A stretch of DNA of 64,000 nt, taken from positions 1,184,001 through 1,248,000 of the forward strand of contig CAVUKA010000001.1 in assembly GCA_963741945.1 (NCBI GenBank), given 5' to 3'. Under the pieces are notes generated by a model, which saw nothing but the letters and a program-made list of their open reading frames with translations, did no database searches and was not told where the DNA came from. This document shows positions 1-64,000 of this stretch, one piece after another. This DNA comes from an uncultured Gemmatimonadales bacterium (GTDB lineage Bacteria > Gemmatimonadota > Gemmatimonadetes > Longimicrobiales > RSA9). Positions within the stretch are counted from its first letter, which is position 1. Each line of letters begins with the position of its first letter. The translations under genes and the position numbers were made by a program.

Positions 1-220
1 GCAGCGTGTACCCGGCCGGGAGCGACGGGAGCGGCGCCACCGGGCCGTGCGCGGGAAGCAGCACCGCGGCCGCCGGAAGCCCGACCGACGTCAGCAGCGC
101 TCCCGCCCACACCCACCGCACCGGCCACCCCTGCGCCTCCGCCGCGCGCTCCGCAGCCACTGCCGCCACGGTCACCAGCGCCGAAACGGTCAGCACGTAG
201 GCCAGCCACCCCAGGATCAT
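1..220 (-). CDS. M56 (BlaR1/MecR1-like) membrane protein, N-terminal part, runs off the window edge
   Basis: ATG at 220 overlaps the blaI-like stop (ATGA). Translation MILGWLAYVLTVSALVTVAAVAAERAAEAQGWPVRWVWAGALL is a typical hydrophobic M56 N-terminus downstream of BlaI. Confidence 0.7.
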   Translation of the reverse strand, partial: MILGWLAYVLTVSALVTVAAVAAERAAEAQGWPVRWVWAGALLTSVGLPAAAVLLPAHGPVAPLPSLPAGYTL

Positions 221-594
221 TCGTCGCCTCCCTCCCCGAGCCGCTCATCCAGCAGACGACGCATCCGCTCCAGCTCCTCGTCGCTCAGCTCCCGCTCGCT
301 CACCAGCTGCGTCAGCAGAAGCTCCGGCGATCCGCGGAACACCCGATCAAGAAGGCGAGCGAGCGCGCTCGCGCTGGCCTCCTCCCGCTCCACCAGCGGC
401 CGGTACCGGTAGGCCCGACCCTCCCCTTCCCGGTGCCCGACGTGCCCCTTCTCCTCCAGCGTCCGCAGCACCGTCAGCACCGTGGTGTACGCCAGCTCGT
501 CCGAAAGCCGCGCCTGCACGTCGGCCACCGTCGCCTCTCCCAGCTCCCACAGCACCGCCATCACGTCCAGCTCGCGATCCGTGAATCTCGGCAT
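217..594 (-). CDS. BlaI/MecI/CopY family transcriptional repressor
   Basis: FTDRELDVMAVLWELGEATV...LAYTTVLTVLRTLEEKGHV...RAYRYRP winged-helix signature. Confidence 0.93.
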   Translation of the reverse strand: MPRFTDRELDVMAVLWELGEATVADVQARLSDELAYTTVLTVLRTLEEKGHVGHREGEGRAYRYRPLVEREEASASALARLLDRVFRGSPELLLTQLVSERELSDEELERMRRLLDERLGEGGDE

Positions 595-696
595 TCCTCA
601 CTCCTCCCGTCGCTGCGCCCGCCCCCGTCCGCCGCATCCGCCGCGTTCGGGCGGCGGGGGCCCGGTGGCCTGTGCCCGGGCCTCGGAGGCCCGCTG

Positions 697-755
697 CTAC
701 TAGCCTACTAGTAGATAAGGGGACGGATCGCCGCTGTCAACTATTTTGTTAGTAG
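697..755 (-). promoter_or_regulatory. blaI-like promoter with two palindromic operator candidates
   Basis: CTACTA-N6-TAGTAG (697-714) and CAACTA-N6-TAGTAG (738-755) flank a minus-strand TTGACA (735-740). Confidence 0.6.
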
Positions 756-886
756 CACCCGCAGGCGGCCGGGACCTCGGCCGGCAAATAGGGGCGCCGC
801 AGGAGTGGGGGGCCGACAAGGCGCGCGGGGGCCGCGGCGGTGGGGGCCCCGTGAGTGGGCGGCGCGGCCGTGAGTGGGCGGGGCCG

Positions 887-963
887 CCGCGGTTAAATCG
901 CCATTGTTGCGTCGAAAGAAGGAAGGTGGCGATTCAGCCGCGCCCACCGCGGCTGGATCGCCA
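887..963. repeat. Three alternating-orientation copies of a 16-17 bp motif
   Basis: CCGCGGTTAAATCGCCA (887-903), reverse copy TGGCGATTCAGCCGCG (927-942), CCGCGGCTGGATCGCCA (947-963). Confidence 0.55.
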
Positions 964-1111
964 AAATGCCGGGACCTGATCCGGAGGATGGGGAATGGAC
1001 CGCGCGCCGCATCGCCCCGCACCCGCAAGGCCGGGCGCGACGCATCAATGAGGCCCGCGATGATGGCTGCCGAGGGTGGCAGCGGCGCCGGGGTTCAGCG
1101 GGCTTCCGGAA

Positions 1112-1480
1112 TCACCCCCGCACCGCCGCCCACGCCAGGAGCGCCCACCCGGCCATGAACGAAAGGCCGCCCAGCGGCGTCACCGCGCCGAGCCACCGGG
1201 GCGCGCCCAGCGCCAGGGCGTAGACGGTCCCGCAGAAGACGACGATCCCGGCCACGAAGAGCCACCCCGCCGCGTGGGCGGTGGAGCCCGGCCAGCGACT
1301 GGCCGCGCCGGCCGCGAAAAGGAGTGCCAGGGCGTGGTACATCTGGTAGCGCGCCGCGGTTTCCCAGGTCTGGAGCCGCTCGGGGGTGAGGTGCGCCTCG
1401 AGGGCGTGTGCGCCGAACGCGCCGGCGGCCACGGCGAGCAGCGCCGCGATCGATCCGAGGATGAAGAAGGTGCGGTTCAT
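1112..1480 (-). CDS. DUF423 family membrane protein
   Basis: GAFGAHAL, WETAARYQMYHALAL, FCGTVYALAL, LGAVTPLGG motifs. Confidence 0.9.
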   Translation of the reverse strand: MNRTFFILGSIAALLAVAAGAFGAHALEAHLTPERLQTWETAARYQMYHALALLFAAGAASRWPGSTAHAAGWLFVAGIVVFCGTVYALALGAPRWLGAVTPLGGLSFMAGWALLAWAAVRG

Positions 1481-1708
1481 GGAGAGAATGTCCGTCGGCC
1501 GGGCCGCCGCCGCAACTTCCCGGGGGCCTGGCTCCACAATCCACATACGCGGCCGTCCGTTCTGCGCGTGGGGGCGCCATATTCGAGGTGCCGCACCGGC
1601 TCCGTCGGCCGTGCCAGGCTCCAGAATCCATATTCTCTCCGGGCGCCCCCCCCCGCCCGCCCAGCACTCCCATGGAACCGCGCCTCTCCACGGGGGTCTC
1701 AGGTCCAC

Positions 1709-2779
1709 ATGCGCATCCGCACGGTTCGTCGCCTGTCCCTGCTGGCACTGCTGGCAGTAGTGGCCGGCTCACTCCTGTTCTGCTCGCCCGGGTACGTGGT
1801 GCGGGCGGGGCTGGAAGAGGCCAGGATCCTGAGCCGGCGCCGTCCCATCGACGAGGTGATCGCGTCGCCCGCGACGGGGACGCGGACGCGCGACAAGCTG
1901 GAGCTGGTGCGAACGGCGAGGACCTTCGCGGCGCAGCAGCTGGGTCTGGACGTGGGCGACAGCTACACGACGTTCGCGCGCGTGGACAGCGACACGCTGC
2001 TGCTGGTGCTGCAGGCGTCGCGGAAGGACGCGTTCCAGCCGGTGACCTGGTGGTTCCCGATCGTGGGACACGTGCCGTACAAGGGGTTTTTCGATCCCGA
2101 GGACGCGCTGAAAGCGGCCAGGAAGCTGGAGCGCGAGGGGTACGACACGTACGTGCGACCGTCGGGGGCGTTCAGCACGCTCGGCTGGTTCAACGATCCG
2201 CTGCTGAGCACGATCCTCGACTACGACAGCGTGGCGCTCGCCTCCACGGTGATCCACGAGGTCACGCACAATACGTTCTACCTGCCCAGCCAGGCGGCGT
2301 TCAACGAGAGTTTCGCCAACTTCGTGGGCGACGTGGGGGCCGCCGAGATGTTCTGCGGCATCGAGGGCGATGACGGGCCGCACTGCCGGGCCGCGCGGGC
2401 TGCCTGGCACGACGCGATCCTCTTCGGCGACGCGCTCCAGCGCCTGGTCTCTGCGCTCGACAACCTGTACGCACGCACCGACATCACGTCGGCCCGGAAA
2501 GTGGCGGACCGAGAGGTCATCATCCGCCGCTGGCGGGAGGGCTACGAGCGGGAAGTGGTGCCCCGTCTCGAGCGAAGCTTCCGCACGTTCGCGCGGCGGC
2601 CGATCAACAACGCCACGCTGATGGGTGTGCGGCTCTACTACAAGGACCTGGGGCTGTTCGACCGCGCATACCGCGAGACGGGCGCGCCGCTGAAGGAGGT
2701 GGTGGCCGCCATGGTGAAAGCGGCGAAGTCGTCGCCTGACGCCCCGTACCAGGCGATCGCCCGCTTGGCTCCCGGTTGA
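1709..2779 (+). CDS. Putative zinc aminopeptidase (exported)
   Basis: Signal-like N-terminus; WWFPIVGHVPYKGFF, AFSTLGWFNDP, HEVTH (HExxH), FNESFA motifs. Confidence 0.85.
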   Translation: MRIRTVRRLSLLALLAVVAGSLLFCSPGYVVRAGLEEARILSRRRPIDEVIASPATGTRTRDKLELVRTARTFAAQQLGLDVGDSYTTFARVDSDTLLLVLQASRKDAFQPVTWWFPIVGHVPYKGFFDPEDALKAARKLEREGYDTYVRPSGAFSTLGWFNDPLLSTILDYDSVALASTVIHEVTHNTFYLPSQAAFNESFANFVGDVGAAEMFCGIEGDDGPHCRAARAAWHDAILFGDALQRLVSALDNLYARTDITSARKVADREVIIRRWREGYEREVVPRLERSFRTFARRPINNATLMGVRLYYKDLGLFDRAYRETGAPLKEVVAAMVKAAKSSPDAPYQAIARLAPG

Positions 2780-2882
2780 CCCCGCCCCTATGTTACCGCG
2801 CTTGGGCGCCGGGGGCGGCTCGACGTCGCAGAGGTCGTGAGCGCCGCGCAGGCCATACACGCTAATCCGCATCCGCTTTCTG

Positions 2883-5387
2883 ATGGACGACACCACCTAC
2901 AACGCATCCGCGCTCGACAGGAAATGGCAGGCCCGGTGGGCCGAGGAGGGGACGAACGCCCTCGATGAGGAGACGCTCCTCGGGGCGGAGAAGCCGTTCT
3001 TCAACCTCATGATGTTCCCCTACCCCTCCGCGGAGGGGCTGCACGTGGGGAATATCTACGCGTTCACGGGCGCGGACGTGTACGGGCGCTACATGCGGCT
3101 CCGGGGCCACACTGTCTTCGAGCCCATCGGCTTCGACGCGTTCGGGATCCACAGCGAGAACTTCGCGCTCAAGATGGGGACGCACCCCATGGAGCTGATC
3201 CCGAGCAACGTGGCGAACTTCACGCGCCAGCTGAAGCGCACGGGCGCCATGTACGACTGGAACCACGCGGTGAACACCACCGATCCATCGTACTACAGGT
3301 GGACGCAGTGGATCTTCCTCCAGCTCTACAAGGCCGGACTGGCGGAGAAGAAGGAAGCGCCGGTCAACTGGTGCCCGTCGTGCCAGACCGTGCTGGCCAA
3401 CGAGCAGGTCATCGCGGGCGAGTGCGAGCGCTGCGGCACCCCCGTCGAGCAGCGCTTCCTCAGCCAGTGGTTCTTCAGGATCACGGAGTACGCCGGCCGG
3501 CTCCTGAACAACCTGTCCTGGATCGACTGGTCCGAGACCACGAAGAAGGCGCAGGAGAACTGGATCGGGAAGAGCGAGGGCGCGCTCGTCCGCTTCCCCA
3601 TCGCCCGGAAGAAGGTGGCCGAGGACGAGCACGAGAAAGCGCAGGTGCACGCGGACCGTCCCGTCATCGAGGTGTTCACCACGCGCCCGGACACCCTGTA
3701 CGGCGCCACGTTCATGGTCCTGGCGCCCGAGCACCCGGCGGTGGACCGGCTGACGACGGACGATCGCCGCGAGGAGGTGGAAGCGTACCGTCGCCGCGCC
3801 GCGGCCATGGACCTCGTCTCCCGCAAGAAGACGGAGAAGGAGAAGACCGGCGTCTTCACCGGCGGCTACTGCGTGAACCCGGCCACGGGCGAGGACGTCC
3901 CGGTCTGGATCGCCGATTACGTGCTCATGGAGTACGGCACCGGCGCCATCATGGCCGTCCCCGGTCACGACGAGCGCGATTTCGAGTTCGCCACCAAGTT
4001 CGCGCTGCCGATCGTCCGCGTGGTGGCGGGCGAGGGCGACGACGGGCTGGCGCCGCTGGAGCAGGCCTACATCGGCGACGAGGGCACCCTGGTCAACTCC
4101 GACCCGTTCAATGGCATGCCGTGGCGGGAGGCGAAGAAAGCCATCACCGCCTGGCTCGCCGAGCGCGGGCTGGGCGAGGAGCGGATCAACTACCGCCTCC
4201 ACGACTGGTGCATCTCCCGCCAGCGCTACTGGGGCCCGCCCATCCCCATCATCTACTGCGACGACTGCGGCACCCTCCCCGTCCCCGAGGAGGACCTCCC
4301 CGTCCTGCTCCCCCACGTGGACGACTACAAGCCCGACGCCTCCGGCATCAGCCCCCTCGCCCGGGCGGAGTCGTGGTACCGCGTGACGTGCCCCTCGTGC
4401 GGCGGCGAGGCGAGGCGTGAGACGGACGTGAGCGACACGTTCCTGGACAGCTCCTGGTACTTCCTCCGCTACCCGTCCACCGCGCTGGACGACCGGGCGT
4501 TCGGGCCGGAGCGGACGGAGAAGTGGCTGCCGGTGGACATGTACATCGGCGGCGAGGAGCACAGCGTGCTGCACCTGCTCTACGCCCGCTTCATCACCAT
4601 GGTGCTCAAGGACCTCGGCTTCATCGATTTCGAGGAGCCCTTCGAGCGCTTCCGCAAGCACGGCCTCATCATCAAGGAAGGGTCCAAGATGTCGAAGTCC
4701 CGGGGCAATGTCGTGGTCCCGGACAAGTACATCGAGAAGTGGGGCGCGGACACGTTCCGTACCTACCTCATGTTCCTCGGACCCTACCAGGAGGGCGGCG
4801 ACTTCCGCGACCAGGGGCTCAGCGGGCCCGGCGGCTTCTACTCCCGCCTGTGGGACACCATCGTCCGCGACGAGCTCGGCGATGCCTCGATCTCCGGCGA
4901 CCTGGAACAGAAGCTCCACGCCACCATCAAGAAGGTGACGGATGACATCGCCGCGCTCAGCTACAACACCGCCATCGCCGCCATGATGGAGTACCTCAAC
5001 GCGGTGCGGGAGCGCGGGCGGCAGGCCAGCCGCAGCGAAGTGGAGCCCCTCGTCGTCCTGGCCGCGCCCTTCGGGCCCCACATCGCCGAGGAGCTGTGGG
5101 CGAGGCTCGGGCACGAACAGCCGCTCTTCCGGCGCCAGACCGCGGCCGGCAACCCGGTCCTCTGGCCCGACTACGACCCCGGCAAGGTCACCGCCGACAC
5201 CATCGAGTTCGTCGTCCAGGTCAATGGCAAGCTCCGCGCGCGGATGCCCATGGCTCGCGGCATCTCCGAAGACGACGCCCGACAGGCCGCCCTCGCCGAC
5301 GAAAACGTGGCCCGGCAGCTCGAGGGCAAGACGGTCCGCAAAGTCATCTTCGTCCGCGATCGCCTGGTCAACCTCGTCGTCGCGTAA
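2883..5387 (+). CDS. leuS: Leucine--tRNA ligase
   Basis: MFPYPS..LHVGN (HIGH-like), KMSKS, editing domain TTRPDT/GTGAIMAVPGHDERD, C-terminal VQVNGKLR. Confidence 0.98.
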   Translation: MDDTTYNASALDRKWQARWAEEGTNALDEETLLGAEKPFFNLMMFPYPSAEGLHVGNIYAFTGADVYGRYMRLRGHTVFEPIGFDAFGIHSENFALKMGTHPMELIPSNVANFTRQLKRTGAMYDWNHAVNTTDPSYYRWTQWIFLQLYKAGLAEKKEAPVNWCPSCQTVLANEQVIAGECERCGTPVEQRFLSQWFFRITEYAGRLLNNLSWIDWSETTKKAQENWIGKSEGALVRFPIARKKVAEDEHEKAQVHADRPVIEVFTTRPDTLYGATFMVLAPEHPAVDRLTTDDRREEVEAYRRRAAAMDLVSRKKTEKEKTGVFTGGYCVNPATGEDVPVWIADYVLMEYGTGAIMAVPGHDERDFEFATKFALPIVRVVAGEGDDGLAPLEQAYIGDEGTLVNSDPFNGMPWREAKKAITAWLAERGLGEERINYRLHDWCISRQRYWGPPIPIIYCDDCGTLPVPEEDLPVLLPHVDDYKPDASGISPLARAESWYRVTCPSCGGEARRETDVSDTFLDSSWYFLRYPSTALDDRAFGPERTEKWLPVDMYIGGEEHSVLHLLYARFITMVLKDLGFIDFEEPFERFRKHGLIIKEGSKMSKSRGNVVVPDKYIEKWGADTFRTYLMFLGPYQEGGDFRDQGLSGPGGFYSRLWDTIVRDELGDASISGDLEQKLHATIKKVTDDIAALSYNTAIAAMMEYLNAVRERGRQASRSEVEPLVVLAAPFGPHIAEELWARLGHEQPLFRRQTAAGNPVLWPDYDPGKVTADTIEFVVQVNGKLRARMPMARGISEDDARQAALADENVARQLEGKTVRKVIFVRDRLVNLVVA

Positions 5388-5485
5388 GCCGGTGCTGTAC
5401 TTGCGGTTGAATACTTCGGAACACGGGCGTGGAAGCGCTCGCTGGCCTGGACCGGAGCACCCCGGAACGAGCTCCCCGCACGGGG

Positions 5486-5514
5486 TTGACACCCCCCGCG
5501 ACCGGGGGTAATTT
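5486..5514 (+). promoter_or_regulatory. sigma70-type promoter for tRNA-fMet/tRNA array
   Basis: TTGACA-N17-TAATTT, 11 nt before tRNA-fMet. Confidence 0.7.
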
Positions 5515-5525
5515 AGGTGTCTCGA

Positions 5526-5599
5526 CGCGGGGTGGAGCAGTCTGGTAGCTCGCCGGGCTCATAACCCGGAGGTCGCGGGTTCAAATCCCGCCCCCGCTA
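5526..5599 (+). tRNA. tRNA-fMet (CAT)
   Basis: Cloverleaf, unpaired 1:72 position, GGG/CCC anticodon stem of initiator tRNA. Confidence 0.95.
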
Positions 5600-5623
5600 T
5601 TCGGCAAGGCCGCACCACGGCCG

Positions 5624-5658
5624 GCCCGCCCCGAGTCCGAACGATGGGGCGGGCTTTT
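5624..5658 (+). terminator. Possible intrinsic terminator after tRNA-fMet
   Basis: GCCCGCCCC / GGGGCGGGC stem followed by TTTT. Confidence 0.55.
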
Positions 5659-5843
5659 CGTCGAAATGACGAAGCGTGGATCGGCGGAGCCGGTGACAAT
5701 TCGGGTCATGAGCGCGGCCGGGGAAGTGGCCCGGCAGGGGTACGACCTGGGTCGGGTGACTCGGGTCTCGCCGCGATGCGGGCGCCGAGAGCGCCGGGCC
5801 CATGAGGACGGGAGTGAACGGGTGCCGCGACTTCGGATGGTAA

Positions 5844-5916
5844 GGCCGGGTAGCTCAGTTGGTAGAGCACACGACTGAAAATCGTGGTGTCGACAGTTCG
5901 ATTCTGTCCCCGGCCA
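5844..5916 (+). tRNA. tRNA-Phe (GAA)
   Basis: Acceptor GGCCGGG/CCCGGCC; CACGA-CT GAA AA-TCGTG. Confidence 0.95.
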
Positions 5917-5923
5917 CTGGTGT

Positions 5924-5996
5924 AGGTCCGTAGCTCAACTGGTAGAGCACCGGTCTCCAAAACCGGCGGTTGGGGGTTCAAGTCCCTCCGGGCCTG
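5924..5996 (+). tRNA. tRNA-Trp (CCA)
   Basis: CCGGT-CT CCA AA-ACCGG; GTTCAAGTC T-loop. Confidence 0.95.
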
Positions 5997-6043
5997 TTGG
6001 CGATCAGACGGCGCGAGCCCGCGGGCTCGCGCACATGGAAGAG

Positions 6044-6116
6044 GCCCCCATCGTCTAGTGGCCTAGGATATCTGGTTCTCAGCCAGGAGACCGGGGTTCG
6101 ATTCCCCGTGGGGGTA
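6044..6116 (+). tRNA. tRNA-Glu (CTC)
   Basis: TCTGG-TT CTC AG-CCAGG; Glu-type D arm CGTCTAGTGGCCTAGGA. Confidence 0.93.
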
Positions 6117-6189
6117 TGAAGACGTCGTTGCCGGGGTGGTGCTCGTTGCCGGGAAGCGACCCCGAGCCGGGCGTTGGAAGGGCGGCTGG

Positions 6190-6261
6190 GCCCTCATCGT
6201 CTAACGGCTAGGACGCCAGCCTTTCAAGCTGGTAATAGGGGTTCGATTCCCCTTGGGGGCA
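6190..6261 (+). tRNA. tRNA-Glu (TTC)
   Basis: CCAGC-CT TTC AA-GCTGG. Confidence 0.93.
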
Positions 6262-6307
6262 TGAGCGGGGATCGTGCGAAAGCGATCCATGCAGGAGCGG
6301 GAAGTGT

Positions 6308-6380
6308 GCGGGCGTAGCTCAGTTGGTAGAGCGTCTGCTTGCCATGCAGAAGGTCGCCGGTTCGAGTCCGGTCGCCCGCT
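6308..6380 (+). tRNA. tRNA-Gly (GCC)
   Basis: GCGGGCG/CGCCCGC acceptor, U73; TCTGC-TT GCC AT-GCAGA. Confidence 0.95.
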
Positions 6381-6411
6381 TCGGTAGGCCGGCCCGGAAG
6401 GGTCGGGGTCA

Positions 6412-6486
6412 GGGGCTGTAGCTCAGTTTGGTTAGAGTGCCGGTCTGTCACACCGGAGGTCGCGGGTTCAAGTCCCGTCAGCCCCG
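6412..6486 (+). tRNA. tRNA-Asp (GTC)
   Basis: CCGGT-CT GTC AC-ACCGG; G73. Confidence 0.95.
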
Positions 6487-6587
6487 CTGAGTTGATTGAA
6501 AACAGAGGTGCGACACGCAGGCCGGGGCGAGAGCCCCGGGACGACGTTGAGTCGATGAACCGGCATGGTGCCGGGGAGTCGGCCGTC

Positions 6588-6660
6588 GGGGCTGTAGCTC
6601 AGTTGGGAGAGCGCCTGAATGGCATTCAGGAGGTCAGGGGTTCGACTCCCCTCAGCTCCA
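6588..6660 (+). tRNA. tRNA-Ala (GGC)
   Basis: G3:U70 pair; CCTGA-AT GGC AT-TCAGG. Confidence 0.95.
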
Positions 6661-6669
6661 TGGTGGTTC

Positions 6670-6753
6670 GCTCGGATGGCGGAATTGGTAGACGCGCATG
6701 GTTCAGGACCATGTGGGGGCAACCCCGTGGAGGTTCGAGTCCTCTTCCGAGCA
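6670..6753 (+). tRNA. tRNA-Leu (CAG)
   Basis: CATGG-TT CAG GA-CCATG; long variable arm. Confidence 0.95.
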
Positions 6754-6774
6754 CTGGATCGCAGGATGCAGGGA

Positions 6775-6858
6775 GCCCACGTGCTGAAATTGGTAGACAG
6801 GCTGGTTTGAGGGACCAGTGCCCGAAAGGGCGTACAGGTTCGAGTCCTGTCGTGGGCA
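6775..6858 (+). tRNA. tRNA-Leu (GAG)
   Basis: CTGGT-TT GAG GG-ACCAG; long variable arm. Confidence 0.95.
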
Positions 6859-6862
6859 CTCC

Positions 6863-6946
6863 GGTGGGGTACCGAAGCGGCTAAACGGGACAGACTGTAA
6901 ATCTGTTGGGCCACGCCCTACGAAGGTTCGAATCCTTCCCCCACCA
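6863..6946 (+). tRNA. tRNA-Tyr (GTA)
   Basis: ACAGA-CT GTA AA-TCTGT; long variable arm. Confidence 0.95.
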
Positions 6947-6953
6947 CTGCTCC

Positions 6954-7028
6954 GGGCGCGTAGCTCAGTCTGGTTAGAGCGCTACGTTGACATCGTAGAG
7001 GTCAGAGGTTCGAGTCCTCTCGCGCCCA
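6954..7028 (+). tRNA. tRNA-Val (GAC)
   Basis: CTACG-TT GAC AT-CGTAG. Confidence 0.95.
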
Positions 7029-7084
7029 TGAAACCGACGCTGGGCGGGAGGGTATCCGGCTCGGCGGCGGGGAGTGGAAGTGCC

Positions 7085-7157
7085 GGGGCTGTAGCTCAGT
7101 TGGGAGAGCGCTGCAATCGCACTGCAGAGGTCAGGGGTTCGACTCCCCTCAGCTCCA
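7085..7157 (+). tRNA. tRNA-Ala (CGC)
   Basis: G3:U70 pair; CTGCA-AT CGC AC-TGCAG. Confidence 0.95.
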
Positions 7158-7164
7158 CTGACGC

Positions 7165-7237
7165 GCCACCATAGCTCAGCTGGTAGAGCACATCATTCGT
7201 AATGATGGGGTCCGCGGTTCGAATCCGCGTGGTGGCT
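7165..7237 (+). tRNA. tRNA-Thr (CGT)
   Basis: CATCA-TT CGT AA-TGATG. Confidence 0.95.
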
Positions 7238-7262
7238 CTCGGGTGGTTCGGCGAGGAAGTGT

Positions 7263-7337
7263 GCGGGCGTAGCTCAGTTCTGTGAACGTGGAACGTTCAC
7301 AGACTCCGCCCGGATCCGGGAGAGGCTCACGCCCTCT
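7263..7337 (+). pseudogene. tRNA-Gly 5-prime stub fused to a non-tRNA structured segment
   Basis: First 17 nt identical to both tRNA-Gly genes (GCGGGCGTAGCTCAGTT), then a perfect hairpin CTGTGAACGT-GGA-ACGTTCACAG; no anticodon or T arm. Confidence 0.6.
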
Positions 7338-7359
7338 CGGGTCGGTGGCGAGGAAGTGT

Positions 7360-7432
7360 GCGGGCGTAGCTCAGTTGGTAGAGCATCAGCTTCCCAAGCT
7401 GAGGGTCGCCGGTTCGAGCCCGGTCGCCCGCT
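7360..7432 (+). tRNA. tRNA-Gly (CCC)
   Basis: TCAGC-TT CCC AA-GCTGA. Confidence 0.95.
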
Positions 7433-7458
7433 CTGGCTCCACGAGAGCCGGTGGACAT

Positions 7459-7531
7459 TGCCCCTTGGTGTAACTGGCAACACGTCTGACTCTGGATCAG
7501 AAGAGTCCTGGTTCGAGCCCAGGAGGGGCAA
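7459..7531 (+). tRNA. tRNA-Gln (CTG)
   Basis: U1:A72 acceptor; TCTGA-CT CTG GA-TCAGA. Confidence 0.93.
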
Positions 7532-7553
7532 CTGGAGAAAGCTACGAGGGTTG

Positions 7554-7640
7554 GGAGAGGTGGCCGAGTGGCTTAAGGCGGCGCCCTGCTAAGGCGTTTG
7601 GGCCGAAAGGCTCTCGAGGGTTCGAATCCCTCCCTCTCCG
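7554..7640 (+). tRNA. tRNA-Ser (GCT)
   Basis: GCGCC-CT GCT AA-GGCGT; long variable arm; G73. Confidence 0.95.
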
Positions 7641-7650
7641 CTCGCCATCG

Positions 7651-7735
7651 GGACGGGTGTCCGAGCGGCTTAAGGAGCACGATTGGAAATCGTGTGGGGC
7701 GCAAGCTCTCGTGGGTTCGAATCCCACCCCGTCCG
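7651..7735 (+). tRNA. tRNA-Ser (GGA)
   Basis: CACGA-TT GGA AA-TCGTG; long variable arm. Confidence 0.95.
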
Positions 7736-7808
7736 TAACGCCGCGCCGGCTCGTTCCGGAGTCGCCGGTACGTGTGTCGCACCGCTGGAGCTGGATCGAT
7801 GAGAGACT

Positions 7809-7882
7809 CGGGGAGTAGCTCAGCCCGGTAGAGCACTGCGTTCGGGACGCAGGGGTCGCAGGTTCAAATCCTGTCTCCCCGA
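7809..7882 (+). tRNA. tRNA-Pro (CGG)
   Basis: CTGCG-TT CGG GA-CGCAG. Confidence 0.95.
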
Positions 7883-7893
7883 CTGAGTCAGAG

Positions 7894-7930
7894 GAAAGCG
7901 CCGCAAGGGTTTAACCCCTGCGGCGCTTTC
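7894..7930. terminator. Likely bidirectional terminator between the tRNA array and the tricorn gene
   Basis: GAAAGCGCCGCA / TGCGGCGCTTTC inverted repeat between convergent units. Confidence 0.7.
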
Positions 7931-7968
7931 TGCGTTCGATCAATCTGCCGCCTTCGCGTTCCGGCCCG

Positions 7969-10900
7969 CTACGTCCCCGGCTCGTCGGGGCGTGCCGCCT
8001 TCTTCACGAACGGCGGGTGCGCGCTCGGTTTCACGTGGTCGGTGGCAAGCAGCCTCATGGCCTCGGCCACGGCGCGTTCGAGCTGGGGATCGCGGCCGGC
8101 GGCATAGGCTTTCGCATCGAAGTAGACGGGGATGTCGGGGGGGACGCCCTCGTTCTCGGCCACCCAGTGGTCGCCGGAGAAAACGGCGCTGCAGGGGGAA
8201 GTGATGTAGCCGCCGTCGACGAGAGCATAGGGCCTGCATGCGGCGACGAGGCCGCCCCAGGTGCGCTGGCCGATGAGCGGACCGATGCCAAGCTGGCGGA
8301 AGGCCCAGGGGAAGTAGTCGCCGCCGGAGCCGGCGAGCTCGTTGATGAGCAGCACCTTGGGCCCGAGGATCCCGGCCATGGGGAGGCGGTAGTCGGTACC
8401 GTGAGCGGCGTCGTTGGTGACGCCGCCGATGAGCGTGCGGCCCATGAGATCGACCATGTAGTCGTCGAGGAGCCCACCGCCGTTGAAGCGCTCGTCGATG
8501 ACCGCGCCGTCGCGGTCCTGCTGGGCAAAGAAGTAGCGGTTGAAGTTGACGAACCCGCTTCCGCCGGTGTTCGGCACCCAGACGTAGGCCAGCCGGCCAT
8601 TGGAGAGCGAGTCGACCATGCGGCGGTTGTCCTCGACCCACGCGCGCTGCCGGAGCGCGCCCTCGCTGCGCACCGGAACGACGGTGACCGTCCACGATCC
8701 GTCGAGCGCGGGCCGGCTGTTCAGGCGCAGCACCGTCTGCTGGTCGGCGGTCCCGTCCAGCCACTGGTACGGGTTGTCGGCAGCCGTGAGCTCGCGGCCG
8801 TTCACGGCCAGGAGGTAGTCGCCTTCGGACGCGTGCACACCCGGCGCGGCCAGCGGGGCCGAGAGCTCCGGGTTCCAGCTCTCCGCGGTCAGGATCCGCT
8901 GGATGCGCCAGCGGCCGTTGCGGACCACGAGGTCGGCGCCCAGCAGCCCGCCCCGCACCGTGTCCACGGCCGGGTAGTCGCCGCCGCCCGTGAAGCTGTG
9001 GCCGACGCTCAGCTCGCCGCCGACCTGATCGAGGATGTAGCGCAGGTCCTCGCGGCTCCGCACGTACGGCACGAGCGGGGCGTAGCGCGCGTGGACGGCC
9101 GCCCAGTCGGCGCCGTGGAGTCCCGGGTCATAGAAGAAGTCGCGCTCGATCCGCCACGCTTCCTCGAAAACCTGCCGCCATTCCTCGGCCGGGTCGACCC
9201 GCATCCGGAGTGCGACGTCGAGCTTTCCGTCGCCGGGCTTGGGCGGGGACCCTGTCCCGACGACGTGCCACGACGACCCCGACCGGTGGAGCAGCTTCGA
9301 CCCGTCGCGCGAGAGGGCGAAGCTGCGCGCGCCTTCCAGGAACGTGTCGTCCTTCCGCTTCTCCATGTCGAACCGATGCAGCGTGAGGCCGGGCGCGTTC
9401 TCCGGGCGCTCGGCCAGGAACACCACGCCTCGCGGCCCCGCGGCCAGCTCCACGTAGCGGCGCACGGGCAGCGGCAGCGCCACGATGCGCCGGGCGACGC
9501 CGGCCGTGTCGATGCGCACGTCCACGGCCGAGTCCGCGCCTCCCGTTTCCGACGGCAACGCCCGGGCGCCCGCGCCAGCGCCGCCGCCGGTGCCCGCCTG
9601 GGCGTCCGGGGCATGGCCCGGCTCGTCGTCGCTCTCGGGCATGAACGGGGTCCGGTCGTCGCTCCGCAGCACGGCCACATACGCGCCGTATGTGGGGTCC
9701 GCCTGCGCGTTGCTCAGGTTGGCCCATCCACTGGCGAGGCCGAGGTCGGTGCTGGCGAGGAAGTAGAGCCAGCGCCCGCCGGCGTCCCAGGCCGGGGAGA
9801 CGGCGTCGGCGAGCGGATCGGTAAGCGGCGTCGCCTTGCCGGTGTCCAGCGACCAGGCGACGATGCGGTGGAAGTGGTTCGCGTACTCCTTCGCGTACGC
9901 CAGCCATCTGGAGTCGGGGGACCAGGTCAGCCCGAGGCCGCGCCGGTTCTGGATCGTGCCGTCCACGTCCGCGGTGCGGAGCGTTCCGCTCGCCAGCTCC
10001 ATGACGTGGATCCGCGCTCGCTGGTCCACCCACGCCAGCCGCTGGCCGTCCGGTGACCATGTGGCCGACCACGCGTACTTCGTCTCGTCCCCCAGATCGA
10101 GCGCGCGGGCTTCCCCGAGCCCGTCCTGGTCACCGACCATCAGGCGGTAACCCTCGCCTGCATCGGAAAACCACGCCACTGTGGACCCGTCGGGCGACCA
10201 GAGGGGGGAGCGGTCGGCGGCGCCGGAGGAGCGCGTGAGGTTCCTCGGATCGCCCTTCTCCGCCGGAATCGTGAAGATCTCGCCCCGGGCCTCGAACAGC
10301 GCCCGCTTCCCGGTGGGTGAAAGCGAGGCCGACGCGATTTCGTCGCTCACGGCCTCCCAGTGGGGCGCCGCCCACGGGAATTCGCCGCGCACCGTCACAT
10401 CCAGCTTTCGCGCCTGACCGCTGCCAGGATCCAGGAGCCAGAGCCAGCCATCCTGCTCGAACGCCAGCGCATCGCTCGCGCCGCCGCCCAGCGCCTTCAC
10501 ATCGGCATCGGCGAAGCGGGTGACCTGCGCCAGGTCGCCCGTGGCCACGTCGTAGCGCCACACGTTCGTGGCATGGCCACGGTCGGAGAGGAACCAGATG
10601 CGATCCCCCAGCCATACCGGCTGTGTGTCGGTGGTGCGCTCATTGGGGAGCATCACCTCGGAGAGGTCGTCCAGGTCCAGGATGGTGAGCGCCGTGTTCT
10701 GGCCGCCACGGTAGTTCCGGAACTCACTGTCCCACCGCGGGACCCGGTCGATGACGAGCCGCCTCCCGTCGGGCGAGAACGACGCCCTCGCCGCCATGGG
10801 CTCCGGCACTTCATGCGACGGTCCCCCTTCCGCGGGAACGAGCCACAGCCGCGTGTATCCCACCGGCGCGGACGCTCGGGCGGACGCGTACAGGACTTCG

Positions 10901-11334
10901 TCGCCGTCTGGCGTCCAGCCGCGGGCTTCCGCGCCACCGCCCGGATACCACGTCAGGCGACGCGGCTCCCCACCCTGCGCGGCCACCACCCAGACCTGGT
11001 CCGATCCGGTCCGGTTGGACGTAAAGGCGATCTGCCTGCCATCGGGGGAGAAGTGCGGGCCGGTCTCGATGGCGGGAGTGGCCGTGAGTCGACGGGCCTC
11101 CCCACCCTGCCGTCCCACTACCCAGAGGTCGCCGCCGTACTCGAACGCGACCTCGGTGGCGGAGACGGTGGGGGATCGGAGGAGGCGCGTCGGCTGCCCC
11201 GGCGTACCCTGCCCCGCGAGCGGGCGACCGCCGCCGGTCGAGGACAGCGCGACACCTCCGAGGAGGGCCAGAAGGGCGAGGACGCGAACGCTGCGCGCCC
11301 GGGCGGGCGCGGGCCGGGAACGGGACGAAGGCAT
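7969..11334 (-). CDS. Tricorn protease homolog (S41 peptidase, beta-propeller + PDZ)
   Basis: Signal peptide, PD40-like repeats (FSPDGRQIAF), YRGGQ, IDERFNGGG, AGSGGD catalytic Ser, GQRTWGGL, ENEGVPPDI. Confidence 0.95.
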   Translation of the reverse strand: MPSSRSRPAPARARSVRVLALLALLGGVALSSTGGGRPLAGQGTPGQPTRLLRSPTVSATEVAFEYGGDLWVVGRQGGEARRLTATPAIETGPHFSPDGRQIAFTSNRTGSDQVWVVAAQGGEPRRLTWYPGGGAEARGWTPDGDEVLYASARASAPVGYTRLWLVPAEGGPSHEVPEPMAARASFSPDGRRLVIDRVPRWDSEFRNYRGGQNTALTILDLDDLSEVMLPNERTTDTQPVWLGDRIWFLSDRGHATNVWRYDVATGDLAQVTRFADADVKALGGGASDALAFEQDGWLWLLDPGSGQARKLDVTVRGEFPWAAPHWEAVSDEIASASLSPTGKRALFEARGEIFTIPAEKGDPRNLTRSSGAADRSPLWSPDGSTVAWFSDAGEGYRLMVGDQDGLGEARALDLGDETKYAWSATWSPDGQRLAWVDQRARIHVMELASGTLRTADVDGTIQNRRGLGLTWSPDSRWLAYAKEYANHFHRIVAWSLDTGKATPLTDPLADAVSPAWDAGGRWLYFLASTDLGLASGWANLSNAQADPTYGAYVAVLRSDDRTPFMPESDDEPGHAPDAQAGTGGGAGAGARALPSETGGADSAVDVRIDTAGVARRIVALPLPVRRYVELAAGPRGVVFLAERPENAPGLTLHRFDMEKRKDDTFLEGARSFALSRDGSKLLHRSGSSWHVVGTGSPPKPGDGKLDVALRMRVDPAEEWRQVFEEAWRIERDFFYDPGLHGADWAAVHARYAPLVPYVRSREDLRYILDQVGGELSVGHSFTGGGDYPAVDTVRGGLLGADLVVRNGRWRIQRILTAESWNPELSAPLAAPGVHASEGDYLLAVNGRELTAADNPYQWLDGTADQQTVLRLNSRPALDGSWTVTVVPVRSEGALRQRAWVEDNRRMVDSLSNGRLAYVWVPNTGGSGFVNFNRYFFAQQDRDGAVIDERFNGGGLLDDYMVDLMGRTLIGGVTNDAAHGTDYRLPMAGILGPKVLLINELAGSGGDYFPWAFRQLGIGPLIGQRTWGGLVAACRPYALVDGGYITSPCSAVFSGDHWVAENEGVPPDIPVYFDAKAYAAGRDPQLERAVAEAMRLLATDHVKPSAHPPFVKKAARPDEPGT

Positions 11335-11525
11335 GCGTCACCTCGTTTCGGAACGGGACCGTGTGTGCGGGGAGCACAACGTACGGTCTCGCCTCCGCCC
11401 GTGTCGAGGCGCCGCCGGGTGCGGGCGCAGCCGACGGGAGCGGGGCGCGGCGCCGGCCCCCGCTCCCCGCCCAGACGCCGCTCAGCCTCCGTTGTCCTGG
11501 AAGCCTTCGGCCGCGGCCGCCCGGG

Positions 11526-12101
11526 CTATGGTGTGCCCGGCTGCTGGATGTGGATGTCGCTCTCGTTCACGACCAGGAAGATCGGCTGCTGCTGCGCGAT
11601 GTTGCGGGTATCCTGGTCGAGGGGCACGCCCGGGACCTGCCCCAGGTAGTCGGGCCCGCGCAGCGTGCCGCCGGTGATCCGCAACCGCTGGCCGGGGTTG
11701 ATGTCCACCGGCTGCTCGTTGGGCTGGTCGATCACGATGGCGAACAGCCGGTTGCCGTTCTCTTCGAGCCAGAACCCGCGATCGGTGGGCACTTCGGGGA
11801 CGGACGCCTCCACAGTCGGGAGCGAGCGCCCCATGTATTCCTGCGGGTTGGCCGTGATGTCGCCGAACTGGACGTTCGGGCTGACCACATTGGCCGGCTC
11901 GGTGGTGGCGGGCGCACCCATGGCGCCGGTTTCCGCGGCCGGGGCCGCCGCACCCACGGGCGCGGTGACTTCCGCCACATCGCCGACGTCGTTGTTCGGC
12001 CAGGCCCACCAGACGATCAGCCCGATGATCAGCAGCCCCACCACCCACCAGACCCACCCGGCTCCGCCGCGCCGCCTGCGTTCCAGATCGATGTCCGCCA
12101 T
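11526..12101 (-). CDS. Hypothetical single-pass membrane protein
   Basis: RBS GGAGG; MADIDLERRRR followed by a Trp-rich TM helix and a globular C-terminal domain. Confidence 0.65.
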   Translation of the reverse strand: MADIDLERRRRGGAGWVWWVVGLLIIGLIVWWAWPNNDVGDVAEVTAPVGAAAPAAETGAMGAPATTEPANVVSPNVQFGDITANPQEYMGRSLPTVEASVPEVPTDRGFWLEENGNRLFAIVIDQPNEQPVDINPGQRLRITGGTLRGPDYLGQVPGVPLDQDTRNIAQQQPIFLVVNESDIHIQQPGTP

Positions 12102-12168
12102 GCTGTCCTCCCTGTTCGTCGCCCTGTTCGTCGAAACTCTCTGCCTGCCGCGGGCTCGCCGCTTCGCT

Positions 12169-13035
12169 TCAGCGCGGCTCGGGTCCGCGCGGCAGGGTGT
12201 TCAGCTCCCGGGACCGGTAGCGCGGGTGCTCGTACTCCCGCTCGCCCGAATACGCCTCGTCGAATCGGCGGGTGAGGTCCCGCTCGAAGCCCCGGCCGAT
12301 GGGACCGCCCTCGTAGGCGGGAATACGGGCGAACCGATCCCGTTCCAGTCCGGTGAGCACCACCCGCTTCTCCGCCCGATCGACGTCGACGTGGCCGGTG
12401 GGGATCAGCACGTTGCGGCGTCCGCCCGGGACATCCTCGTCCAGCTCCACATCGAGGTAGCGCACTTTCATGGCGCCGGTGTCGCCGATGAGGTGCTCCA
12501 CGCGGCCCGTATGTCGGTCCGCCGCGTCCACCACCTCCCAGCCGCGCGGGTCCGGGTCGTGCTCGGCCACTTCGACGTCGTCCAGGCGGTCGACGCGCGC
12601 CACCGTCCTGTCCGGCTCCTCGAACTCCGTCCGCCTCCACGCGGCGCCGTAGTGGGCGCGCTGGTAGTAGTCCTCGTCGCGATAGGCGCGATCGTAGGCG
12701 GTGGTCAGTGACCGCGCGTAGTCGGACGTGATCCGCTTCGGCTCGTGGTCATACTTCGGCAGCGCGCGCACCGCGTCCCTGTCCAGCCCGGGCAGTCGGA
12801 TCACTCGCTCGGAAGCATCCACGCGCGTTTCACCGCTCGGCATCAGGATGTGGCCACCACCTTCCACATCCACGTCCACGAACCGCGCGCGGCCGTCCTC
12901 GGCCAGGAGCACGTCGTGGACCCGTCCCACCGTCTCTTCGTCGGCGCCCGTGCGCACTTCCCAGTCGCGCACGTCGTAGGCGTCTTCCCCGAAATGGACA
13001 TCCGGTCGCTCGGACAAAGGCTGGAATCGCGCCAC
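12169..13035 (-). CDS. Tandem PRC-barrel domain protein
   Basis: GTG start with AGGAGG RBS; two repeats DVRDWEV...VGRVHDVLL...RFVDV and DPRGWEVVD...GRVEHLIGD...VRYLDVEL. Confidence 0.85.
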   Translation of the reverse strand: MARFQPLSERPDVHFGEDAYDVRDWEVRTGADEETVGRVHDVLLAEDGRARFVDVDVEGGGHILMPSGETRVDASERVIRLPGLDRDAVRALPKYDHEPKRITSDYARSLTTAYDRAYRDEDYYQRAHYGAAWRRTEFEEPDRTVARVDRLDDVEVAEHDPDPRGWEVVDAADRHTGRVEHLIGDTGAMKVRYLDVELDEDVPGGRRNVLIPTGHVDVDRAEKRVVLTGLERDRFARIPAYEGGPIGRGFERDLTRRFDEAYSGEREYEHPRYRSRELNTLPRGPEPR

Positions 13036-13184
13036 GGGATCCTCCTCCTGTACTGGTGCTTCTGACGCGGGCCGCTCCGGGCCGCCACGGCGCCGACGAA
13101 CCGGTGCCGCGGGGCGGGCGGCCCGATCGTGAAGCATGCAAAAGAGGGTCCGGATCGGGACGGGTGTGGGGGTGGGGGTGGGGC

Positions 13185-13817
13185 TCAGCGGTAGTCGGCG
13201 AACGCGACCAGGGCGTCCGCCATCTCTTCCGCCGAGAGCAGCACGGGCTCGCCCGCCTGCAGCGCGCGCCAGTACAGCTCGGCCAGCCTTTCCACTCCCG
13301 CGGCCAGCTCCAGCGCGACCGGGAGCGAAGCGCCGATGGCGAGCATTCCGTGGTTGGCCAGCAGGCAGGCACGCCGGTCCCGGAGCGCCTCGACCGCGAG
13401 ATCGCCCAGCGCGGGGGTGCCGAACGTGGCGTAGCCGGAGCAGCGGATGGAGTCGCCGCCCGCGAGGGCGATCATGTAGTGGAAAGGCGGGATCCCGCGG
13501 CGCATCGTCGCAAGCGTGGTGCAGAAGGTCGAATGGGCATGGACGATGGCGTCGGCATCGGGCCGCGCCCGATAGATGGCCGCGTGCATCGGCCACTCGC
13601 TCGTGGGCTTCCGCTCTCCTTCCAGCACTCGCCCGTCCATGGCCACGCGCACGATGTCGGCGGTGCCCATCTCCGCGTACGGGAACGCCGAGGGTGTCAC
13701 GAGCATGCCGTCGTCCGCGCGCGCGCTCACGTTCCCGGACACACCGGGGCTCAGCCCCGTGTCGCTCATGCGACGGGCCGTCCGCACCACCGCCGCCCGC
13801 TGCGCCGTGTCCCTCAC
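13185..13817 (-). CDS. Class II aldolase/adducin family, probable methylthio-/deoxy-ribulose-1-phosphate aldolase (Ald2-like)
   Basis: SGNVSAR, TPS, PTSEWPMH, HAHS, LLANHG motifs; overlaps the mtnA stop. Confidence 0.85.
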   Translation of the reverse strand: MRDTAQRAAVVRTARRMSDTGLSPGVSGNVSARADDGMLVTPSAFPYAEMGTADIVRVAMDGRVLEGERKPTSEWPMHAAIYRARPDADAIVHAHSTFCTTLATMRRGIPPFHYMIALAGGDSIRCSGYATFGTPALGDLAVEALRDRRACLLANHGMLAIGASLPVALELAAGVERLAELYWRALQAGEPVLLSAEEMADALVAFADYR

Positions 13818-14935
13818 CCGGGCCCCTCCACTGGCGCGGCCCGTCCGTCCGCGTGCTCCGGGAACAGCCGCCGCAGCCCTTCCGCAGTCGCGGGCGCAAC
13901 TCCGCGCTCGGTGATCAGCCCGGTGACGAGGCGCGCAGGCGTGACATCGAACGCCGGGTTCGCCACCGTCGATCCCGCCGGAATGACGCGCACGGCCGCC
14001 ACCTCCCCCGTGTCCGTTGCGCCGCGGACGTGGGAGACTTCCGAGCCGTCGCGCTCTTCGATCGGGATCTCACGGCCGTCCGCCAGCGTCCAGTCGATGG
14101 ACGACGATGGCGCCGCCACGTAGAAGGGCACGGCGTTGTCCCGCGCCGCCAGCGCTTTCAGGTACGTGCCGATCTTGTTCGCCGCGTCGCCCGCTGCCGT
14201 GGTGCGGTCCGTGCCCACCAGGCACACGTCCACCCTGCCGCGCTGCATGAGGTGGCCGCCGGCGTTGTCCACCACAATGGTGTGCGGCACGCCGTGGTGC
14301 CCGAGCTCCCACGCCGTCAGGCTCGCACCCTGGTTCCGCGGCCGCGTCTCGTCCACCCACACGTGCACGGGCACTCCGGACTCGTGCGCCAGGTAGATCG
14401 GCGCGGTGGCCGTTCCCCAGTCCACCGTGGCCAGCCATCCGGCGTTGCAGTGGGTCAGGATCTCCACCGGACGACCCGGGTTGCGTGCGGCCATCTCCCG
14501 GATCAGCTTCAGACCGTGCTCGCCAATGCGGCGGTTCCGCGCCACATCGGCGTCCGCGATCCCGGCGGCCAGGTGGTACGCGGCGGCCGCCCGGTCGGTC
14601 GGGGGGAGCGGCGACACGGCATCCGTGACCTGGTCCAGCGCCCAGCGCAGGTTGACGGCCGTGGGTCGGGTGGCCAGCAGGCGATCCCGGACGGCGGCGA
14701 GGGCCGCATCGGTGGCGCCGTTCCGGAGCGCCAGCGCCATCCCGTACGCGGCGGTGGCGCCGATGAGCGGGGCTCCGCGAACCTGCATGGTGGCGATGGC
14801 CCCGGCCGCGCCTTCCAGATCCACGAGGCGCACGAGCCGGAATTCGTGCGGCAGGAGGGTCTGGTCGACGATGCGGACGGACCACCCGTCGTCATCCAGG
14901 AAGATGCTGCGATAGCCGACCCCGTCTACCTTCAT
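13814..14935 (-). CDS. mtnA: S-methyl-5-thioribose-1-phosphate isomerase
   Basis: VRGAPLIG, TRPTAVNL, LTHCNAGWLAT, DETRPRNQGA, ANKIGTY, NPAFDVTP. Confidence 0.95.
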   Translation of the reverse strand: MKVDGVGYRSIFLDDDGWSVRIVDQTLLPHEFRLVRLVDLEGAAGAIATMQVRGAPLIGATAAYGMALALRNGATDAALAAVRDRLLATRPTAVNLRWALDQVTDAVSPLPPTDRAAAAYHLAAGIADADVARNRRIGEHGLKLIREMAARNPGRPVEILTHCNAGWLATVDWGTATAPIYLAHESGVPVHVWVDETRPRNQGASLTAWELGHHGVPHTIVVDNAGGHLMQRGRVDVCLVGTDRTTAAGDAANKIGTYLKALAARDNAVPFYVAAPSSSIDWTLADGREIPIEERDGSEVSHVRGATDTGEVAAVRVIPAGSTVANPAFDVTPARLVTGLITERGVAPATAEGLRRLFPEHADGRAAPVEGPG

Positions 14936-15050
14936 GTCACCGCTTTCGGAAGCGCGTGGGCGCGCCGCCAGGCGGCCCGGGAGCGAACGATGGCGCACGG
15001 CCGCCGGACGGGGCAAGGGCCGGCCACACGGATCGGGGAACGGAGCGGGT

Positions 15051-15764
15051 ATGGACGTGCTGGGAATCGTGGGCGGGAGCGCATTCCTCGGGGGCGGCGA
15101 GCCGCCAGGCACGCGGCAGCGCGTGGTGGAGACGCCGCGCGGCAAGGTCGTGGCCCACATCGGCGATGGCTTCATCTTCCTGCTGCGCCACGGCCGGGAC
15201 CGCTATCGCCCGCCCCACCGCGTCACCCACCACGCCCACGCCCTCGCCTTCGAAGCGCTCGGCGTGCGCCGCGCCGTGGGCCTGTGCTCCGTGGGCGCGC
15301 TCGACCCCTCCCTCGATCCCGGGACGGCGGTTGTCCCTGACGACTATCTCTCCTTCCACGCACCACCCACCTTCGCCGAGGACGAGCGCCTGCACATCGT
15401 GCCCGTGCTGGATGAGCGACTCCGGCGCGCGCTCCTCCGTGTGGCGCGCGAAACGGACGGCCCCGTCCGCGATGGCGGCGTGTACGCCGAGACCCGCGGC
15501 CCCCGCTTCGAGACGCGGGCGGAGATCCGGCTGCTGGCCGATTACGCCCACGTCATCGGCATGACGGCCGCCTCCGAGGCCACACTCTTCCAGGAGCGGG
15601 GGATCCGCTACGCGGTGCTCGGGCTGGTGGACAACATGGCCAACGGCGTGGGAGCGACGGCGCTGACGCTGGACGCGTACGAGGCGCAGCTCGCCCGGAA
15701 CAGCGCCCGGGCGACGGCCATTGTGGCGATGCTGATCGAGCAGACGAACGGAGGCGGTGCGTGA
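15051..15764 (+). CDS. mtnP: MTAP/PNP family nucleoside phosphorylase, probably methylthioinosine-type
   Basis: GIVGGS, LRHG, SVGAL, GPRFETRAE, IGMT..SE, VDNMANG motifs. Confidence 0.8.
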   Translation: MDVLGIVGGSAFLGGGEPPGTRQRVVETPRGKVVAHIGDGFIFLLRHGRDRYRPPHRVTHHAHALAFEALGVRRAVGLCSVGALDPSLDPGTAVVPDDYLSFHAPPTFAEDERLHIVPVLDERLRRALLRVARETDGPVRDGGVYAETRGPRFETRAEIRLLADYAHVIGMTAASEATLFQERGIRYAVLGLVDNMANGVGATALTLDAYEAQLARNSARATAIVAMLIEQTNGGGA

Positions 15765-17050
15765 GGCTGGAGATCCGTGGGGCCGTGGTGGACGGCGGGC
15801 CGAAGGACATGGGAGTCGAGGATGGTCGCATCGGGTGGATCGGGAACGCGGGCCACGCCAGCGCCAGCCGGCCGCCGGGCGACCCGCCCGACCGGGTGAT
15901 CGACGCCCGCGGACTGCACGCGTTCCCCGGCCTCCGCAACGGTCACACCCACGCGGCCATGACGCTCTTCCGCGGCTGGGGCGACGACCTCCCGCTCATG
16001 GAGTGGCTGCGCACCCGGATCTGGCCGGCGGAAGCGAAGCTGTCGGAAGCGGACGTGTACGCCGGGACACGGCTGGCCCTGGTGGAGATGATCCGCTCCG
16101 GAACCACCTACTTCAACGACATGTACTGGCACCGCCCGGCCGTGGTGAGGGCGGTGGAGGAGATGGGGATCCGCGCGCACGTCGGATCCGTCTTCATCGA
16201 CCATGGCGACGCGAGCGGCGTCGAAGCGGGCGAGCAGCGCGCGTCGATCCTCCGGCAGGTCGAGGAGCGCGGATCGCTGGGGCCGCGCGTCCAGGTGGCG
16301 CTGGCGCCCCACGCCATCTATACCGTCGCCCCCGAGAGCCTGGAGTGGCTCGGCGTCCTCGCCGCCGAGCACGGCCTCCTCTTCCACATCCACCTCTCCG
16401 AGACCCGGGACGAAGTGGAGGCGTGCGTCGCGAAGCACGGCGTCCGCCCCGCCGAGTACCTCCGCCGGCGCGGGCTCCTCGGCCCCAACCTCGTGGCCGC
16501 CCACGGCGTCTATCTCGACCCCGGGGAGATGGAGCGCATGGCCGAGGCCGGCGCCACGGTCGTGACCAATCCCACCGCCAACATGAAGCTGGCGACGGGC
16601 GGGATCTTCGACTACGGGGCCGCGAAAGCCGCCGGACTGCGCGTGGCCCTCGGCACCGATGGCGCCGGGTCGAACAACAACCTGGACATGGTCGAGGAGA
16701 TGAAGACGGTGGCGCTGGTGCAGAAGCACCTGGCCGGAGATCCCACGGTCATGACCGCGCGCGACGCCCTCGGTCTGGCCACCACCGCCGCCGCCGAGGC
16801 GTTCGGGCTCGGCAGCGGCCGGCTCGAGCCGGGCGCCGCTGCGGACCTCATCCTCGTGGACCTGGCGGACCCGTCCACTCAGCCCGTGCACGACCCGGTC
16901 TCCGCGCTCGTCTATGCTGCCAATGGAAGCGCGGTCCACACCACCATCTGCGACGGCCGCGTGCTCATGCACGATCGGCGGCTGGAGGTGGCGGACAGCG
17001 CCGAGATCGTGGCGGAGGCGGTGCGAGCGGCGGAGCGGCTGGAGGGCTAG
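15761..17050 (+). CDS. mtaD: Amidohydrolase, MTA/SAH/5-prime-deoxyadenosine deaminase-like
   Basis: NGHTHAAMTLFRG, EMIRSGTT.FNDMY, APHAIY, HIHLSET, ANMKLA, LGTDGAGSNNNLDM. Confidence 0.85.
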   Translation: MRLEIRGAVVDGGPKDMGVEDGRIGWIGNAGHASASRPPGDPPDRVIDARGLHAFPGLRNGHTHAAMTLFRGWGDDLPLMEWLRTRIWPAEAKLSEADVYAGTRLALVEMIRSGTTYFNDMYWHRPAVVRAVEEMGIRAHVGSVFIDHGDASGVEAGEQRASILRQVEERGSLGPRVQVALAPHAIYTVAPESLEWLGVLAAEHGLLFHIHLSETRDEVEACVAKHGVRPAEYLRRRGLLGPNLVAAHGVYLDPGEMERMAEAGATVVTNPTANMKLATGGIFDYGAAKAAGLRVALGTDGAGSNNNLDMVEEMKTVALVQKHLAGDPTVMTARDALGLATTAAAEAFGLGSGRLEPGAAADLILVDLADPSTQPVHDPVSALVYAANGSAVHTTICDGRVLMHDRRLEVADSAEIVAEAVRAAERLEG

Positions 17051-17060
17051 AAGAGAGTCC

Positions 17061-17112
17061 GCCGGGTTGGCCGGGTTGGCCGGTTGGCCGGGTTGGCGGG
17101 TTGGGGGGTTGG
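17061..17112 (+). repeat. Short tandem repeat of GGTTG-containing 8-9 bp units
   Basis: Six units such as GCCGGGTTG between convergent genes. Confidence 0.7.
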
Positions 17113-17146
17113 CGGAGGCGGGCGGGGTGGGGACCGGAACGCGCCG

Positions 17147-17764
17147 CTATCTCACCGGCGCGCGGAGATCGAGCTCCCGGCCGCTGCGGAAGCGCAGCGT
17201 GAGCGCCACCGTGTCCCCCTTCACGAGCGGGTCGATCAGGCCGATCAGCATGATGTGGTAGCCCCCGGGCTCCAGCACCGCCTCCCCTCCGGCCGGCACC
17301 GCGACGGAGTCCACCTGCCGCATCCGCATCACGTCATCCCGCATCGAGACTTCGTGGATCTCGACCGCGGAAGCTGCCGGCGACGACGCGGCCACCAGAG
17401 CGTCCCCGGCGTCGCCTGCGTTGCGGATCGCGAGGTACGCGGCGGAATTCACCGGCGGGCGGGCGGAATCGGGGCCGATCTCGGGGACAATGGCGGCCCG
17501 GACCCACGGATCGAAGGCTGCCAGGCCATCCACGGAAGCGGCCGGGGCCGCCGCGGCGCTGTCGCCGCGCTCGTCGCCCGCCAGGATCGCGCCCTCTCCC
17601 GCGCCGTCGGAGGCACTGCCTCCGCCGTCGCTGCACCCTGCCAGCGCCGCGAGGGCCAACGGAGCCAGGAGCGCCAGAGCACGGACAGCCGCCCGGACTC
17701 GCCCGGGCGCCCGCGTGCACGCCCGCGCTCGGAGGCGCGCCGGAGCACCGGGTGAGGCGCTCAC
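17147..17764 (-). CDS. Copper chaperone PCu(A)C lipoprotein
   Basis: GTG overlaps the SCO stop; lipobox LAGC; DPWVRA, SAAYL, HE...MRM, PGGYHIML. Confidence 0.9.
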   Translation of the reverse strand: MSASPGAPARLRARACTRAPGRVRAAVRALALLAPLALAALAGCSDGGGSASDGAGEGAILAGDERGDSAAAAPAASVDGLAAFDPWVRAAIVPEIGPDSARPPVNSAAYLAIRNAGDAGDALVAASSPAASAVEIHEVSMRDDVMRMRQVDSVAVPAGGEAVLEPGGYHIMLIGLIDPLVKGDTVALTLRFRSGRELDLRAPVR

Positions 17765-18360
17765 AGGATCGCCTTCAGGTCGGCCGCCATCTGCTCGGGC
17801 TCCAGGGTGGGCCCCCAGATCAGCTCCACGCCCCCCTCGGGGTTCACCACCGTGATCGCCGCCGTGTGATCGATCAGGTAGCCCGTGGCCTCGGAGCCCT
17901 CCCGCTTCGCGTAGTAGATCCCGTAGTCTTTCGCCACGCGCGCGATCGCCTCCGGCGACCCCGTCACCCCGAGGATCCCCGGGCTCACCGCTCGCGCGTA
18001 CGCCGCCACCCGCTCCGGCGAGTCCCGCTCTGGGTCCACGCTCACGAACACCACCTGCACGCGGCCGCGCTCCTTCCCCAGCGCGTCCAGCATCCGGCTC
18101 AGGCGGAGGAGCGTGGTGGGGCAGACATCGGGGCACGACGTGTAGCCGAAGAACAGGACCACCGCCTTCCCCCGCAGCTCCGAGAGACGGACGTCGCCCG
18201 TGTCCGTGCGCAGCGTGAACGGGGGCGCCGGCGTCGCCGGCTCGAGGTGCGTCCCGGCGAACCCGTGCCGCGTCCGCCCCAGCGCCGCCCCGACGACGAG
18301 CACCACCACCAGCGCCGCGCCGGTGACCAGGAGCATCCAGATCAGTCGCTGTCGTATCAT
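17761..18360 (-). CDS. SCO family copper protein
   Basis: FFGYTSCPDVCP (CxxxC), VSVDPERD, IDHT. Confidence 0.93.
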   Translation of the reverse strand: MIRQRLIWMLLVTGAALVVVLVVGAALGRTRHGFAGTHLEPATPAPPFTLRTDTGDVRLSELRGKAVVLFFGYTSCPDVCPTTLLRLSRMLDALGKERGRVQVVFVSVDPERDSPERVAAYARAVSPGILGVTGSPEAIARVAKDYGIYYAKREGSEATGYLIDHTAAITVVNPEGGVELIWGPTLEPEQMAADLKAIL

Positions 18361-18577
18361 GGCCTTCCGCGTTGGGGGCGACTCCGCGGCAGCCCGCCGG
18401 CCGGACCGCGCTCGCCCCGGGGCATGCAGAAGCTTGGCCGACCCCGCGGCCGGACGCAACCGGGCACCGCTTCTCACCCCCCGACCAGGCCGCCACTGCC
18501 GAGGGGTTGAAAGGACCTGTCGCGCCGCCTATCTTTTCGTGCTCTGCGGACGCGGCATCGACCGCTTCCGCGGCTCT

Positions 18578-18661
18578 GGAGGTGTAGTCCTAATTGGTAA
18601 GGCACCGCACTCGAAATGCGGCGGGCGCAAGCCCATGGGGGTTCGAGTCCCTCCACCTCCG
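18578..18661 (+). tRNA. tRNA-Ser (CGA)
   Basis: GGAGGTG/CACCTCC acceptor; CCGCA-CT CGA AA-TGCGG; long variable arm. Confidence 0.92.
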
Positions 18662-18677
18662 CTGACGCCAACGAGGG

Positions 18678-18713
18678 AAGGCCCCGGCGGTTTTCACCGC
18701 CGAGGCCTTTTTT
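18678..18713 (+). terminator. Intrinsic terminator after tRNA-Ser
   Basis: AAGGCCCCGGCGG / CCGCCGAGGCCTT hairpin plus T run. Confidence 0.8.
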
Positions 18714-18903
18714 CGTCCCGCCCGCCGTCCGGAGAAAGTTGCCCCCCGTTTACCTGTGGGCTACCCTCCCCCGGCGGCAGTTCCGGAAGGAGGCGCGGCA
18801 TCCGGAGTGGCCGCTCGTGGCGAAGCTCCGGCTCACAATGCTTCCGCGTGGGCGCTCGGGAGGGCCCGCCGCGGTCACTCTTACCGTGGACAGGAAGAGA
18901 CCC

Positions 18904-20037
18904 ATGAGCGCGATGCCCGTGACGGCGCGGCTGACGGTAGCGGCGATGATGATGCTCGGCTTGTGCGGGTGCGGCGAGGGGGGCGGGGACTCCGGTCCCG
19001 TCGCACCGGAGAAGTCGGCGCCCACGGTGAAGACGATGGGCGTGAGCAACATCCTCTACAGCGCCGCCAGGGTCCGCGTCCAGATCGTGTCGAACGGAGG
19101 AGGCACGGTCACGGACAAGGGGATCTGCTGGGCCGGGCACCCCGATCCCGCCATGGCGGACCACTGCCTCTCCGACGCGGGATCAGCCTATGACTTCGCG
19201 GTCCTCATCCACGGTCTGGAGGCCAACACCGCTTACAACGTCCGGGGGTACGCCACCAACGGGTACGGCACGGCGTGGGGGGAGAACCTCCCGTTCACGA
19301 CGCTTCAGGAGGGCACCCTTCCCGCTTCGGTGGACCCGCTGATGGTTTCGAAGTGGGACGTCTTCCACTGGCCGTACAACGCCTTCTACCCGCCATACCA
19401 GGGCAATGGAGCCCCCAACGGCCGGTTCGGGGCGGCGTGTGGGCCGACCGCCTTCGCCCGCGTCCTCGGGTACTGGGGAGGCAGGATCACGGCCACGGGC
19501 CAGATCGACGCGCCGAACACGTGGGGCGACGTGCAGATGCAGGTCGACTTCGACACGCTCGTCGTGGACTATTCGAACCTGCCGGTCTCCCTGGGGTCCG
19601 GCGCGACGTTCGAGCAGTACGTGGACGTGGCCAGGGTCTTCCTCATCGCCGGTGCCATAGGACTGACCAACCAAATGGATGTCGGGACCCCGGGCGACGT
19701 CTTCATCGACGGCCTCAAAAGACATCTGAACGTCAGCGACAACGTCCGATTCGCGAGACGGTGGGAGTACTCGAGGGCGGACTGGATCGCGCTCCTCAAG
19801 AACGAGCTGGCCCACGGCCGCCCGCTGATGATCGCCGCCCGGAGCACGGATTCACCCGCGCCGGACGAGCCGGGAAGCGTGGCCGGTCACTGGTACGACA
19901 TCGAGGGATACGACGCCCAGGACCGGTTCTACATCGACTACAACATGGGCGGGTTCCGGGGCTATTTCGACGTGGATGAGTTCGGTGACTACCGGGCGTA
20001 CGGCCTGGTGGTGGTGGGGTTCGAGCCGGGCAGCTGA
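18904..20037 (+). CDS. Lipoprotein with FN3-like domain and C10-like (streptopain-type) cysteine peptidase domain
   Basis: Lipobox-like LCGCG; GLEANTAYNVRGYATNGYGTAWG FN3-like segment; ACGPTAFARVLGYW (Cys), NELAHGRP, GHWYDIEGYD (His). Confidence 0.7.
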   Translation: MSAMPVTARLTVAAMMMLGLCGCGEGGGDSGPVAPEKSAPTVKTMGVSNILYSAARVRVQIVSNGGGTVTDKGICWAGHPDPAMADHCLSDAGSAYDFAVLIHGLEANTAYNVRGYATNGYGTAWGENLPFTTLQEGTLPASVDPLMVSKWDVFHWPYNAFYPPYQGNGAPNGRFGAACGPTAFARVLGYWGGRITATGQIDAPNTWGDVQMQVDFDTLVVDYSNLPVSLGSGATFEQYVDVARVFLIAGAIGLTNQMDVGTPGDVFIDGLKRHLNVSDNVRFARRWEYSRADWIALLKNELAHGRPLMIAARSTDSPAPDEPGSVAGHWYDIEGYDAQDRFYIDYNMGGFRGYFDVDEFGDYRAYGLVVVGFEPGS

Positions 20038-20371
20038 CACGAGTCGACCAGACCCGCGCGTCGGCCGGAACCCACGCGCCGCGCACCGCTTCCGGTGGTC
20101 CGGCGCGGCCCCGCCCGGTGCCGGGTGCGCGCGGTCCGGGGAAGCGGGCTGGTCGCAGGCGATTGCGGGGAAAGCGGCCCCTCCGTCACATTCGTCGCCT
20201 GGAGGTGCCATGTCGATGCCCGAAGTCGTGGTCCCGGCCGCCACCCCCCCTCCCCGCACCGCTCCTGGGGGCCCTCCCGTTTCAACGCTTGGATGGTCGG
20301 CCCGGGCCGATGGTTGAGAGCATCCGGTCCGCAGCGGGAGACCGGCCAGCCTCAGCTTCGGCGCTGCCCTC

Positions 20372-20905
20372 TCAGAACGCGAACCCCACGTTCACGATCC
20401 GGAGCGTCGGGATCACCCTCAGCGCGCCGTCCGGGATGTCCCCGAGCAGCCGCTTCAGACCGAAGCCCACGCCCACGTAGAAGTTGCCGTTCCTGCCCAG
20501 CAGCCAGCTGTGGTTCGCGTCGAAGCCGTACCCGAAGTTCGTCGACGACTCCGACCACCCCTTCTGCCGCGTGGCACCGACCTTCAGCCCGAAGTTCCAC
20601 CCTTCGAGCGGCCGGCCGCCCGGGTAGAAACGGAAGAACACGTCGCCGTTGAAGTAGCTGGAGTCCTGCGTGTTGCCGAACTCGTCCGTGTCCTCGTCCC
20701 GCCCGTAGGAGCCACCCACCCCCATCGTGGAGGACTCGCTCACCACCCGCTCGACCTCCGCGTTGAACAGGTCGAGCAACAGGCCGAACGGGTTGGCCGA
20801 GACCACCTGTCGGTATCCCGCGCTCTCCTGCGCGCGCGCGGGGGCCGCGTGTGCCGCGGCAAGGACGATCAGCGCCGCCACGGACCGCCGTACGGTTCTC
20901 TGCAT
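20372..20905 (-). CDS. Putative outer-membrane beta-barrel protein (DUF3575-like)
   Basis: Signal peptide ending ARA-Q; SANPFGL, alternating beta strands, C-terminal NVGFAF. Confidence 0.65.
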   Translation of the reverse strand: MQRTVRRSVAALIVLAAAHAAPARAQESAGYRQVVSANPFGLLLDLFNAEVERVVSESSTMGVGGSYGRDEDTDEFGNTQDSSYFNGDVFFRFYPGGRPLEGWNFGLKVGATRQKGWSESSTNFGYGFDANHSWLLGRNGNFYVGVGFGLKRLLGDIPDGALRVIPTLRIVNVGFAF

Positions 20906-21154
20906 CGAAGGGCTCTCCAGGGAGGGTCGGGCGCCGCGCGAGCGCGCGATGATTGAGCTTAATCCCTTCCGGCTTCTTTTCAAGGGGCGACGACGGGGCG
21001 GCCCTGCCCTCACGCCGCGCCTCGCGCTCCTCGTGACCAGCACGCTGCTCCGCGCGGGCGCTACGGTGGAGCCGAGGCGGAGCCGGACCGGCGCCGTCGA
21101 GGACCACCAGGGACTGCGGCCGGGCCATCGGCTGAGGCCCTCTGCTGCAGCGGT

Positions 21155-21450
21155 GATAGACGAGGGCGTGGCCGAGCTCGAGCGCGCGGTCGAGCTCGCG
21201 CCCGACAACCCCCAGTGGCTCGCCCAGCTCGGACAGGCCATGGCAATGGCCGGCCGCGTCGACGACGCCCGGCGGATCCTGCGCCAGCTGGAGGAGCGGG
21301 CGGCGACGGAGTTCGTCGCCCCCTGCCACCTCGCCACATCCACACCGGGCTCGGGGACCACGAGCGCGCCATCGACCTCCTGGAGCGCTCGTTCGAGGAG
21401 CGGCCGCGGCGATCTACGGCATCGGGGCTCGTTCCTGTTCGCCGCGCTCC
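21155..21450 (+). pseudogene. Frameshifted C-terminal TPR fragment of a TolB-like/TPR family protein
   Basis: ELERAVELAPDNPQWLAQLGQAMAMAGRVDDARRIL...FVAPCHLA, frameshift, HTGLGDHERAIDLLERSFEER, frameshift, GSFLFAAL; no start. Confidence 0.7.
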
Positions 21451-22104
21451 CGGTCGTACCGTTCCGCCCAACGGCTGGTCTCGCGCCGACCATCGATGAG
21501 CTGCACGTTCAGTCGGATCCTACTGGAGGAGCTCTGGACCGACCCTTCCAGCAGCGTGGAGACATTGAGATCCCCGGCGATGGCGGACAGGCGCTTTTCC
21601 GTGTCGCGATACGCCAGCACGGACCGTCGCGCGATGACGGTGAGCCCGGGCACTCTCGAGAGCGCCGTCAGCACATCGCCGTGCAGTCCGGAAGCGAGGA
21701 CCGCCACGTCGTCGGTACCGCTCAGGTTGTCGAACGGCAGCACGGCGACGGAGCTCGGGTCGGGGTGGCGCCCCGCGAGTCCGACGTCGGCGGGCCTTCG
21801 CGGGCGGCCGCACCGGTGGCGGAGCCATCACCGGCGGGTCCGCGTCAGCACCGTCCGTGCGCTCGATCCCCGTGGGCGTGACGTCGTAGGTCCAGGCCAG
21901 AACCAGGGCCAGCGGGAATGCGAACACGGCCACGGCGAAGACCACGCCTACGGTCCACGAGGGCAGCCGGGTGTACGGGAGCGCGATGTCCGAGAGCTCC
22001 ACCACCGCGGCCGCCACGGCAACATAGATCGCCGTGCTGCGGTACACCTTCCGGATGCGCAGCTCGGCCAGGAATCGGCGGATCCTCGACGTCCGGCCGG
22101 TCAT
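21448..22104 (-). pseudogene. Frameshifted, truncated N-terminal half of a TM + TolB-like/TPR protein
   Basis: FLAELRIRKVYRSTAIY...LVLAWTYDVTPTG, frameshift near 21790, then SVAVLPFDNLS...LEGSVQ...RLNVQLID...WAERYDRE, then it ends. Confidence 0.75.
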
Positions 22105-22236
22105 CTCCGAAGGCGCTGCAGCATCATGACGCCCCGGCGTTCGCAGGTGATCCCGACGTCCGACGCGGGGATCCTCGTGCGTGCGGCTGTCGGTACGGAG
22201 CCGCTGCGGGGGCACCCCCGCTTCCAGGGCACCTCG

Positions 22237-23244
22237 TCAAGCCCGCCTCGGGCCGTCCTCGAGCAGGGCGTAATTGGTGATGAAGAGCGTCTTCTGCACG
22301 CCGCGCGTGGTTCCGAACGCGAGCGACGCGGGAAAGTCCAGCGCGGGATCCGGCTCACCGGCGGCGCCGGCCAGGTCCATCACCTCGCCGGTGGCCGGAT
22401 CGATCCGGATCACGCGGTTCTGGACGTTGAGCGCCGCGTACAGCCGCCCCTGCGCATCCACTTCCAGACCATCCAGACCGAACAGCGCCTCGCCGCCCGC
22501 CACCTGCTCCGGTGTGCCCGGCGAGCCGTCCGGGTTCACGGGGATCTCCACCACCAGCCCCTTCTCTGAGTTGGTAACGTAGAGGCTCCCTTCGTGGAAC
22601 GCGATGCCGTTCGCGCCCACGGGCACGCCCAGCCCGAACGCGCCCGTGCCTTCCAACGTCGGATCCTGGATCCAGATCCCGACCTCGCCCGCAGGATCGA
22701 TCCGCCACACTGCGCCCTGGCCCGAGTCGGTCACGTAGAGCGACCCGCGGGGGTCGGACGCCATTCCGTTCGGGAATACGATGTCCTCCGTGCCCGCCAG
22801 GCGAATGGCCTCGCCGCCGTTCCGGCCGATCCGGTACACGCCGACAGTGGCGGGGTCGAACGAGGCCAGCGCGGCGTAGACATCGCCTGCGGGAGTCGTC
22901 GCCAGCCCCACCGCGCCCGGAGCACCCTCGGGAACGTCGCCGGCCAGCGTGGCGAACACCGACCGCGTCCCGGCCGGCGTGATCCGCACCACCTCGCCCA
23001 GCGGCGCGTACGTGGTGTACAGGTTGCCCCGCTTGTCGAACGCGAGCCCTTCCGGCATCTCGTGCGCCGCCATGTCGAACAGCGCGAACGCCTGCGCATC
23101 GCCGATCGCGCCGACATGCGCGGACGACGACGCCTTCGACGCGGTGGCGTCCTCCGTTGTGATCGCGTTGGCGCCCCCATCCGCGCACGCGGCGCTGGCG
23201 AGCAGCAGAAGGACGGGAATGGCGGGTCGGCGTAGTACCGGCAT
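22237..23244 (-). CDS. SMP-30/gluconolactonase-like beta-propeller lipoprotein
   Basis: Signal/lipobox; PEGLAFD, FPNGMASD..GSLYVTDS, GANGIAF, DGLEVD, FPASLAFG repeats. Confidence 0.8.
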   Translation of the reverse strand: MPVLRRPAIPVLLLLASAACADGGANAITTEDATASKASSSAHVGAIGDAQAFALFDMAAHEMPEGLAFDKRGNLYTTYAPLGEVVRITPAGTRSVFATLAGDVPEGAPGAVGLATTPAGDVYAALASFDPATVGVYRIGRNGGEAIRLAGTEDIVFPNGMASDPRGSLYVTDSGQGAVWRIDPAGEVGIWIQDPTLEGTGAFGLGVPVGANGIAFHEGSLYVTNSEKGLVVEIPVNPDGSPGTPEQVAGGEALFGLDGLEVDAQGRLYAALNVQNRVIRIDPATGEVMDLAGAAGEPDPALDFPASLAFGTTRGVQKTLFITNYALLEDGPRRA

Positions 23245-23344
23245 ATGACCTCCTGGAGAGTGGAAGGAGCCCAGCGAAGGCGGGGAATGGCCCGTTCGAC
23301 TGAGATTCCACAGACGAAGATCAGTCGACGAAACGCGCGGGGGC

Positions 23345-25747
23345 TCAATCCAGGAAGTTCAGCGACTTCAGCAGCGCGACGAAGCGGGGGTCGGAGCGAA
23401 GCGGGTCGAAGATCGGGTCGTGGCCGATCCAGCAGAGGAACTGGGAGTCGGCGGCGCGGGCGCGCTCCAGCGCCTCGGTGGCCTCTCCCGACTCCCCGAG
23501 CCCGAGGTGTACCAGGGCGAGATTGAACGGCGCCACCGTTGCGTCCGGTGACTCGGCGCGGAGGGTGTCGAGCGCGGCAATGGCGCGGGGGCGGTCGCCG
23601 GCCGCGCCGTAGGCAAAGGCGAGGTACGCGGTGACGAACGGCGGTGCCCCGAGGGTCCGCGCCTCCACCAGGAAGGGGATCGCTCCCGCGAAGTCGCCCC
23701 GGGCGAGACGGGCCCATCCGCGGACCATCACCGGAAAGAAGAAGGTGGGATCGAGCTCGATGGCGCGCCGCATGAGCGAGTCGACGGTAACGGTGTCCTT
23801 CTGGAAGATGGGTGCGATGGTGGCATCGACCAGCACCTGGGGCGAAAGCGGGTCGAGCGCCGCCGCGAGCCGGCTCTCGGCCGCGGATTCCGCGTAGCGC
23901 CCGGTGAAGGCGAGGTTCAGGGCGAACTGGTCGTGCGCGAACGCGTAGCTCGGGTTGAGGGCGATGGCGCGTCGGAACTCCGCTTCGCTCCCGCTCCAGT
24001 CGTATTCGTAGAAGAGCTTGAACACGGCGAGGGACGTGCGCGCCTCCGCGGAGCGCGGGTCCAGCGACACCGCTTTCTCCGCGGCGGCCCTCGCCCGGGG
24101 CTCGGCGGCCGAAGCAGTGATGAACCCCTCGTTGTAGCCGGCCCACAGGTAGGCGTCGGACAGTCCCGAGTAGGCGGGTGCGAACGTTGAGTCGATGGCA
24201 ACCGCCTGCTGGAACTGCTGGATCGCCTTCCGCAGGTTCTCGTCGCTTGGCCGGTTGAAGAAGTAGCGACCCATGAGGTACGCGTCGTGGGCGCGCGGGT
24301 CGACGGTGGGCGCCGCGGCCAGGCGAGTCTGCTCGCTCGCGGTCAGGCGGATGTCGATGGCATCGGCGATGGCGGCCGCCAGGTCGGATTGCAGCGCCAG
24401 GACGTCGCTCGAGCGGCGTTCGAAGCTGCGGGCCCACAGGTGCCTGTCCGCGCGCGCGTCGATGAGCTGCGCGTTGATCCGCACCCGGTCTCCTTCGCGC
24501 ACGACCGACCCCTCCACCACCGCGTCCACGCCGAGCGATTTCGCGATCTCCGGCATGGCGGGGCGGCTCCGACCCTGGAACTGCATGGCGGACCCCCGCG
24601 AGATGACGCGGAGCTGGCTGATGGTGGCGAGCGCGGTGGTCAGCTCGTCCGTCATGCCTTCCGCGAAGTAGTCCTGGGCCGGGTCGCCGGAGTAGTTGTC
24701 GAGCGGCAGGACGGCGACGGAGCGGATCCCGCCACTCCCGGCAGCGTCGGCCGTGCTCGGCGCTGCCGCAGGGGGGCCGGGCAGCCCGTAGCGGCCGATC
24801 GCCGCGACCGCCACGCCGGCGATGACCACGAGCGCTGCGACGACGGCGCGGCGCCAGCGTGGCCCCCACTTCTTCCCACCCGCGGGGGCCGGCCGCACAG
24901 CCGTAGCCGGAGCGGTGAGCGCGTCCGCGAGTTCGCGGGCAGTGGCGAAGCGGTCGGCCGGCTCCCTGGCCAGGGCGCGCGTGATGGCGGCCTCCAGCTC
25001 CGGGGGAACCCCGTCCCGCAGCACGTGCACCGGCGTGGGGCGCTCCGTCAGGAGCTTCGCGATCAGGGCGCGCGCGGTACTCCCGGTCACGGGCGGCTCG
25101 CCGGTCAGCATCTCGTACGCCACCGCGCCGAGCGAGTAGATGTCGGTGCGCGCATCGATATCGCGCTCTCCCGTGACCTGCTCCGCGCTCATGTACGAGG
25201 GTGTGCCCACGGAGAGGCCGGTGCCGGTGAGACGGTCGCCGGAGAGATCGGCAAGGGCGATGGCGATGCCGAAGTCGGCCAGCAGCGCCTCGCCCTCATG
25301 GAGCAGGATGTTCGCCGGCTTCAGGTCACGGTGGACGACGCCGCGCCGATGGGCGAAGTCGAGTGCGCTCGCCACCTGTCCGACGATCCGGACGACCTCC
25401 ATGACCGGCAGCACCTTTTCACGGTCGAGGCGCTCCCGGACGGATCCCCCTTCCACCAGCGGCATGACGTAGAAGAGGACGCCGTCGGCTTCGCCGGAGT
25501 CGTAGAGCGGCAGGATGTGCGGGTGCTGGAGGTTCGCGGTGACCTGGATTTCCCGGAGGAACCGCGTGGAGCCGATCGCCGCGGCGAGCTCCGGCTGGAG
25601 CACCTTGATGGCGACCTGCCGGTCGTGACGGAGGTCGTGCGCGGCGAAGACCGTGGCCATTCCGCCGCGTCCGAGCACGCGATCGAGGCGGTAGCGGCCG
25701 GCGAGCGCCTGGTTCAGCCGGTCCAGCGGCCACGGGAGGTCGTTCAC
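23345..25747 (-). CDS. Hanks-type Ser/Thr protein kinase with TM, TolB-like and TPR domains
   Basis: LGRGGMATV, VAIKVL, HRDLKPANIL, ADFG, GTPSYMS; SVAVLPLDN; TPR repeats; DPLRSDPRF. Start uncertain. Confidence 0.92.
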   Translation of the reverse strand: MNDLPWPLDRLNQALAGRYRLDRVLGRGGMATVFAAHDLRHDRQVAIKVLQPELAAAIGSTRFLREIQVTANLQHPHILPLYDSGEADGVLFYVMPLVEGGSVRERLDREKVLPVMEVVRIVGQVASALDFAHRRGVVHRDLKPANILLHEGEALLADFGIAIALADLSGDRLTGTGLSVGTPSYMSAEQVTGERDIDARTDIYSLGAVAYEMLTGEPPVTGSTARALIAKLLTERPTPVHVLRDGVPPELEAAITRALAREPADRFATARELADALTAPATAVRPAPAGGKKWGPRWRRAVVAALVVIAGVAVAAIGRYGLPGPPAAAPSTADAAGSGGIRSVAVLPLDNYSGDPAQDYFAEGMTDELTTALATISQLRVISRGSAMQFQGRSRPAMPEIAKSLGVDAVVEGSVVREGDRVRINAQLIDARADRHLWARSFERRSSDVLALQSDLAAAIADAIDIRLTASEQTRLAAAPTVDPRAHDAYLMGRYFFNRPSDENLRKAIQQFQQAVAIDSTFAPAYSGLSDAYLWAGYNEGFITASAAEPRARAAAEKAVSLDPRSAEARTSLAVFKLFYEYDWSGSEAEFRRAIALNPSYAFAHDQFALNLAFTGRYAESAAESRLAAALDPLSPQVLVDATIAPIFQKDTVTVDSLMRRAIELDPTFFFPVMVRGWARLARGDFAGAIPFLVEARTLGAPPFVTAYLAFAYGAAGDRPRAIAALDTLRAESPDATVAPFNLALVHLGLGESGEATEALERARAADSQFLCWIGHDPIFDPLRSDPRFVALLKSLNFLD

Positions 25748-25923
25748 GCGAATCCGGGTAGCAGGTGAGATGGCGCGGCGGGTGCCGAACAATGGAGCGG
25801 GCGACGGAGGCGCGTCAAGAACGGCAGGCGGCGCGTGGCGCGACCTGGCGGGCGCGACCACTTTGAATGGAGAGGTGAAGTCCGCACCTCACCACTTCCG
25901 CGAACCCGATGTGCGCCGCGCCG

Positions 25924-26841
25924 ATGACTTCGCTCCCCGAGCGCTGGCTGGTCCTCATGGCCCCCGCCGCCACCAGGTCGGAGGCACTGCTGCTGGTGGA
26001 CGCCCTCCGGCGTGTGGGTGCCCGCGCGGTCGAGCGGCGTGGCGACCGGGTGGAGGCGCTCTTCCCGCCGCCCGGAGACCCGGCATCGCTGGTGGCAGAC
26101 GCGACCTCCTCCATCCGCGCGAGCACGTCGCTCCCCGACCCTCAGCTCTCCTGGGAATGGCGCAGCCACGAGGAGTGGGCCGCGGCGTGGCGGGCGACGC
26201 ACCCGCCGGAGCGGGTCGCGGAGCGGCTGGTGGTGGCGCCCACGGGGAGCGCATGGGGCGGCGGCGACGACGACCTCGTCATCCGGCTCGACCCGGCCGT
26301 GGCGTTCGGGACGGCCGAGCACCCGACCACGCGCGCGTGCCTCCGCATCCTCGGCTCCATTCCGCTGGAGGGCGCGCGCATCGTGGACATTGGCGCGGGC
26401 TCGGGCATCCTCTCCATCGCGGCTGCGCTCCTCGGTGCCGGACGCGTCCTGGCGCTGGAGGCCGACGCCCTGGCCTGCGCGGTGGCGCGGGAAAACGCGC
26501 GGGCCAGCGGCGTGCCAAGACGGGTGGAGGTGCTGGAGCGCCGGGTCACGGCGGGGGACCTGGGTCGCCTGGGTCGACTCACCGGGTGGGCGAGGCGCGC
26601 TCCCTTCGACCTCGTGCTGGCGAACCTCGACGCGGCTATGGTCCTGTCGCTGCTGCCGGGCCTTCCGCGACTGCTGCGAGCCGGCGGCTCCATCGTGCTT
26701 TCGGGCGTCCTGCGGATGGAGCGCGACGCCGTTCTGGCCGCGGCCGTGGCCGCGGGGCTCGCGGTGGCGAGAGAGGAGCGCGATGGCGGGTGGTGGACGG
26801 GCCGGCTGACGGCGGGCGGTGGGCGGTGGCGCGGATCTTGA
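25924..26841 (+). CDS. prmA: 50S ribosomal protein L11 methyltransferase
   Basis: LDPAVAFGTAEHPTT, DIGAGSGILSIAA, FDLVLANL, LSGVL. Confidence 0.85.
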   Translation: MTSLPERWLVLMAPAATRSEALLLVDALRRVGARAVERRGDRVEALFPPPGDPASLVADATSSIRASTSLPDPQLSWEWRSHEEWAAAWRATHPPERVAERLVVAPTGSAWGGGDDDLVIRLDPAVAFGTAEHPTTRACLRILGSIPLEGARIVDIGAGSGILSIAAALLGAGRVLALEADALACAVARENARASGVPRRVEVLERRVTAGDLGRLGRLTGWARRAPFDLVLANLDAAMVLSLLPGLPRLLRAGGSIVLSGVLRMERDAVLAAAVAAGLAVAREERDGGWWTGRLTAGGGRWRGS

Positions 26842-26855
26842 CCGCGCTGGGCGGC

Positions 26856-27932
26856 ATGGCACGGGATCCAGAGACGGAACGGACGGAAGCGGGCATGGTC
26901 CACGCGAGCCTCAGTCGCATGCGGTGGGAGGTCGTGCTGCCGCTTGCTGCCGCGCTGGCGCTGGGGCTGGGCTTCATCCAGCTGATCGGCCTGATCCTGC
27001 GTCCTGTTGCGCTCCTGATCCTGGCCATCACGCTCGCGGAAGCGCTGGCGCCCATCGTGGACTGGGTGGAGGCGCGGCTCCACCGCCGTGCGCTGGCGGT
27101 AACCGTGGTCTACCTGGTGATCGCGCTGCTGATGGGAGGCCTCGGGTGGATGGTGGCACCCGCCATCATCGACCAGGGCCGGGAGCTGGTGGACCGGGCA
27201 CCGGAGCTGATCGGGAACCTCCAGTCTCGCCTCACCCGAGGCGGGATCCTCTCCCAGCAGGACATGTCCGGGTTCGCCTCTTCCCTCCAGTCGCGACTCG
27301 GGAACCTGATCATCGGCGCCCCGCAGATGGTGATGGGCGTGGCCGTGGACGTCCTGGTGGTGATCTTCATCAGCGTATACTGGCTGATCACGGTCCGGAG
27401 CATCCGGTCGTTCACGCTCTCGCTCTTCCCCGCCTCGAGGCGGGAGCGAGCTGGGGAAGTGATGAACCGGATGGGTCGGACCATGGGAGGCTACATCCGG
27501 GGGACGGTGATCAACGCCATCGTCATGGGCGTCCTGGCCTACGTGGGGCTTCTGCTGGTGGGAGTGAACTATCCGCTCGCGCTGGGCGTGCTCACCATGA
27601 TGGGCGAGGTCGTGCCCTACATCGGGCCCGTCATCGTGGGGATCATCGTGAGCCTGATCGCACTGCTGCAGTCGCTCACCCGCGCCCTGATCGCACTCGC
27701 CCTCTTTGTGGGGCTGGAGCAGTTCGAGGGGCACCTGCTCACGCCCAACATCATGCGCAGCCAGACGGACGTGCCCCAGACGCTGGTGCTCTTCGCCATC
27801 GTGGTGGGCGCGGGCGTGGGCGGCATCCTGGGGATCCTCGTCGCCATCCCCACGGCCGCCGCGCTCCGCGTCTTCATCCTCGAAGTGCTGGCCCCGCGCG
27901 AGCGAAAGGCCGTGGCGGAGGCGGCGGAGTAG
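26856..27932 (+). CDS. AI-2E family transporter
   Basis: Multi-TM; GYIRG, VPYIGP, QFEGHLLTPNIM, GILGILVAIP. Confidence 0.9.
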   Translation: MARDPETERTEAGMVHASLSRMRWEVVLPLAAALALGLGFIQLIGLILRPVALLILAITLAEALAPIVDWVEARLHRRALAVTVVYLVIALLMGGLGWMVAPAIIDQGRELVDRAPELIGNLQSRLTRGGILSQQDMSGFASSLQSRLGNLIIGAPQMVMGVAVDVLVVIFISVYWLITVRSIRSFTLSLFPASRRERAGEVMNRMGRTMGGYIRGTVINAIVMGVLAYVGLLLVGVNYPLALGVLTMMGEVVPYIGPVIVGIIVSLIALLQSLTRALIALALFVGLEQFEGHLLTPNIMRSQTDVPQTLVLFAIVVGAGVGGILGILVAIPTAAALRVFILEVLAPRERKAVAEAAE

Positions 27933-28022
27933 CGATCCTGGTCGCGGGCGGCCGGCGGCGACGGCCGCGCCAGCCGGGGGGTCTCTCCAACCTGTCCAAC
28001 CTGCCATGTCGGGGACCGTCAG

Positions 28023-29042
28023 CTAGGGCAGCGGTCGTTCCGTGATCTCGCGCATCTCCCGCCGCGCGGCGGGGGAACGGACCTCTCGAAGCCACAGCAG
28101 CGCGAGCGCCGGTATTCCCACCAGCACGTCCCGCAGCCGTTTCAGCAGCGACACGGCCACCCCCACTGCGGCCGTGAGCCCCACGAGGTGCGCGCCCAGC
28201 AGGTATCCGCCTTCCTGGGCTCCGAGCCCCGCGGGCATGAAGAACCCCGCGTTCGCGGCCGCGCGGCCGACGCTCTCGAATACCACCATGTCCCGGGCGC
28301 CGATGAACTGGTGAACGGCGTACAGCAGCATCCAGATCTCTGCGGCGGCGAAGAAGAAGCTCAGGAAATGCCAGCCGGCCGTGCGGGCGAGGGCTCGGGT
28401 CTCGCCATAGATGGTGCCGATGGTGTCGTCCACGCCGTTGATGCTGCCGGCGAACCTGAGCCACCGGTCGCGCTCCGCTCGACGCTCCAGACGGGTGGCG
28501 AGCTTCCGCAGCAGGTTGGCGCGCTGGGCATAGACCAACGAGCCGAGCATTACGATGAGGATCGCCCCCGCCACCGCGGTATCGGTCGCGCTCTGGCCGC
28601 GAATCGCCAGGAGGCTCAGTCCGCAGCCGATGAACAGGGCCAGGGACACCATCCGGAGCGTCAGCTCCACGATGATGACGGCCGCCGACACCGTTCCCCC
28701 GACTTCCGGACGATGCCGCGCCAGCAGATAGCCGCGCATGACGTCGCCGGCCACTTCCGGACCGGGCAGCAGCGCCTGCGACCCGTCCGCGACCCAGCGG
28801 TAGTAGAAGATGTCCCGGAACGGCGCGTTCGCACCGTTGGCGTGCAGCAGGCTCCGCCACGCCATGGCCAGGATGGCGATGTAGGCGAAGTGCGCCACGG
28901 CGAGCAGCGCCACCCACCACCCCGCTTCGCGGAGCATCCCCCAGATGCGGGCGGGTCCCGCGTGCAGGATGAAGAAAACCGTGAGCCCCAGCCCCAGGGC
29001 GAGGAGGAGCGCTCCCCAGACCCTGACCCGGGCGCGGGTCAC
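28023..29042 (-). CDS. Lysylphosphatidylglycerol-synthase TM/flippase-like protein (HpnL-like)
   Basis: Multi-TM; LLP...VAGDVMR, FFMPAGLGAQEGG, SLLKRLRD; GTG overlaps the hpnP-like stop. Confidence 0.8.
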   Translation of the reverse strand: MTRARVRVWGALLLALGLGLTVFFILHAGPARIWGMLREAGWWVALLAVAHFAYIAILAMAWRSLLHANGANAPFRDIFYYRWVADGSQALLPGPEVAGDVMRGYLLARHRPEVGGTVSAAVIIVELTLRMVSLALFIGCGLSLLAIRGQSATDTAVAGAILIVMLGSLVYAQRANLLRKLATRLERRAERDRWLRFAGSINGVDDTIGTIYGETRALARTAGWHFLSFFFAAAEIWMLLYAVHQFIGARDMVVFESVGRAAANAGFFMPAGLGAQEGGYLLGAHLVGLTAAVGVAVSLLKRLRDVLVGIPALALLWLREVRSPAARREMREITERPLP

Positions 29043-30733
29043 CCGGCGCGCCTCGTCTCGAGCTGGACGAGCGAGCCAGGGCGCGCATCGCCGGCGCCGG
29101 GGTGCACCTCCGCCGGTGCGCCATCGGGCGAGTAGAAGGAGTACTCTCCCACGCCGGCGTCGCAGTCCCGGGCGAACTGGATCAGGTGGTGCGCCACCAT
29201 CGGGACATGGACCAGCGACTCGATCTTCCCCTGCCGCAGGGCGGGGAGGGCGAACCGCCAGAAGGTCCGGCGGTAATCGCCGCGCACACCCACGCGCCAG
29301 AAGGTGCGGGCTAGCATGCCGAGTCCCTTGCGCAGCGATCCCTCAGGGATCGTCCGGTTCTCGCCCGGGTCGAACCGGTGGGGATAGGTGTGATCCACCT
29401 GGTGCTGGAAGCGACGGTAGAGCGCCTCCGGCCGGTTCGCCTCCCGCACCGCGCGCAGCCATCCTTCTCGCACCGTTTCCCGCGGCAGCTTGAAGTCGAC
29501 ATTCGACTCGTCGCCGCCCGCACCGTCGGAGAGGATGCGTCCTTCCTTCTCCAGCCGCCGCCAGAGCGGTGTCCGCGGGAGAGCGTACAGGAGGTTGATG
29601 GTGAGCATCGGGATATGAGATGCCTCGATGAACTCGAGGATCCGGTCCGGCGTCTCCTCCGTGTCCGAGTCCAGCCCCATGATGATCCCCGAAACCACTT
29701 CGAAGCCGTAGGAGTTCAGGATCTGCACGGCTTCAAGGATCGGCATCCCGAGGTTCTGCTTCTTGGAGATCCCGGCCAGCGACTCCTCGTCAGGGGTCTC
29801 GATCCCCACGAACACGGTGTGGAACCACGCCTCCCGCATGAGCTCCAGGATCTTCGTGTTCCTCGCCACGTTGATGGAGAGCTCGCAGGCCAGGCTCAGG
29901 GGGTAGCCGTTCCTCCGCTGCCAGTCCACCAGGTGCGGCAGGATCTCCAGCGCGGCCTTCTGGCTCCCGATGAAGTTGTCGTCCACGAAATACACGGCGC
30001 CCGGCGCTCCGGCCTCCATGAGAGCGTCCAGCTCCGCGCACACCTGCTCCGGCGTCTTCAGCCGCGGCACGCGGCCGTACAGCTCCGGGATGTCGCAGAA
30101 CTCGCAGCGGAACGGGCAGCCGCTGGAGTACTGGATGCTGGCCAGGAAGTAGTCGCGCACGTCGATGTGCTCGTAGGCCGGCAGCGGGAACTCGTGCAGC
30201 GGCCGCCGATCGGTGGTCTCGTACCGCAGCTGCTCGGGCGGGCGCTCCACGGTGCGGGCGATCCGATCGAAGAGCGCATCCGTTCCATTGCCCAGCTCGC
30301 CGAGGTGGAGCAGGTCCACGTCCGGGTACCACTCCGGGCACGCCGATACGGACGGCCCTCCCAGCGCCGTGACGAGGCCGTGCCGGTGCGCCGCGGCGTT
30401 GACTTCCCGGATACGCTCTCGCTGCACGTGCATCCCGGTGATGAACACCGCGTCCGCCCACTCGTAGTCCTCGTCGCTCGCGCGCCCGAGGTTCTCGTCC
30501 ACGAACCGGACCTCCCACGCGTCCGGGATCGCGCCGGCCACGACCAGCAGCCCCTGTGGGGGCATGAACGCCCTGGCCCGCCCGTGCAGCGGATACGCGT
30601 GGTGCAGCGTGCCGAAGGAGCGGGCGTACTGCGGGAACACGCACAGGATCCTGCGGGCCGGTCCCTTCCTTGTCGGCGTGCGCGTTCGGTGCGGACTGTC
30701 GGGGATCAGGCGTCTCGTGTCTTCTCGTCCCAT
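29039..30733 (-). CDS. hpnP: Cobalamin-dependent radical SAM methylase, hopanoid C-2 methylase-like
   Basis: RRILCVFP.Y..SFGT, AFMPPQGLLV, GMHVQR, LGGPSVSACP, QYSSGCPFRCEFCDIPELYGR, VYFVDDNFIG, IPMLTINLL, ESNVDF, GVRGDY, VAHHLI match recalled HpnP segments over the full length. Confidence 0.85.
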   Translation of the reverse strand: MGREDTRRLIPDSPHRTRTPTRKGPARRILCVFPQYARSFGTLHHAYPLHGRARAFMPPQGLLVVAGAIPDAWEVRFVDENLGRASDEDYEWADAVFITGMHVQRERIREVNAAAHRHGLVTALGGPSVSACPEWYPDVDLLHLGELGNGTDALFDRIARTVERPPEQLRYETTDRRPLHEFPLPAYEHIDVRDYFLASIQYSSGCPFRCEFCDIPELYGRVPRLKTPEQVCAELDALMEAGAPGAVYFVDDNFIGSQKAALEILPHLVDWQRRNGYPLSLACELSINVARNTKILELMREAWFHTVFVGIETPDEESLAGISKKQNLGMPILEAVQILNSYGFEVVSGIIMGLDSDTEETPDRILEFIEASHIPMLTINLLYALPRTPLWRRLEKEGRILSDGAGGDESNVDFKLPRETVREGWLRAVREANRPEALYRRFQHQVDHTYPHRFDPGENRTIPEGSLRKGLGMLARTFWRVGVRGDYRRTFWRFALPALRQGKIESLVHVPMVAHHLIQFARDCDAGVGEYSFYSPDGAPAEVHPGAGDARPGSLVQLETRRAG

Positions 30734-30909
30734 GGACAGCTCCGGGTAAGGAAGAACTCGCGCGGCTATCCGACCGGCAGCGCAAGACATGTTCCCGCTC
30801 CAGGCCATCGCGCGCGGGGCCCGGAGCCGTACATTGGGCACATGGGGGAGCCCCGGGGCGCCGCCCGACGCCAGCCGGAACCCGCGCGAACCTCCAACCG
30901 GAGCCGGAG

Positions 30910-31656
30910 ATGGACCACCGCGTGGTGCCGCGCCGCGTAACCACGATCGCCGCGCTGGCGACGCTGATGTCGGCCGCGCCCGCGTGCCGCCGGAGCGCCG
31001 ATGTCTGGCTGGAAGGGCGGACCCTCTCCGCAACTTCCCGGGGCACGGCCGATGACGCCTCGCCTGCCCACCCGGCCGCGTCCTACACGCTCGACAGCAG
31101 GGAGCTGTGGGCGGCGGACAGTCTGACGTCCGCGTACTCCGAGCCGCCGCGCGCCGGGAGGCTGGCGGGCGGCGTGGCCGCCCAGCCCGTGGACACGGCC
31201 ACCGGCCTCGACGTCCGCTATGCCACTGCGCGCTCGGTGAGCCGCGTCGTCTTCCCCATGGAAGTCCGGAAGGCGGGGCGCGTGGAGCTGCAGATCGACC
31301 TGGCGCTCGCCGACGTCGAGATCGGAGGCACGGGGCTCCCGCGCGTCGAAACGAGCGGCGCGATCCTGGACCAGGACGGCGCGCCGGTCCCCGGCGGGGA
31401 CATCGGCACCCTCACACTGGAGATCCGCGGCGACGGGGCCGTGGTCATCGACCAGTTCCCCGACGCTACGGATGCCCTCCAGGCGAACGGCCGCTATACG
31501 CGCACCCTGAGCGGGCCGCTCGGAGGCGTGCGCCTGGCCCGCGGCCGCTATCAGGTGGGGATGGACCTGTGGCTCGAGGCCTCCGCCGCCACGGCGAGCG
31601 GGCCGTACCAGCTCGCGCGCATCGGGCAGGCGACGGCGACGCTTCGCGTCCCCTGA
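30910..31656 (+). CDS. Hypothetical exported/lipoprotein
   Basis: GGAG RBS; signal-like N-terminus with Cys; GC3-rich codon usage. Confidence 0.6.
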   Translation: MDHRVVPRRVTTIAALATLMSAAPACRRSADVWLEGRTLSATSRGTADDASPAHPAASYTLDSRELWAADSLTSAYSEPPRAGRLAGGVAAQPVDTATGLDVRYATARSVSRVVFPMEVRKAGRVELQIDLALADVEIGGTGLPRVETSGAILDQDGAPVPGGDIGTLTLEIRGDGAVVIDQFPDATDALQANGRYTRTLSGPLGGVRLARGRYQVGMDLWLEASAATASGPYQLARIGQATATLRVP

Positions 31657-31665
31657 CCCGTCCGG

Positions 31666-33165
31666 CTACTCCGTCGCCGCTGCCTCCGCCACCGTTCCCC
31701 CCGCCGCGGCGTGCGCCTGCGACTGCGCGCTCCCGCGCGGGAAGACCAGCGCCACGGCGATTCCCAGCGCCGCCACCACCATCATCCCGACATACACGGA
31801 ATGGAGGCCCGCGGCCATCGCCTGGCGGAGCGCTTCCAGCTGCTCGGGCGGCACTGAGCCACGGAGCGCCGGGTCGAGCGCGGTGTTCGGGTCCAGCTGC
31901 ACATTGGCCTCGTGCAGGTGCGTCGTGAGCAGCGCGCCGAGCCCCGCCACGGCGATGGCTCCACCAATGGTGCGGAAGAACTGCGTGCTGCCGGTAGCCA
32001 CGCCCCGGAGTCGCCACGGCACGGCGTTCTGCACGGCCACGAGGTAGGGCGTGGAGACCAGGCCGAGGCCCACGCCGGTCACCAGCATCGCGCCCATGAG
32101 CAGCCCGCGGGAAGCGCCCGGGGGGGCGAACGCGAGGATGGCCGTCCCTGCGAACGTCGCCATTGCGCCCAGCACGCCCAGCGGCCGATACCCAACGCGC
32201 AGGAGCAGCCAGCCCGCGGCGGTGCTGGCGATCGGCCAGCCGATGGACATGGGGGCCAGTGTCATGCCGGCGTCCACCGCCGTCCCGCCGAGCACCCCCT
32301 GGGTGAACATGGGGACGAACGCGGTGGCGCAGAACAGAACGGTCCCCAGCACCACGTTTCCGGCGCTCGACACGGAGATCACGCGGTTCCGGAACAGGTG
32401 GAGTGGGAGCATCGGCTCGGCGGCGCGGCGCTCCTGGGCGAGGAAGAGGCCCGCACCGACGAGGGAGAGGCCCAGAAGGCCGAGGGTGCGCCAGTCGTTC
32501 CAGCCGAACATCTCCGTCCCTTCCAGGAGCGTCAGGAGAAGCACGGCCACGGAGACGGTGAGCAGCACGGTCCCGAGGATGTCCAGCCGGTGCTCCCGCC
32601 TGGCCTGCCGCTCCCGCAGGTACAGCTGGAGCAGCACCACGGACGCCACGCCGAACGGGACGTTCAGGTAGAACACCCAGCGCCAGCTGAGCAGGTCCGT
32701 CACCAGCCCGCCCACGGCCGGGCCGACGAGACTGGAAACGCCCCACACGCCGGAAAACAGCCCCTGGATCTTTCCCCGCTCCTCGAGCGGGTAGATGTCG
32801 CCGATGAGGGTGGTGGCCACGGGCATTACCCCGCCGGCGCCCAGGCCCTGGATGGCCCGGAACGCGATCAGCTGGTTGAAGCTGCCGGCCAGTCCCGAGA
32901 GCATCGAGCCGGCCATGAACAGCAGCGCACTGAGGATGTAGACGCGCCGACGGCCGTAGAGGTCGGCCAGCTTGCTGAACAGCGGGACCACCGTGGTGGA
33001 CGTCAGGAGGTACGCCGAGAATACCCACGAATACCGTGCGACACCGCCCAGCTCGGCCACGGCCGTCGGCATGGCCGTGCCCACGGCGGTGGCTTCCAGC
33101 GCGGCCAGGAACATCCCGAGGATGAGGGCCGCCGTTACGATTCTACGGTCGCGTCCCGGTTTCAT
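31666..33165 (-). CDS. MFS drug:H+ antiporter (DHA2/MDR type)
   Basis: LAALEATAVGTAMP, KLADLYGRR, FRAIQGLGAGG, WRWVFYLNVP; about 14 TM. Confidence 0.92.
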   Translation of the reverse strand: MKPGRDRRIVTAALILGMFLAALEATAVGTAMPTAVAELGGVARYSWVFSAYLLTSTTVVPLFSKLADLYGRRRVYILSALLFMAGSMLSGLAGSFNQLIAFRAIQGLGAGGVMPVATTLIGDIYPLEERGKIQGLFSGVWGVSSLVGPAVGGLVTDLLSWRWVFYLNVPFGVASVVLLQLYLRERQARREHRLDILGTVLLTVSVAVLLLTLLEGTEMFGWNDWRTLGLLGLSLVGAGLFLAQERRAAEPMLPLHLFRNRVISVSSAGNVVLGTVLFCATAFVPMFTQGVLGGTAVDAGMTLAPMSIGWPIASTAAGWLLLRVGYRPLGVLGAMATFAGTAILAFAPPGASRGLLMGAMLVTGVGLGLVSTPYLVAVQNAVPWRLRGVATGSTQFFRTIGGAIAVAGLGALLTTHLHEANVQLDPNTALDPALRGSVPPEQLEALRQAMAAGLHSVYVGMMVVAALGIAVALVFPRGSAQSQAHAAAGGTVAEAAATE

Positions 33166-33273
33166 GCGGGGGGAAGGATCGCCCGTGCGGGGCGGCCGGT
33201 CAACGGGTGCCGTGACCTCCTTCGCGCCGCCAACTGGTGTCCACCGGCGCTGGCGCGCCGGCGGGCGGCGCGA

Positions 33274-34140
33274 TCAGCCTGCCGCTCGGTCCGACGGCGC
33301 TGCTGGAGGCGGTGGTGCGGCTGGCCGGGCGACCACCGATCGGACCGCGGCCGCGTGCGGACGACGATTGACTCCCGCAGGGAGCGAACGCTGGATCCAT
33401 GCCTTCTGGCGGCGCCGCATCACTTCCGCCGCCACGGCCGTCGGGGTCCCCGGGGCGATGGGGGTGTAGAGGTCCCGCCGCCGCGTGAGGTCCCGCACCA
33501 CCGCGTCCGTCAGCGATGGCCGCTCACGACCGCGCTCCGCCAGGTACGCGGCGATATCCAGCGACTCCAGCCGCAGCGACATGGGCCGGAAGAATCGGGG
33601 CCGCGACGCGCCCGGCGGGAATACGTGGTGCAGCCCGCCGCTGTACGCCAGGATCATCCGCCCCGTGCCGAGCGCCTGCAGCACCTCCACCACGCCGGGC
33701 TTCACCGTCATCGGCGCCCCCGTTTTGTCCTTCCCGTTCGGCCGCATCATTCGGCCCTCGGGAAAGATCGCCAGCATGGAATGCGGGTCGTCGATCTCAT
33801 CCAGAACCCGGGCCCAGCTCCGGTCACGGCGGCGCGTGATCGGGACCGCGTTCGGAACCAGGAGCCGGAAGATCCGACCTTCGATCGGGCGGTCCATGGT
33901 CTCCCGGGCGACGGGCAGCACCGCGTGCTTCGACATCTTCCGCAGCACGCGGTTCGGCACCACGGCCACGTAGATCCCTTCGGCCAGGCTCGTGTGGTGA
34001 AGGACGGCGATCAGGCGGATGTCGTCCCACGGGTCCGCCGGGACGTCCCCCACCCACTCGGTATGGATGCGATACAGCGCGCGGCTCGCGTGCTTGACCG
34101 CGAGCAGTGCGGCGTAGCTGAATATGGAAGCCGTGTTCAT
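33274..34140 (-). CDS. Lysophospholipid acyltransferase (PlsC-like) family protein
   Basis: HHTSLAE (HxxxxD/E block), IFPEGR, YSGGLHHV. Confidence 0.7.
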   Translation of the reverse strand: MNTASIFSYAALLAVKHASRALYRIHTEWVGDVPADPWDDIRLIAVLHHTSLAEGIYVAVVPNRVLRKMSKHAVLPVARETMDRPIEGRIFRLLVPNAVPITRRRDRSWARVLDEIDDPHSMLAIFPEGRMMRPNGKDKTGAPMTVKPGVVEVLQALGTGRMILAYSGGLHHVFPPGASRPRFFRPMSLRLESLDIAAYLAERGRERPSLTDAVVRDLTRRRDLYTPIAPGTPTAVAAEVMRRRQKAWIQRSLPAGVNRRPHAAAVRSVVARPAAPPPPAAPSDRAAG

Positions 34141-34336
34141 GCGCGCATGCCCCTCTTGGGATGCATCCCTTGAGAGCAGTGCAAGACCCCGGCCGCGCTC
34201 GGGACCGGAGCCCGCTGCCGCCAAACGGGCGGCGCGGAACTACATACTGTAGCGAACGGACGCCCACGCGGCCAGCGCAGCTCGCCGGCGGACGCCCGTC
34301 ACAGGGGGAGAAACCTCTCGCGCTGTCCGTCCGGCG

Positions 34337-34594
34337 CTACGCCCCGGCGACCCACTCACCCGAGTCCGAGTCGACGCCCAGGGCCAGCTCGTTGTCCCGC
34401 TGCTCCCTGCGCACACGAACGCCGTCCACCGCGTCGGCCATGGCGTTCAGAAAATGCCGGACCTCCGCCGAATGGCGACAGCAATCAGGCACGCTCCGCT
34501 CGACGCAGTCCATGCACGAGCTACGCAGCGCGCGGCTGATGTTCTGCAGCTCCTCAATGGAGAGCCGCCCCGGATCCATGTGGATCTTGATCAT
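34337..34594 (-). CDS. Small Cys-rich hypothetical protein
   Basis: Strong RBS AAGGAGG; 85 aa with CMDC...CCRH; directly downstream of citF. Confidence 0.55.
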   Translation of the reverse strand: MIKIHMDPGRLSIEELQNISRALRSSCMDCVERSVPDCCRHSAEVRHFLNAMADAVDGVRVRREQRDNELALGVDSDSGEWVAGA

Positions 34595-34650
34595 GCTTCC
34601 TCCTTCCCCCGGGCGCCCCTGGGGGTGCCGGGTGCAGGGATGGGCCGTTC

Positions 34651-36264
34651 CTACTCGCGATTCGCCACCTGGAAGACCGTGTCCAGCACGGTCCCGTCCA
34701 CCCATTTCACGATGGCTACCGGCCGGTCGGTGACCCGCGGCGGCGCCGGCGCGCCGCCAATCATCCGGTCCACCTCGGCCTTGATCTCGGGCAGCGGCCG
34801 TATGGGAAGGCCGGAGCCGGCCGTGGCCCGGATCAGGTCCTCCCGCTTCGGGTTGATGGCGATGCCACGTTCCGTCACCACGACGTCGATGAGCTCGCCC
34901 GGGCCGGTGAGCGTGGTCACCCGATCCACCAGCACCGGAATGCGATCGCGGAACGCCGGCACGGCCAGGATGGTGCACCCGCTGAACAGGCAATTCTGCC
35001 AGCCACCGATCCCGTGGAGCAGCATGCCGTCCGAGTGGGTGACCACGTTGGCGTTGAAGTCCACGTCCACTTCTGTGGCGCCCAGCACCACGGCGTCCAC
35101 CATGGAGGCGAAGTTCCCCTTCCCATGGTAGTTGTAGGAGGTGAACGGCGATGTGGCGACGTGGCGCGCATCGCTCCCGATGGACTGCACGCCCGCCAGG
35201 TCGAACGTCTGGCCGTCCAGGATGTAGTCGGTGAGCCCCTCCCGCAGCAGGTCCACCAGGTACTTCGTCGAGCCGCCCCGGACGAACCGGGCCTTCACGC
35301 CCGCCTCCTTCATCAGCTCCTTCAGATAGCCCACGAAGGCCAGGGCGATTCCGCCCGCGCCCGCCTGGAAGCTGAAGCCGTCGCGCATGATCCCGGCTTC
35401 CTTGAGGAAGCGGGCCACGTACTCGGCAATGAGCAGCCGGTCCGGGCTCTTCGTGATCTCGGTGGTGCCGGACACGATCTTCGACGGGTCGCCCACGGAG
35501 TCCACCACCACGACGTGGTCGACGTTGTTGCCCTGGATCTGCCAGGGGATGCACGGGAACGGCACGACGTTGTCCGTCACCACGATGACGTGGTCGGCGT
35601 ACATGGAGTCGGCCAGGGCGAAGCCCAGGGAGCCGCACGCGGACGGCCCGTGCGAGCCATCCGCGTTGCCGAACGGGTCCGCCGTGGGGGCGGCGATCAC
35701 CGCGATGTCCACGTGGACTTCCCCGTCCTGGATGGCCTGCCAGCGGCCGCCGTGGGAACGGAGCACGCCCAGCCCCGCCATCCGGCCGCGCGACGTGTAG
35801 TCGCCCAGCGGCCCGTTCATGCTCCCCTCGATGTGGTGCACCACGCCCCGATCCATGAGATCCACCACCGGCGCCTGCACGGGGAACGACGCGCTCGGGA
35901 ACCAGCGCAGCCCGCTGACCCCGATTTCCGCCGCGGCCTGGAGCGCCGCGACCGCCACCCGGTCACCGTTCCGGAAGTGGTGGTGCGTGGAAATCGTCAT
36001 CCCATCCCGGAGTCCGCACGCTTCCAGCGCCGCGCGCAGGCTCGGAACGCGCTTGTCCCCGTTCGCCGGATAGTCGCTGGACGAGCGGATCGGCGGCCCG
36101 GCCTTGCGCCCCTCCGGTACGCGTGCACCCACGCCCGCGTACGCCACCTGCGACTCCCCGTTCACCACCAGCGGCACCCGCCGACCGGCCGCGTTCTCCA
36201 CCAGCTCCGCCCACGCCGGGCCCTCCAGCCAGGGCGCTGCCGGTACCTTCGTGATCACACTCAC
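34651..36264 (-). CDS. citF: Citrate lyase alpha subunit (citrate CoA/ACP-transferase)-like
   Basis: GLRDGMTISTHHHFRNGD, RSHGGR, ACGSLG, GFSFQAGAGG, LGATEVDVDFNANV, GIGG, VTERGIAINP, DGTVLD. Confidence 0.92.
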   Translation of the reverse strand: MSVITKVPAAPWLEGPAWAELVENAAGRRVPLVVNGESQVAYAGVGARVPEGRKAGPPIRSSSDYPANGDKRVPSLRAALEACGLRDGMTISTHHHFRNGDRVAVAALQAAAEIGVSGLRWFPSASFPVQAPVVDLMDRGVVHHIEGSMNGPLGDYTSRGRMAGLGVLRSHGGRWQAIQDGEVHVDIAVIAAPTADPFGNADGSHGPSACGSLGFALADSMYADHVIVVTDNVVPFPCIPWQIQGNNVDHVVVVDSVGDPSKIVSGTTEITKSPDRLLIAEYVARFLKEAGIMRDGFSFQAGAGGIALAFVGYLKELMKEAGVKARFVRGGSTKYLVDLLREGLTDYILDGQTFDLAGVQSIGSDARHVATSPFTSYNYHGKGNFASMVDAVVLGATEVDVDFNANVVTHSDGMLLHGIGGWQNCLFSGCTILAVPAFRDRIPVLVDRVTTLTGPGELIDVVVTERGIAINPKREDLIRATAGSGLPIRPLPEIKAEVDRMIGGAPAPPRVTDRPVAIVKWVDGTVLDTVFQVANRE

Positions 36265-37613
36265 GTGCCACCCCCGTCCGAGCCGGTCGAGGCTGGCGAC
36301 GCCGTGACCCCGCCCGCGTCCACACCGCTCCCGTTCACCAGTCCCATCTCCCTCGCCCGCTCCACCAGCCGCCTCGCCCGCAGCACCACCGGCGGATCGA
36401 TCATCTTGCTGCCCAGGCTCACCACACCCAGCCCGCGCGCTTCCGCTGCCTCGAACGCCGCCACGATCTTCAGCGCTCTCTCCAGTTCCGCGGCCGTCGG
36501 CGCGAAGCCCGCGTGGATCACCCGGATCTGGCGCGGATGGACGCACCCCATCCCGATGAAGCCCATGGCGTGCGACGCCCGGGCCCACTCGAGCAGCCCC
36601 TCCACGTCCGCCACATCACCGTAGACCGAGTCGATGGCCTGCACGCCGGCCGCCCGCGCCGCGTTCGCCAGCCGCTCCCGCGCCCACAGCGTCTCGGCCC
36701 CCTGCTTCGTCTTGGCCACGCCCATGTCGGCGGTGTAGTCCTCCAGCCCGATGGTCAGCGCCGCTACCATTCCGGACGCGCGCGCAATGGCGAACGCGTT
36801 CTCGATCCCGAGCGCCGACTCCAGGATCGGCATGAGCCAGACCGGCCGCTCGTCGTGCGACGGCAGCGCCGCCGACATCCGGATGGCCGCGATCCGGTCG
36901 GCGACTTCCACCACCTGCGCCGCCTCCTCCACCTTGGGGATCAGCACCAGGTTCGGGAGCTCGGGCACGATGGCATCGAGGTCCTCCAGCCCCAGCGGCA
37001 GCTGGTTGATCCGCACCATCCGCTCGGCCGGGCCGAAGTCCACGCAGCGGAGGGCGTTCCGCACCAGAAGCCTCGCCGCCGCCTTCGCGTCCCGATGGAC
37101 GGAGTCCTCGAGGTCCAGGATCACGCCATCCGGACCGTGGAGCCCCGCGTTCAGCATGAACTTGGGCTCGTTCCCCGGCAGGTAGAGACGCGACCGGCGG
37201 AGCCGGTCCTTCGCCGTGCGACTGCCACGCGTGGCCGGGGCGGCGCCGTCGGCGCACGGGATCGCCGCCGCGGCGTCGTTCGCCACCAGCCCGGCTGCGC
37301 GGGCGGCGGCCTCGACGCGGGCCGCAATGACCCACGGCACCGCACCCTTGTCGTTCACCGACACGCGGGCGGCTGCCACGCCGAGCAGCGCAAGGGTGTC
37401 GAGGACCGTGGCGCGGATGGCGTCGCCGAAAAGCGACTCCACCCTCGACGTCAGTGACAGCTCGATCCCATCACCGCCCACCTCCACCGCGACGTGCAGG
37501 TCGGAGCGGACGTCATCGCCCGCTCGACCCGCCTCACCCCGGGGCGTGGCGGCCGCGACCGCCGTTGCGCCGCCTCCCTCTCCCGATGGTGTCGCGCCCG
37601 CCTGATCGCTCAT
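36261..37613 (-). CDS. citE: Fusion of citrate lyase ACP (CitD-like) and beta subunit (CitE, citryl-CoA lyase-like)
   Basis: N-terminal RSDLHV...SRVESLFGDAIR...NDKGA...IAARVEAA (CitD-like); RRSRLYLPGN, LDLEDSV, IPKVE, ILESALG, HPRQI, MIDPPV (CitE). Confidence 0.88.
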   Translation of the reverse strand: MSDQAGATPSGEGGGATAVAAATPRGEAGRAGDDVRSDLHVAVEVGGDGIELSLTSRVESLFGDAIRATVLDTLALLGVAAARVSVNDKGAVPWVIAARVEAAARAAGLVANDAAAAIPCADGAAPATRGSRTAKDRLRRSRLYLPGNEPKFMLNAGLHGPDGVILDLEDSVHRDAKAAARLLVRNALRCVDFGPAERMVRINQLPLGLEDLDAIVPELPNLVLIPKVEEAAQVVEVADRIAAIRMSAALPSHDERPVWLMPILESALGIENAFAIARASGMVAALTIGLEDYTADMGVAKTKQGAETLWARERLANAARAAGVQAIDSVYGDVADVEGLLEWARASHAMGFIGMGCVHPRQIRVIHAGFAPTAAELERALKIVAAFEAAEARGLGVVSLGSKMIDPPVVLRARRLVERAREMGLVNGSGVDAGGVTASPASTGSDGGGT

Positions 37614-38824
37614 CCCGACCGCCCGCCCGCGGCCACGGGCGAGGCCAGCGCCGCGAGGATCGCGTCCGTCACTTCCGTGGTGCTGTCCGCGCCCTGCGCG
37701 ATGGCGTCCGGTCCGCCGGAGATCCGCATCATGTCATAGCTGCGCACTTTCCCATCCTGCACCACGGCCGCCACGGCGGTGCGCACCTGCTCGGCCTTGC
37801 CGGTCTCGCCCACGTGGTCCAGGAGCATCGCCGCGCTCAGGATCATGGCGATCGGGTTCACGATGGGCGGGTCGAGGCTCTCGTATTTCGGAGCCGAGCC
37901 GTGCGTGGGCTCGAAGACCGCTACCTCGTCCCCGATGTTCCCGGAGCAGGCGAAGCCGAGACCGCCGACCAGCCCGGCGAAACCGTCGCTCACGATGTCG
38001 CCGAACATGTTCCCGGCCACGATCACCCCGTAGTCCTCGGGGTTCTTCGTCAGCCACATCATCTGGGCATCGATGTTCGTGGACCAGAGTTGGATGTCGG
38101 GGAAGTCCTCGTGCGCCTTCTTCGCTTCCTCCTCCATCATGCCGCTGGTCTCGCGCAGCACGTTCGGCTTCTCGCACACCGTCACGCTCTCGTAGCCATG
38201 CTTCAGCGCATACTCGAACGCCGCCCTCGTGATGCGGGCGCACGCGCGGCGGGTGAAGATGCGAGTCGAGATCGCCAGGTCGTGCGAGGGCGTATCGGCG
38301 AAGCGGTCGAACTTCGGGTGCGTGCCCAGCGCATCCCGCACCGCCTTCGGCGGGTTCGTCCACTCCACGCCCGCGTACAGACCTTCCGTGTTCTGCCGGA
38401 AGATCACCGCGTCCACCACCGGCTCGTCCATGCCGCCATCCATGCCCCGCCGGACGAAGTTCAGCGGGTTGCCCGGGAACGACCGGCAGGGGCGGATGCA
38501 GAGGTCGAGGTCGAAGCGCTGACGCAGCCCCACGATCGGGCTGAAGTACACGTAGCCCTGGTCCTTCAGCTCTCGCTTCAGCTCCCGCGCCGCCGCCGTC
38601 TTCGGCTTCGACGTGATGGCGCCGAACAGGCCGAGCTTGTGCTCCGCCAGCAACTCCACCGTCCGCTCCGGCAGCGCGTTCCCCTCGTTGACCCAGAACT
38701 CCCATCCGATGTCCGCTTGGATGTATTCCGCGTCGAAACCCACCGCTTCCAGAACGCGCAGCGCTTCCGGCAGGACCACTTTGCCGATGCCGTCGCCCGG
38801 CATCGTCACGACCGTGTGCTTCAT
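37610..38824 (-). CDS. Isocitrate/isopropylmalate dehydrogenase family, homoisocitrate-dehydrogenase-like
   Basis: PGDGIG, LFGAITS, YFSPIVGLRQ, RQNTEGLY, KPNVL, NMFGDIVSD, FEPTHGSAP, NPIAMILS. Confidence 0.85.
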   Translation of the reverse strand: MKHTVVTMPGDGIGKVVLPEALRVLEAVGFDAEYIQADIGWEFWVNEGNALPERTVELLAEHKLGLFGAITSKPKTAAARELKRELKDQGYVYFSPIVGLRQRFDLDLCIRPCRSFPGNPLNFVRRGMDGGMDEPVVDAVIFRQNTEGLYAGVEWTNPPKAVRDALGTHPKFDRFADTPSHDLAISTRIFTRRACARITRAAFEYALKHGYESVTVCEKPNVLRETSGMMEEEAKKAHEDFPDIQLWSTNIDAQMMWLTKNPEDYGVIVAGNMFGDIVSDGFAGLVGGLGFACSGNIGDEVAVFEPTHGSAPKYESLDPPIVNPIAMILSAAMLLDHVGETGKAEQVRTAVAAVVQDGKVRSYDMMRISGGPDAIAQGADSTTEVTDAILAALASPVAAGGRSG

Positions 38825-38852
38825 GCTCCTCCTATCGGCTCTCGAATCCCAC

Positions 38853-40802
38853 TCAAGCGTGAACGGTTATCCCCAGCGTCGCCCGTACCTTCGCCTCCGC
38901 CCCCCCGGCCACCACCAGGCTCTGCGGCACTCGCCCGAGCGCGGGAAAGCGGTACGTCTCTTCCCGCCACTCGATGGTGCCCCGGCGGAAATTCACCATG
39001 ATCTCCTCGCCCGGGATGATCGTGGGCTCACCCGCGGCCACCTGTGCCGCGAGCGCCTTCTCCACCGCGTGCACCAGCCCCGGGCATTCGACGCAGATGA
39101 ACCCGTTGTTGAACGCGTTCCGCTGGTACGTCTGCGACAGGCTCTCGGCGATCACCAGCGCGATCCCCTTGGCCTGCAGCGCCGTGGCCGCCTGCTCCCG
39201 GCTGGAGCCCGTGCCGAAGTTGCGCGTGCCCACCAGGATGTCGCCCGCGGCCGTGCGCCCCGCGAACTCGGGGTCGTAGTTGGCCATGACCACGGCCGCC
39301 ATCTCGGACGGCGAACGGTCCCGGTACGTGTGCTCCTTGCCGTAGATGCCGTCCGTATTCAGGTTCTCCTGCGGCACGAACACGAGCCGCCCCGTGACCT
39401 GCGCGGGGAAGCCGGGGAGGATCTCGACCGAGTCGTCGGCATCATCCAGGCGATCGAGGGCGCGGAAATCGTACGGCGGAACCCCGGCCGCCACGCGCCC
39501 GTCCTTGATGCGCCCGGCCAGCGCCGAGGCCGCCACCACGGCCGGACTGGCCAGGTAGACGCGCGCATCGCGGGAGCCCATGCGCCCCTTGAAGTTGCGG
39601 TTCGTCGCCGAGATCCCGACTTCCCCGTCCTGCAGCAGCCCCTCACCCAGCCCGATGCACGGGCCGCAGCCGGGCGGCAGCACTCTGGCGCCGGCATCCA
39701 GCAGCGCTCCCCACGCACCGCTCGCCTCCGCCTTCTCCTGGATCTCCCGGCTCGCCGCAGCCACGTAGAACGACACCCGGGGCGACACACGCTGCCCCCG
39801 GACCACCTCCGCGGCCGCTTCCAGGTCCTCCAGCCTGCCGTTCACACACGACAGGAGGTAGGCCCTGTCGATCTCGATCCCCTCCCCTTCCACCTCCCCC
39901 ACCGGGCGCCCCGTCTGCACCGTGTCGGGCCCGGTCAGGAACGGGCTCACCTTCCCCACGTCCACGATGATGCGGCCCACGTAGCGCGCATCCGAATCGG
40001 GCCGCGGCGGGGCAGCGCTCCAGGCGAAGAGCTGCGCGTCCGTGATCCTGTGGTGGTCGGCGGCCTCCAGCCTCGCCTTCCGCTCCTGCAGGAACTGGAT
40101 CGTGCGCGCGTCCACGGGGAACCACCCGGCCAGCGCGCCCCACTCCGTGGTCATGTTGGCGATGGTCATGCGGGCGGCCATGTCCAGCGAGGCCACGCCC
40201 GGCCCGGCGAACTCCACCACCCGGTTCAGCACTTCGCCGCTCGAGTAGAGCGAGCAGAGCGTGAGGATCACGTCCTTCCCGCTGACCCCCGGGCGCAGCT
40301 GTCCTTCCAGCACCACCTGGACGGTTCCCGGCACCTGCCACCAGAACTCGCCCGTGGCCCAGATCACCGCCGCATCCGTCCGCACGACGGGCGTGCCCAG
40401 GGCCCCGACAGCGCCATAGGTGTTGGCGTGCGAATCGGAGGCGACCACCAGCGTGCCCGGGAGCGCATACCCGCGCTCGATGATGATCTGGTGACCGATC
40501 CCCGTCCCCGCGGGGTGGAAATCCAGCCCGTGCTCCCGCGCGAACGTCCGGATCCGGGTGTACTTCTCGAGGTTCTCGGGCGAGCGGTTCTGGATCTCGT
40601 GGTCCAGCACGATCACCGGCTGCCGCGGGTCGTGGATGCGATCCACGCCGATGGCCCTGAACTTCGACATCACCGCCGCGGTGTTGTCGTGGGTCAATAT
40701 GTGCCGCGGCCGGAGGGACACCATGTCCCCCGGCCGGAGCGGTCGATCGGGCCCATCGACCATGTGGGCCCGTGCGATCTTCTCCACCATCGTCGCGCCC
40801 AT
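38853..40802 (-). CDS. lysF: Single-chain homoaconitase-like [4Fe-4S] hydro-lyase
   Basis: THDNT, LDH, GIGHQ, ASDSH, RTDAA.IWATG..WWQVP, SCVNGR, CGPCIGLG, SATNRNFKGRMGS, NTDGIY, NFGTGSSREQAA; swivel domain fused. Confidence 0.82.
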   Translation of the reverse strand: MGATMVEKIARAHMVDGPDRPLRPGDMVSLRPRHILTHDNTAAVMSKFRAIGVDRIHDPRQPVIVLDHEIQNRSPENLEKYTRIRTFAREHGLDFHPAGTGIGHQIIIERGYALPGTLVVASDSHANTYGAVGALGTPVVRTDAAVIWATGEFWWQVPGTVQVVLEGQLRPGVSGKDVILTLCSLYSSGEVLNRVVEFAGPGVASLDMAARMTIANMTTEWGALAGWFPVDARTIQFLQERKARLEAADHHRITDAQLFAWSAAPPRPDSDARYVGRIIVDVGKVSPFLTGPDTVQTGRPVGEVEGEGIEIDRAYLLSCVNGRLEDLEAAAEVVRGQRVSPRVSFYVAAASREIQEKAEASGAWGALLDAGARVLPPGCGPCIGLGEGLLQDGEVGISATNRNFKGRMGSRDARVYLASPAVVAASALAGRIKDGRVAAGVPPYDFRALDRLDDADDSVEILPGFPAQVTGRLVFVPQENLNTDGIYGKEHTYRDRSPSEMAAVVMANYDPEFAGRTAAGDILVGTRNFGTGSSREQAATALQAKGIALVIAESLSQTYQRNAFNNGFICVECPGLVHAVEKALAAQVAAGEPTIIPGEEIMVNFRRGTIEWREETYRFPALGRVPQSLVVAGGAEAKVRATLGITVHA

Positions 40803-40885
40803 CGATCCTCCTCGCCTCGACCCCTTCTCCGCCTGGGTCGCGGCTTGCTGGGATTGCCGAGCGGGCCCGCGCGGCCCGCCGGCGC

Positions 40886-42286
40886 CTACCGGTCCGCCCG
40901 TGTCAGCCGCATGAGCGCCGCTGCGCTCTCCTGCCGCTCCAGCGTCCACACGGCCTCTATCAGGCGGCGCTGGGCGTCCCGCGTCATCACGGGCTCCGCC
41001 AGCGCCGCGAACTTCTCCTCCACCTCACCATCCGTCAGCGGGTTCCGCGGATCGCCCTTCGGGTAGTCCAACTGCTTCGTCAGCTCGCGGCCATCCGTGG
41101 TCCGGACGGTCACATGCACCCGCTGCAGCGCCGGGAACACCGCCTCGATCTCCGCGTCCCCCACCACTTCCACCTTCTCCAGCTGCGCCCGGACCTCCGG
41201 GTCCATGATGCGCGCTTCCTCGAACTGCCGCGGCGTCACCTGCCGGTCCACGATGGCCGCCGCGATCACGTAGGGCAGGCTGTGGTCCGCCGTCTCCTTC
41301 GTGCGCGGATCGTACTTGCTCGCGTCCGCCAGGATGTCCGCCGCCCGGGCCAGTGACCGGATCCGGACCTTCTCGATCTCAGCCGGCTTCAGGTCGTGCT
41401 CGAGCACCACGTCCAGCACGGCCGAGATCGGCGCGTGCGTCAGCGCTTCCGTCGGGAACGCCTTCATCCCGCACCGCTCGATCCGCCAACTCTCGCCGAG
41501 CCCCTCCGTCAGCACCTCCAGCTTCCACTCGGGGCCCATCACGTGGACCAGCCCCTCCTTCCCTTCCACCACCCCCTCCGGACCCGTGTACCCACGCTCC
41601 GCCAGCAGCGCAGCCATCACCCCCGCCTGAGTCGCCATCGGGTCCGCCGTGTTCTTCATCATCGACAGCTTCCCCGCCACCACCCCGCCCACCGTGGCGT
41701 GGCTCGATCCGCTGATCCCGATCGCGTGCCGGATCTGCTCCGCGTCCAGCCCCGCCAGCCGCCCCGCCACGACCGGCGACACGAACGCCGTCAGCGTGGC
41801 ATGGTGCCAGCCCCGCTCCCGGATCCCCGGGAACGCCGCTTCGCAGAAGCGCATCTCCAGCTCGTGCCCCAGCACGATCCCCAGGATGACGTCCCGGCCC
41901 CCCAGCCCCTGCCGCTCCGCCATCGCCAGCGCCGCCGGGATCAGGTCCGACGGATGCGACGGGTCCTGCTGCCAGTAGATGTCGTTGTAGTCCATCACCC
42001 GGACCATCAGCGCGTTCGCCAGCGACGCCGACACCACGTCCATGCGACGCCCGCTCCCCACCACCGTGGCCGGCCCCTCCCCCGCCACTTCGTCCAGAAC
42101 CTGGAGCGCGATCTTCACGTCGTGCTGACCGTACCCGCCCAGCGCGCAGCCCAGCGAGTCCAGCAGGTAGCGCTTCGCCTCGTGAACGGCCCGCGGGCCC
42201 AGCTCGTCGAACGAGAGATCGGCTGCCCAGCGGGCGAGCTGCGCGCTCACGGTCCCGACGGGTGGGGAAGAAACGGTCGTCGCCAT
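40886..42286 (-). CDS. MmgE/PrpD family dehydratase
   Basis: LLDSLGCALGG, RVMDYND, SHPSD, GWHH, LSMMK, KETADHSLPY, PKGDPRNP. Confidence 0.9.
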   Translation of the reverse strand: MATTVSSPPVGTVSAQLARWAADLSFDELGPRAVHEAKRYLLDSLGCALGGYGQHDVKIALQVLDEVAGEGPATVVGSGRRMDVVSASLANALMVRVMDYNDIYWQQDPSHPSDLIPAALAMAERQGLGGRDVILGIVLGHELEMRFCEAAFPGIRERGWHHATLTAFVSPVVAGRLAGLDAEQIRHAIGISGSSHATVGGVVAGKLSMMKNTADPMATQAGVMAALLAERGYTGPEGVVEGKEGLVHVMGPEWKLEVLTEGLGESWRIERCGMKAFPTEALTHAPISAVLDVVLEHDLKPAEIEKVRIRSLARAADILADASKYDPRTKETADHSLPYVIAAAIVDRQVTPRQFEEARIMDPEVRAQLEKVEVVGDAEIEAVFPALQRVHVTVRTTDGRELTKQLDYPKGDPRNPLTDGEVEEKFAALAEPVMTRDAQRRLIEAVWTLERQESAAALMRLTRADR

Positions 42287-42457
42287 GCGGCCTCCGGGGG
42301 GGTCAGGGTCGGTCCTCTCGCGAAGCTATGACACCGCCCCCCGCGGGGCTGTGGGGAATCCCTTGAAATCGTGGCGGGTGCGGGACGACGAAAACGCATG
42401 CAGGGAAGGAGGGATTCCCTTACAGACCGCTCCCCCGCCTCCCCCGCCCTGCCCCTC

Positions 42458-43024
42458 CTAGCGAAACGGCAGGTACGCCATGAAGTCGGCGTGGTGCACG
42501 ATGATCGCCTCGGTGCTCCGCTTGACGAGGTCGCCCTCGCCGGCGTGCGCGGCGATGATGTGGCACACGGCATCCGGCACGCCCGCCTCCAGGGCGAGGG
42601 CGACGCCGGTGAAGGGGTGGCGGAGCGCCCGGCCGCGAGCGCTCTGCCGGGTGTCGTCGCCTGCCTTCTCGTACTCCAGCAGCTTGCCGACATCGGCCAG
42701 GATCGCGCCGGCGATGACCGTGTCCCGGTCGATTTCGAGCGCGTGGCCCATGAAATCCGTCATCGCTCGCGCGCCATCGCGGGCGATGTGGACCACGCAC
42801 CGCTTGTGCTGCATGAACGTGGCGCGGCAGTCCTTTACCAGGAGGGTGAACGGGATCCGCTCCAGGTCGCCCGCCGTGAGCGGGCTCCGCTCCAGCGCCA
42901 GCTCCCACGTGCGTGCGACGCGCTCCCTCAGCTCGCGATCCTCGATCCACGCCAGCTCCGGCCACAGCCGCTCCACGTCCGACCGCAGCGCTTCGCCCGC
43001 CGATCCCGTCATCGTGTCCGTCAT
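42458..43024 (-). CDS. HD/HDIG-domain protein with AD in place of HD
   Basis: IPFTLL, MQHKR, AGAILADVGKLLEY, LRHPFTG, HIIAAH, HHADF. Confidence 0.8.
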   Translation of the reverse strand: MTDTMTGSAGEALRSDVERLWPELAWIEDRELRERVARTWELALERSPLTAGDLERIPFTLLVKDCRATFMQHKRCVVHIARDGARAMTDFMGHALEIDRDTVIAGAILADVGKLLEYEKAGDDTRQSARGRALRHPFTGVALALEAGVPDAVCHIIAAHAGEGDLVKRSTEAIIVHHADFMAYLPFR

Positions 43025-43150
43025 GATCCCGGTCTTCCTGTTCGTATCCGCCCGCTCCGGGGCGTCTCGTTGGCGGGGGCTCGCCGGCAGAAGGCATACA
43101 TCCCCGGCCGGCCCCGGGCAACTCGCGGGCGACGCCGAAGGGCCCCGGGG

Positions 43151-44068
43151 CTAGATGAAGAAGCGGTCCACGAGCATGAGGATCAGGAGGGCGGGCAGGT
43201 AGAGGATGGAGCCGAAGAAGAGGTGCCAGGCGCGCCGGTCGTCGCGTACCTGCCAGAGCCGGCCGCCGAGCACAACCATGGCGCCGCCCAGGACCAGTGC
43301 GCCGGCGCCATAGATCCAGTCGATGAGCCCGGTGCCGACCAGCACCATGCTGGAGACCAGAAGGAGCGCGGAGTAGAACGTGCTCTCGAGCCCGAGACGC
43401 CGCCCCTGCGGGTCCACCACGGTGAGCATGCGCATCCCGCCCCGTGCGTAGTCATCGCGGTAGACCCAGGCCAGGGCGTAGAAGTGCGGCATCTGCCAGA
43501 AGAAGACCACGCCCATGAGCGCCAGGGCGGCGAGGGTGATGGGGTGCCCGGCGGCCGTCCACCCCGCGAGAGTCGGGAGCGAGCCCGGCAGCGCGCCGAT
43601 CAGGGTGGCATGGTGGGTCCGTCGCTTGAGCGGCGTGTAGACCAGGATGTAGGTGATCAGGCTCGTCGCCACGAGCACGAGCGTCTCGAGGTTGACGAAC
43701 AGCCCGAGGTGCACCAGCCCGAGCACCGAAAGCAGGAGAGCCAGCGCCAGAGCCGTCCCCGGCGACACGCGGCCCGCCGGGAGCGGCCGCATGCGCGTCC
43801 GCTTCATGAACGCGTCCGTCTCCCGCTCCCACCACATGTTCAGCGCGTTCGCCCCCGCCGAGGCCAGCGCGGCGCCGAACACGGTGTTGAAGAGGCGCAG
43901 CAGCTCGAGGTCGCGCCCGGCCGCCATCAGGTATCCCGCCCCCGTGGTGAAAACGACGAGACGCGTGATCCCCGGCTTCGTCAGCTCGGCCAGGTCGCCG
44001 AACACGGTCCGGAAGCTCGTCGACCGCGTCCGCTCTCTACCCGTTGATGTCTCGGTGGTCGCAGGCAC
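43151..44068 (-). CDS. cyoE: Protoheme IX farnesyltransferase (heme o synthase)
   Basis: LTKPGI, NM..ERETDAFMKRT..RPLP, YTPLKR, FFWQMPHF, DDYARGG, FFGSILYL. Confidence 0.93.
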   Translation of the reverse strand: MPATTETSTGRERTRSTSFRTVFGDLAELTKPGITRLVVFTTGAGYLMAAGRDLELLRLFNTVFGAALASAGANALNMWWERETDAFMKRTRMRPLPAGRVSPGTALALALLLSVLGLVHLGLFVNLETLVLVATSLITYILVYTPLKRRTHHATLIGALPGSLPTLAGWTAAGHPITLAALALMGVVFFWQMPHFYALAWVYRDDYARGGMRMLTVVDPQGRRLGLESTFYSALLLVSSMVLVGTGLIDWIYGAGALVLGGAMVVLGGRLWQVRDDRRAWHLFFGSILYLPALLILMLVDRFFI

Positions 44069-44129
44069 GCCGCAAAGTAACGGGATGCGGGTGCGGCCGG
44101 GAGGCCGCCCCCCGCCCTCCCGCCCCCCG

Positions 44130-45234
44130 GCGGACCTGGTACCAAATTCCAGATAGTCCTCATCTGCTATCCTCCTGCCCCGCCACCACCGGCACCTTGC
44201 CGCCATGCCACGCACCCCTCGCCCGTACCTGCCCGGCGCAGTCTTCCACGTCACCGCGCGCACCCAGGGCCACATGCCCTGGTTTACGCCGGATGTCCGC
44301 GGCGCCATGGTGGCTCGCCTGACCTCATCCCTCGCCTCCTCGGACGGTCGTCTGCTCGCATACGCCGTCATGCCGAACCACCTGCATCTCGTTCTGCAGC
44401 AGGGGGATTGGCCACTCGGCCGTGTGCTTCAGCCAGCCCTCCGCAAGATCGCGCTACTGGTCCAGAGCCGGCATGGCGTCGAGGGTCACGTGTTCGAGCG
44501 ACGGTTCCGCGCCTCCCCCTGCCTCGACCCCGACTATGCTCGCAATGCGATCGTGTACACCAACCTCAACCCCGTGCGAGCGGGGCTGACGCCGGACGCC
44601 GTGGAGTATCCGTGGACGTCCCACCAGCGCTACGCGGACGCTACACCGGCGAGCTCGACAGCCGTCGACTGCCTCGCCGGACTGCGCCTGTTCGCGGCGT
44701 CGATTCGCGCCGGACCGCCGGCACTGCGGCGGAGCTACCTCCGGTACGTCGCATGGCGCCTCGAGTGCGACGCCATCCGGGGTGCGACCGGAGCTTCGGA
44801 CCACCACCGGCCACTTCCGCCTCTTCCGCCCCTGGTCCACGCGGCCGGGCGCTGGTCCGAGGCCTACGCGCCCCTGTTCTGCTCGCCTGCCCCGGATCCG
44901 GTCCGGCCAGCGCCACGCCCCGACCTCCGCGACATCGCGCGCCGGGTGCTGGCCTCCGCGCCCGAAACCGTGGATCTCGCGCGAGTGCGCAGCCGCAGCA
45001 AGGCAACCAATGTGGTCCGGATCCGTCGGGCCATGATCATCCGCATGGATGCCGCAGGGCACAGCAGGGGAGCCATCGCACACTATGCGAGGGTGAGCGT
45101 GCAGTGCGTCTCACACGTGTTGGTTACGGAGAGGACGCGACGAGGGCGGGATCTTCACAAGGAGTACCCGCAAGCATGACGGAGACCAGCGCGGGAGGCC
45201 CCTTCTAAGAATTTGGATTCGGTACCAGGTCCGC
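44130..45234 (+). mobile_element. RAYT-type HUH transposase unit bounded by 14-bp inverted repeats
   Basis: GCGGACCTGGTACC (44130-44143) and its exact reverse complement GGTACCAGGTCCGC (45221-45234) flank the transposase gene. Confidence 0.65.
44205..45179 (+). CDS. REP-associated tyrosine transposase (Y1 HUH) with C-terminal HTH
   Basis: MPR.PR...PGAVFHVTAR, YAVMPNHLHL (HUH), GHVFERRF, YTNLNPVRAG (catalytic Tyr), YPWTSH; C-terminal helix-turn-helix. Confidence 0.88.
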   Translation: MPRTPRPYLPGAVFHVTARTQGHMPWFTPDVRGAMVARLTSSLASSDGRLLAYAVMPNHLHLVLQQGDWPLGRVLQPALRKIALLVQSRHGVEGHVFERRFRASPCLDPDYARNAIVYTNLNPVRAGLTPDAVEYPWTSHQRYADATPASSTAVDCLAGLRLFAASIRAGPPALRRSYLRYVAWRLECDAIRGATGASDHHRPLPPLPPLVHAAGRWSEAYAPLFCSPAPDPVRPAPRPDLRDIARRVLASAPETVDLARVRSRSKATNVVRIRRAMIIRMDAAGHSRGAIAHYARVSVQCVSHVLVTERTRRGRDLHKEYPQA

Positions 45235-45266
45235 AAAAAACCGGCGCCGAGCTGGCTCGGCGCCGG
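45235..45266 (-). terminator. Intrinsic terminator of the pnt operon
   Basis: 11-bp perfect stem CCGGCGCCGAG/CTCGGCGCCGG followed by T6 on the minus strand. Confidence 0.85.
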
Positions 45267-45299
45267 GTCCCTGCCCTGCACCGGCACACCCCGCCGCGT

Positions 45300-46715
45300 C
45301 TACACCTTCTTCAGCTCGCTCACCAGCGCTGTCAGCACCTTCTTCGCGTCGCCGAACAGCATCCGGTTGTTGTCCTTGTAGAACAGCGGGTTGTCCGTCC
45401 CCGCGAACCCCGGATTCAGGCTCCGCTTGATGACGATGGTGTTCTTCGCGAAATCCGCGTTGATGATCGGCATCCCGTACAGCGGGCTGTCCTTGTTGGT
45501 CCGCGCGTCCGGGTTCACCACGTCGTTGGCGCCCACGATCAGCACCACGTCCGTGCGCTCCAGCTCGCTGTTGATGTCGTCCGCCTCGTACAGCTGGTCG
45601 TACGGCACATTGGCCTCCGCCAGCAGCACGTTCATGTGACCGGGCATGCGCCCCGCCACCGGGTGGATCGCGAACTTCACGCTCACACCCTTCTCGGCGA
45701 GCAGGTCCGACAGCTCCCTCGCCTGGTGCTGCGCCTGCGCCACGGCCAGCCCGTAGCCCGGGACGATCACCACGCTCTCCGAGTAGGACATGAGGACGGC
45801 GGTGTCCTCGGCGTTGATCTCCTTCACGATCTTGGGCCCACCCTCGCCCGCCGCCACGGCCGCCGTCTGCGAGCCGAAAGCGCTGAACAGCACGTTCGCC
45901 AGCGACCGGTTCATCGCGCGGCACATGATGGCGCTCAGGATGATCCCGGACGCACCCACCAGCGCGCCGGCGATGATCAGCACGTTGTTGTTCAGCACGA
46001 ACCCCGTGGCGGACGCCGCGAGGCCCGAATACGAGTTGAGCAGCGCCACCACGACCGGCATGTCCGCGCCCCCGATGGGCATCACGAACATGATGCCGAA
46101 GATCAGCGACAGCGCGGCCAGTGCGACGAACCACCCGGCGCCCGCGCCCGGCACCGCCGTCAGGTAGCCACCGATGCCCAGCGTGGTCAGGAACACCAGC
46201 AGGTTGACGAAATTGCCGCCCGGGTAGGTGAGCGCCTTCTCGAAGTGACCTTCGAGCTTCGCCCACGCCAGGAAGCTCCCCGACAGGGTCACGGCGCCGA
46301 TGAGCACCGAAAGCACGATGGTCAGGGCGACGGTGATCGTCGCGTCCGCCGTCGACGGCTTCAGGAACTCCACGGCCGCGACCAGCGCCGACGCGCCACC
46401 GCCGAAGCCGTTGAAGATGGCCACCATCTGCGGCATGGCCGTCATCTTGACCCATTTGGCCAGGAACCAGCCAATGCCGGAACCGACCGCGAGGCCGACC
46501 ACGATCCACAGCCAGTCCAGCCCGCCCTGCAGCACCTGTCCATCGACCATGGTGGCGACGATGGCCAGGAGCATACCCAGGGCGCCCAGCAGGTTGCCTC
46601 GCCGCGCCGTCTTCGGGGAGCTGAGCTGCTTCAGCCCCAGGATGAACAGGACTGACGCGACCAGGTACGCAATCTTGATGAAGACCGGCAGCGGTCCTCC
46701 AATTTGTGCCTCCAC
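45300..46715 (-). CDS. pntB: NAD(P) transhydrogenase beta subunit
   Basis: MTAMPQMVA, IGGADMPVV, VPGYGLAVAQAQH, HPVAGRMPGHMNVLLAEA, GANDVVNP. Confidence 0.97.
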   Translation of the reverse strand: MEAQIGGPLPVFIKIAYLVASVLFILGLKQLSSPKTARRGNLLGALGMLLAIVATMVDGQVLQGGLDWLWIVVGLAVGSGIGWFLAKWVKMTAMPQMVAIFNGFGGGASALVAAVEFLKPSTADATITVALTIVLSVLIGAVTLSGSFLAWAKLEGHFEKALTYPGGNFVNLLVFLTTLGIGGYLTAVPGAGAGWFVALAALSLIFGIMFVMPIGGADMPVVVALLNSYSGLAASATGFVLNNNVLIIAGALVGASGIILSAIMCRAMNRSLANVLFSAFGSQTAAVAAGEGGPKIVKEINAEDTAVLMSYSESVVIVPGYGLAVAQAQHQARELSDLLAEKGVSVKFAIHPVAGRMPGHMNVLLAEANVPYDQLYEADDINSELERTDVVLIVGANDVVNPDARTNKDSPLYGMPIINADFAKNTIVIKRSLNPGFAGTDNPLFYKDNNRMLFGDAKKVLTALVSELKKV

Positions 46716-46716
46716 G

Positions 46717-47019
46717 TCAGGCCTCCCGTTCTTCCTTCTTCTTGAACATCTGGAGCATGCGATCGGTCACCACGAAGCCGCCGACCACGTTGATCGTCGC
46801 CACGATGAGCGCGATCACGCCCAGGATCGTCGAAACCGTCCCCTCCGTGAGGGCCGAAAGCACCAGGATCGCGCCCACGATGGTGATCCCCGAGATCGCG
46901 TTGGACCCGGACATCAGCGGCGTGTGGAGGATCGTCGGCACTTTCGTGATGACCTCGAAGCCCACGAAGATCGCGAGCACGAGAATGTAGATCGAAAACA
47001 GCAGATCGTAGCCTTGCAT
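46717..47019 (-). CDS. pntA: NAD(P) transhydrogenase alpha subunit part 2 (membrane)
   Basis: VPTILHTPLMSGSNAISG, NVVGGFVVTDRML. Confidence 0.95.
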   Translation of the reverse strand: MQGYDLLFSIYILVLAIFVGFEVITKVPTILHTPLMSGSNAISGITIVGAILVLSALTEGTVSTILGVIALIVATINVVGGFVVTDRMLQMFKKKEEREA

Positions 47020-47032
47020 ATCCTTCCCCTCC

Positions 47033-48181
47033 TCAGGCGCCCGCGCCAATGGCGGCGCGCGTCCGTTCGTGCACGACCGACCCGTCGTGGGTGACGCACG
47101 ACTCCCGCGTGATCTCGTCCTCGAAGTCCAGCTTGAGCGCCTTCGTCTCCTCGTCGTAGAGGTGCTTCAGCAGCTCGTGGATGTTCTTCGAGTACATCTG
47201 GCTGGAGTTCTTCGGCAGCTCGCTCGCGGCGTCGATGATGCCGACCACCTTGACGCCGTTCTCCACCACCGTCTCGCCGGCCCGCGTGAGCTCGCAGTTG
47301 CCGCCCGACTCCGCGGCCAGGTCCACGATCACCGCGCCCGGACGCATCGCTTCCACCATGTCCCGCGTGATCAGCACCGGCGCCTTCCGCCCCGGCACCT
47401 GCGCCGTGGTGATCACCACGTCGCTCTCCGCGCAGATCTTGTGGAGCAGCTCGTGCTCCTTCTTCTGCTGGTCCTCCGTCACTTCCTTGGCGTAGCCGCC
47501 CTTCGTCTCCGCCTCTTCCAGCGTGATCCCCACGAACTGCGCGCCCAGGCTCTCCACCTGCTCGGCCGCGGCCGGGCGGATGTCGAAGCCCTTCACCCGC
47601 GCCCCCAGCCGCTTCGCCGTCGCGATCGCCTGGAGCCCGGCCACACCCGCGCCGATCACCAGCACCTTCGCCGGCGGGATCGTCCCCGCCGCCGTGGTCA
47701 GCATGGGGAAGAACACGTCCACGTCCAGCGCGCCGCGAAGCGCCGCGATGTAGCCCGCGGACGTCGCCTGGCTGGAGAGCGCGTCCATGCGCTGCGCCAC
47801 CGTGATCCGGGGCACCAGCTCCATGCTGAAGCTCGTCACTCTCGCCGCCGCCAGACCGTTCACCAGCTCGGGCGAGACCAGTGGCTGGAGGAAGGCGATC
47901 AGCGCGCCTCCGGCCTTGAGCTTCGCCACCTCGTCGACCGCTCCGGCTCCCACCGTCGGCGGCGCCACCTTCACCACAACGTCGGCAGCAAAAACGGCAG
48001 CGTCATCCGCCACCGTCGCGCCCGCATCGGCATATGCTGAGTCGGCAAAACCGGCCTCGGTCCCCGCCCCCTTCTCCACCACCACGTCCATCCCCGAGCC
48101 CACCAGCTTCGCCACTGTGTCCGGGACCAGGGCGACCCGACGCTCCCCCCGGGCCACCTCCCGTGGCACTCCTACCTTCAT
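47033..48181 (-). CDS. pntA: NAD(P) transhydrogenase alpha subunit part 1 (domain I)
   Basis: ERRVALVP, MDALSSQ, MLTTAAGT, GAGVAGLQAIATA, DLAAESGGNC. Confidence 0.95.
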   Translation of the reverse strand: MKVGVPREVARGERRVALVPDTVAKLVGSGMDVVVEKGAGTEAGFADSAYADAGATVADDAAVFAADVVVKVAPPTVGAGAVDEVAKLKAGGALIAFLQPLVSPELVNGLAAARVTSFSMELVPRITVAQRMDALSSQATSAGYIAALRGALDVDVFFPMLTTAAGTIPPAKVLVIGAGVAGLQAIATAKRLGARVKGFDIRPAAAEQVESLGAQFVGITLEEAETKGGYAKEVTEDQQKKEHELLHKICAESDVVITTAQVPGRKAPVLITRDMVEAMRPGAVIVDLAAESGGNCELTRAGETVVENGVKVVGIIDAASELPKNSSQMYSKNIHELLKHLYDEETKALKLDFEDEITRESCVTHDGSVVHERTRAAIGAGA

Positions 48182-48377
48182 CGGCGTTCCTCCTTCGGCT
48201 TGGCCGTGTCCACCGCGTCTGGCGCTTCCACGCGGCCGCCCACAATCTAAGGCTCGCGACCTGCGAAGCCAGTCCGCCCGGCGTGGGGATTTCCCTTATT
48301 TTCATGTAGGAGAACGGATCGCGCCGCGACCGGCACCCCGGGACGCCCACACGGCCCGCCGGCCTGCCAATGGCGCG

Positions 48378-49892
48378 TCAGCGCCCGGCCAGGATCGTGA
48401 AGTCTCCGAGCGCGTGCACGTCGAACGCCGTTGTGTCGCCCACGATCAGGATGCTGAACCCGTTCGGATCGATGCGCTTGTGCAGGACGTCCGCGACGGC
48501 GGTGGAGTCCACGCCGCGGATCCCGTTCAGGTAGCGGGTGAGCCAGTCGGCGGGGAAGCCCTCGGCCAGGTAGGTGACCTGGCGCGCCACCACTTCGAGG
48601 GGGCTGCTGAAGCCGAACACGAAGCCGTTGATGATGGACTCGCGCGCCAGCTTGACTTCCTCGCTGTCGGGCGGGCTGGTCAGCGCCTGGTCGAGCGTGC
48701 CCACGAGCATGTGCAGGGCGTCGAGCGTGCTCTCGCTTTTCGTGTGGGTGATGGCGCCGAAGATGCGCTCGTGTTCACGCGCGGCGCCCCAGATCGAAGC
48801 GGCGCTGTAGGCCAGCCCCTCCTGCGTGCGCAACCGCGTCACGAGCCGACTGGTGAACCCGCTCCCGCCGATCACCCAGTTGGCGATACGGGACGCGAAG
48901 TACTCGGGCGACTCGCCGAGCAGCACGCCACCGGGCTGACCCACCACGATCGTGCTCTGGCTCAGCGCCTTCGGGATCACGTAGATGCCGGGCTCCTTCA
49001 GCAGCGCGGGCGGCGGCGGCGTCTGGAGCTCGCGCCCGCACGGACGCCAGCCCGCCAGCGCCTTCTCGAGCGCGGCGCGGATCTCTTCGCGGCTGACGTC
49101 CCCGGCCGCCCCGATGACGGCGCCCTCCGGGCAGACCGTTTGCCGGTGCATGTCCCGCAGGGTCGCCGGCGTCACCTTGGCCGGCGCCAGGTCCGCTTCC
49201 GTCATCATCCACCCGGTCGGGTGGACGCCGTACATGAGACGGTTGAACTCGAGCACGGCCAGCGAGCCGGGGAAATCGGCAATGCGACGCACCGACTCCA
49301 GCTCGCGGAGCCGCCACCGCTCCACGGCGGACGCATCGAAGCGGGGGTGGAGAAGGACGTCGCCCCAGAGCCCGAGCGTGAGGTCGAGCTGCCGTCGCAG
49401 CCCACTGACGCCGAACACCATCCGGGCGCCATCGGTGGACGTGTTCGTGCCCAGTGCGTTGAACTCGATGACTTCGTCCACCGAGTCCGGTGTCATGGAG
49501 CGCGTACCGCCGTTGCGCATCATCGGGAGGAGCGCGGCGGCCGCTGCGTAGTGGGCGCGGTCGAAGTAGACGTAGCCGCCCTTCAGGTCGATGAATACGT
49601 CCACCACCGGCAGCGTGTGGTCCTGCAGGAAGAAGACGGTCACGCCATTGGAAAGCTGGAACTTCACCGGCTGCGGCGCATCGAAACGCAGCCGGGGGAA
49701 CTGGAGCTTCTCCACCACTTCCAGCCCCACCGGCGGCCCCGGTCGGTTCAGCAGCGAATCTGCCTTGGCCCGCGCCAGCTGCTCGGGCGTCGGCGGTGAT
49801 GGCGGACCCACCGGCTCCGGCTTCCCGCGCAGCGCGCACCCGGACAGCGCGCCGACCAGCACCAGCGCGCCCACCTGCCACTGCGGCCTCAT
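48378..49892 (-). CDS. M16 (pitrilysin-family) peptidase, non-catalytic partner, lipoprotein
   Basis: Lipobox LSGC; LSNGV...DHTLPVV; GGSGFTSRL, GLAYS; no HxxEH. Confidence 0.85.
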   Translation of the reverse strand: MRPQWQVGALVLVGALSGCALRGKPEPVGPPSPPTPEQLARAKADSLLNRPGPPVGLEVVEKLQFPRLRFDAPQPVKFQLSNGVTVFFLQDHTLPVVDVFIDLKGGYVYFDRAHYAAAAALLPMMRNGGTRSMTPDSVDEVIEFNALGTNTSTDGARMVFGVSGLRRQLDLTLGLWGDVLLHPRFDASAVERWRLRELESVRRIADFPGSLAVLEFNRLMYGVHPTGWMMTEADLAPAKVTPATLRDMHRQTVCPEGAVIGAAGDVSREEIRAALEKALAGWRPCGRELQTPPPPALLKEPGIYVIPKALSQSTIVVGQPGGVLLGESPEYFASRIANWVIGGSGFTSRLVTRLRTQEGLAYSAASIWGAAREHERIFGAITHTKSESTLDALHMLVGTLDQALTSPPDSEEVKLARESIINGFVFGFSSPLEVVARQVTYLAEGFPADWLTRYLNGIRGVDSTAVADVLHKRIDPNGFSILIVGDTTAFDVHALGDFTILAGR

Positions 49893-51538
49893 CGCTCACC
49901 TCCCTCGCCCGCGCCCAGCGGCCCGGCATCGCCGATCCGCGTGGCAGATCGCGACCCGGGCGCCGATCCCGCGGGGCGCCGCAGCATGCCCACGGTCCGG
50001 TTCTCCGGCGTGAGGTACGCCCTGGCCACGCGCTGCACGTCCGCGGCCGTGACGCCCATGAGGCGGTCCGCGGAACGGAAGGTCTCCCGCCAGTCTCCGT
50101 AGAATGCCACCGACTCGGCCAGCTGGAACGCCAGCCCGAGGTGCGACCCGAGGCGCCGCACTTCCGAAGCCTCGCTCTGGTTCCGCACCCGCTGCATCTC
50201 CTTCTCCGTGGGCGGCTCTGCCTGCAGCTTGCCGATCTCGTCGTAGATCACCGCTTCGAGCTCGGCGGTGGTGTGTCCGGTGAGCGGCTGACTGCTCAGC
50301 GTGAACATGGTCGGGTAGCGGAATCCGGGACCCGTGGAGAAGGAGATGGATGTCGCCAGGTCGCTGTCGAGTACCAGGCGATGATACAGCCGCGACGTCT
50401 TGCCCCCCGCCAGGATCCGCCCCAGCGTGTTCAGCGCCGGCATGTCCGCGCTGTAGCCATCGGGAACGTGCCAGCCCACCATGAGCTGAGGAGCGGCGTC
50501 GAACAGCACTTCCACACGGCGCTCCCCACGCTGCGGCGGCTCGTTCGCCAGCACGGGCGCCGGCACGTCGCCCGGCGGGATCGGGTCGAAGTACTTGTGC
50601 GCCCACGTCAGGACCTGCTTCGGGTCCACGTCCCCCACGATGGCGACCACGGCGTTGTTCGGGCCGTAGAAGCGATGATGGTACGCCCGCACCTGAGCCC
50701 GCGTGTAGCTCTGGATGTCGGACATGTGGCCGATGACGGGAACGCCGTACGGATGAACCCGGTACGCGGCCGCGTAGAACTCCTCCGTCACGCGCCCTTC
50801 CGGGCTCGTCTCCAGCCTCTGCCGCCGCTCCTCCGCCACCACATCGCGCTCGGCGTAGAACTCCCGGAACACCGGGTTCGCCATCCGGTCCGCCTCCATC
50901 ACGAACCAGAGCTCGGCCTTGTTCGACGGCAGGCTCACGAAGTACGTGGTCCCGTCATACGTCGTCACGGCGTTCAGGTCACGCCCGCCCTCCTCCGTGT
51001 AGAGCCGGTCGTATTCGTTCGCCACCACGAACGTCTGGGCACTGTCCTCCAGCATCTTCAGGCGACGCCGGAGACGCACTTCCGACCCTTCGTCCACCCG
51101 ACCCGCCCGCACCAGCAGCAGCGTGTCCTGGACCGAGTCCATGCGCGGGAACAGCGCGAGCTCGCCCGCCAGAGACGTCGACCCGATCGTCGTGGTCCCC
51201 TTGAACAGCAGGTGCTCCAGGAAATGGGCGATCCCCGTCTCACCCAGCACCTCGTTCACAGACCCCACGTCGTAGCGCACCACGAACGAGACCGTGGGCG
51301 CTCCCGGCTGCCGCAGCACCAGCAGACGCATTCCGTTCGCCAGCGTGTCCTCCACCACCGGCAGTCGCAGGCCGGGCGACTCCCTTTCACCCGCCCGGGC
51401 GTCCCCCGCCGCCGTGTCCGCTGTCGCCGTGTCCGCCCGCGGCTCCTGCGCCCGCGCGCTGCCGACGCCGGCCAGTATCACCGCGGCCGCCACTGCGCCC
51501 GCGTGCAGTCCGCCCCGCCATCCTCGCTCCCGCTTCAT
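49889..51538 (-). CDS. M16 peptidase, catalytic subunit
   Basis: TGIAHFLEH (HxxEH), NAVT, ERDVVAEERR, HPYG, YGPNNA. Start uncertain. Confidence 0.9.
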   Translation of the reverse strand: MKRERGWRGGLHAGAVAAAVILAGVGSARAQEPRADTATADTAAGDARAGERESPGLRLPVVEDTLANGMRLLVLRQPGAPTVSFVVRYDVGSVNEVLGETGIAHFLEHLLFKGTTTIGSTSLAGELALFPRMDSVQDTLLLVRAGRVDEGSEVRLRRRLKMLEDSAQTFVVANEYDRLYTEEGGRDLNAVTTYDGTTYFVSLPSNKAELWFVMEADRMANPVFREFYAERDVVAEERRQRLETSPEGRVTEEFYAAAYRVHPYGVPVIGHMSDIQSYTRAQVRAYHHRFYGPNNAVVAIVGDVDPKQVLTWAHKYFDPIPPGDVPAPVLANEPPQRGERRVEVLFDAAPQLMVGWHVPDGYSADMPALNTLGRILAGGKTSRLYHRLVLDSDLATSISFSTGPGFRYPTMFTLSSQPLTGHTTAELEAVIYDEIGKLQAEPPTEKEMQRVRNQSEASEVRRLGSHLGLAFQLAESVAFYGDWRETFRSADRLMGVTAADVQRVARAYLTPENRTVGMLRRPAGSAPGSRSATRIGDAGPLGAGEGGER

Positions 51539-51735
51539 CCGCTCATTCCCTTCCGGCCAATGCTGCTCCACCGGCCCCGGTCCGCGCGGTGCGACCGCCG
51601 GCCGCGTCGCCCACCTAGAAACGCGCGAGCCTTCGCTGCCGTGACCCCCACCGCTGGAAATCGGAACAGGACACGCCCGATCGGGGCGCGGTCCCCGGGG
51701 AGCCCCCGGGATGTGAAGAAAAAATCACGGCGGTG

Positions 51736-52122
51736 CTAGACCACGGCGACCGCTTCGATCTCCACCAGGATCTGCGGATCGATGAAGCCGTTCACTTCCA
51801 CGAGCGTCGTGGCCGGCCTGGCGTGCCCCAGGACCTCCCCGTGCGCCCGCCCCACGGCTTCCCAGTCCGCGGCGTTGCGGACGTACAGGCGGGTGCGCAC
51901 CACGTGCTCCGGCCGGGCCCCCGCCTCGCCCAGTGCAGCCACGATGATGTCCAGGCAGCGCCTGGCCTGGGCGTAGACATCGCCCGGGAAGGCGATGCGG
52001 CCGTCCTCGTCCACGGGCGCCGTTCCCGAGATGTAGATGGTGTCACCCACCCGGATCGCCCGGGAGTAGCCGACCTTTTCCGCCCAGGGAGCCCCCGTGG
52101 GCACTCGCCGTCGCTCGGTCAT
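51736..52122 (-). CDS. RidA/YjgF family protein
   Basis: VGYSRAIRVG, ISGT, VVRTR, RPATTLVEV, LVEIEAVA. Confidence 0.92.
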   Translation of the reverse strand: MTERRRVPTGAPWAEKVGYSRAIRVGDTIYISGTAPVDEDGRIAFPGDVYAQARRCLDIIVAALGEAGARPEHVVRTRLYVRNAADWEAVGRAHGEVLGHARPATTLVEVNGFIDPQILVEIEAVAVV

Positions 52123-52184
52123 GGATTCGAAGATGACGCCGCGCCGCCGGCCTGACCAGTCCGACCGATCCGCGCCGTCCCGCT

Positions 52185-52616
52185 TCAGGAGCGTCCGTTC
52201 GACGACTGCGGCTCGAGACGCCTCACCCGCCGCCGCCGGATCGTGGGGTCCAGCACCAGCCGATCCTCCGCCGCCGTCACCCCGGCCACACCCCGCGCCA
52301 GCTCCAGCACTCTCGCCCGCTCCTCGTCCGAAGCCACCGAACCCGTGATCACCACGCGCCCGTCTACCGGCTCCTCCACGTCCAGCCGACGCCGCCCCAG
52401 GATCGCGTCGTCCCAGAGCCGGTCCAGCACCCGGTCCGCCAATGGTGAGGGCCTGCGGCCGCGGAAGGTGTCGGCCACCAGACGCCGCCCGCGTCGTGAA
52501 GCCAGGAACCCGCTCACCAGCGCCCCGGCGGCCACCGCCACCCCGATCCCCACGCGGAGCCCCAGCCCCATCCCTTCGAACCCTTCCTGTTCCTCCTGCG
52601 CCCTGTTCTTGCCCAT
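52185..52616 (-). CDS. BON domain protein with N-terminal TM
   Basis: TM helix then DGRVVITGSV...ARGVAGVTAAEDRL. Confidence 0.75.
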   Translation of the reverse strand: MGKNRAQEEQEGFEGMGLGLRVGIGVAVAAGALVSGFLASRRGRRLVADTFRGRRPSPLADRVLDRLWDDAILGRRRLDVEEPVDGRVVITGSVASDEERARVLELARGVAGVTAAEDRLVLDPTIRRRRVRRLEPQSSNGRS

Positions 52617-52769
52617 TCCGTCCTTCCCTCCGGTTCATCCCTCATCGCGGGCGTGCGTCCGGGCCCCGCGCCCCCTGAACTATCCGCTCCTGCAGGCGGC
52701 GCGCCACCCCCGGCACCCGGGTTGTAGCCAGCGCCCGCCCGCGCTATCTTCCCCCCTCGCAGGGAACAT

Positions 52770-52843
52770 CGGGCAGTGGCGCAGTCCGGTAGCGCACCTG
52801 AATGGGGTTCAGGGGGTCGCCGGTTCGAATCCGGCCTGCCCGA
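52770..52843 (+). tRNA. tRNA-Pro (GGG)
   Basis: CGGGCAG/CTGCCCG acceptor; CCTGA-AT GGG GT-TCAGG. Confidence 0.95.
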
Positions 52844-52856
52844 CTCGGCTGAAGCG

Positions 52857-52889
52857 AACGTCCGCAAGACTTCCGGTCTTGCGGACGTT
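52857..52889 (+). terminator. Hairpin after tRNA-Pro
   Basis: 14-bp perfect stem AACGTCCGCAAGAC / GTCTTGCGGACGTT; weak U tract. Confidence 0.6.
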
Positions 52890-53062
52890 GCTGTGTCCGC
52901 ACCCGGGGCGAGCACGCCTGGCGCGTCCCGGCCGGATCGGCGAGCGGGTCACCGGGGACATGGGCGGCACCACTGGGCCTGTGCCCGAAAATTGCAACCC
53001 CGGGAGCGCCGAACGGCGAGGCAGCGAAACCGTTGCAGGATCCACGGAGCGGAGCAGAGCAC

Positions 53063-54541
53063 ATGGAGGAGGCACCCCGGGATCGGTGTCCGATGGGCAT
53101 TTCGGGACTCGACGAAGTCCTGCATGGCGGTCTGATCCGGCAGCGCGCGTACCTCGTCCGGGGCGGTCCCGGGACGGGGAAGACCACGCTGGGGCTTCAC
53201 TTCCTCCAGACGGGGGTGGCGCAGGGAGAGACGGTCCTGCTGATCACGCTCGAGTCCTCCGAGGCGCAGCTCCACGCGGATGCGGAAGCGCAGGGGCTGG
53301 ACGTGTCGGGCATAACGTTCCTGGACCTCAGTCCCGGTCGTGAATTCTTCGCGGAGAACCAGAGCTACGACCTCTTCTCTCCGGCGGACGTGGAGCGGGA
53401 CCCGACCACGCGGCGGATCATCGAGACCATCGAGCGGGAGCGGCCGGCGCGGGTGTTCGTCGACGCCATCACGGCCATGGGCTACCTCGCCCCGGACGCG
53501 TTCCAGTTCCGCAAGCAGGTGCTTTCCTTTCTCCGCTACCTGGTGGAGCACGGGGCGACGGTCCTCATGAGCTCGGAGCCCACCGGCAGCGTCCCCGACG
53601 ACGACCTCCGGTTCATGGCCGACGGGATCATCGAGGTCGAGGTCTCGCCGGATCACGGCACCCTGCGGCGCTCGCTGGGCGTGACGAAGCTCCGGGGATC
53701 GGACTTCGCCGGCGGGCGGCATGCCTTGCGGCTGACGGATCACGGCGTCGTCGTCTTCCCGCGGCTGGTTCCGGGGCGGTACGAGCGGGCGTTCGACCCG
53801 GAGATCGTGCCATCGGGGATCGCGGAGCTGGACGCGATGATGGGCGGCGGGATCGAGCGGGGAACCATCACGATCGTGAGCGGTCCGAGCGGTGTGGGGA
53901 AGACCACGCTGGGGACGCAGTTCCTGGCCGAAGCCGCCACGCGCGGCGAGCGGTCGACGCTCTACACGTTCGAGGAGCAGGAGGAGACGCTCCTGCACCG
54001 CTGCAGCGCCATCGGGATGCCCGTGCGTGACATGGTCGACGCGGGGATGTTGTCGGTGGTGAGCGTGGAGCCGCTGCGCTTCTCTCCCGCCGAGTTCGCC
54101 CTGCTCGTCCGGGAGGAGGTCGAGGAGCGCGGCGCCAGGCTGATCATGATCGACGGGATCTCGGGTTACCGCCTCACGCTTGCCGGCGACGACCTGCTGA
54201 CCCATCTCCACGCCCTCGGCCGCTACCTGAAGAACATGGGCGCGACGGTGCTCCTCATCAACGAGGTTGAGGGGATCACGGGCGAGTTCCACGCCACCGA
54301 CATCGGGGCCAGCTATCTGAGTGACAACCTGATCTTCCTCCGCTACCTGGAGATCGAGGGTGAGCTGCGCAAGGCGATCGGGGTGCTGAAGAAACGGCTG
54401 GGTGATTTCGGCAAGACGCTGCGTGAGATGACCATCACCGATTGCGGGATCGTGGTGGGCGAGCCGCTCACCGGCCTGCGGGGAATCCTCACGGGCACGC
54501 CGGAATGGTCGCATCCCCACCGCTCACCGGGTGAGGCGTGA
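53063..54541 (+). CDS. KaiC-like double-domain RecA-superfamily ATPase
   Basis: Two Walker A motifs (GGPGTGKT, GPSGVGKT), LES and FEE catalytic Glu, KLRG and KKR arginine-finger segments. Confidence 0.9.
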   Translation: MEEAPRDRCPMGISGLDEVLHGGLIRQRAYLVRGGPGTGKTTLGLHFLQTGVAQGETVLLITLESSEAQLHADAEAQGLDVSGITFLDLSPGREFFAENQSYDLFSPADVERDPTTRRIIETIERERPARVFVDAITAMGYLAPDAFQFRKQVLSFLRYLVEHGATVLMSSEPTGSVPDDDLRFMADGIIEVEVSPDHGTLRRSLGVTKLRGSDFAGGRHALRLTDHGVVVFPRLVPGRYERAFDPEIVPSGIAELDAMMGGGIERGTITIVSGPSGVGKTTLGTQFLAEAATRGERSTLYTFEEQEETLLHRCSAIGMPVRDMVDAGMLSVVSVEPLRFSPAEFALLVREEVEERGARLIMIDGISGYRLTLAGDDLLTHLHALGRYLKNMGATVLLINEVEGITGEFHATDIGASYLSDNLIFLRYLEIEGELRKAIGVLKKRLGDFGKTLREMTITDCGIVVGEPLTGLRGILTGTPEWSHPHRSPGEA

Positions 54542-55617
54542 GTCGAATCCTGCTCCACATGCTCCAGAAGCGGAATCAGCGGCTGCTGGAGGAAGAGCTG
54601 GCCGGGGACCACGAGGTGGCGATCGCGGCCGGCCCGGACGACATCGAGGAGGCGTTCGACCTGCTCGTCGTGGACGGCCGCGCCCTGGACCGGTCATGGG
54701 ACCGGATCCGGGACCGCAAGGACCGCGAGCAGCCGCTGTTCCTGCCCGTGCTTCTGGTCACGTCGCGACCGGACGTGAAGATGACCACCCGCCACCTGTG
54801 GCGGAGCGTGGACGAGCTCATCCTCACCCCCATCGAGAGGCCCGAGCTGCGTGCCCGCCTCCACATCCTCCTTCGCGCCCGGAGCCTCTCGCTGAAGCTG
54901 CAGGAGCGGGCGGCCGCCGCCGAGCAGGCCGCGCGCACCCGCGACGAGGTCATGGCCATGGTCTCCCACGACCTTGGAAACCCGCTCAACCTCGTGCTGT
55001 CGAACGCTTCACTCCTCCTGGAGATCGGTCCGGACCTGGAGCCGGGCCAGCTCAAGCAGGTCGAGGGCATTCATCGGGCAGCACGGCGGATGAGCCGCCT
55101 GACACAGGACCTGCTGGACGTCTCGGGCCTCGAGTCCGGCCACCTGCAGGTCCGCCGCCGTCCGATCTCTCCCGTGACGCTGATCCGGAACGCGCAGGCG
55201 CAGCACGAGCAGGCTGCCGAGGCGCAGTCCATCGCCCTGCTGTGCGAGGCCCCGGACGGGCTGCCCGACGTGAACGCGGATCCGGACCGGATGGACCAGC
55301 TGTTCGGCAACCTGATCGGCAACGCCCTGAAGTTCTCGCCCGCTCACACCGAGATCGCCATCGCGGCGGCCGCGGCCGGCCACCGCATCAGATTCTCCGT
55401 CACCGACACCGGACCCGGGATCGCCGCTTCGGACCGGCCCCACGTTTTCGATCGGTTCTGGCGCGCCGACGGCTCGGATCGAGCCGGGGCAGGACTCGGG
55501 CTGGCCATCGCGAAAGGGATCGTCGACGCCCACGGCGGCGACATCGGGGTGGAGAGCGCTCCGGGCGGGGGCGCCTGCTTCTGGTTCGAGCTCCCGATCG
55601 AGCCGATGAACGGGTGA
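54538..55617 (+). CDS. Sensor histidine kinase with N-terminal degenerate receiver-like domain
   Basis: SHDLGNPL (H-box), NLIGNALKF, DTGPGI, FDRFW, GLGLAI; GTGA coupling to the KaiC-like gene. Confidence 0.88.
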   Translation: MSRILLHMLQKRNQRLLEEELAGDHEVAIAAGPDDIEEAFDLLVVDGRALDRSWDRIRDRKDREQPLFLPVLLVTSRPDVKMTTRHLWRSVDELILTPIERPELRARLHILLRARSLSLKLQERAAAAEQAARTRDEVMAMVSHDLGNPLNLVLSNASLLLEIGPDLEPGQLKQVEGIHRAARRMSRLTQDLLDVSGLESGHLQVRRRPISPVTLIRNAQAQHEQAAEAQSIALLCEAPDGLPDVNADPDRMDQLFGNLIGNALKFSPAHTEIAIAAAAAGHRIRFSVTDTGPGIAASDRPHVFDRFWRADGSDRAGAGLGLAIAKGIVDAHGGDIGVESAPGGGACFWFELPIEPMNG

Positions 55618-55659
55618 CGGAGCTTCCGCACACCTTCCCGCGCCCCGGGCGCCGCCGCC

Positions 55660-56250
55660 TCATCCGCCGCTGAGTGCGTCCCGGAGCAGGCGCTCCAGAC
55701 GACCCGTGCTCCGACACCGCCCCCGGCTCCCCGTCGCGGTGACGGCGTTCGCCTCCACCTGCATCCGCACTTCCGTGCCACCGTCCGCCGCGATCAGCTC
55801 CGTCCGCACCAGTGGATAGACATCGCCGCTCGTGGCCGTGTTCCCGTACGCGGTCCCTGGACATGTGAAGAAGCGCGCCACAGGATCGCCGGCGATCCGC
55901 CGCACCCGGCCCCCGCTGCTCACCAGGAGGTGACGGTCGCTGTCCGCGCCGGTCACGGCCAGCCCGGCGTCGCCGTACACCCTCACCAGCACGGGCCAGA
56001 GCTCGGTCGGCGGGGCGGGCAGCGTGAGGGTGGAGATGTTGGCCTCGTGGGTCAGCGTCATGCCTTCCGAGCGGCCGTCCGTCTGCACGGTCACCCCGGT
56101 GCGCGACGTCGGGGCGGAGCCGTCCGGCGCGGTGGCGCAGGCCCCGAGCGCCAGTATGGAGGCGAGGATCCCGACCGGGCGAAGATGCAGGACCCGGCGA
56201 AGCCGCGTGGCGGCGCCAGGCCCACCCGGCTGGCGTGTGGACGTGTGCAT
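55660..56250 (-). CDS. Hypothetical lipoprotein
   Basis: Lipobox LGAC; two further Cys; GAG RBS. Confidence 0.6.
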   Translation of the reverse strand: MHTSTRQPGGPGAATRLRRVLHLRPVGILASILALGACATAPDGSAPTSRTGVTVQTDGRSEGMTLTHEANISTLTLPAPPTELWPVLVRVYGDAGLAVTGADSDRHLLVSSGGRVRRIAGDPVARFFTCPGTAYGNTATSGDVYPLVRTELIAADGGTEVRMQVEANAVTATGSRGRCRSTGRLERLLRDALSGG

Positions 56251-56298
56251 CGGCTCACTCCCCCTGAGGCAGGCGACGACGACCGCCGTCGCTCAAGC

Positions 56299-56459
56299 CT
56301 AGCCTACCCGCCCGCCGTCCGCGTCGTCAACCAGAAGTCTCCGGATCCGCTCCTGCCGAAGAACCCGAACACCTCGTGCAGCGGCAGGGGGAGCATCATC
56401 CGGGCACGGAACACGCGCTCCGGATTTCGCGGGACCCGGCCCCGGACCCCGCCCCTCAC
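56299..56459 (-). pseudogene. Internally deleted SRPBCC-family remnant
   Basis: N-terminal RVFRARMMLPLPLHEVFGFF joined out of frame to C-terminal RQERIRRLL; GTG overlaps the upstream stop. Confidence 0.5.
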
Positions 56460-56932
56460 ACGCCCGCTTCCGGCGCCGGGGCCAGAAACGTCTGCTCCGC
56501 CAGCCACGGGGTCCCCCATGCCGCCGCCCAGCCCCGCAGCAGCCCCAGCGGCTCCTCCAGAGGAGCCGCCCCCAGGCGGTACTCCTCCACGGCATGCACG
56601 AACCGCCCCCGCTCCTCTGCGGCGAGCCGGTCCGAAACGTGGCCGAAGCCGTGCAGCAGCGCATCCACCGTCCCTCCCACGGTGCGCGCCACGGCCACTG
56701 CCCGCGTGAAGCCGGCTTCGTACTGCGCCACGACCCGCTCCACCGGAAGCCCCTCCTCATTCGCCACCACCCGCCCCAGGACCCGCATCCAGCGCTCGGA
56801 ATGCGCAAGCAGGAGCAGCTTGTTCGCCGCATGGAAACGCACCAGCCCCGCCATGGTGCCGGGGAGCGCCCCGGCCGCCGCCTGCCCGGCCGCCGCCGCT
56901 CCCGGCCCCCGCACGGCGTCGCCCACGCTCAT
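56456..56932 (-). CDS. DUF1722 (YbgA C-terminal-like) protein
   Basis: LVRFHAANKLLLLAHS, LGRVVAN, ALLHGFGHVSDRL, WLAEQTFLAP. Confidence 0.82.
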   Translation of the reverse strand: MSVGDAVRGPGAAAAGQAAAGALPGTMAGLVRFHAANKLLLLAHSERWMRVLGRVVANEEGLPVERVVAQYEAGFTRAVAVARTVGGTVDALLHGFGHVSDRLAAEERGRFVHAVEEYRLGAAPLEEPLGLLRGWAAAWGTPWLAEQTFLAPAPEAGV

Positions 56933-57696
56933 CGCCCCACGCCCATGAGCCCCAGGACTTCGCTCCGCAGCCCGCGGTCATGCTCCAGTGCGCCGCGGAA
57001 CGCCGTGGTCACCATCCTCGCCTCCTCCTTCCGCGCACCCCGCAGCCGCAGACACGAATGCTCCGCCTCGACCACCACCGCCACGCCGCGCGGGTCCAGG
57101 TGCTCCACCAGCGCGTCCGCCACCTGCGATGTCAGACGCTCCTGCATCTGCAGCCGACGGGCGAACACGTCCACCGTCCGCGCCAGCTTGCTCAACCCCG
57201 TGACCCGGCCGTGCGCCGGCAGGTACGCCACGTGCGCCACCCCCGTGAACGGCAGCATGTGATGCTCGCACACACTCGTGAACCGGATCCCGCGCAGCAT
57301 CACCACGTCGTCCCCCGCGTGCTCCTGCGCGAACACCCGCTCCAGGTGCTCCCCCGCCTCCTCCCGTGTCCCCGCCAGCAGCTCCTCGTACGCACGCGCT
57401 ACCCGCGCCGGCGTCTCCAGAAGCCCTTCCCGGTCCGGGTCCTCGCCCAGCCCCAGCAGCAGCTCCCGCACCGCCGCCTCCATCCGCGCGCGGTCCACCC
57501 CCCCCGACCCCCGCCCGCCGACCGGGGACCCCGCCTCCCCGGCACTCTCCCCCGCACCCCGCCGGCTCCGCCCCTGCTCCGTCGTGCCGTTTCGCCCGCG
57601 CTCCACCCCCCCGTTCCGGCCGGGCTCCATGGTGCCGTTCCTTCCGTGCTCCGCCAGGGGCACCGGTGACAGCAGCCGCCTTGCCATCTCACTCAT
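56929..57696 (-). CDS. folE: GTP cyclohydrolase I with repetitive N-terminal extension
   Basis: GEDPDREGLLETPARVA, SVCEHHMLPF, GLSKLAR, QERLT, HSCLRLRG. Start uncertain. Confidence 0.93.
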   Translation of the reverse strand: MSEMARRLLSPVPLAEHGRNGTMEPGRNGGVERGRNGTTEQGRSRRGAGESAGEAGSPVGGRGSGGVDRARMEAAVRELLLGLGEDPDREGLLETPARVARAYEELLAGTREEAGEHLERVFAQEHAGDDVVMLRGIRFTSVCEHHMLPFTGVAHVAYLPAHGRVTGLSKLARTVDVFARRLQMQERLTSQVADALVEHLDPRGVAVVVEAEHSCLRLRGARKEEARMVTTAFRGALEHDRGLRSEVLGLMGVGR

Positions 57697-57713
57697 GTCG
57701 CCCGCCTCTCTTG

Positions 57714-57889
57714 AATCGTTCAAAACGTTCACGGCAGAAACGTATACCGCCCGCACGGGTCCGTCAATGGTCTTCCATGCGACACCATCATCTGGGGCGA
57801 CACGATGAGCTGATAGGGCCATCGTTGACGGATGGCGTCCGGCGCGCGAGATTGGGGTCATGGCACTGAGCAATCGACCGAATCGTTCA
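57714..57889. promoter_or_regulatory. Divergent folE/regulator control region with 9-bp direct repeats
   Basis: AATCGTTCA-AAACGTTCA (57714-57731), AAACGTATA (57738-57746), AATCGACCG-AATCGTTCA (57872-57889); minus-strand TTGACG-N17-TACGTT; plus-strand TTGACG at 57825. Confidence 0.55.
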
Positions 57890-58783
57890 GAACAGCCGGT
57901 CTACCTCTCGCCCCGCGCGCTGGCGGAAGCGATCGGGGTGAGCGAGTCGTCGTTGAAGCGCTGGGCGGACGAGGGGCGGCTGTCGGTGGAGCGGACGGCG
58001 GGGGGGCATCGTCGCATCCCGCTCGGCTCCGCGGTCCGCTTCATCCGGCAGGCGGGTCTCAGGCCGGTGCGTCCGGACGTATTGGGGCTGGCGGAGCTGG
58101 AAGGGGAGGCGGGGGCCGCGTCGCCTTCCCGGGAGGAAGGCGCGGAGCGTCTGTTCACGCTGCTGTCGGCGGACCGGGGGCGGGAAGCGCGGAGCCTGCT
58201 GCTGGCGCTCTACGTCGACGGCGCCTCGCTGGCCTGGCTGCTCGACGGGGTCATCCGGGGGGCGCTGGCTCGGACGGGGGAGCTGTGGCTGGACGGGCCG
58301 GGCGGGATCTTCGTGGAGCATCGCGCGGTGCAGACGTGCCTGGAAGCGCTGGACGGGATCCGTCGCCTGCTCCCTCCTCCGAAACCGGACGCGCCGGTGG
58401 CGCTCGGCGGTGCCGTGTCCGGTGATGTGTACCAGCTGCCGAGCGCCATGGCCGCGCTGGTGGTGGCGGAAGCCGGGTTCCGGGCCCGGAACCTGGGCGC
58501 GGACACGCCGGTGGAGGCCACGCTGGAAGCGGTGCGACACTACAGGCCGCGGCTGGTCTGGCAGTCGTTCAGCGTGACGCCGGCGGATCCGCGGGGCGCG
58601 CTCGCGGGGCAGGAGCGTCTGGCGGGCGCCCTGGCGAGGATGGCGCCGGCGGCGCTGGTGCTGGGGGGCCGCGCGAAGGACGGAATTCCGGTCCCCGCCC
58701 GCCCGAACGTCCACCGGCTGGACACCATGGCGGAGCTGGCCGCGTTCGCGATGGGCGTGGCGGTGCCGTCGCCGGCGGATTGA
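57860..58783 (+). CDS. MerR/excisionase-HTH plus B12-binding domain regulator (CarH/LitR-like)
   Basis: [24 protein letters not shown]...TAGGHRR HTH; GELW...VEH four-helix motif; GDVYQLP, NLGADTP, LGG Rossmann domain. Confidence 0.82.
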
Positions 58784-58808
58784 AGCCGTCCGGGTGAAGG
58801 CTGGCGTC

Positions 58809-58949
58809 AGTGGTGGACTTTCCTGCGCCGTTCAGGCCCAGGAAGCCGTAGATCTCGCCGGGGCGCACCCTGAGTCCCAGCCGATCCACGGCCTGCACAT
58901 CGCCGAAGCGCTTGCCCAGCCCGCGGGTCTCGATGGCGAGCTCGCTCAT
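58809..58949 (-). pseudogene. Truncated ABC transporter ATP-binding gene
   Basis: [22 protein letters not shown]...[13 protein letters not shown]; similarity stops right after Walker A. Confidence 0.75.
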
Positions 58950-58988
58950 GCCGCCGGCGTCACGGGCATGGTCGCGGCGGGGTGGCGG

Positions 58989-59312
58989 TCAGTACGCCGA
59001 GTGCTTGAGGATGGCGACACCACGCTCCCAGTCGATGGAGAAGTCGTCGTATCCCACGGCAATGTACCGACGGCGCAATTCGGGGAGGACACCGCCCTCG
59101 TCCAGGAGCCGTTTCAGCATTTCGGGCGGGCGATTCAGGTTGACGATGGACAGCCGCTTCCGGTTGTCCGCCTCCCGGCGCTCGAACGCGCCCGACTCGA
59201 TGGCCTCGTCGATCTGGCGCTCGAGTCCCTCCACCAGGTCACGACGGGGCGTGATCACGTCCTTGGCGTCCTCGTCGAACCACCGGTTTGCCTTCAACGG
59301 TCGAACTGCCAT
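58989..59312 (-). CDS. Hypothetical protein
   Basis: Strong RBS GGAGG, 107 aa, plausible globular composition. Confidence 0.55.
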   Translation of the reverse strand: MAVRPLKANRWFDEDAKDVITPRRDLVEGLERQIDEAIESGAFERREADNRKRLSIVNLNRPPEMLKRLLDEGGVLPELRRRYIAVGYDDFSIDWERGVAILKHSAY

Positions 59313-59490
59313 TCCGTCCTCCCCTCTTCTCCACCGCCCGGCTCCCGGGCGTCCGGCCCTGCAGGCCGCGCGCCGCGGCGCGCCTGCGTGGCGACGCCCC
59401 GGCTTGGATGATGCGCATGATGATATCATCGGCGGCCACTGTCACGCGGTTTCGGGGCCGCCCCACGCGAATACCATCAGGAGCCATACC

Positions 59491-60411
<921 letters not shown>

Positions 60412-60433
60412 CAGCCGGCGGGCCCCGGGGCCG

Positions 60434-60893
60434 CTACTGCTCTTCCAGCACCACCCGCATCGTCACCGCGTCCGGGCGGCCGTTCCCGTCCACGTCGAAC
60501 ACGCCGTCGACGCCGTCGAAAATCACGCGATCTCCTGCTTCCAGGTAGGGGAACGAGCGCGCGAGCTCGAAGGGGTGGTCCGAGAACGGGTCGTCGCTGA
60601 AGGAGATGCGACCCGGGACCGATCTGGTAGCGACCGGAATTCGCGACGTGGAGGTCGTTGAAGTCCAGCGTGGACTCGAACGTCGAGTCCGCCCTGTCCA
60701 GGCTCAGCTCGAACTCCGCCCCCTGCACCACGAGGTCCAGCGTATCCGCGGCCGGTCCCTGCTGGACTTCCATCGAGACCGCGCGAAGCGTGAGCGGCTG
60801 CTGGACGGCGATGACCCGCGTCGGACCGTTCTCTCCGCACGCGGACAGCGCCACGGTCACCGCGACCGCCAGAATCGGTGTCGACTTCCTCAT
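60434..60893 (-). pseudogene. Lipoprotein gene with a single-base frameshift (real or sequencing error)
   Basis: MRKSTP..LSAC lipobox; after YQIGP the GC3-rich coding signal continues in another frame (RISFSDDPF...VVLEEQ*); span is 3n+1. Confidence 0.6.
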
Positions 60894-61002
60894 TCCTGCC
60901 TCCTGGGTGCCTTGCGCACCTTTCGGGGAAGGCATGCTTCGTGCCGACGGCCCGATTTTGGGGCCCCTTGAGTCCGCGGCGTTCCCGCGACATCGTGGAC
61001 CC

Positions 61003-61377
61003 ATGAGCGCGCCACCACCATCCCCGCGAATCGCTGCCGACGGCTGGGGCCGCCTCGAGCTGGAGGACGGCCGCACGTTCAAGGACGCCAAGCTGTGGCC
61101 GGGCGGCGCGCGCGCATGGGACTGGAGGGAGTCGGGGACGGGTCACCGGGAGGGAATCCTGCCCGCGGACGTGGAGGAGATCCTGGAGCACGGGGCCGAC
61201 GTGGTGGTCCTGTCGAGGGGGCGTCTGCGGGCGCTGTCGGTGGCGGAGGGGACGCTGGCGCTGCTCGAGGCCCGGGGCGTCGAGGCCGTGGTGCTCCCGA
61301 CGGCCGCCGCCATCGAGCGCTACAACGAGCTGCGAAAGCACCGCCCCGTGGGGGCGCTCATCCATTCCACCTGCTGA
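61003..61377 (+). CDS. Mth938-like/DUF498 (AAMDC-like) protein
   Basis: WGRLE, KDAKLWPGG..AWDW..SGT.H..GI, VLSRG, AIERYN, LIHSTC. Confidence 0.88.
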   Translation: MSAPPPSPRIAADGWGRLELEDGRTFKDAKLWPGGARAWDWRESGTGHREGILPADVEEILEHGADVVVLSRGRLRALSVAEGTLALLEARGVEAVVLPTAAAIERYNELRKHRPVGALIHSTC

Positions 61378-62317
61378 GCCGCGGCAGCACCACCGCCGGG
61401 CCGCGCGGCTCGAACCGCAGTCGCACGGGAGGCGCCATGGAGCGCGGCTCCCCGTCCAGCGTGAGCGGGAGCGGATCCGCGGAGTCCAGCTCCACCCACG
61501 GCGTGTTCCACGACTCCGTCCCCATCGCCCCCGCCAGCGGATCACGGCCGCGACGATGACGCAGCAGCGACCGGATGAGCATCAACGCACCGCGCCTGGC
61601 GCCGCGCAGCACCACCACGTGCAGCGAGTCGTCGGAGCGGGCCGGTCCTCCATCATGCGGCGCCGGGAACGAGTCGCGCCCCACGCCGACCCACACCAGG
61701 CCACTCCCGATCTCCATCTCCCGCCCGGGTGTCCGCACCGTGAGCGGGACGCGCGGCGGCCGGGGAAAGAGGAGGCCGAGGGCCAGCGCAGCGGCGGGCC
61801 ACGTGGTGAGGAACGGCCGCATCCGCTCCCGGATCCGCACCACGCGGGCATACGGCCCCGCGATGGCCGTATTCAGGAACACGTCCCCGGCCGCGAGGCC
61901 CACCGGCATCCCGGTCACCCGCCCCTCGCGGAGCGCCCTCACCACCTCGAGCGGCGTGGCCATCCCGAGTCTCGCCGCGAAGTGGTTGAGACGGCCGGTC
62001 GGGAGCGGGAGCAGGGCCGAGCCCGTACCCAGAAGCGCCGCAGCGGCCGCGCGCTGCGTGCCGTCGCCGCCCGCCACCCCCACGATCGCCACCCCACGCA
62101 GCCGCAACGCGCTCGCCAGTCGCCCCGCTTCCGCCAGCCGCGCCACCCGCGCCACCCGCTCCGCCACACCGGTGGGAGGCACCGGCTCCACGATCGACCG
62201 CTGCCCCAGCGCCGCCAGGATTCGTCCAAGCTCGGCCGGATCCCGGATTCCGCCGGCGCGCGGGTTCATCACCACCCGCACCGCCCGCCCGGCCACGGCA
62301 CCGTCCGCGGCCATCAC
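61358..62317 (-). CDS. Diacylglycerol/lipid kinase family protein
   Basis: NPRAG, AGGDGT, LPTGRLNHFA, FLN, LDGE. Confidence 0.85.
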   Translation of the reverse strand: MMAADGAVAGRAVRVVMNPRAGGIRDPAELGRILAALGQRSIVEPVPPTGVAERVARVARLAEAGRLASALRLRGVAIVGVAGGDGTQRAAAAALLGTGSALLPLPTGRLNHFAARLGMATPLEVVRALREGRVTGMPVGLAAGDVFLNTAIAGPYARVVRIRERMRPFLTTWPAAALALGLLFPRPPRVPLTVRTPGREMEIGSGLVWVGVGRDSFPAPHDGGPARSDDSLHVVVLRGARRGALMLIRSLLRHRRGRDPLAGAMGTESWNTPWVELDSADPLPLTLDGEPRSMAPPVRLRFEPRGPAVVLPRLSRWNG

Positions 62318-62988
62318 CGCCCTGCGTCGATCTTCTCGTACAACGCGTTCACGCTCACCCGGCGACCCTCGTCCAGCTGCACACGCACGGTCTCGCTCGG
62401 CGTCAGCGGCAGCAGACCCCTCGCCGCCATCGCGCGGTCCAGCTCGGCCGCCGACAGCAGCACGCCCCGCCCGCCCGGCATCCCCTCGTACACGCCCGGC
62501 TGGCCTTCCACCGGCCGCACGCCCCGCCCGGTCAGGTCCACTTCGGGGGTGAACTGGTTGAACAGCACCAGCCCGCCAGGGGCCACGACCCGCCCCAGCT
62601 CATCCACCGCCCGCTCCCACTCCTCCCGCGTGGTGGCGCTGTGGTGCACGCCCAGCGCCACCACCAGGTCGAAGCTCCCATCCGCATACGCGGACAGCTC
62701 GTCCATGCGACCCCGGCGCACCCGGCGCTCGACTTCCTCCTTCCCCATGATCTCCGCCAGACGGCTCCGCGTCCGCTCGACCATCGCCCGCGACGCGTCC
62801 AGGGCCTGCACCCGGAACCCGCGGCGGGCCAGCAACTCCGTGTTCCGCCCGCCCGCGCACCCCAGGTCCAGCACCCGCGTACTCGCGGGATCCGGGTACT
62901 CCGCCACCAGCGCCAGCAGGCGGTGGTCCGGGTCCCGCTCCGCGAAACGCTCTACCCGCTCCGGATCTTCCCAGAAATCGTCGTTCAT
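62314..62988 (-). CDS. Class I SAM-dependent methyltransferase
   Basis: VLDLGCAGGRN, ALDAS, SFDLVV, VAPGG. Confidence 0.88.
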   Translation of the reverse strand: MNDDFWEDPERVERFAERDPDHRLLALVAEYPDPASTRVLDLGCAGGRNTELLARRGFRVQALDASRAMVERTRSRLAEIMGKEEVERRVRRGRMDELSAYADGSFDLVVALGVHHSATTREEWERAVDELGRVVAPGGLVLFNQFTPEVDLTGRGVRPVEGQPGVYEGMPGGRGVLLSAAELDRAMAARGLLPLTPSETVRVQLDEGRRVSVNALYEKIDAGR

Positions 62989-63038
62989 ACCGGCAACAAT
63001 GCAAATGGCGCTCACCCTCGCCAGTGCGCCCGCCAGAG

Positions 63039-63083
63039 TGGTGCCAGCGCTTCCGCTCACATGGTGCCAGCGCTTCCGCCCAC
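63039..63083. repeat. 23-bp-period tandem duplication
   Basis: TGGTGCCAGCGCTTCCGCTCAC-A-TGGTGCCAGCGCTTCCGCCCAC. Confidence 0.7.
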
Positions 63084-63148
63084 GGGCACCGGGGCGCACC
63101 GGCCGCCCCGTACAGTTCATGGGGGTTGTCCCGTGCGGGCGTCCGGTT

Positions 63149-63166
63149 TATCTTTGTTTCGAGATA
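63149..63166. promoter_or_regulatory. MarR (MhqR-like) operator candidate 1
   Basis: TATCTTTGTTTCGAGATA imperfect palindrome 20 nt upstream of the marR gene. Confidence 0.65.
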
Positions 63167-63185
63167 AATGCGGAAAGGAGTGTCC

Positions 63186-63704
63186 ATGGACGATCGTGAG
63201 GCCGCACTCCGGCTCTGGATCATCCTGAGCCGGGCCCAGGCCAGCGTGGCCGCGCATGCGGAAGCGGACGTGGCGCGTCATGGTCTCTCCCTGGCGGATT
63301 TCGCGGCGCTGGAAGCGCTGTACCACAAGGGGCCGCTCCTGGTGGGCGAGCTCCAGCGCGCGGTTCTGAAGTCGAGCGGGGGGATGACGTACGTTCTGGA
63401 TCGCCTGGAGCGGAAGGGGCTGGTGCGGAGACGGCCGTGCCCCGACGATCGGCGTGCCGTGTACGCGGAGCTCTCCGCCGACGGAGAGGCGCTTCTGGAT
63501 CGCATCTTCCCGGAGCACGCCGGAGCGCTCACCGCCGCCCAGGAGGCGCTCAGCGCCGCCGAGAAGGAGAGAGCGGCCGAGCTGCTGAAGCGCCTCGGGC
63601 TCGGCGCGGCCCGACAGCGTCTCCCGGGCCGCGAGGGCACGGCTGCGGAAGGGGCCGCGGGGGAGCGAGCGGACGCCGCCGTCGCCCGCTCCTCGCCGTT
63701 GTAG
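63186..63704 (+). CDS. MarR family regulator (MhqR-like)
   Basis: LWIILSRA, LEALYHKGPL, SSGGMTYVLDRLE, CPDDRR, IFPEH. Confidence 0.9.
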   Translation: MDDREAALRLWIILSRAQASVAAHAEADVARHGLSLADFAALEALYHKGPLLVGELQRAVLKSSGGMTYVLDRLERKGLVRRRPCPDDRRAVYAELSADGEALLDRIFPEHAGALTAAQEALSAAEKERAAELLKRLGLGAARQRLPGREGTAAEGAAGERADAAVARSSPL

Positions 63705-63726
63705 CGCGGCATTTTTCGTGCATGTG

Positions 63727-63744
63727 TATCTTTGAACAGAGATT
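63727..63744. promoter_or_regulatory. MarR operator candidate 2
   Basis: TATCTTTGAACAGAGATT, same arms and spacing as site 1, upstream of yceI. Confidence 0.6.
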
Positions 63745-63771
63745 CTTTGACCAATGACAAGAGAGGACGCC

Positions 63772-64000
63772 ATGCAGGACTCACAGACGACGACTGGAAC
63801 CAGCACCTGGGCCATCGATCCCGCACACTCGCAGGTCGAGTTCACGGTGAAGCACATGATGATCACGAAGGTCCGGGGCCGCTTCGCGGGAGTGAAGGGT
63901 GAAGTGCACCTGGACGAGGACGATCCGTCGAACAGCCGCGTGGACGTGGAGATCGACGCAGCCAGCGTCGACACGCGGGCGGAGGACCGCGACACGCACC
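63772..64000 (+). CDS. YceI family protein (partial)
   Basis: WAIDPAHSQVEFTVKHMMITKVRGRF...IDAASVDT. Confidence 0.92.
   Translation, partial: MQDSQTTTGTSTWAIDPAHSQVEFTVKHMMITKVRGRFAGVKGEVHLDEDDPSNSRVDVEIDAASVDTRAEDRDTH

Follow-up and report, generated by a model that had tools for sequence, protein, structure and literature searches.

The window, a stretch of 64,000 nucleotides, contains on its minus strand a module of six co-oriented genes. The first gene (42458..43024) encodes an atypical HD-domain protein of 188 aa, and the second (40886..42286) a MmgE/PrpD-family protein of 466 aa with the domains MmgE_PrpD_N and MmgE_PrpD_C. These are followed by a Lys4-type homoaconitase with fused large and small subunits (Aconitase and Aconitase_C in one chain; annotated as 38853..40949), and a beta-decarboxylating dehydrogenase of 404 aa from the isocitrate/homoisocitrate/isopropylmalate family (Iso_dh; 37610..38824). 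The last two genes encode a CitD(ACP)-CitE fusion (36261..37613) composed of ACP PF06857 and HpcH_HpaI PF03328, and CitF (34651..36264), a lyase alpha subunit of the acetyl-ACP:carboxylate transferase type with 537 aa counted from a GTG at 36264. These identities were obtained by Pfam and NCBIfam profile searches and confirm the six genes and coordinates that an earlier note on this DNA had proposed. The tight junctions described there are likewise found when the sequence is read directly: the dehydrogenase and CitDE overlap by ATGA (37613-37610), CitDE and CitF overlap by GTGA (36264-36261), and the homoaconitase stop at 38853 is separated from the dehydrogenase ATG at 38824 by 28 nt containing AGGAGGAG. 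The longest CitF reading frame reaches 36588 and runs into CitDE; 36588 is not the likely start. Residue 50 of the homoaconitase is Met in 57/63 aligned homologues, and the true start is probably this Met50 (~40802) instead of the annotated 40949, which would place it ~83 nt after the PrpD stop rather than in overlap with it. No citrate, homocitrate or methylcitrate synthase and no PrpB-type lyase is present among the 37 other window ORFs scanned.

The same gene set recurs in other bacteria. Among 80 related loci retrieved with CitDE and surveyed by tblastn (E ≤ 1e-10, at least 45% identity), 53 carry all six genes, 51 of the 80 also preserve gene order and strand, and most loci short of six genes are cut by contig ends. 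CitF is found in 78/80 loci, the HD gene in 60/80 (absent with room in 5, not judgeable in 15), and the PrpD gene in 60/80 (absent with room in 8, i.e., present in 60 of 68 judgeable loci). Complete sets come from Gemmatimonadota, Acidobacteriota, Latescibacteria, Eisenbacteria, Rhodothermales, and others, and an Ignavibacteriales chromosome of 34% GC has all six genes in shuffled order. Eight genomes have a PrpD-less lyase locus; in four of them a PrpD orthologue (53-74% identity) is encoded elsewhere, and it adjoins the HD gene in all three places fetched. In four genomes (G001, G244-G246) the module consists of five genes, and a search at E ≤ 1e-40 turned up no PrpD orthologue. The six-gene arrangement far exceeds what chance would produce, and the genes probably constitute one self-contained, horizontally spread metabolic unit. 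The neighbourhood survey suggested in the earlier note thus finds the set kept across several phyla, through shuffling, and when split, and the lack of co-conservation that the note had named as an argument against its interpretation was not encountered. That the genes are mere neighbours with unrelated functions is hardly credible, being contradicted by the cross-phylum co-conservation, the overlapping stop and start codons (translational coupling), the retention of the set despite shuffled order, and its co-occurrence when divided over two loci.

In the host phylum, 12 of 201 sampled genomes carry the module, which is a patchy accessory element and not core metabolism. Many carriers are peat and soil metagenome bins according to their record titles. 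Beside the module, conservation extends to no seventh gene, regulator or transporter, and its surroundings likewise lack conserved genes for tailoring, export or core biosynthesis. In two Ignavibacteria-type loci a PEP carboxykinase gene lies 5-7 kb off, accompanied in one of them by an acetyl-CoA synthetase gene; these neighbours are on the opposite strand, behind outer-membrane genes. A literature search for this combination of genes yielded no paper on it. In many uncultured soil bacteria, the six genes probably constitute a small pathway for acid conversion that has not been described before.

The aconitase-family protein scores 664.4 bits on TIGR00139 'homoaconitase', above the equivalog cut-off of 529.9, and only 173 bits on mitochondrial aconitase and 132-144 bits on the AcnA models (NCBIfam). 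All 63 homologues keep its Fe-S cysteines C368, C428, and C431, and the loop NTD-x-IYGK-x-x-TYR retains Arg543 in 61/63. This loop sets specificity according to the methanogen HACN/IPMI literature, and its Arg, as would be expected with a carboxylate-bearing side chain, argues for a tricarboxylate substrate. Lys4-type homoaconitases of yeast and Thermus perform one step only and are not known to catalyse the interconversion of homocitrate and cis-homoaconitate; a separate PrpD-family dehydratase therefore fits homocitrate-type chemistry. The MmgE/PrpD protein of the module matches PF03972 with 243 bits and PF19305 with 158 bits but reaches only 67-101 bits on the PrpD equivalogs, for which the cut-offs are 458-950 (NCBIfam). 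Its nearest solved structures are IDS epimerase (142 bits), IRG1/CAD (~100), and PrpD (64).

The dehydrogenase (PF00180, 251 bits) is below every curated NCBIfam cut-off. Its top matches are the homoisocitrate dehydrogenases AksF2 (264 bits, cut-off 540) and AksF (255 bits, cut-off 500), and its best PDB match is Thermus HICDH with 193 bits. Val occupies the position of Thermus HICDH Arg85, a homoisocitrate/isocitrate determinant. S95 aligns with Ser113 of E. coli ICDH and I97 with Asn115; the Ser113 equivalent, I97, and V98 are each kept in 71/71 homologues. K313 (70/71) and Y314 (71/71) form the Lys-Tyr pair of NADP-type isocitrate dehydrogenases, the place at which NAD-type relatives have Asp-Ile, and the enzyme is probably NADP-linked.

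In CitDE, the acyl carrier domain spans residues ~25-110 (PF06857, 67.7 bits) and the CitE-type acyl-ACP/CoA lyase residues ~137-424 (PF03328, 166.5 bits). The carrier domain just reaches the TIGR01608 citD cut-off (63.9 against 63.5), and its Ser37, located where the prosthetic group would be expected, is conserved without exception (81/81), whereas the lyase part, with 258.8 bits on TIGR01588 citE, is well below the cut-off of 443.4. CitF matches PF04223 with 422 bits and TIGR01584 citF with 468 bits, slightly under the cut-off of 501.45. The enzyme assignments of the earlier note hold at the family level and its gene set is co-conserved. The substrates and directions it proposed are putative, and the PrpD-like protein, the dehydrogenase, and CitE are all far below the named-family cut-offs. 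CitG and CitX were found in 0/41 carrier genomes (the host and 40 others), and no convincing CitC was found in the host or the other carrier genomes examined. The roles of citG, citX, and citC in citrate lyase systems are described in PMC2996986. With CitG and CitX missing, classical holo-ACP making is absent from the carriers, and the complex may function in a way quite unlike citrate lyase.

The reading preferred here, with a probability of roughly 0.3, is a homocitrate-type shunt in the cleavage direction, by which 2-oxoadipate, CO2, and NADPH would yield 2-oxoglutarate and acetate; homocitrate-type chemistry in either direction is put slightly below an even chance. The central compound of the module would be a homocitrate-type C7 tricarboxylate. 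The NADP-type dehydrogenase would interconvert 2-oxoadipate plus CO2 and NADPH with homoisocitrate, the Lys4-type homoaconitase would interconvert homoisocitrate and cis-homoaconitate, and the PrpD-family protein would take the other half-reaction between cis-homoaconitate and homocitrate. CitF would then load the tricarboxylate onto the ACP domain in exchange for its acetyl group, and the resulting acyl-ACP would be cleaved by CitE. According to PMC9196870, citrate and citramalate lyase complexes proceed in this manner, from acetyl-ACP and acid to acyl-ACP and acetate followed by cleavage. The net lyase reaction, homocitrate to acetate and 2-oxoglutarate or the reverse, would need neither a free CoA thioester nor ATP. 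If true, the cleavage direction represents a carbon-conserving salvage of 2-oxoadipate to 2-oxoglutarate and acetate.

Homocitrate-type chemistry draws on the homoaconitase above its TIGR00139 cut-off and on the dehydrogenase, which is nearest to homoisocitrate dehydrogenases. Cleavage is slightly favoured as the physiological direction. At millimolar concentrations the equilibrium of citrate-lyase-type enzymes lies on the cleavage side, the Lys-Tyr pair of the dehydrogenase is NADP-type, and a patchy distribution such as that in the host phylum is typical for accessory catabolic modules. Moreover, the host encodes a lysine 6-aminotransferase (599.7, above the cut-off of 520.8), one possible route to 2-oxoadipate. 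Counting against homocitrate cleavage are the below-cut-off dehydrogenase with Val for Arg85 and the Ser113 equivalent kept, the PrpD-like protein, whose similarity to IDS epimerase and IRG1 exceeds that to PrpD, the five-gene version without PrpD, and the missing CitG and CitX. In addition, the lack of a conserved transporter or regulator is unusual in a catabolic island, reductive carboxylation is rare among catabolic steps, and the aminotransferase occurs in just 7/40 other carrier genomes. A shared source of 2-oxoadipate did not emerge.

Run forward, the direction that the earlier note put first, the same enzymes would condense free acetate with 2-oxoglutarate through the acetyl group bound to the ACP, isomerise the product, and oxidatively decarboxylate it to 2-oxoadipate, possibly continuing by iteration to 2-oxopimelate or 2-oxosuberate. 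Such a 2-oxoacid chain elongation would use neither a thioester nor ATP, and the family assignments fit it equally, but it is judged improbable. The top dehydrogenase models, although below cut-off, belong to the iterative 2-oxoacid elongation of methanogens, and the lack of a conserved regulator or transporter resembles many biosynthetic operons. 2-Oxoglutarate is abundant in cells, so that decarboxylation could pull the unfavourable condensation, and many of the carriers are peat or soil bins, from habitats in which acetate can build up. However, no consumer of 2-oxoadipate was found, with no LysW match reaching the cut-off in the host or in the 40 other carrier genomes and with LysA in the DAP route of the host, and presence in 12/201 genomes is a poor fit for biosynthesis of an essential product. 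To our knowledge, all characterised citrate-lyase-type complexes run in the cleavage direction. For the lyases covered in PMC9196870, the direction is also cleavage.

The earlier note had also asked which metabolic gap the module fills in its host. Two citrate synthases, AcnA, and NADP-Icd are encoded in the host genome, leaving no TCA gap for the module to fill; with LysA in a DAP route and no LysW, the host also offers the module no LysW-type lysine pathway to supply. This bears on an interpretation with citrate and isocitrate as substrates, in which a true citrate lyase would be linked to 2-oxoglutarate by reductive carboxylation and cleavage to acetate and oxaloacetate, or the reverse. CitF only slightly under the citrate-lyase alpha cut-off, CitD at its cut-off, the Ser113 equivalent, and the Lys-Tyr pair of isocitrate dehydrogenases are consistent with it, and PEP carboxykinase (two loci) and acetyl-CoA synthetase (one) would handle oxaloacetate and acetate. 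It is nevertheless unlikely: a PrpD partner is superfluous to a true aconitase, yet accompanies the module in 60/68 judgeable loci, the aconitase-family protein scores far higher on homoaconitase than on either aconitase type, Ile replaces ICDH Asn115 in every homologue, the host already encodes AcnA, Icd, and two citrate synthases, and the two neighbouring genes face the opposite way behind outer-membrane genes.

A different 2-substituted malate or hydroxy-tricarboxylate, used in catabolism or for a specialised product, is about as probable a reading as homocitrate cleavage; the substrate might be citramalate/3-methylmalate, a longer homologue, or an acid from plants or fungi. The PrpD-like protein, the dehydrogenase, and CitE, three of the six proteins, are far under all curated equivalog cut-offs, the positions by which known dehydrogenases recognise the side chain hold hydrophobic residues in this enzyme (I97 and V98), and a patchy, transfer-like distribution suits niche substrates. 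A citramalate lyase of equal three-subunit design exists (PMC9196870). On the contrary, the loop Arg and the TIGR00139 score argue for a homoaconitate-type tricarboxylate, and the neighbourhood shows no conserved genes for tailoring, export or core biosynthesis.

Among known systems, citrate lyase citCDEFXG of Klebsiella, E. coli, and Geobacter bemidjiensis shares with the module the alpha (CitF), beta (CitE), and gamma (CitD) components and the invariant serine at the expected prosthetic-group position. In contrast, the module ACP is fused to the beta subunit, its 41 carriers lack CitG and CitX, no convincing CitC was found, its CitE is far under the equivalog cut-off, and its partners are a dehydratase, a hydratase, and a dehydrogenase instead of citrate transport or oxaloacetate decarboxylase. 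The citramalate lyase of Clostridium tetanomorphum applies a like three-component, acetyl-ACP-dependent design to a citrate analogue and is a precedent for an altered substrate (PMC9196870); the likeness is one of design, and the partner enzymes of the module point to a tricarboxylate and not to citramalate.

The front end of the alpha-aminoadipate lysine pathway shares the above-cut-off Lys4-type homoaconitase and a dehydrogenase nearest to Thermus HICDH. This pathway (homocitrate synthase, aconitase/Lys4, Lys12 or Thermus HICDH) likewise needs a second enzyme for the first dehydration. In the module, the lyase complex stands in the place of homocitrate synthase, the PrpD-family protein would replace aconitase for the other half-reaction, the dehydrogenase is NADP-type without Arg85, and the host lacks LysW and has the DAP route. 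AksA, AksD/E, and AksF of methanogens (coenzyme B) follow the shared logic of condensation, isomerisation, and oxidative decarboxylation, but the AksF/AksF2 matches reach about half of their cut-offs and the condensing enzyme is an acetyl-CoA-dependent synthase; we know of no coenzyme B need in the bacterial hosts of the module. The methylcitrate cycle (PrpC, PrpD, AcnB/AcnD, PrpB) also combines a dehydratase of the PrpD family with a hydratase of the aconitase family, since no single enzyme can catalyse both steps. The module cluster, however, lacks PrpC and PrpB, its PrpD-like protein is far from the PrpD cut-offs, and it has a decarboxylating dehydrogenase unable to act on 2-methylisocitrate, a substrate that is ruled out chemically since its tertiary alcohol is not oxidisable by this family.

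The HD protein matches TIGR00277 HDIG with 30.2 bits (NCBIfam) and no Pfam family at E ≤ 0.001. Its canonical His-Asp dyad reads Ala-Asp, with A110 as Ala in 56/59 homologues and D111 as Asp in 59/59. The AF2 model (pLDDT 89.5) retrieves generic HD folds only in Foldseek (TM 0.4-0.55), and the protein may be regulatory or tied to the ACP prosthetic group.

The six minus-strand genes that the earlier note had placed at 34651-43024 were borne out by Pfam and NCBIfam as an HDIG-type HD protein (42458-43024), a PrpD-like protein of the MmgE/PrpD type (40886-42286), a homoaconitase (38853-40949), a dehydrogenase (37610-38824), a CitD-CitE fusion (36261-37613) and CitF (34651-36264). Direct reading of the junctions gave the same overlaps (ATGA and GTGA) that it had described, and the same 28-nt spacer between the aconitase and dehydrogenase genes; the spacer holds the Shine-Dalgarno-like AGGAGGAG. 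Judged by its homologues, the homoaconitase probably starts near 40802, at a Met common to 57 of 63 of them. The G+C content of the window is ~70%, and the host genome has 4.09 Mb in 8 contigs; close homologues bear names that indicate Gemmatimonadota or Longimicrobiales. A scan of window positions 33000-45500 gave no promoter-like site and three terminator-like sites, a number not above that in shuffles; the sole strong one follows pntB and precedes the ubiA gene. Rfam gave no credible riboswitch or leader match in 33000-46000, where one miRNA match is at chance level (E 0.06), and nothing at the gathering score in seven related loci.

That the six genes form a unit is well supported; the substrate and the direction are unproven. 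The CitD-CitE fusion was scanned against one genome per prokaryotic species, which returned at least 596 stretches, at least 572 of them encoding a relative. Co-conservation was counted in the best 80 of these at least 572 relatives, with presence defined as a tblastn match at E<=1e-10 and at least 45% identity. The fusion is present in 80/80, CitF in 78 (absent with room in 2) and the dehydrogenase in 77 (absent with room in 3), none of the three being cut off by a contig end. The homoaconitase is present in 70 loci, absent with room in 3 and cut off in 7; the PrpD-like gene is present in 60, absent with room in 8 and cut off in 12; the HD gene is present in 60, absent with room in 5 and cut off in 15. 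The earlier note had treated the six genes as one set, and this neighbourhood survey agrees: the complete set occurs in 53 of the 80 best loci, with the order and strand of the window kept in 51, and the median identity of the genes to the window copies is 60-72%. By record titles, the taxa among the matches listed are Gemmatimonadota, Acidobacteriota/Terriglobia, Latescibacteria, Eisenbacteria, Rhodothermales, Binatia, Planctomycetota and Thermoanaerobaculia; a second scan with an acidobacterial copy as query added Ignavibacteriales and Melioribacter. Among the 160 loci listed by the two scans, all carriers are metagenome bins except one record, 'Bacterium BMS3Abin03'.

The arrangement varies among carriers. 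An Ignavibacteriales chromosome of 34% G+C has all six genes in the order dehydrogenase, HD, homoaconitase, PrpD, CitD-CitE, CitF, with toxin-antitoxin-like small genes among them. Open reading frames inserted within modules include an IS integrase, UPF0150, DinB-like and toxin-antitoxin-like genes. One acidobacterial bin has an IS-type integrase gene between those for homoaconitase and dehydrogenase (L017:7473-8300), and in Ignavibacteria-type copies (L166:14221-18092 and L167:10605-18351) selfish-looking small genes are interspersed, namely 23S rRNA IVP, DUF5615/DUF433 and HEPN/nucleotidyltransferase pairs. Eight genomes have a lyase locus that lacks PrpD, and four of these encode a PrpD orthologue elsewhere. 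In all three such places fetched the HD gene adjoins the relocated PrpD gene, and in two a complete homoaconitase is present; the third has a 35-residue homoaconitase fragment, the remainder of the gene adjoining the lyase genes. One Gemmatimonadota chromosome apparently carries the homoaconitase gene in two pieces ~120 kb apart (L172:9518-9622 and L021 near 7932), owing to either rearrangement or assembly error. No PrpD orthologue was found at E<=1e-40 in the remaining four of the eight genomes, and a five-gene form of the module therefore exists. A reading of the six genes as mere neighbours is very improbable.

A seventh conserved gene was not found when all flanking open reading frames were clustered, no cluster occurring in more than 11 of the 80 loci. 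The cluster representatives are housekeeping proteins (GalT, thioredoxin-like proteins, kinases, UbiA), and no regulator or transporter is kept beside the module among the flanking frames of the 80 loci. The window neighbours UbiA, PntAB, MFS, the B12-radical SAM protein and a 316-aa open reading frame were rejected as members because they are not co-conserved; neighbours are shared only with the closest relative (L002), apart from a few weak UbiA matches. At two loci, L021:12587-16254 and L016:3149-7197, an ADP-forming acyl-CoA synthetase-like gene adjoins the lyase genes, and some of the other module genes are missing there; a thiolase-like gene is present too at one of the two, and an acetyl-CoA hydrolase/transferase-GNAT fusion at the other. 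These neighbours hint at a link to acetate/acetyl-CoA handling. Within the host's phylum, 201 genomes were sampled, and the fusion occurs at E<=1e-60 in 12 of them (host counted), which belong to 9 of 98 genera. It is accessory.

The lyase of the module is probably not a standard citrate lyase. CitF scores 422 bits with the Pfam model and 468.0 bits with TIGR01584 against a cut-off of 501.45, and CitE lies below its equivalog (TIGR01588, 258.8 bits against 443.4) and matches the HpcH_HpaI fold family. CitD reaches its cut-off (TIGR01608, 63.9 against 63.5 bits). Ser37 of the carrier domain, which we take to be the equivalent of E. coli Ser14, is invariant in 81/81 sequences within the motif G-x-x-G-x-[DE]-[VI]-R-S-D. 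CitG and CitX are described as the proteins that synthesise the prosthetic group and load it on the carrier (PMC2996986), and the known lyase complexes of this design run towards cleavage (PMC9196870). Neither CitG (or MdcB; PF01874) nor CitX (PF03802) has a match in the host genome, which is 96.7% complete, or in 40 other carrier genomes, in searches where the positive controls matched. For CitC, the acetate:SH-citrate lyase ligase, the model PF08218 found nothing in the host. In 15 of the 40 carriers it finds open reading frames of 165-224 aa that match weakly (20-33 bits) and in part, within positions 9-133 of 182 at most. Since 7 of 14 control genomes match it as well, the carrier matches are taken as cross-matches to related enzymes.

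The homoaconitase exceeds the cut-off for the fungal Lys4-type equivalog (TIGR00139; 664.4 bits, cut-off 529.9) and carries Aconitase and Aconitase_C domains in a single chain. The Fe-S cysteines C368, C428 and C431 are invariant in 63/63 homologues, and the Arg of the small-domain loop is kept in 61/63. In the methanogen enzymes this loop tells carboxylate-bearing from hydrophobic substrates, so the conserved Arg favours a tricarboxylate. Lys4-type homoaconitases, as studied in yeast and Thermus, are known to perform the cis-homoaconitate/homoisocitrate step only.

The dehydrogenase belongs to Iso_dh. It scores highest with the models of two methanogen homoisocitrate dehydrogenases, AksF2 and AksF, reaching about half of each cut-off. 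It falls below the homoisocitrate dehydrogenase equivalogs NF040626 (264 against 540 bits), NF040619 (255 against 500) and TIGR02088 (240 against 410). Val is aligned with Arg85 of Thermus homoisocitrate dehydrogenase. In the alignment with E. coli isocitrate dehydrogenase, Ser95 and Ile97, each invariant in 71/71, fall at Ser113 and Asn115. A Lys-Tyr pair is kept in 70/71 and 71/71, as in Thermus isocitrate dehydrogenase; Thermus homoisocitrate dehydrogenase and an NAD-dependent isocitrate dehydrogenase have Asp-Ile there. We presume from the literature that Arg85 and the Asp-Ile/Lys-Tyr positions are determinants, and we read Lys-Tyr as suggesting use of NADP(H). The PrpD-like protein matches MmgE/PrpD superfamily domains only and is far below the equivalogs NF042438 (101 against 950 bits), NF006943 (86 against 575) and TIGR02330 (67 against 458). 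Among solved structures its nearest relatives are IDS epimerase and IRG1, with PrpD further away.

The best explanation of the module is a homocitrate-type shunt with the net reaction 2-oxoadipate + CO2 + NADPH <-> 2-oxoglutarate + acetate. The homoaconitase would carry out the cis-homoaconitate/homoisocitrate step, the separate PrpD-family enzyme would take the other step, and formation or cleavage of the C-C bond to acetate would fall to the lyase complex. A homocitrate-type substrate is preferred because a Lys4-type homoaconitase is combined with a separate PrpD-family enzyme and with a dehydrogenase nearest to homoisocitrate dehydrogenases. From these sequence comparisons, we put homocitrate chemistry, in either direction, at about 0.45. 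The main competitor is another substituted malate or tricarboxylate. The sub-threshold scores of the dehydrogenase, the PrpD-like protein and CitE would suit it and the Lys4-type assignment of the homoaconitase speaks for homocitrate; it is a serious possibility, if a somewhat improbable one.

Citrate and isocitrate as substrates would fit the CitD score. A cluster look-up returned the label 'citrate lyase subunit beta' only. Two citrate synthases are encoded in the host, as are an aconitase of AcnA size and an NADP isocitrate dehydrogenase above cut-off, and the module thus fills no TCA gap; together with the Lys4-type score, this leaves citrate/isocitrate unlikely. The earlier note had proposed checking the genome for the gap that the module fills. 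The genome checks gave an answer, which is neither a TCA gap nor a LysW-type lysine pathway. LysW was not found in the host and has no match above cut-off in the 40 other carriers, so the LysW-type aminoadipate lysine pathway is not the consumer. Two of the weak LysW matches (29/40 carriers) were inspected and rejected, as they lie among unrelated genes (ribosomal protein S1, peptidase, rhomboid). LysA of the DAP route is present in the host, as is LeuB above cut-off. As for a homocitrate synthase, the host has a single HMGL-like gene, at 178-186 bits against cut-offs of 414-517 for the IPMS and homocitrate synthase models. Beyond AcnA and the module enzyme, the aconitase family of the host has one other gene, below all LeuC cut-offs. 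LeuB, by contrast, is canonical. The host's leucine pathway enzymes look unusual (leucine/HMGL-like genes at L081:15395-16717, L082:2258-4600 and L083:3214-4263). PrpB and PrpC of the methylcitrate cycle were found neither in the cluster nor in the 37 other window open reading frames scanned.

Within homocitrate chemistry, cleavage is favoured because the known complexes of this design run that way (PMC9196870), the equilibrium of the lyase reaction lies on that side, the dehydrogenase is of the NADP type, no 2-oxoadipate consumer was found, and the distribution is patchy. As a specific proposal from sequence, homocitrate cleavage is tentative and, taken by itself, somewhat less likely than not. 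A possible source of 2-oxoadipate was sought in lysine catabolism. An L-lysine 6-transaminase family gene lies ~64 kb before the window (C1:1120002-1121276 of the host genome; 599.7 bits against a cut-off of 520.8, reached by none of 14 control genomes). It stands alone, with no obvious pathway partners in its neighbourhood, and the family is above cut-off in 7 of the 40 other carriers only, so lysine catabolism was rejected as a general explanation and no general 2-oxoadipate source was found.

Homocitrate chemistry in the synthesis direction would draw on the same homoaconitase and dehydrogenase evidence and runs against the points that favour cleavage; it is improbable. In its boldest form, free acetate would be joined to a 2-oxoacid (2-oxoglutarate, possibly iteratively) with neither thioester nor ATP. 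The lyase complex would act as the condensing enzyme, and the carrier would be loaded by a route without CitG, CitX and CitC, perhaps involving the degenerate HD protein. This too is doubtful. Of all the module proteins, the HD protein is the best conserved. Its dyad is Ala-Asp in place of His-Asp (Ala in 56/59 and Asp in 59/59 homologues). Its confident model (pLDDT 89.5) resembles generic HD or HDOD folds only, and the protein atlas returned generic HD labels only. A predicted complex with the carrier domain scored 0.00 in a run without controls, which counts neither way.

All six proteins are in known superfamilies. Full-text literature searches (homocitrate lyase, citrate lyase with homoaconitase or homoisocitrate dehydrogenase, reductive carboxylation, Acidobacteriota citF) did not return a description of the combination, namely a carrier-fused lyase without citC, citX and citG beside a PrpD partner, a Lys4-type homoaconitase, an NADP-type dehydrogenase and a degenerate HD protein. 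If the homocitrate reading is true, widespread uncultured bacteria of soil, peat and sediment would have a C6-C5 2-oxoacid route outside the textbook pathways. Cleavage would return 2-oxoadipate to the TCA cycle with carbon conserved; synthesis would be a chain elongation spending no thioester. Whatever the substrate, a CitD-type carrier keeps an invariant attachment serine, yet CitG and CitX, to our knowledge the sole enzymes known to synthesise its cofactor and attach it, are missing from the carrier genomes examined. Moreover, the module offers bacterial counterparts related to the fungal Lys4 homoaconitase that have a PrpD-family protein at their side, which bears on the old problem of the enzyme for the first half of homocitrate isomerisation. 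Annotated as 'citrate lyase', these genes may enter metagenome surveys as reverse-TCA markers, against which the context here argues.

Other features of the window were noted in passing. At 28023-31033 on the minus strand, an LPG_synthase_TM membrane protein lies downstream of a B12-binding radical SAM protein carrying DUF4070 and overlaps it; the two may form a lipid-modifying pair and are not co-conserved with the module. A methionine-salvage-like group with divergent arrangement at 13185-17050 comprises an MtnB-like class II aldolase, an isomerase of the IF-2B family, a purine/MTA phosphorylase and an amidohydrolase. At 56456-58783, a MerR regulator that has a B12-binding domain diverges from a DUF1722 protein and from a GTP cyclohydrolase I whose N-terminal extension is long, a CarH-like arrangement that may respond to light or B12. 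A KaiC-like double ATPase is followed by a histidine kinase with overlapping ends at 53033-55617 on the plus strand, and a 1121-aa tricorn-protease-like protein with PD40 repeats and tricorn C1, PDZ and peptidase S41 domains is encoded at 7969-11334 on the minus strand.
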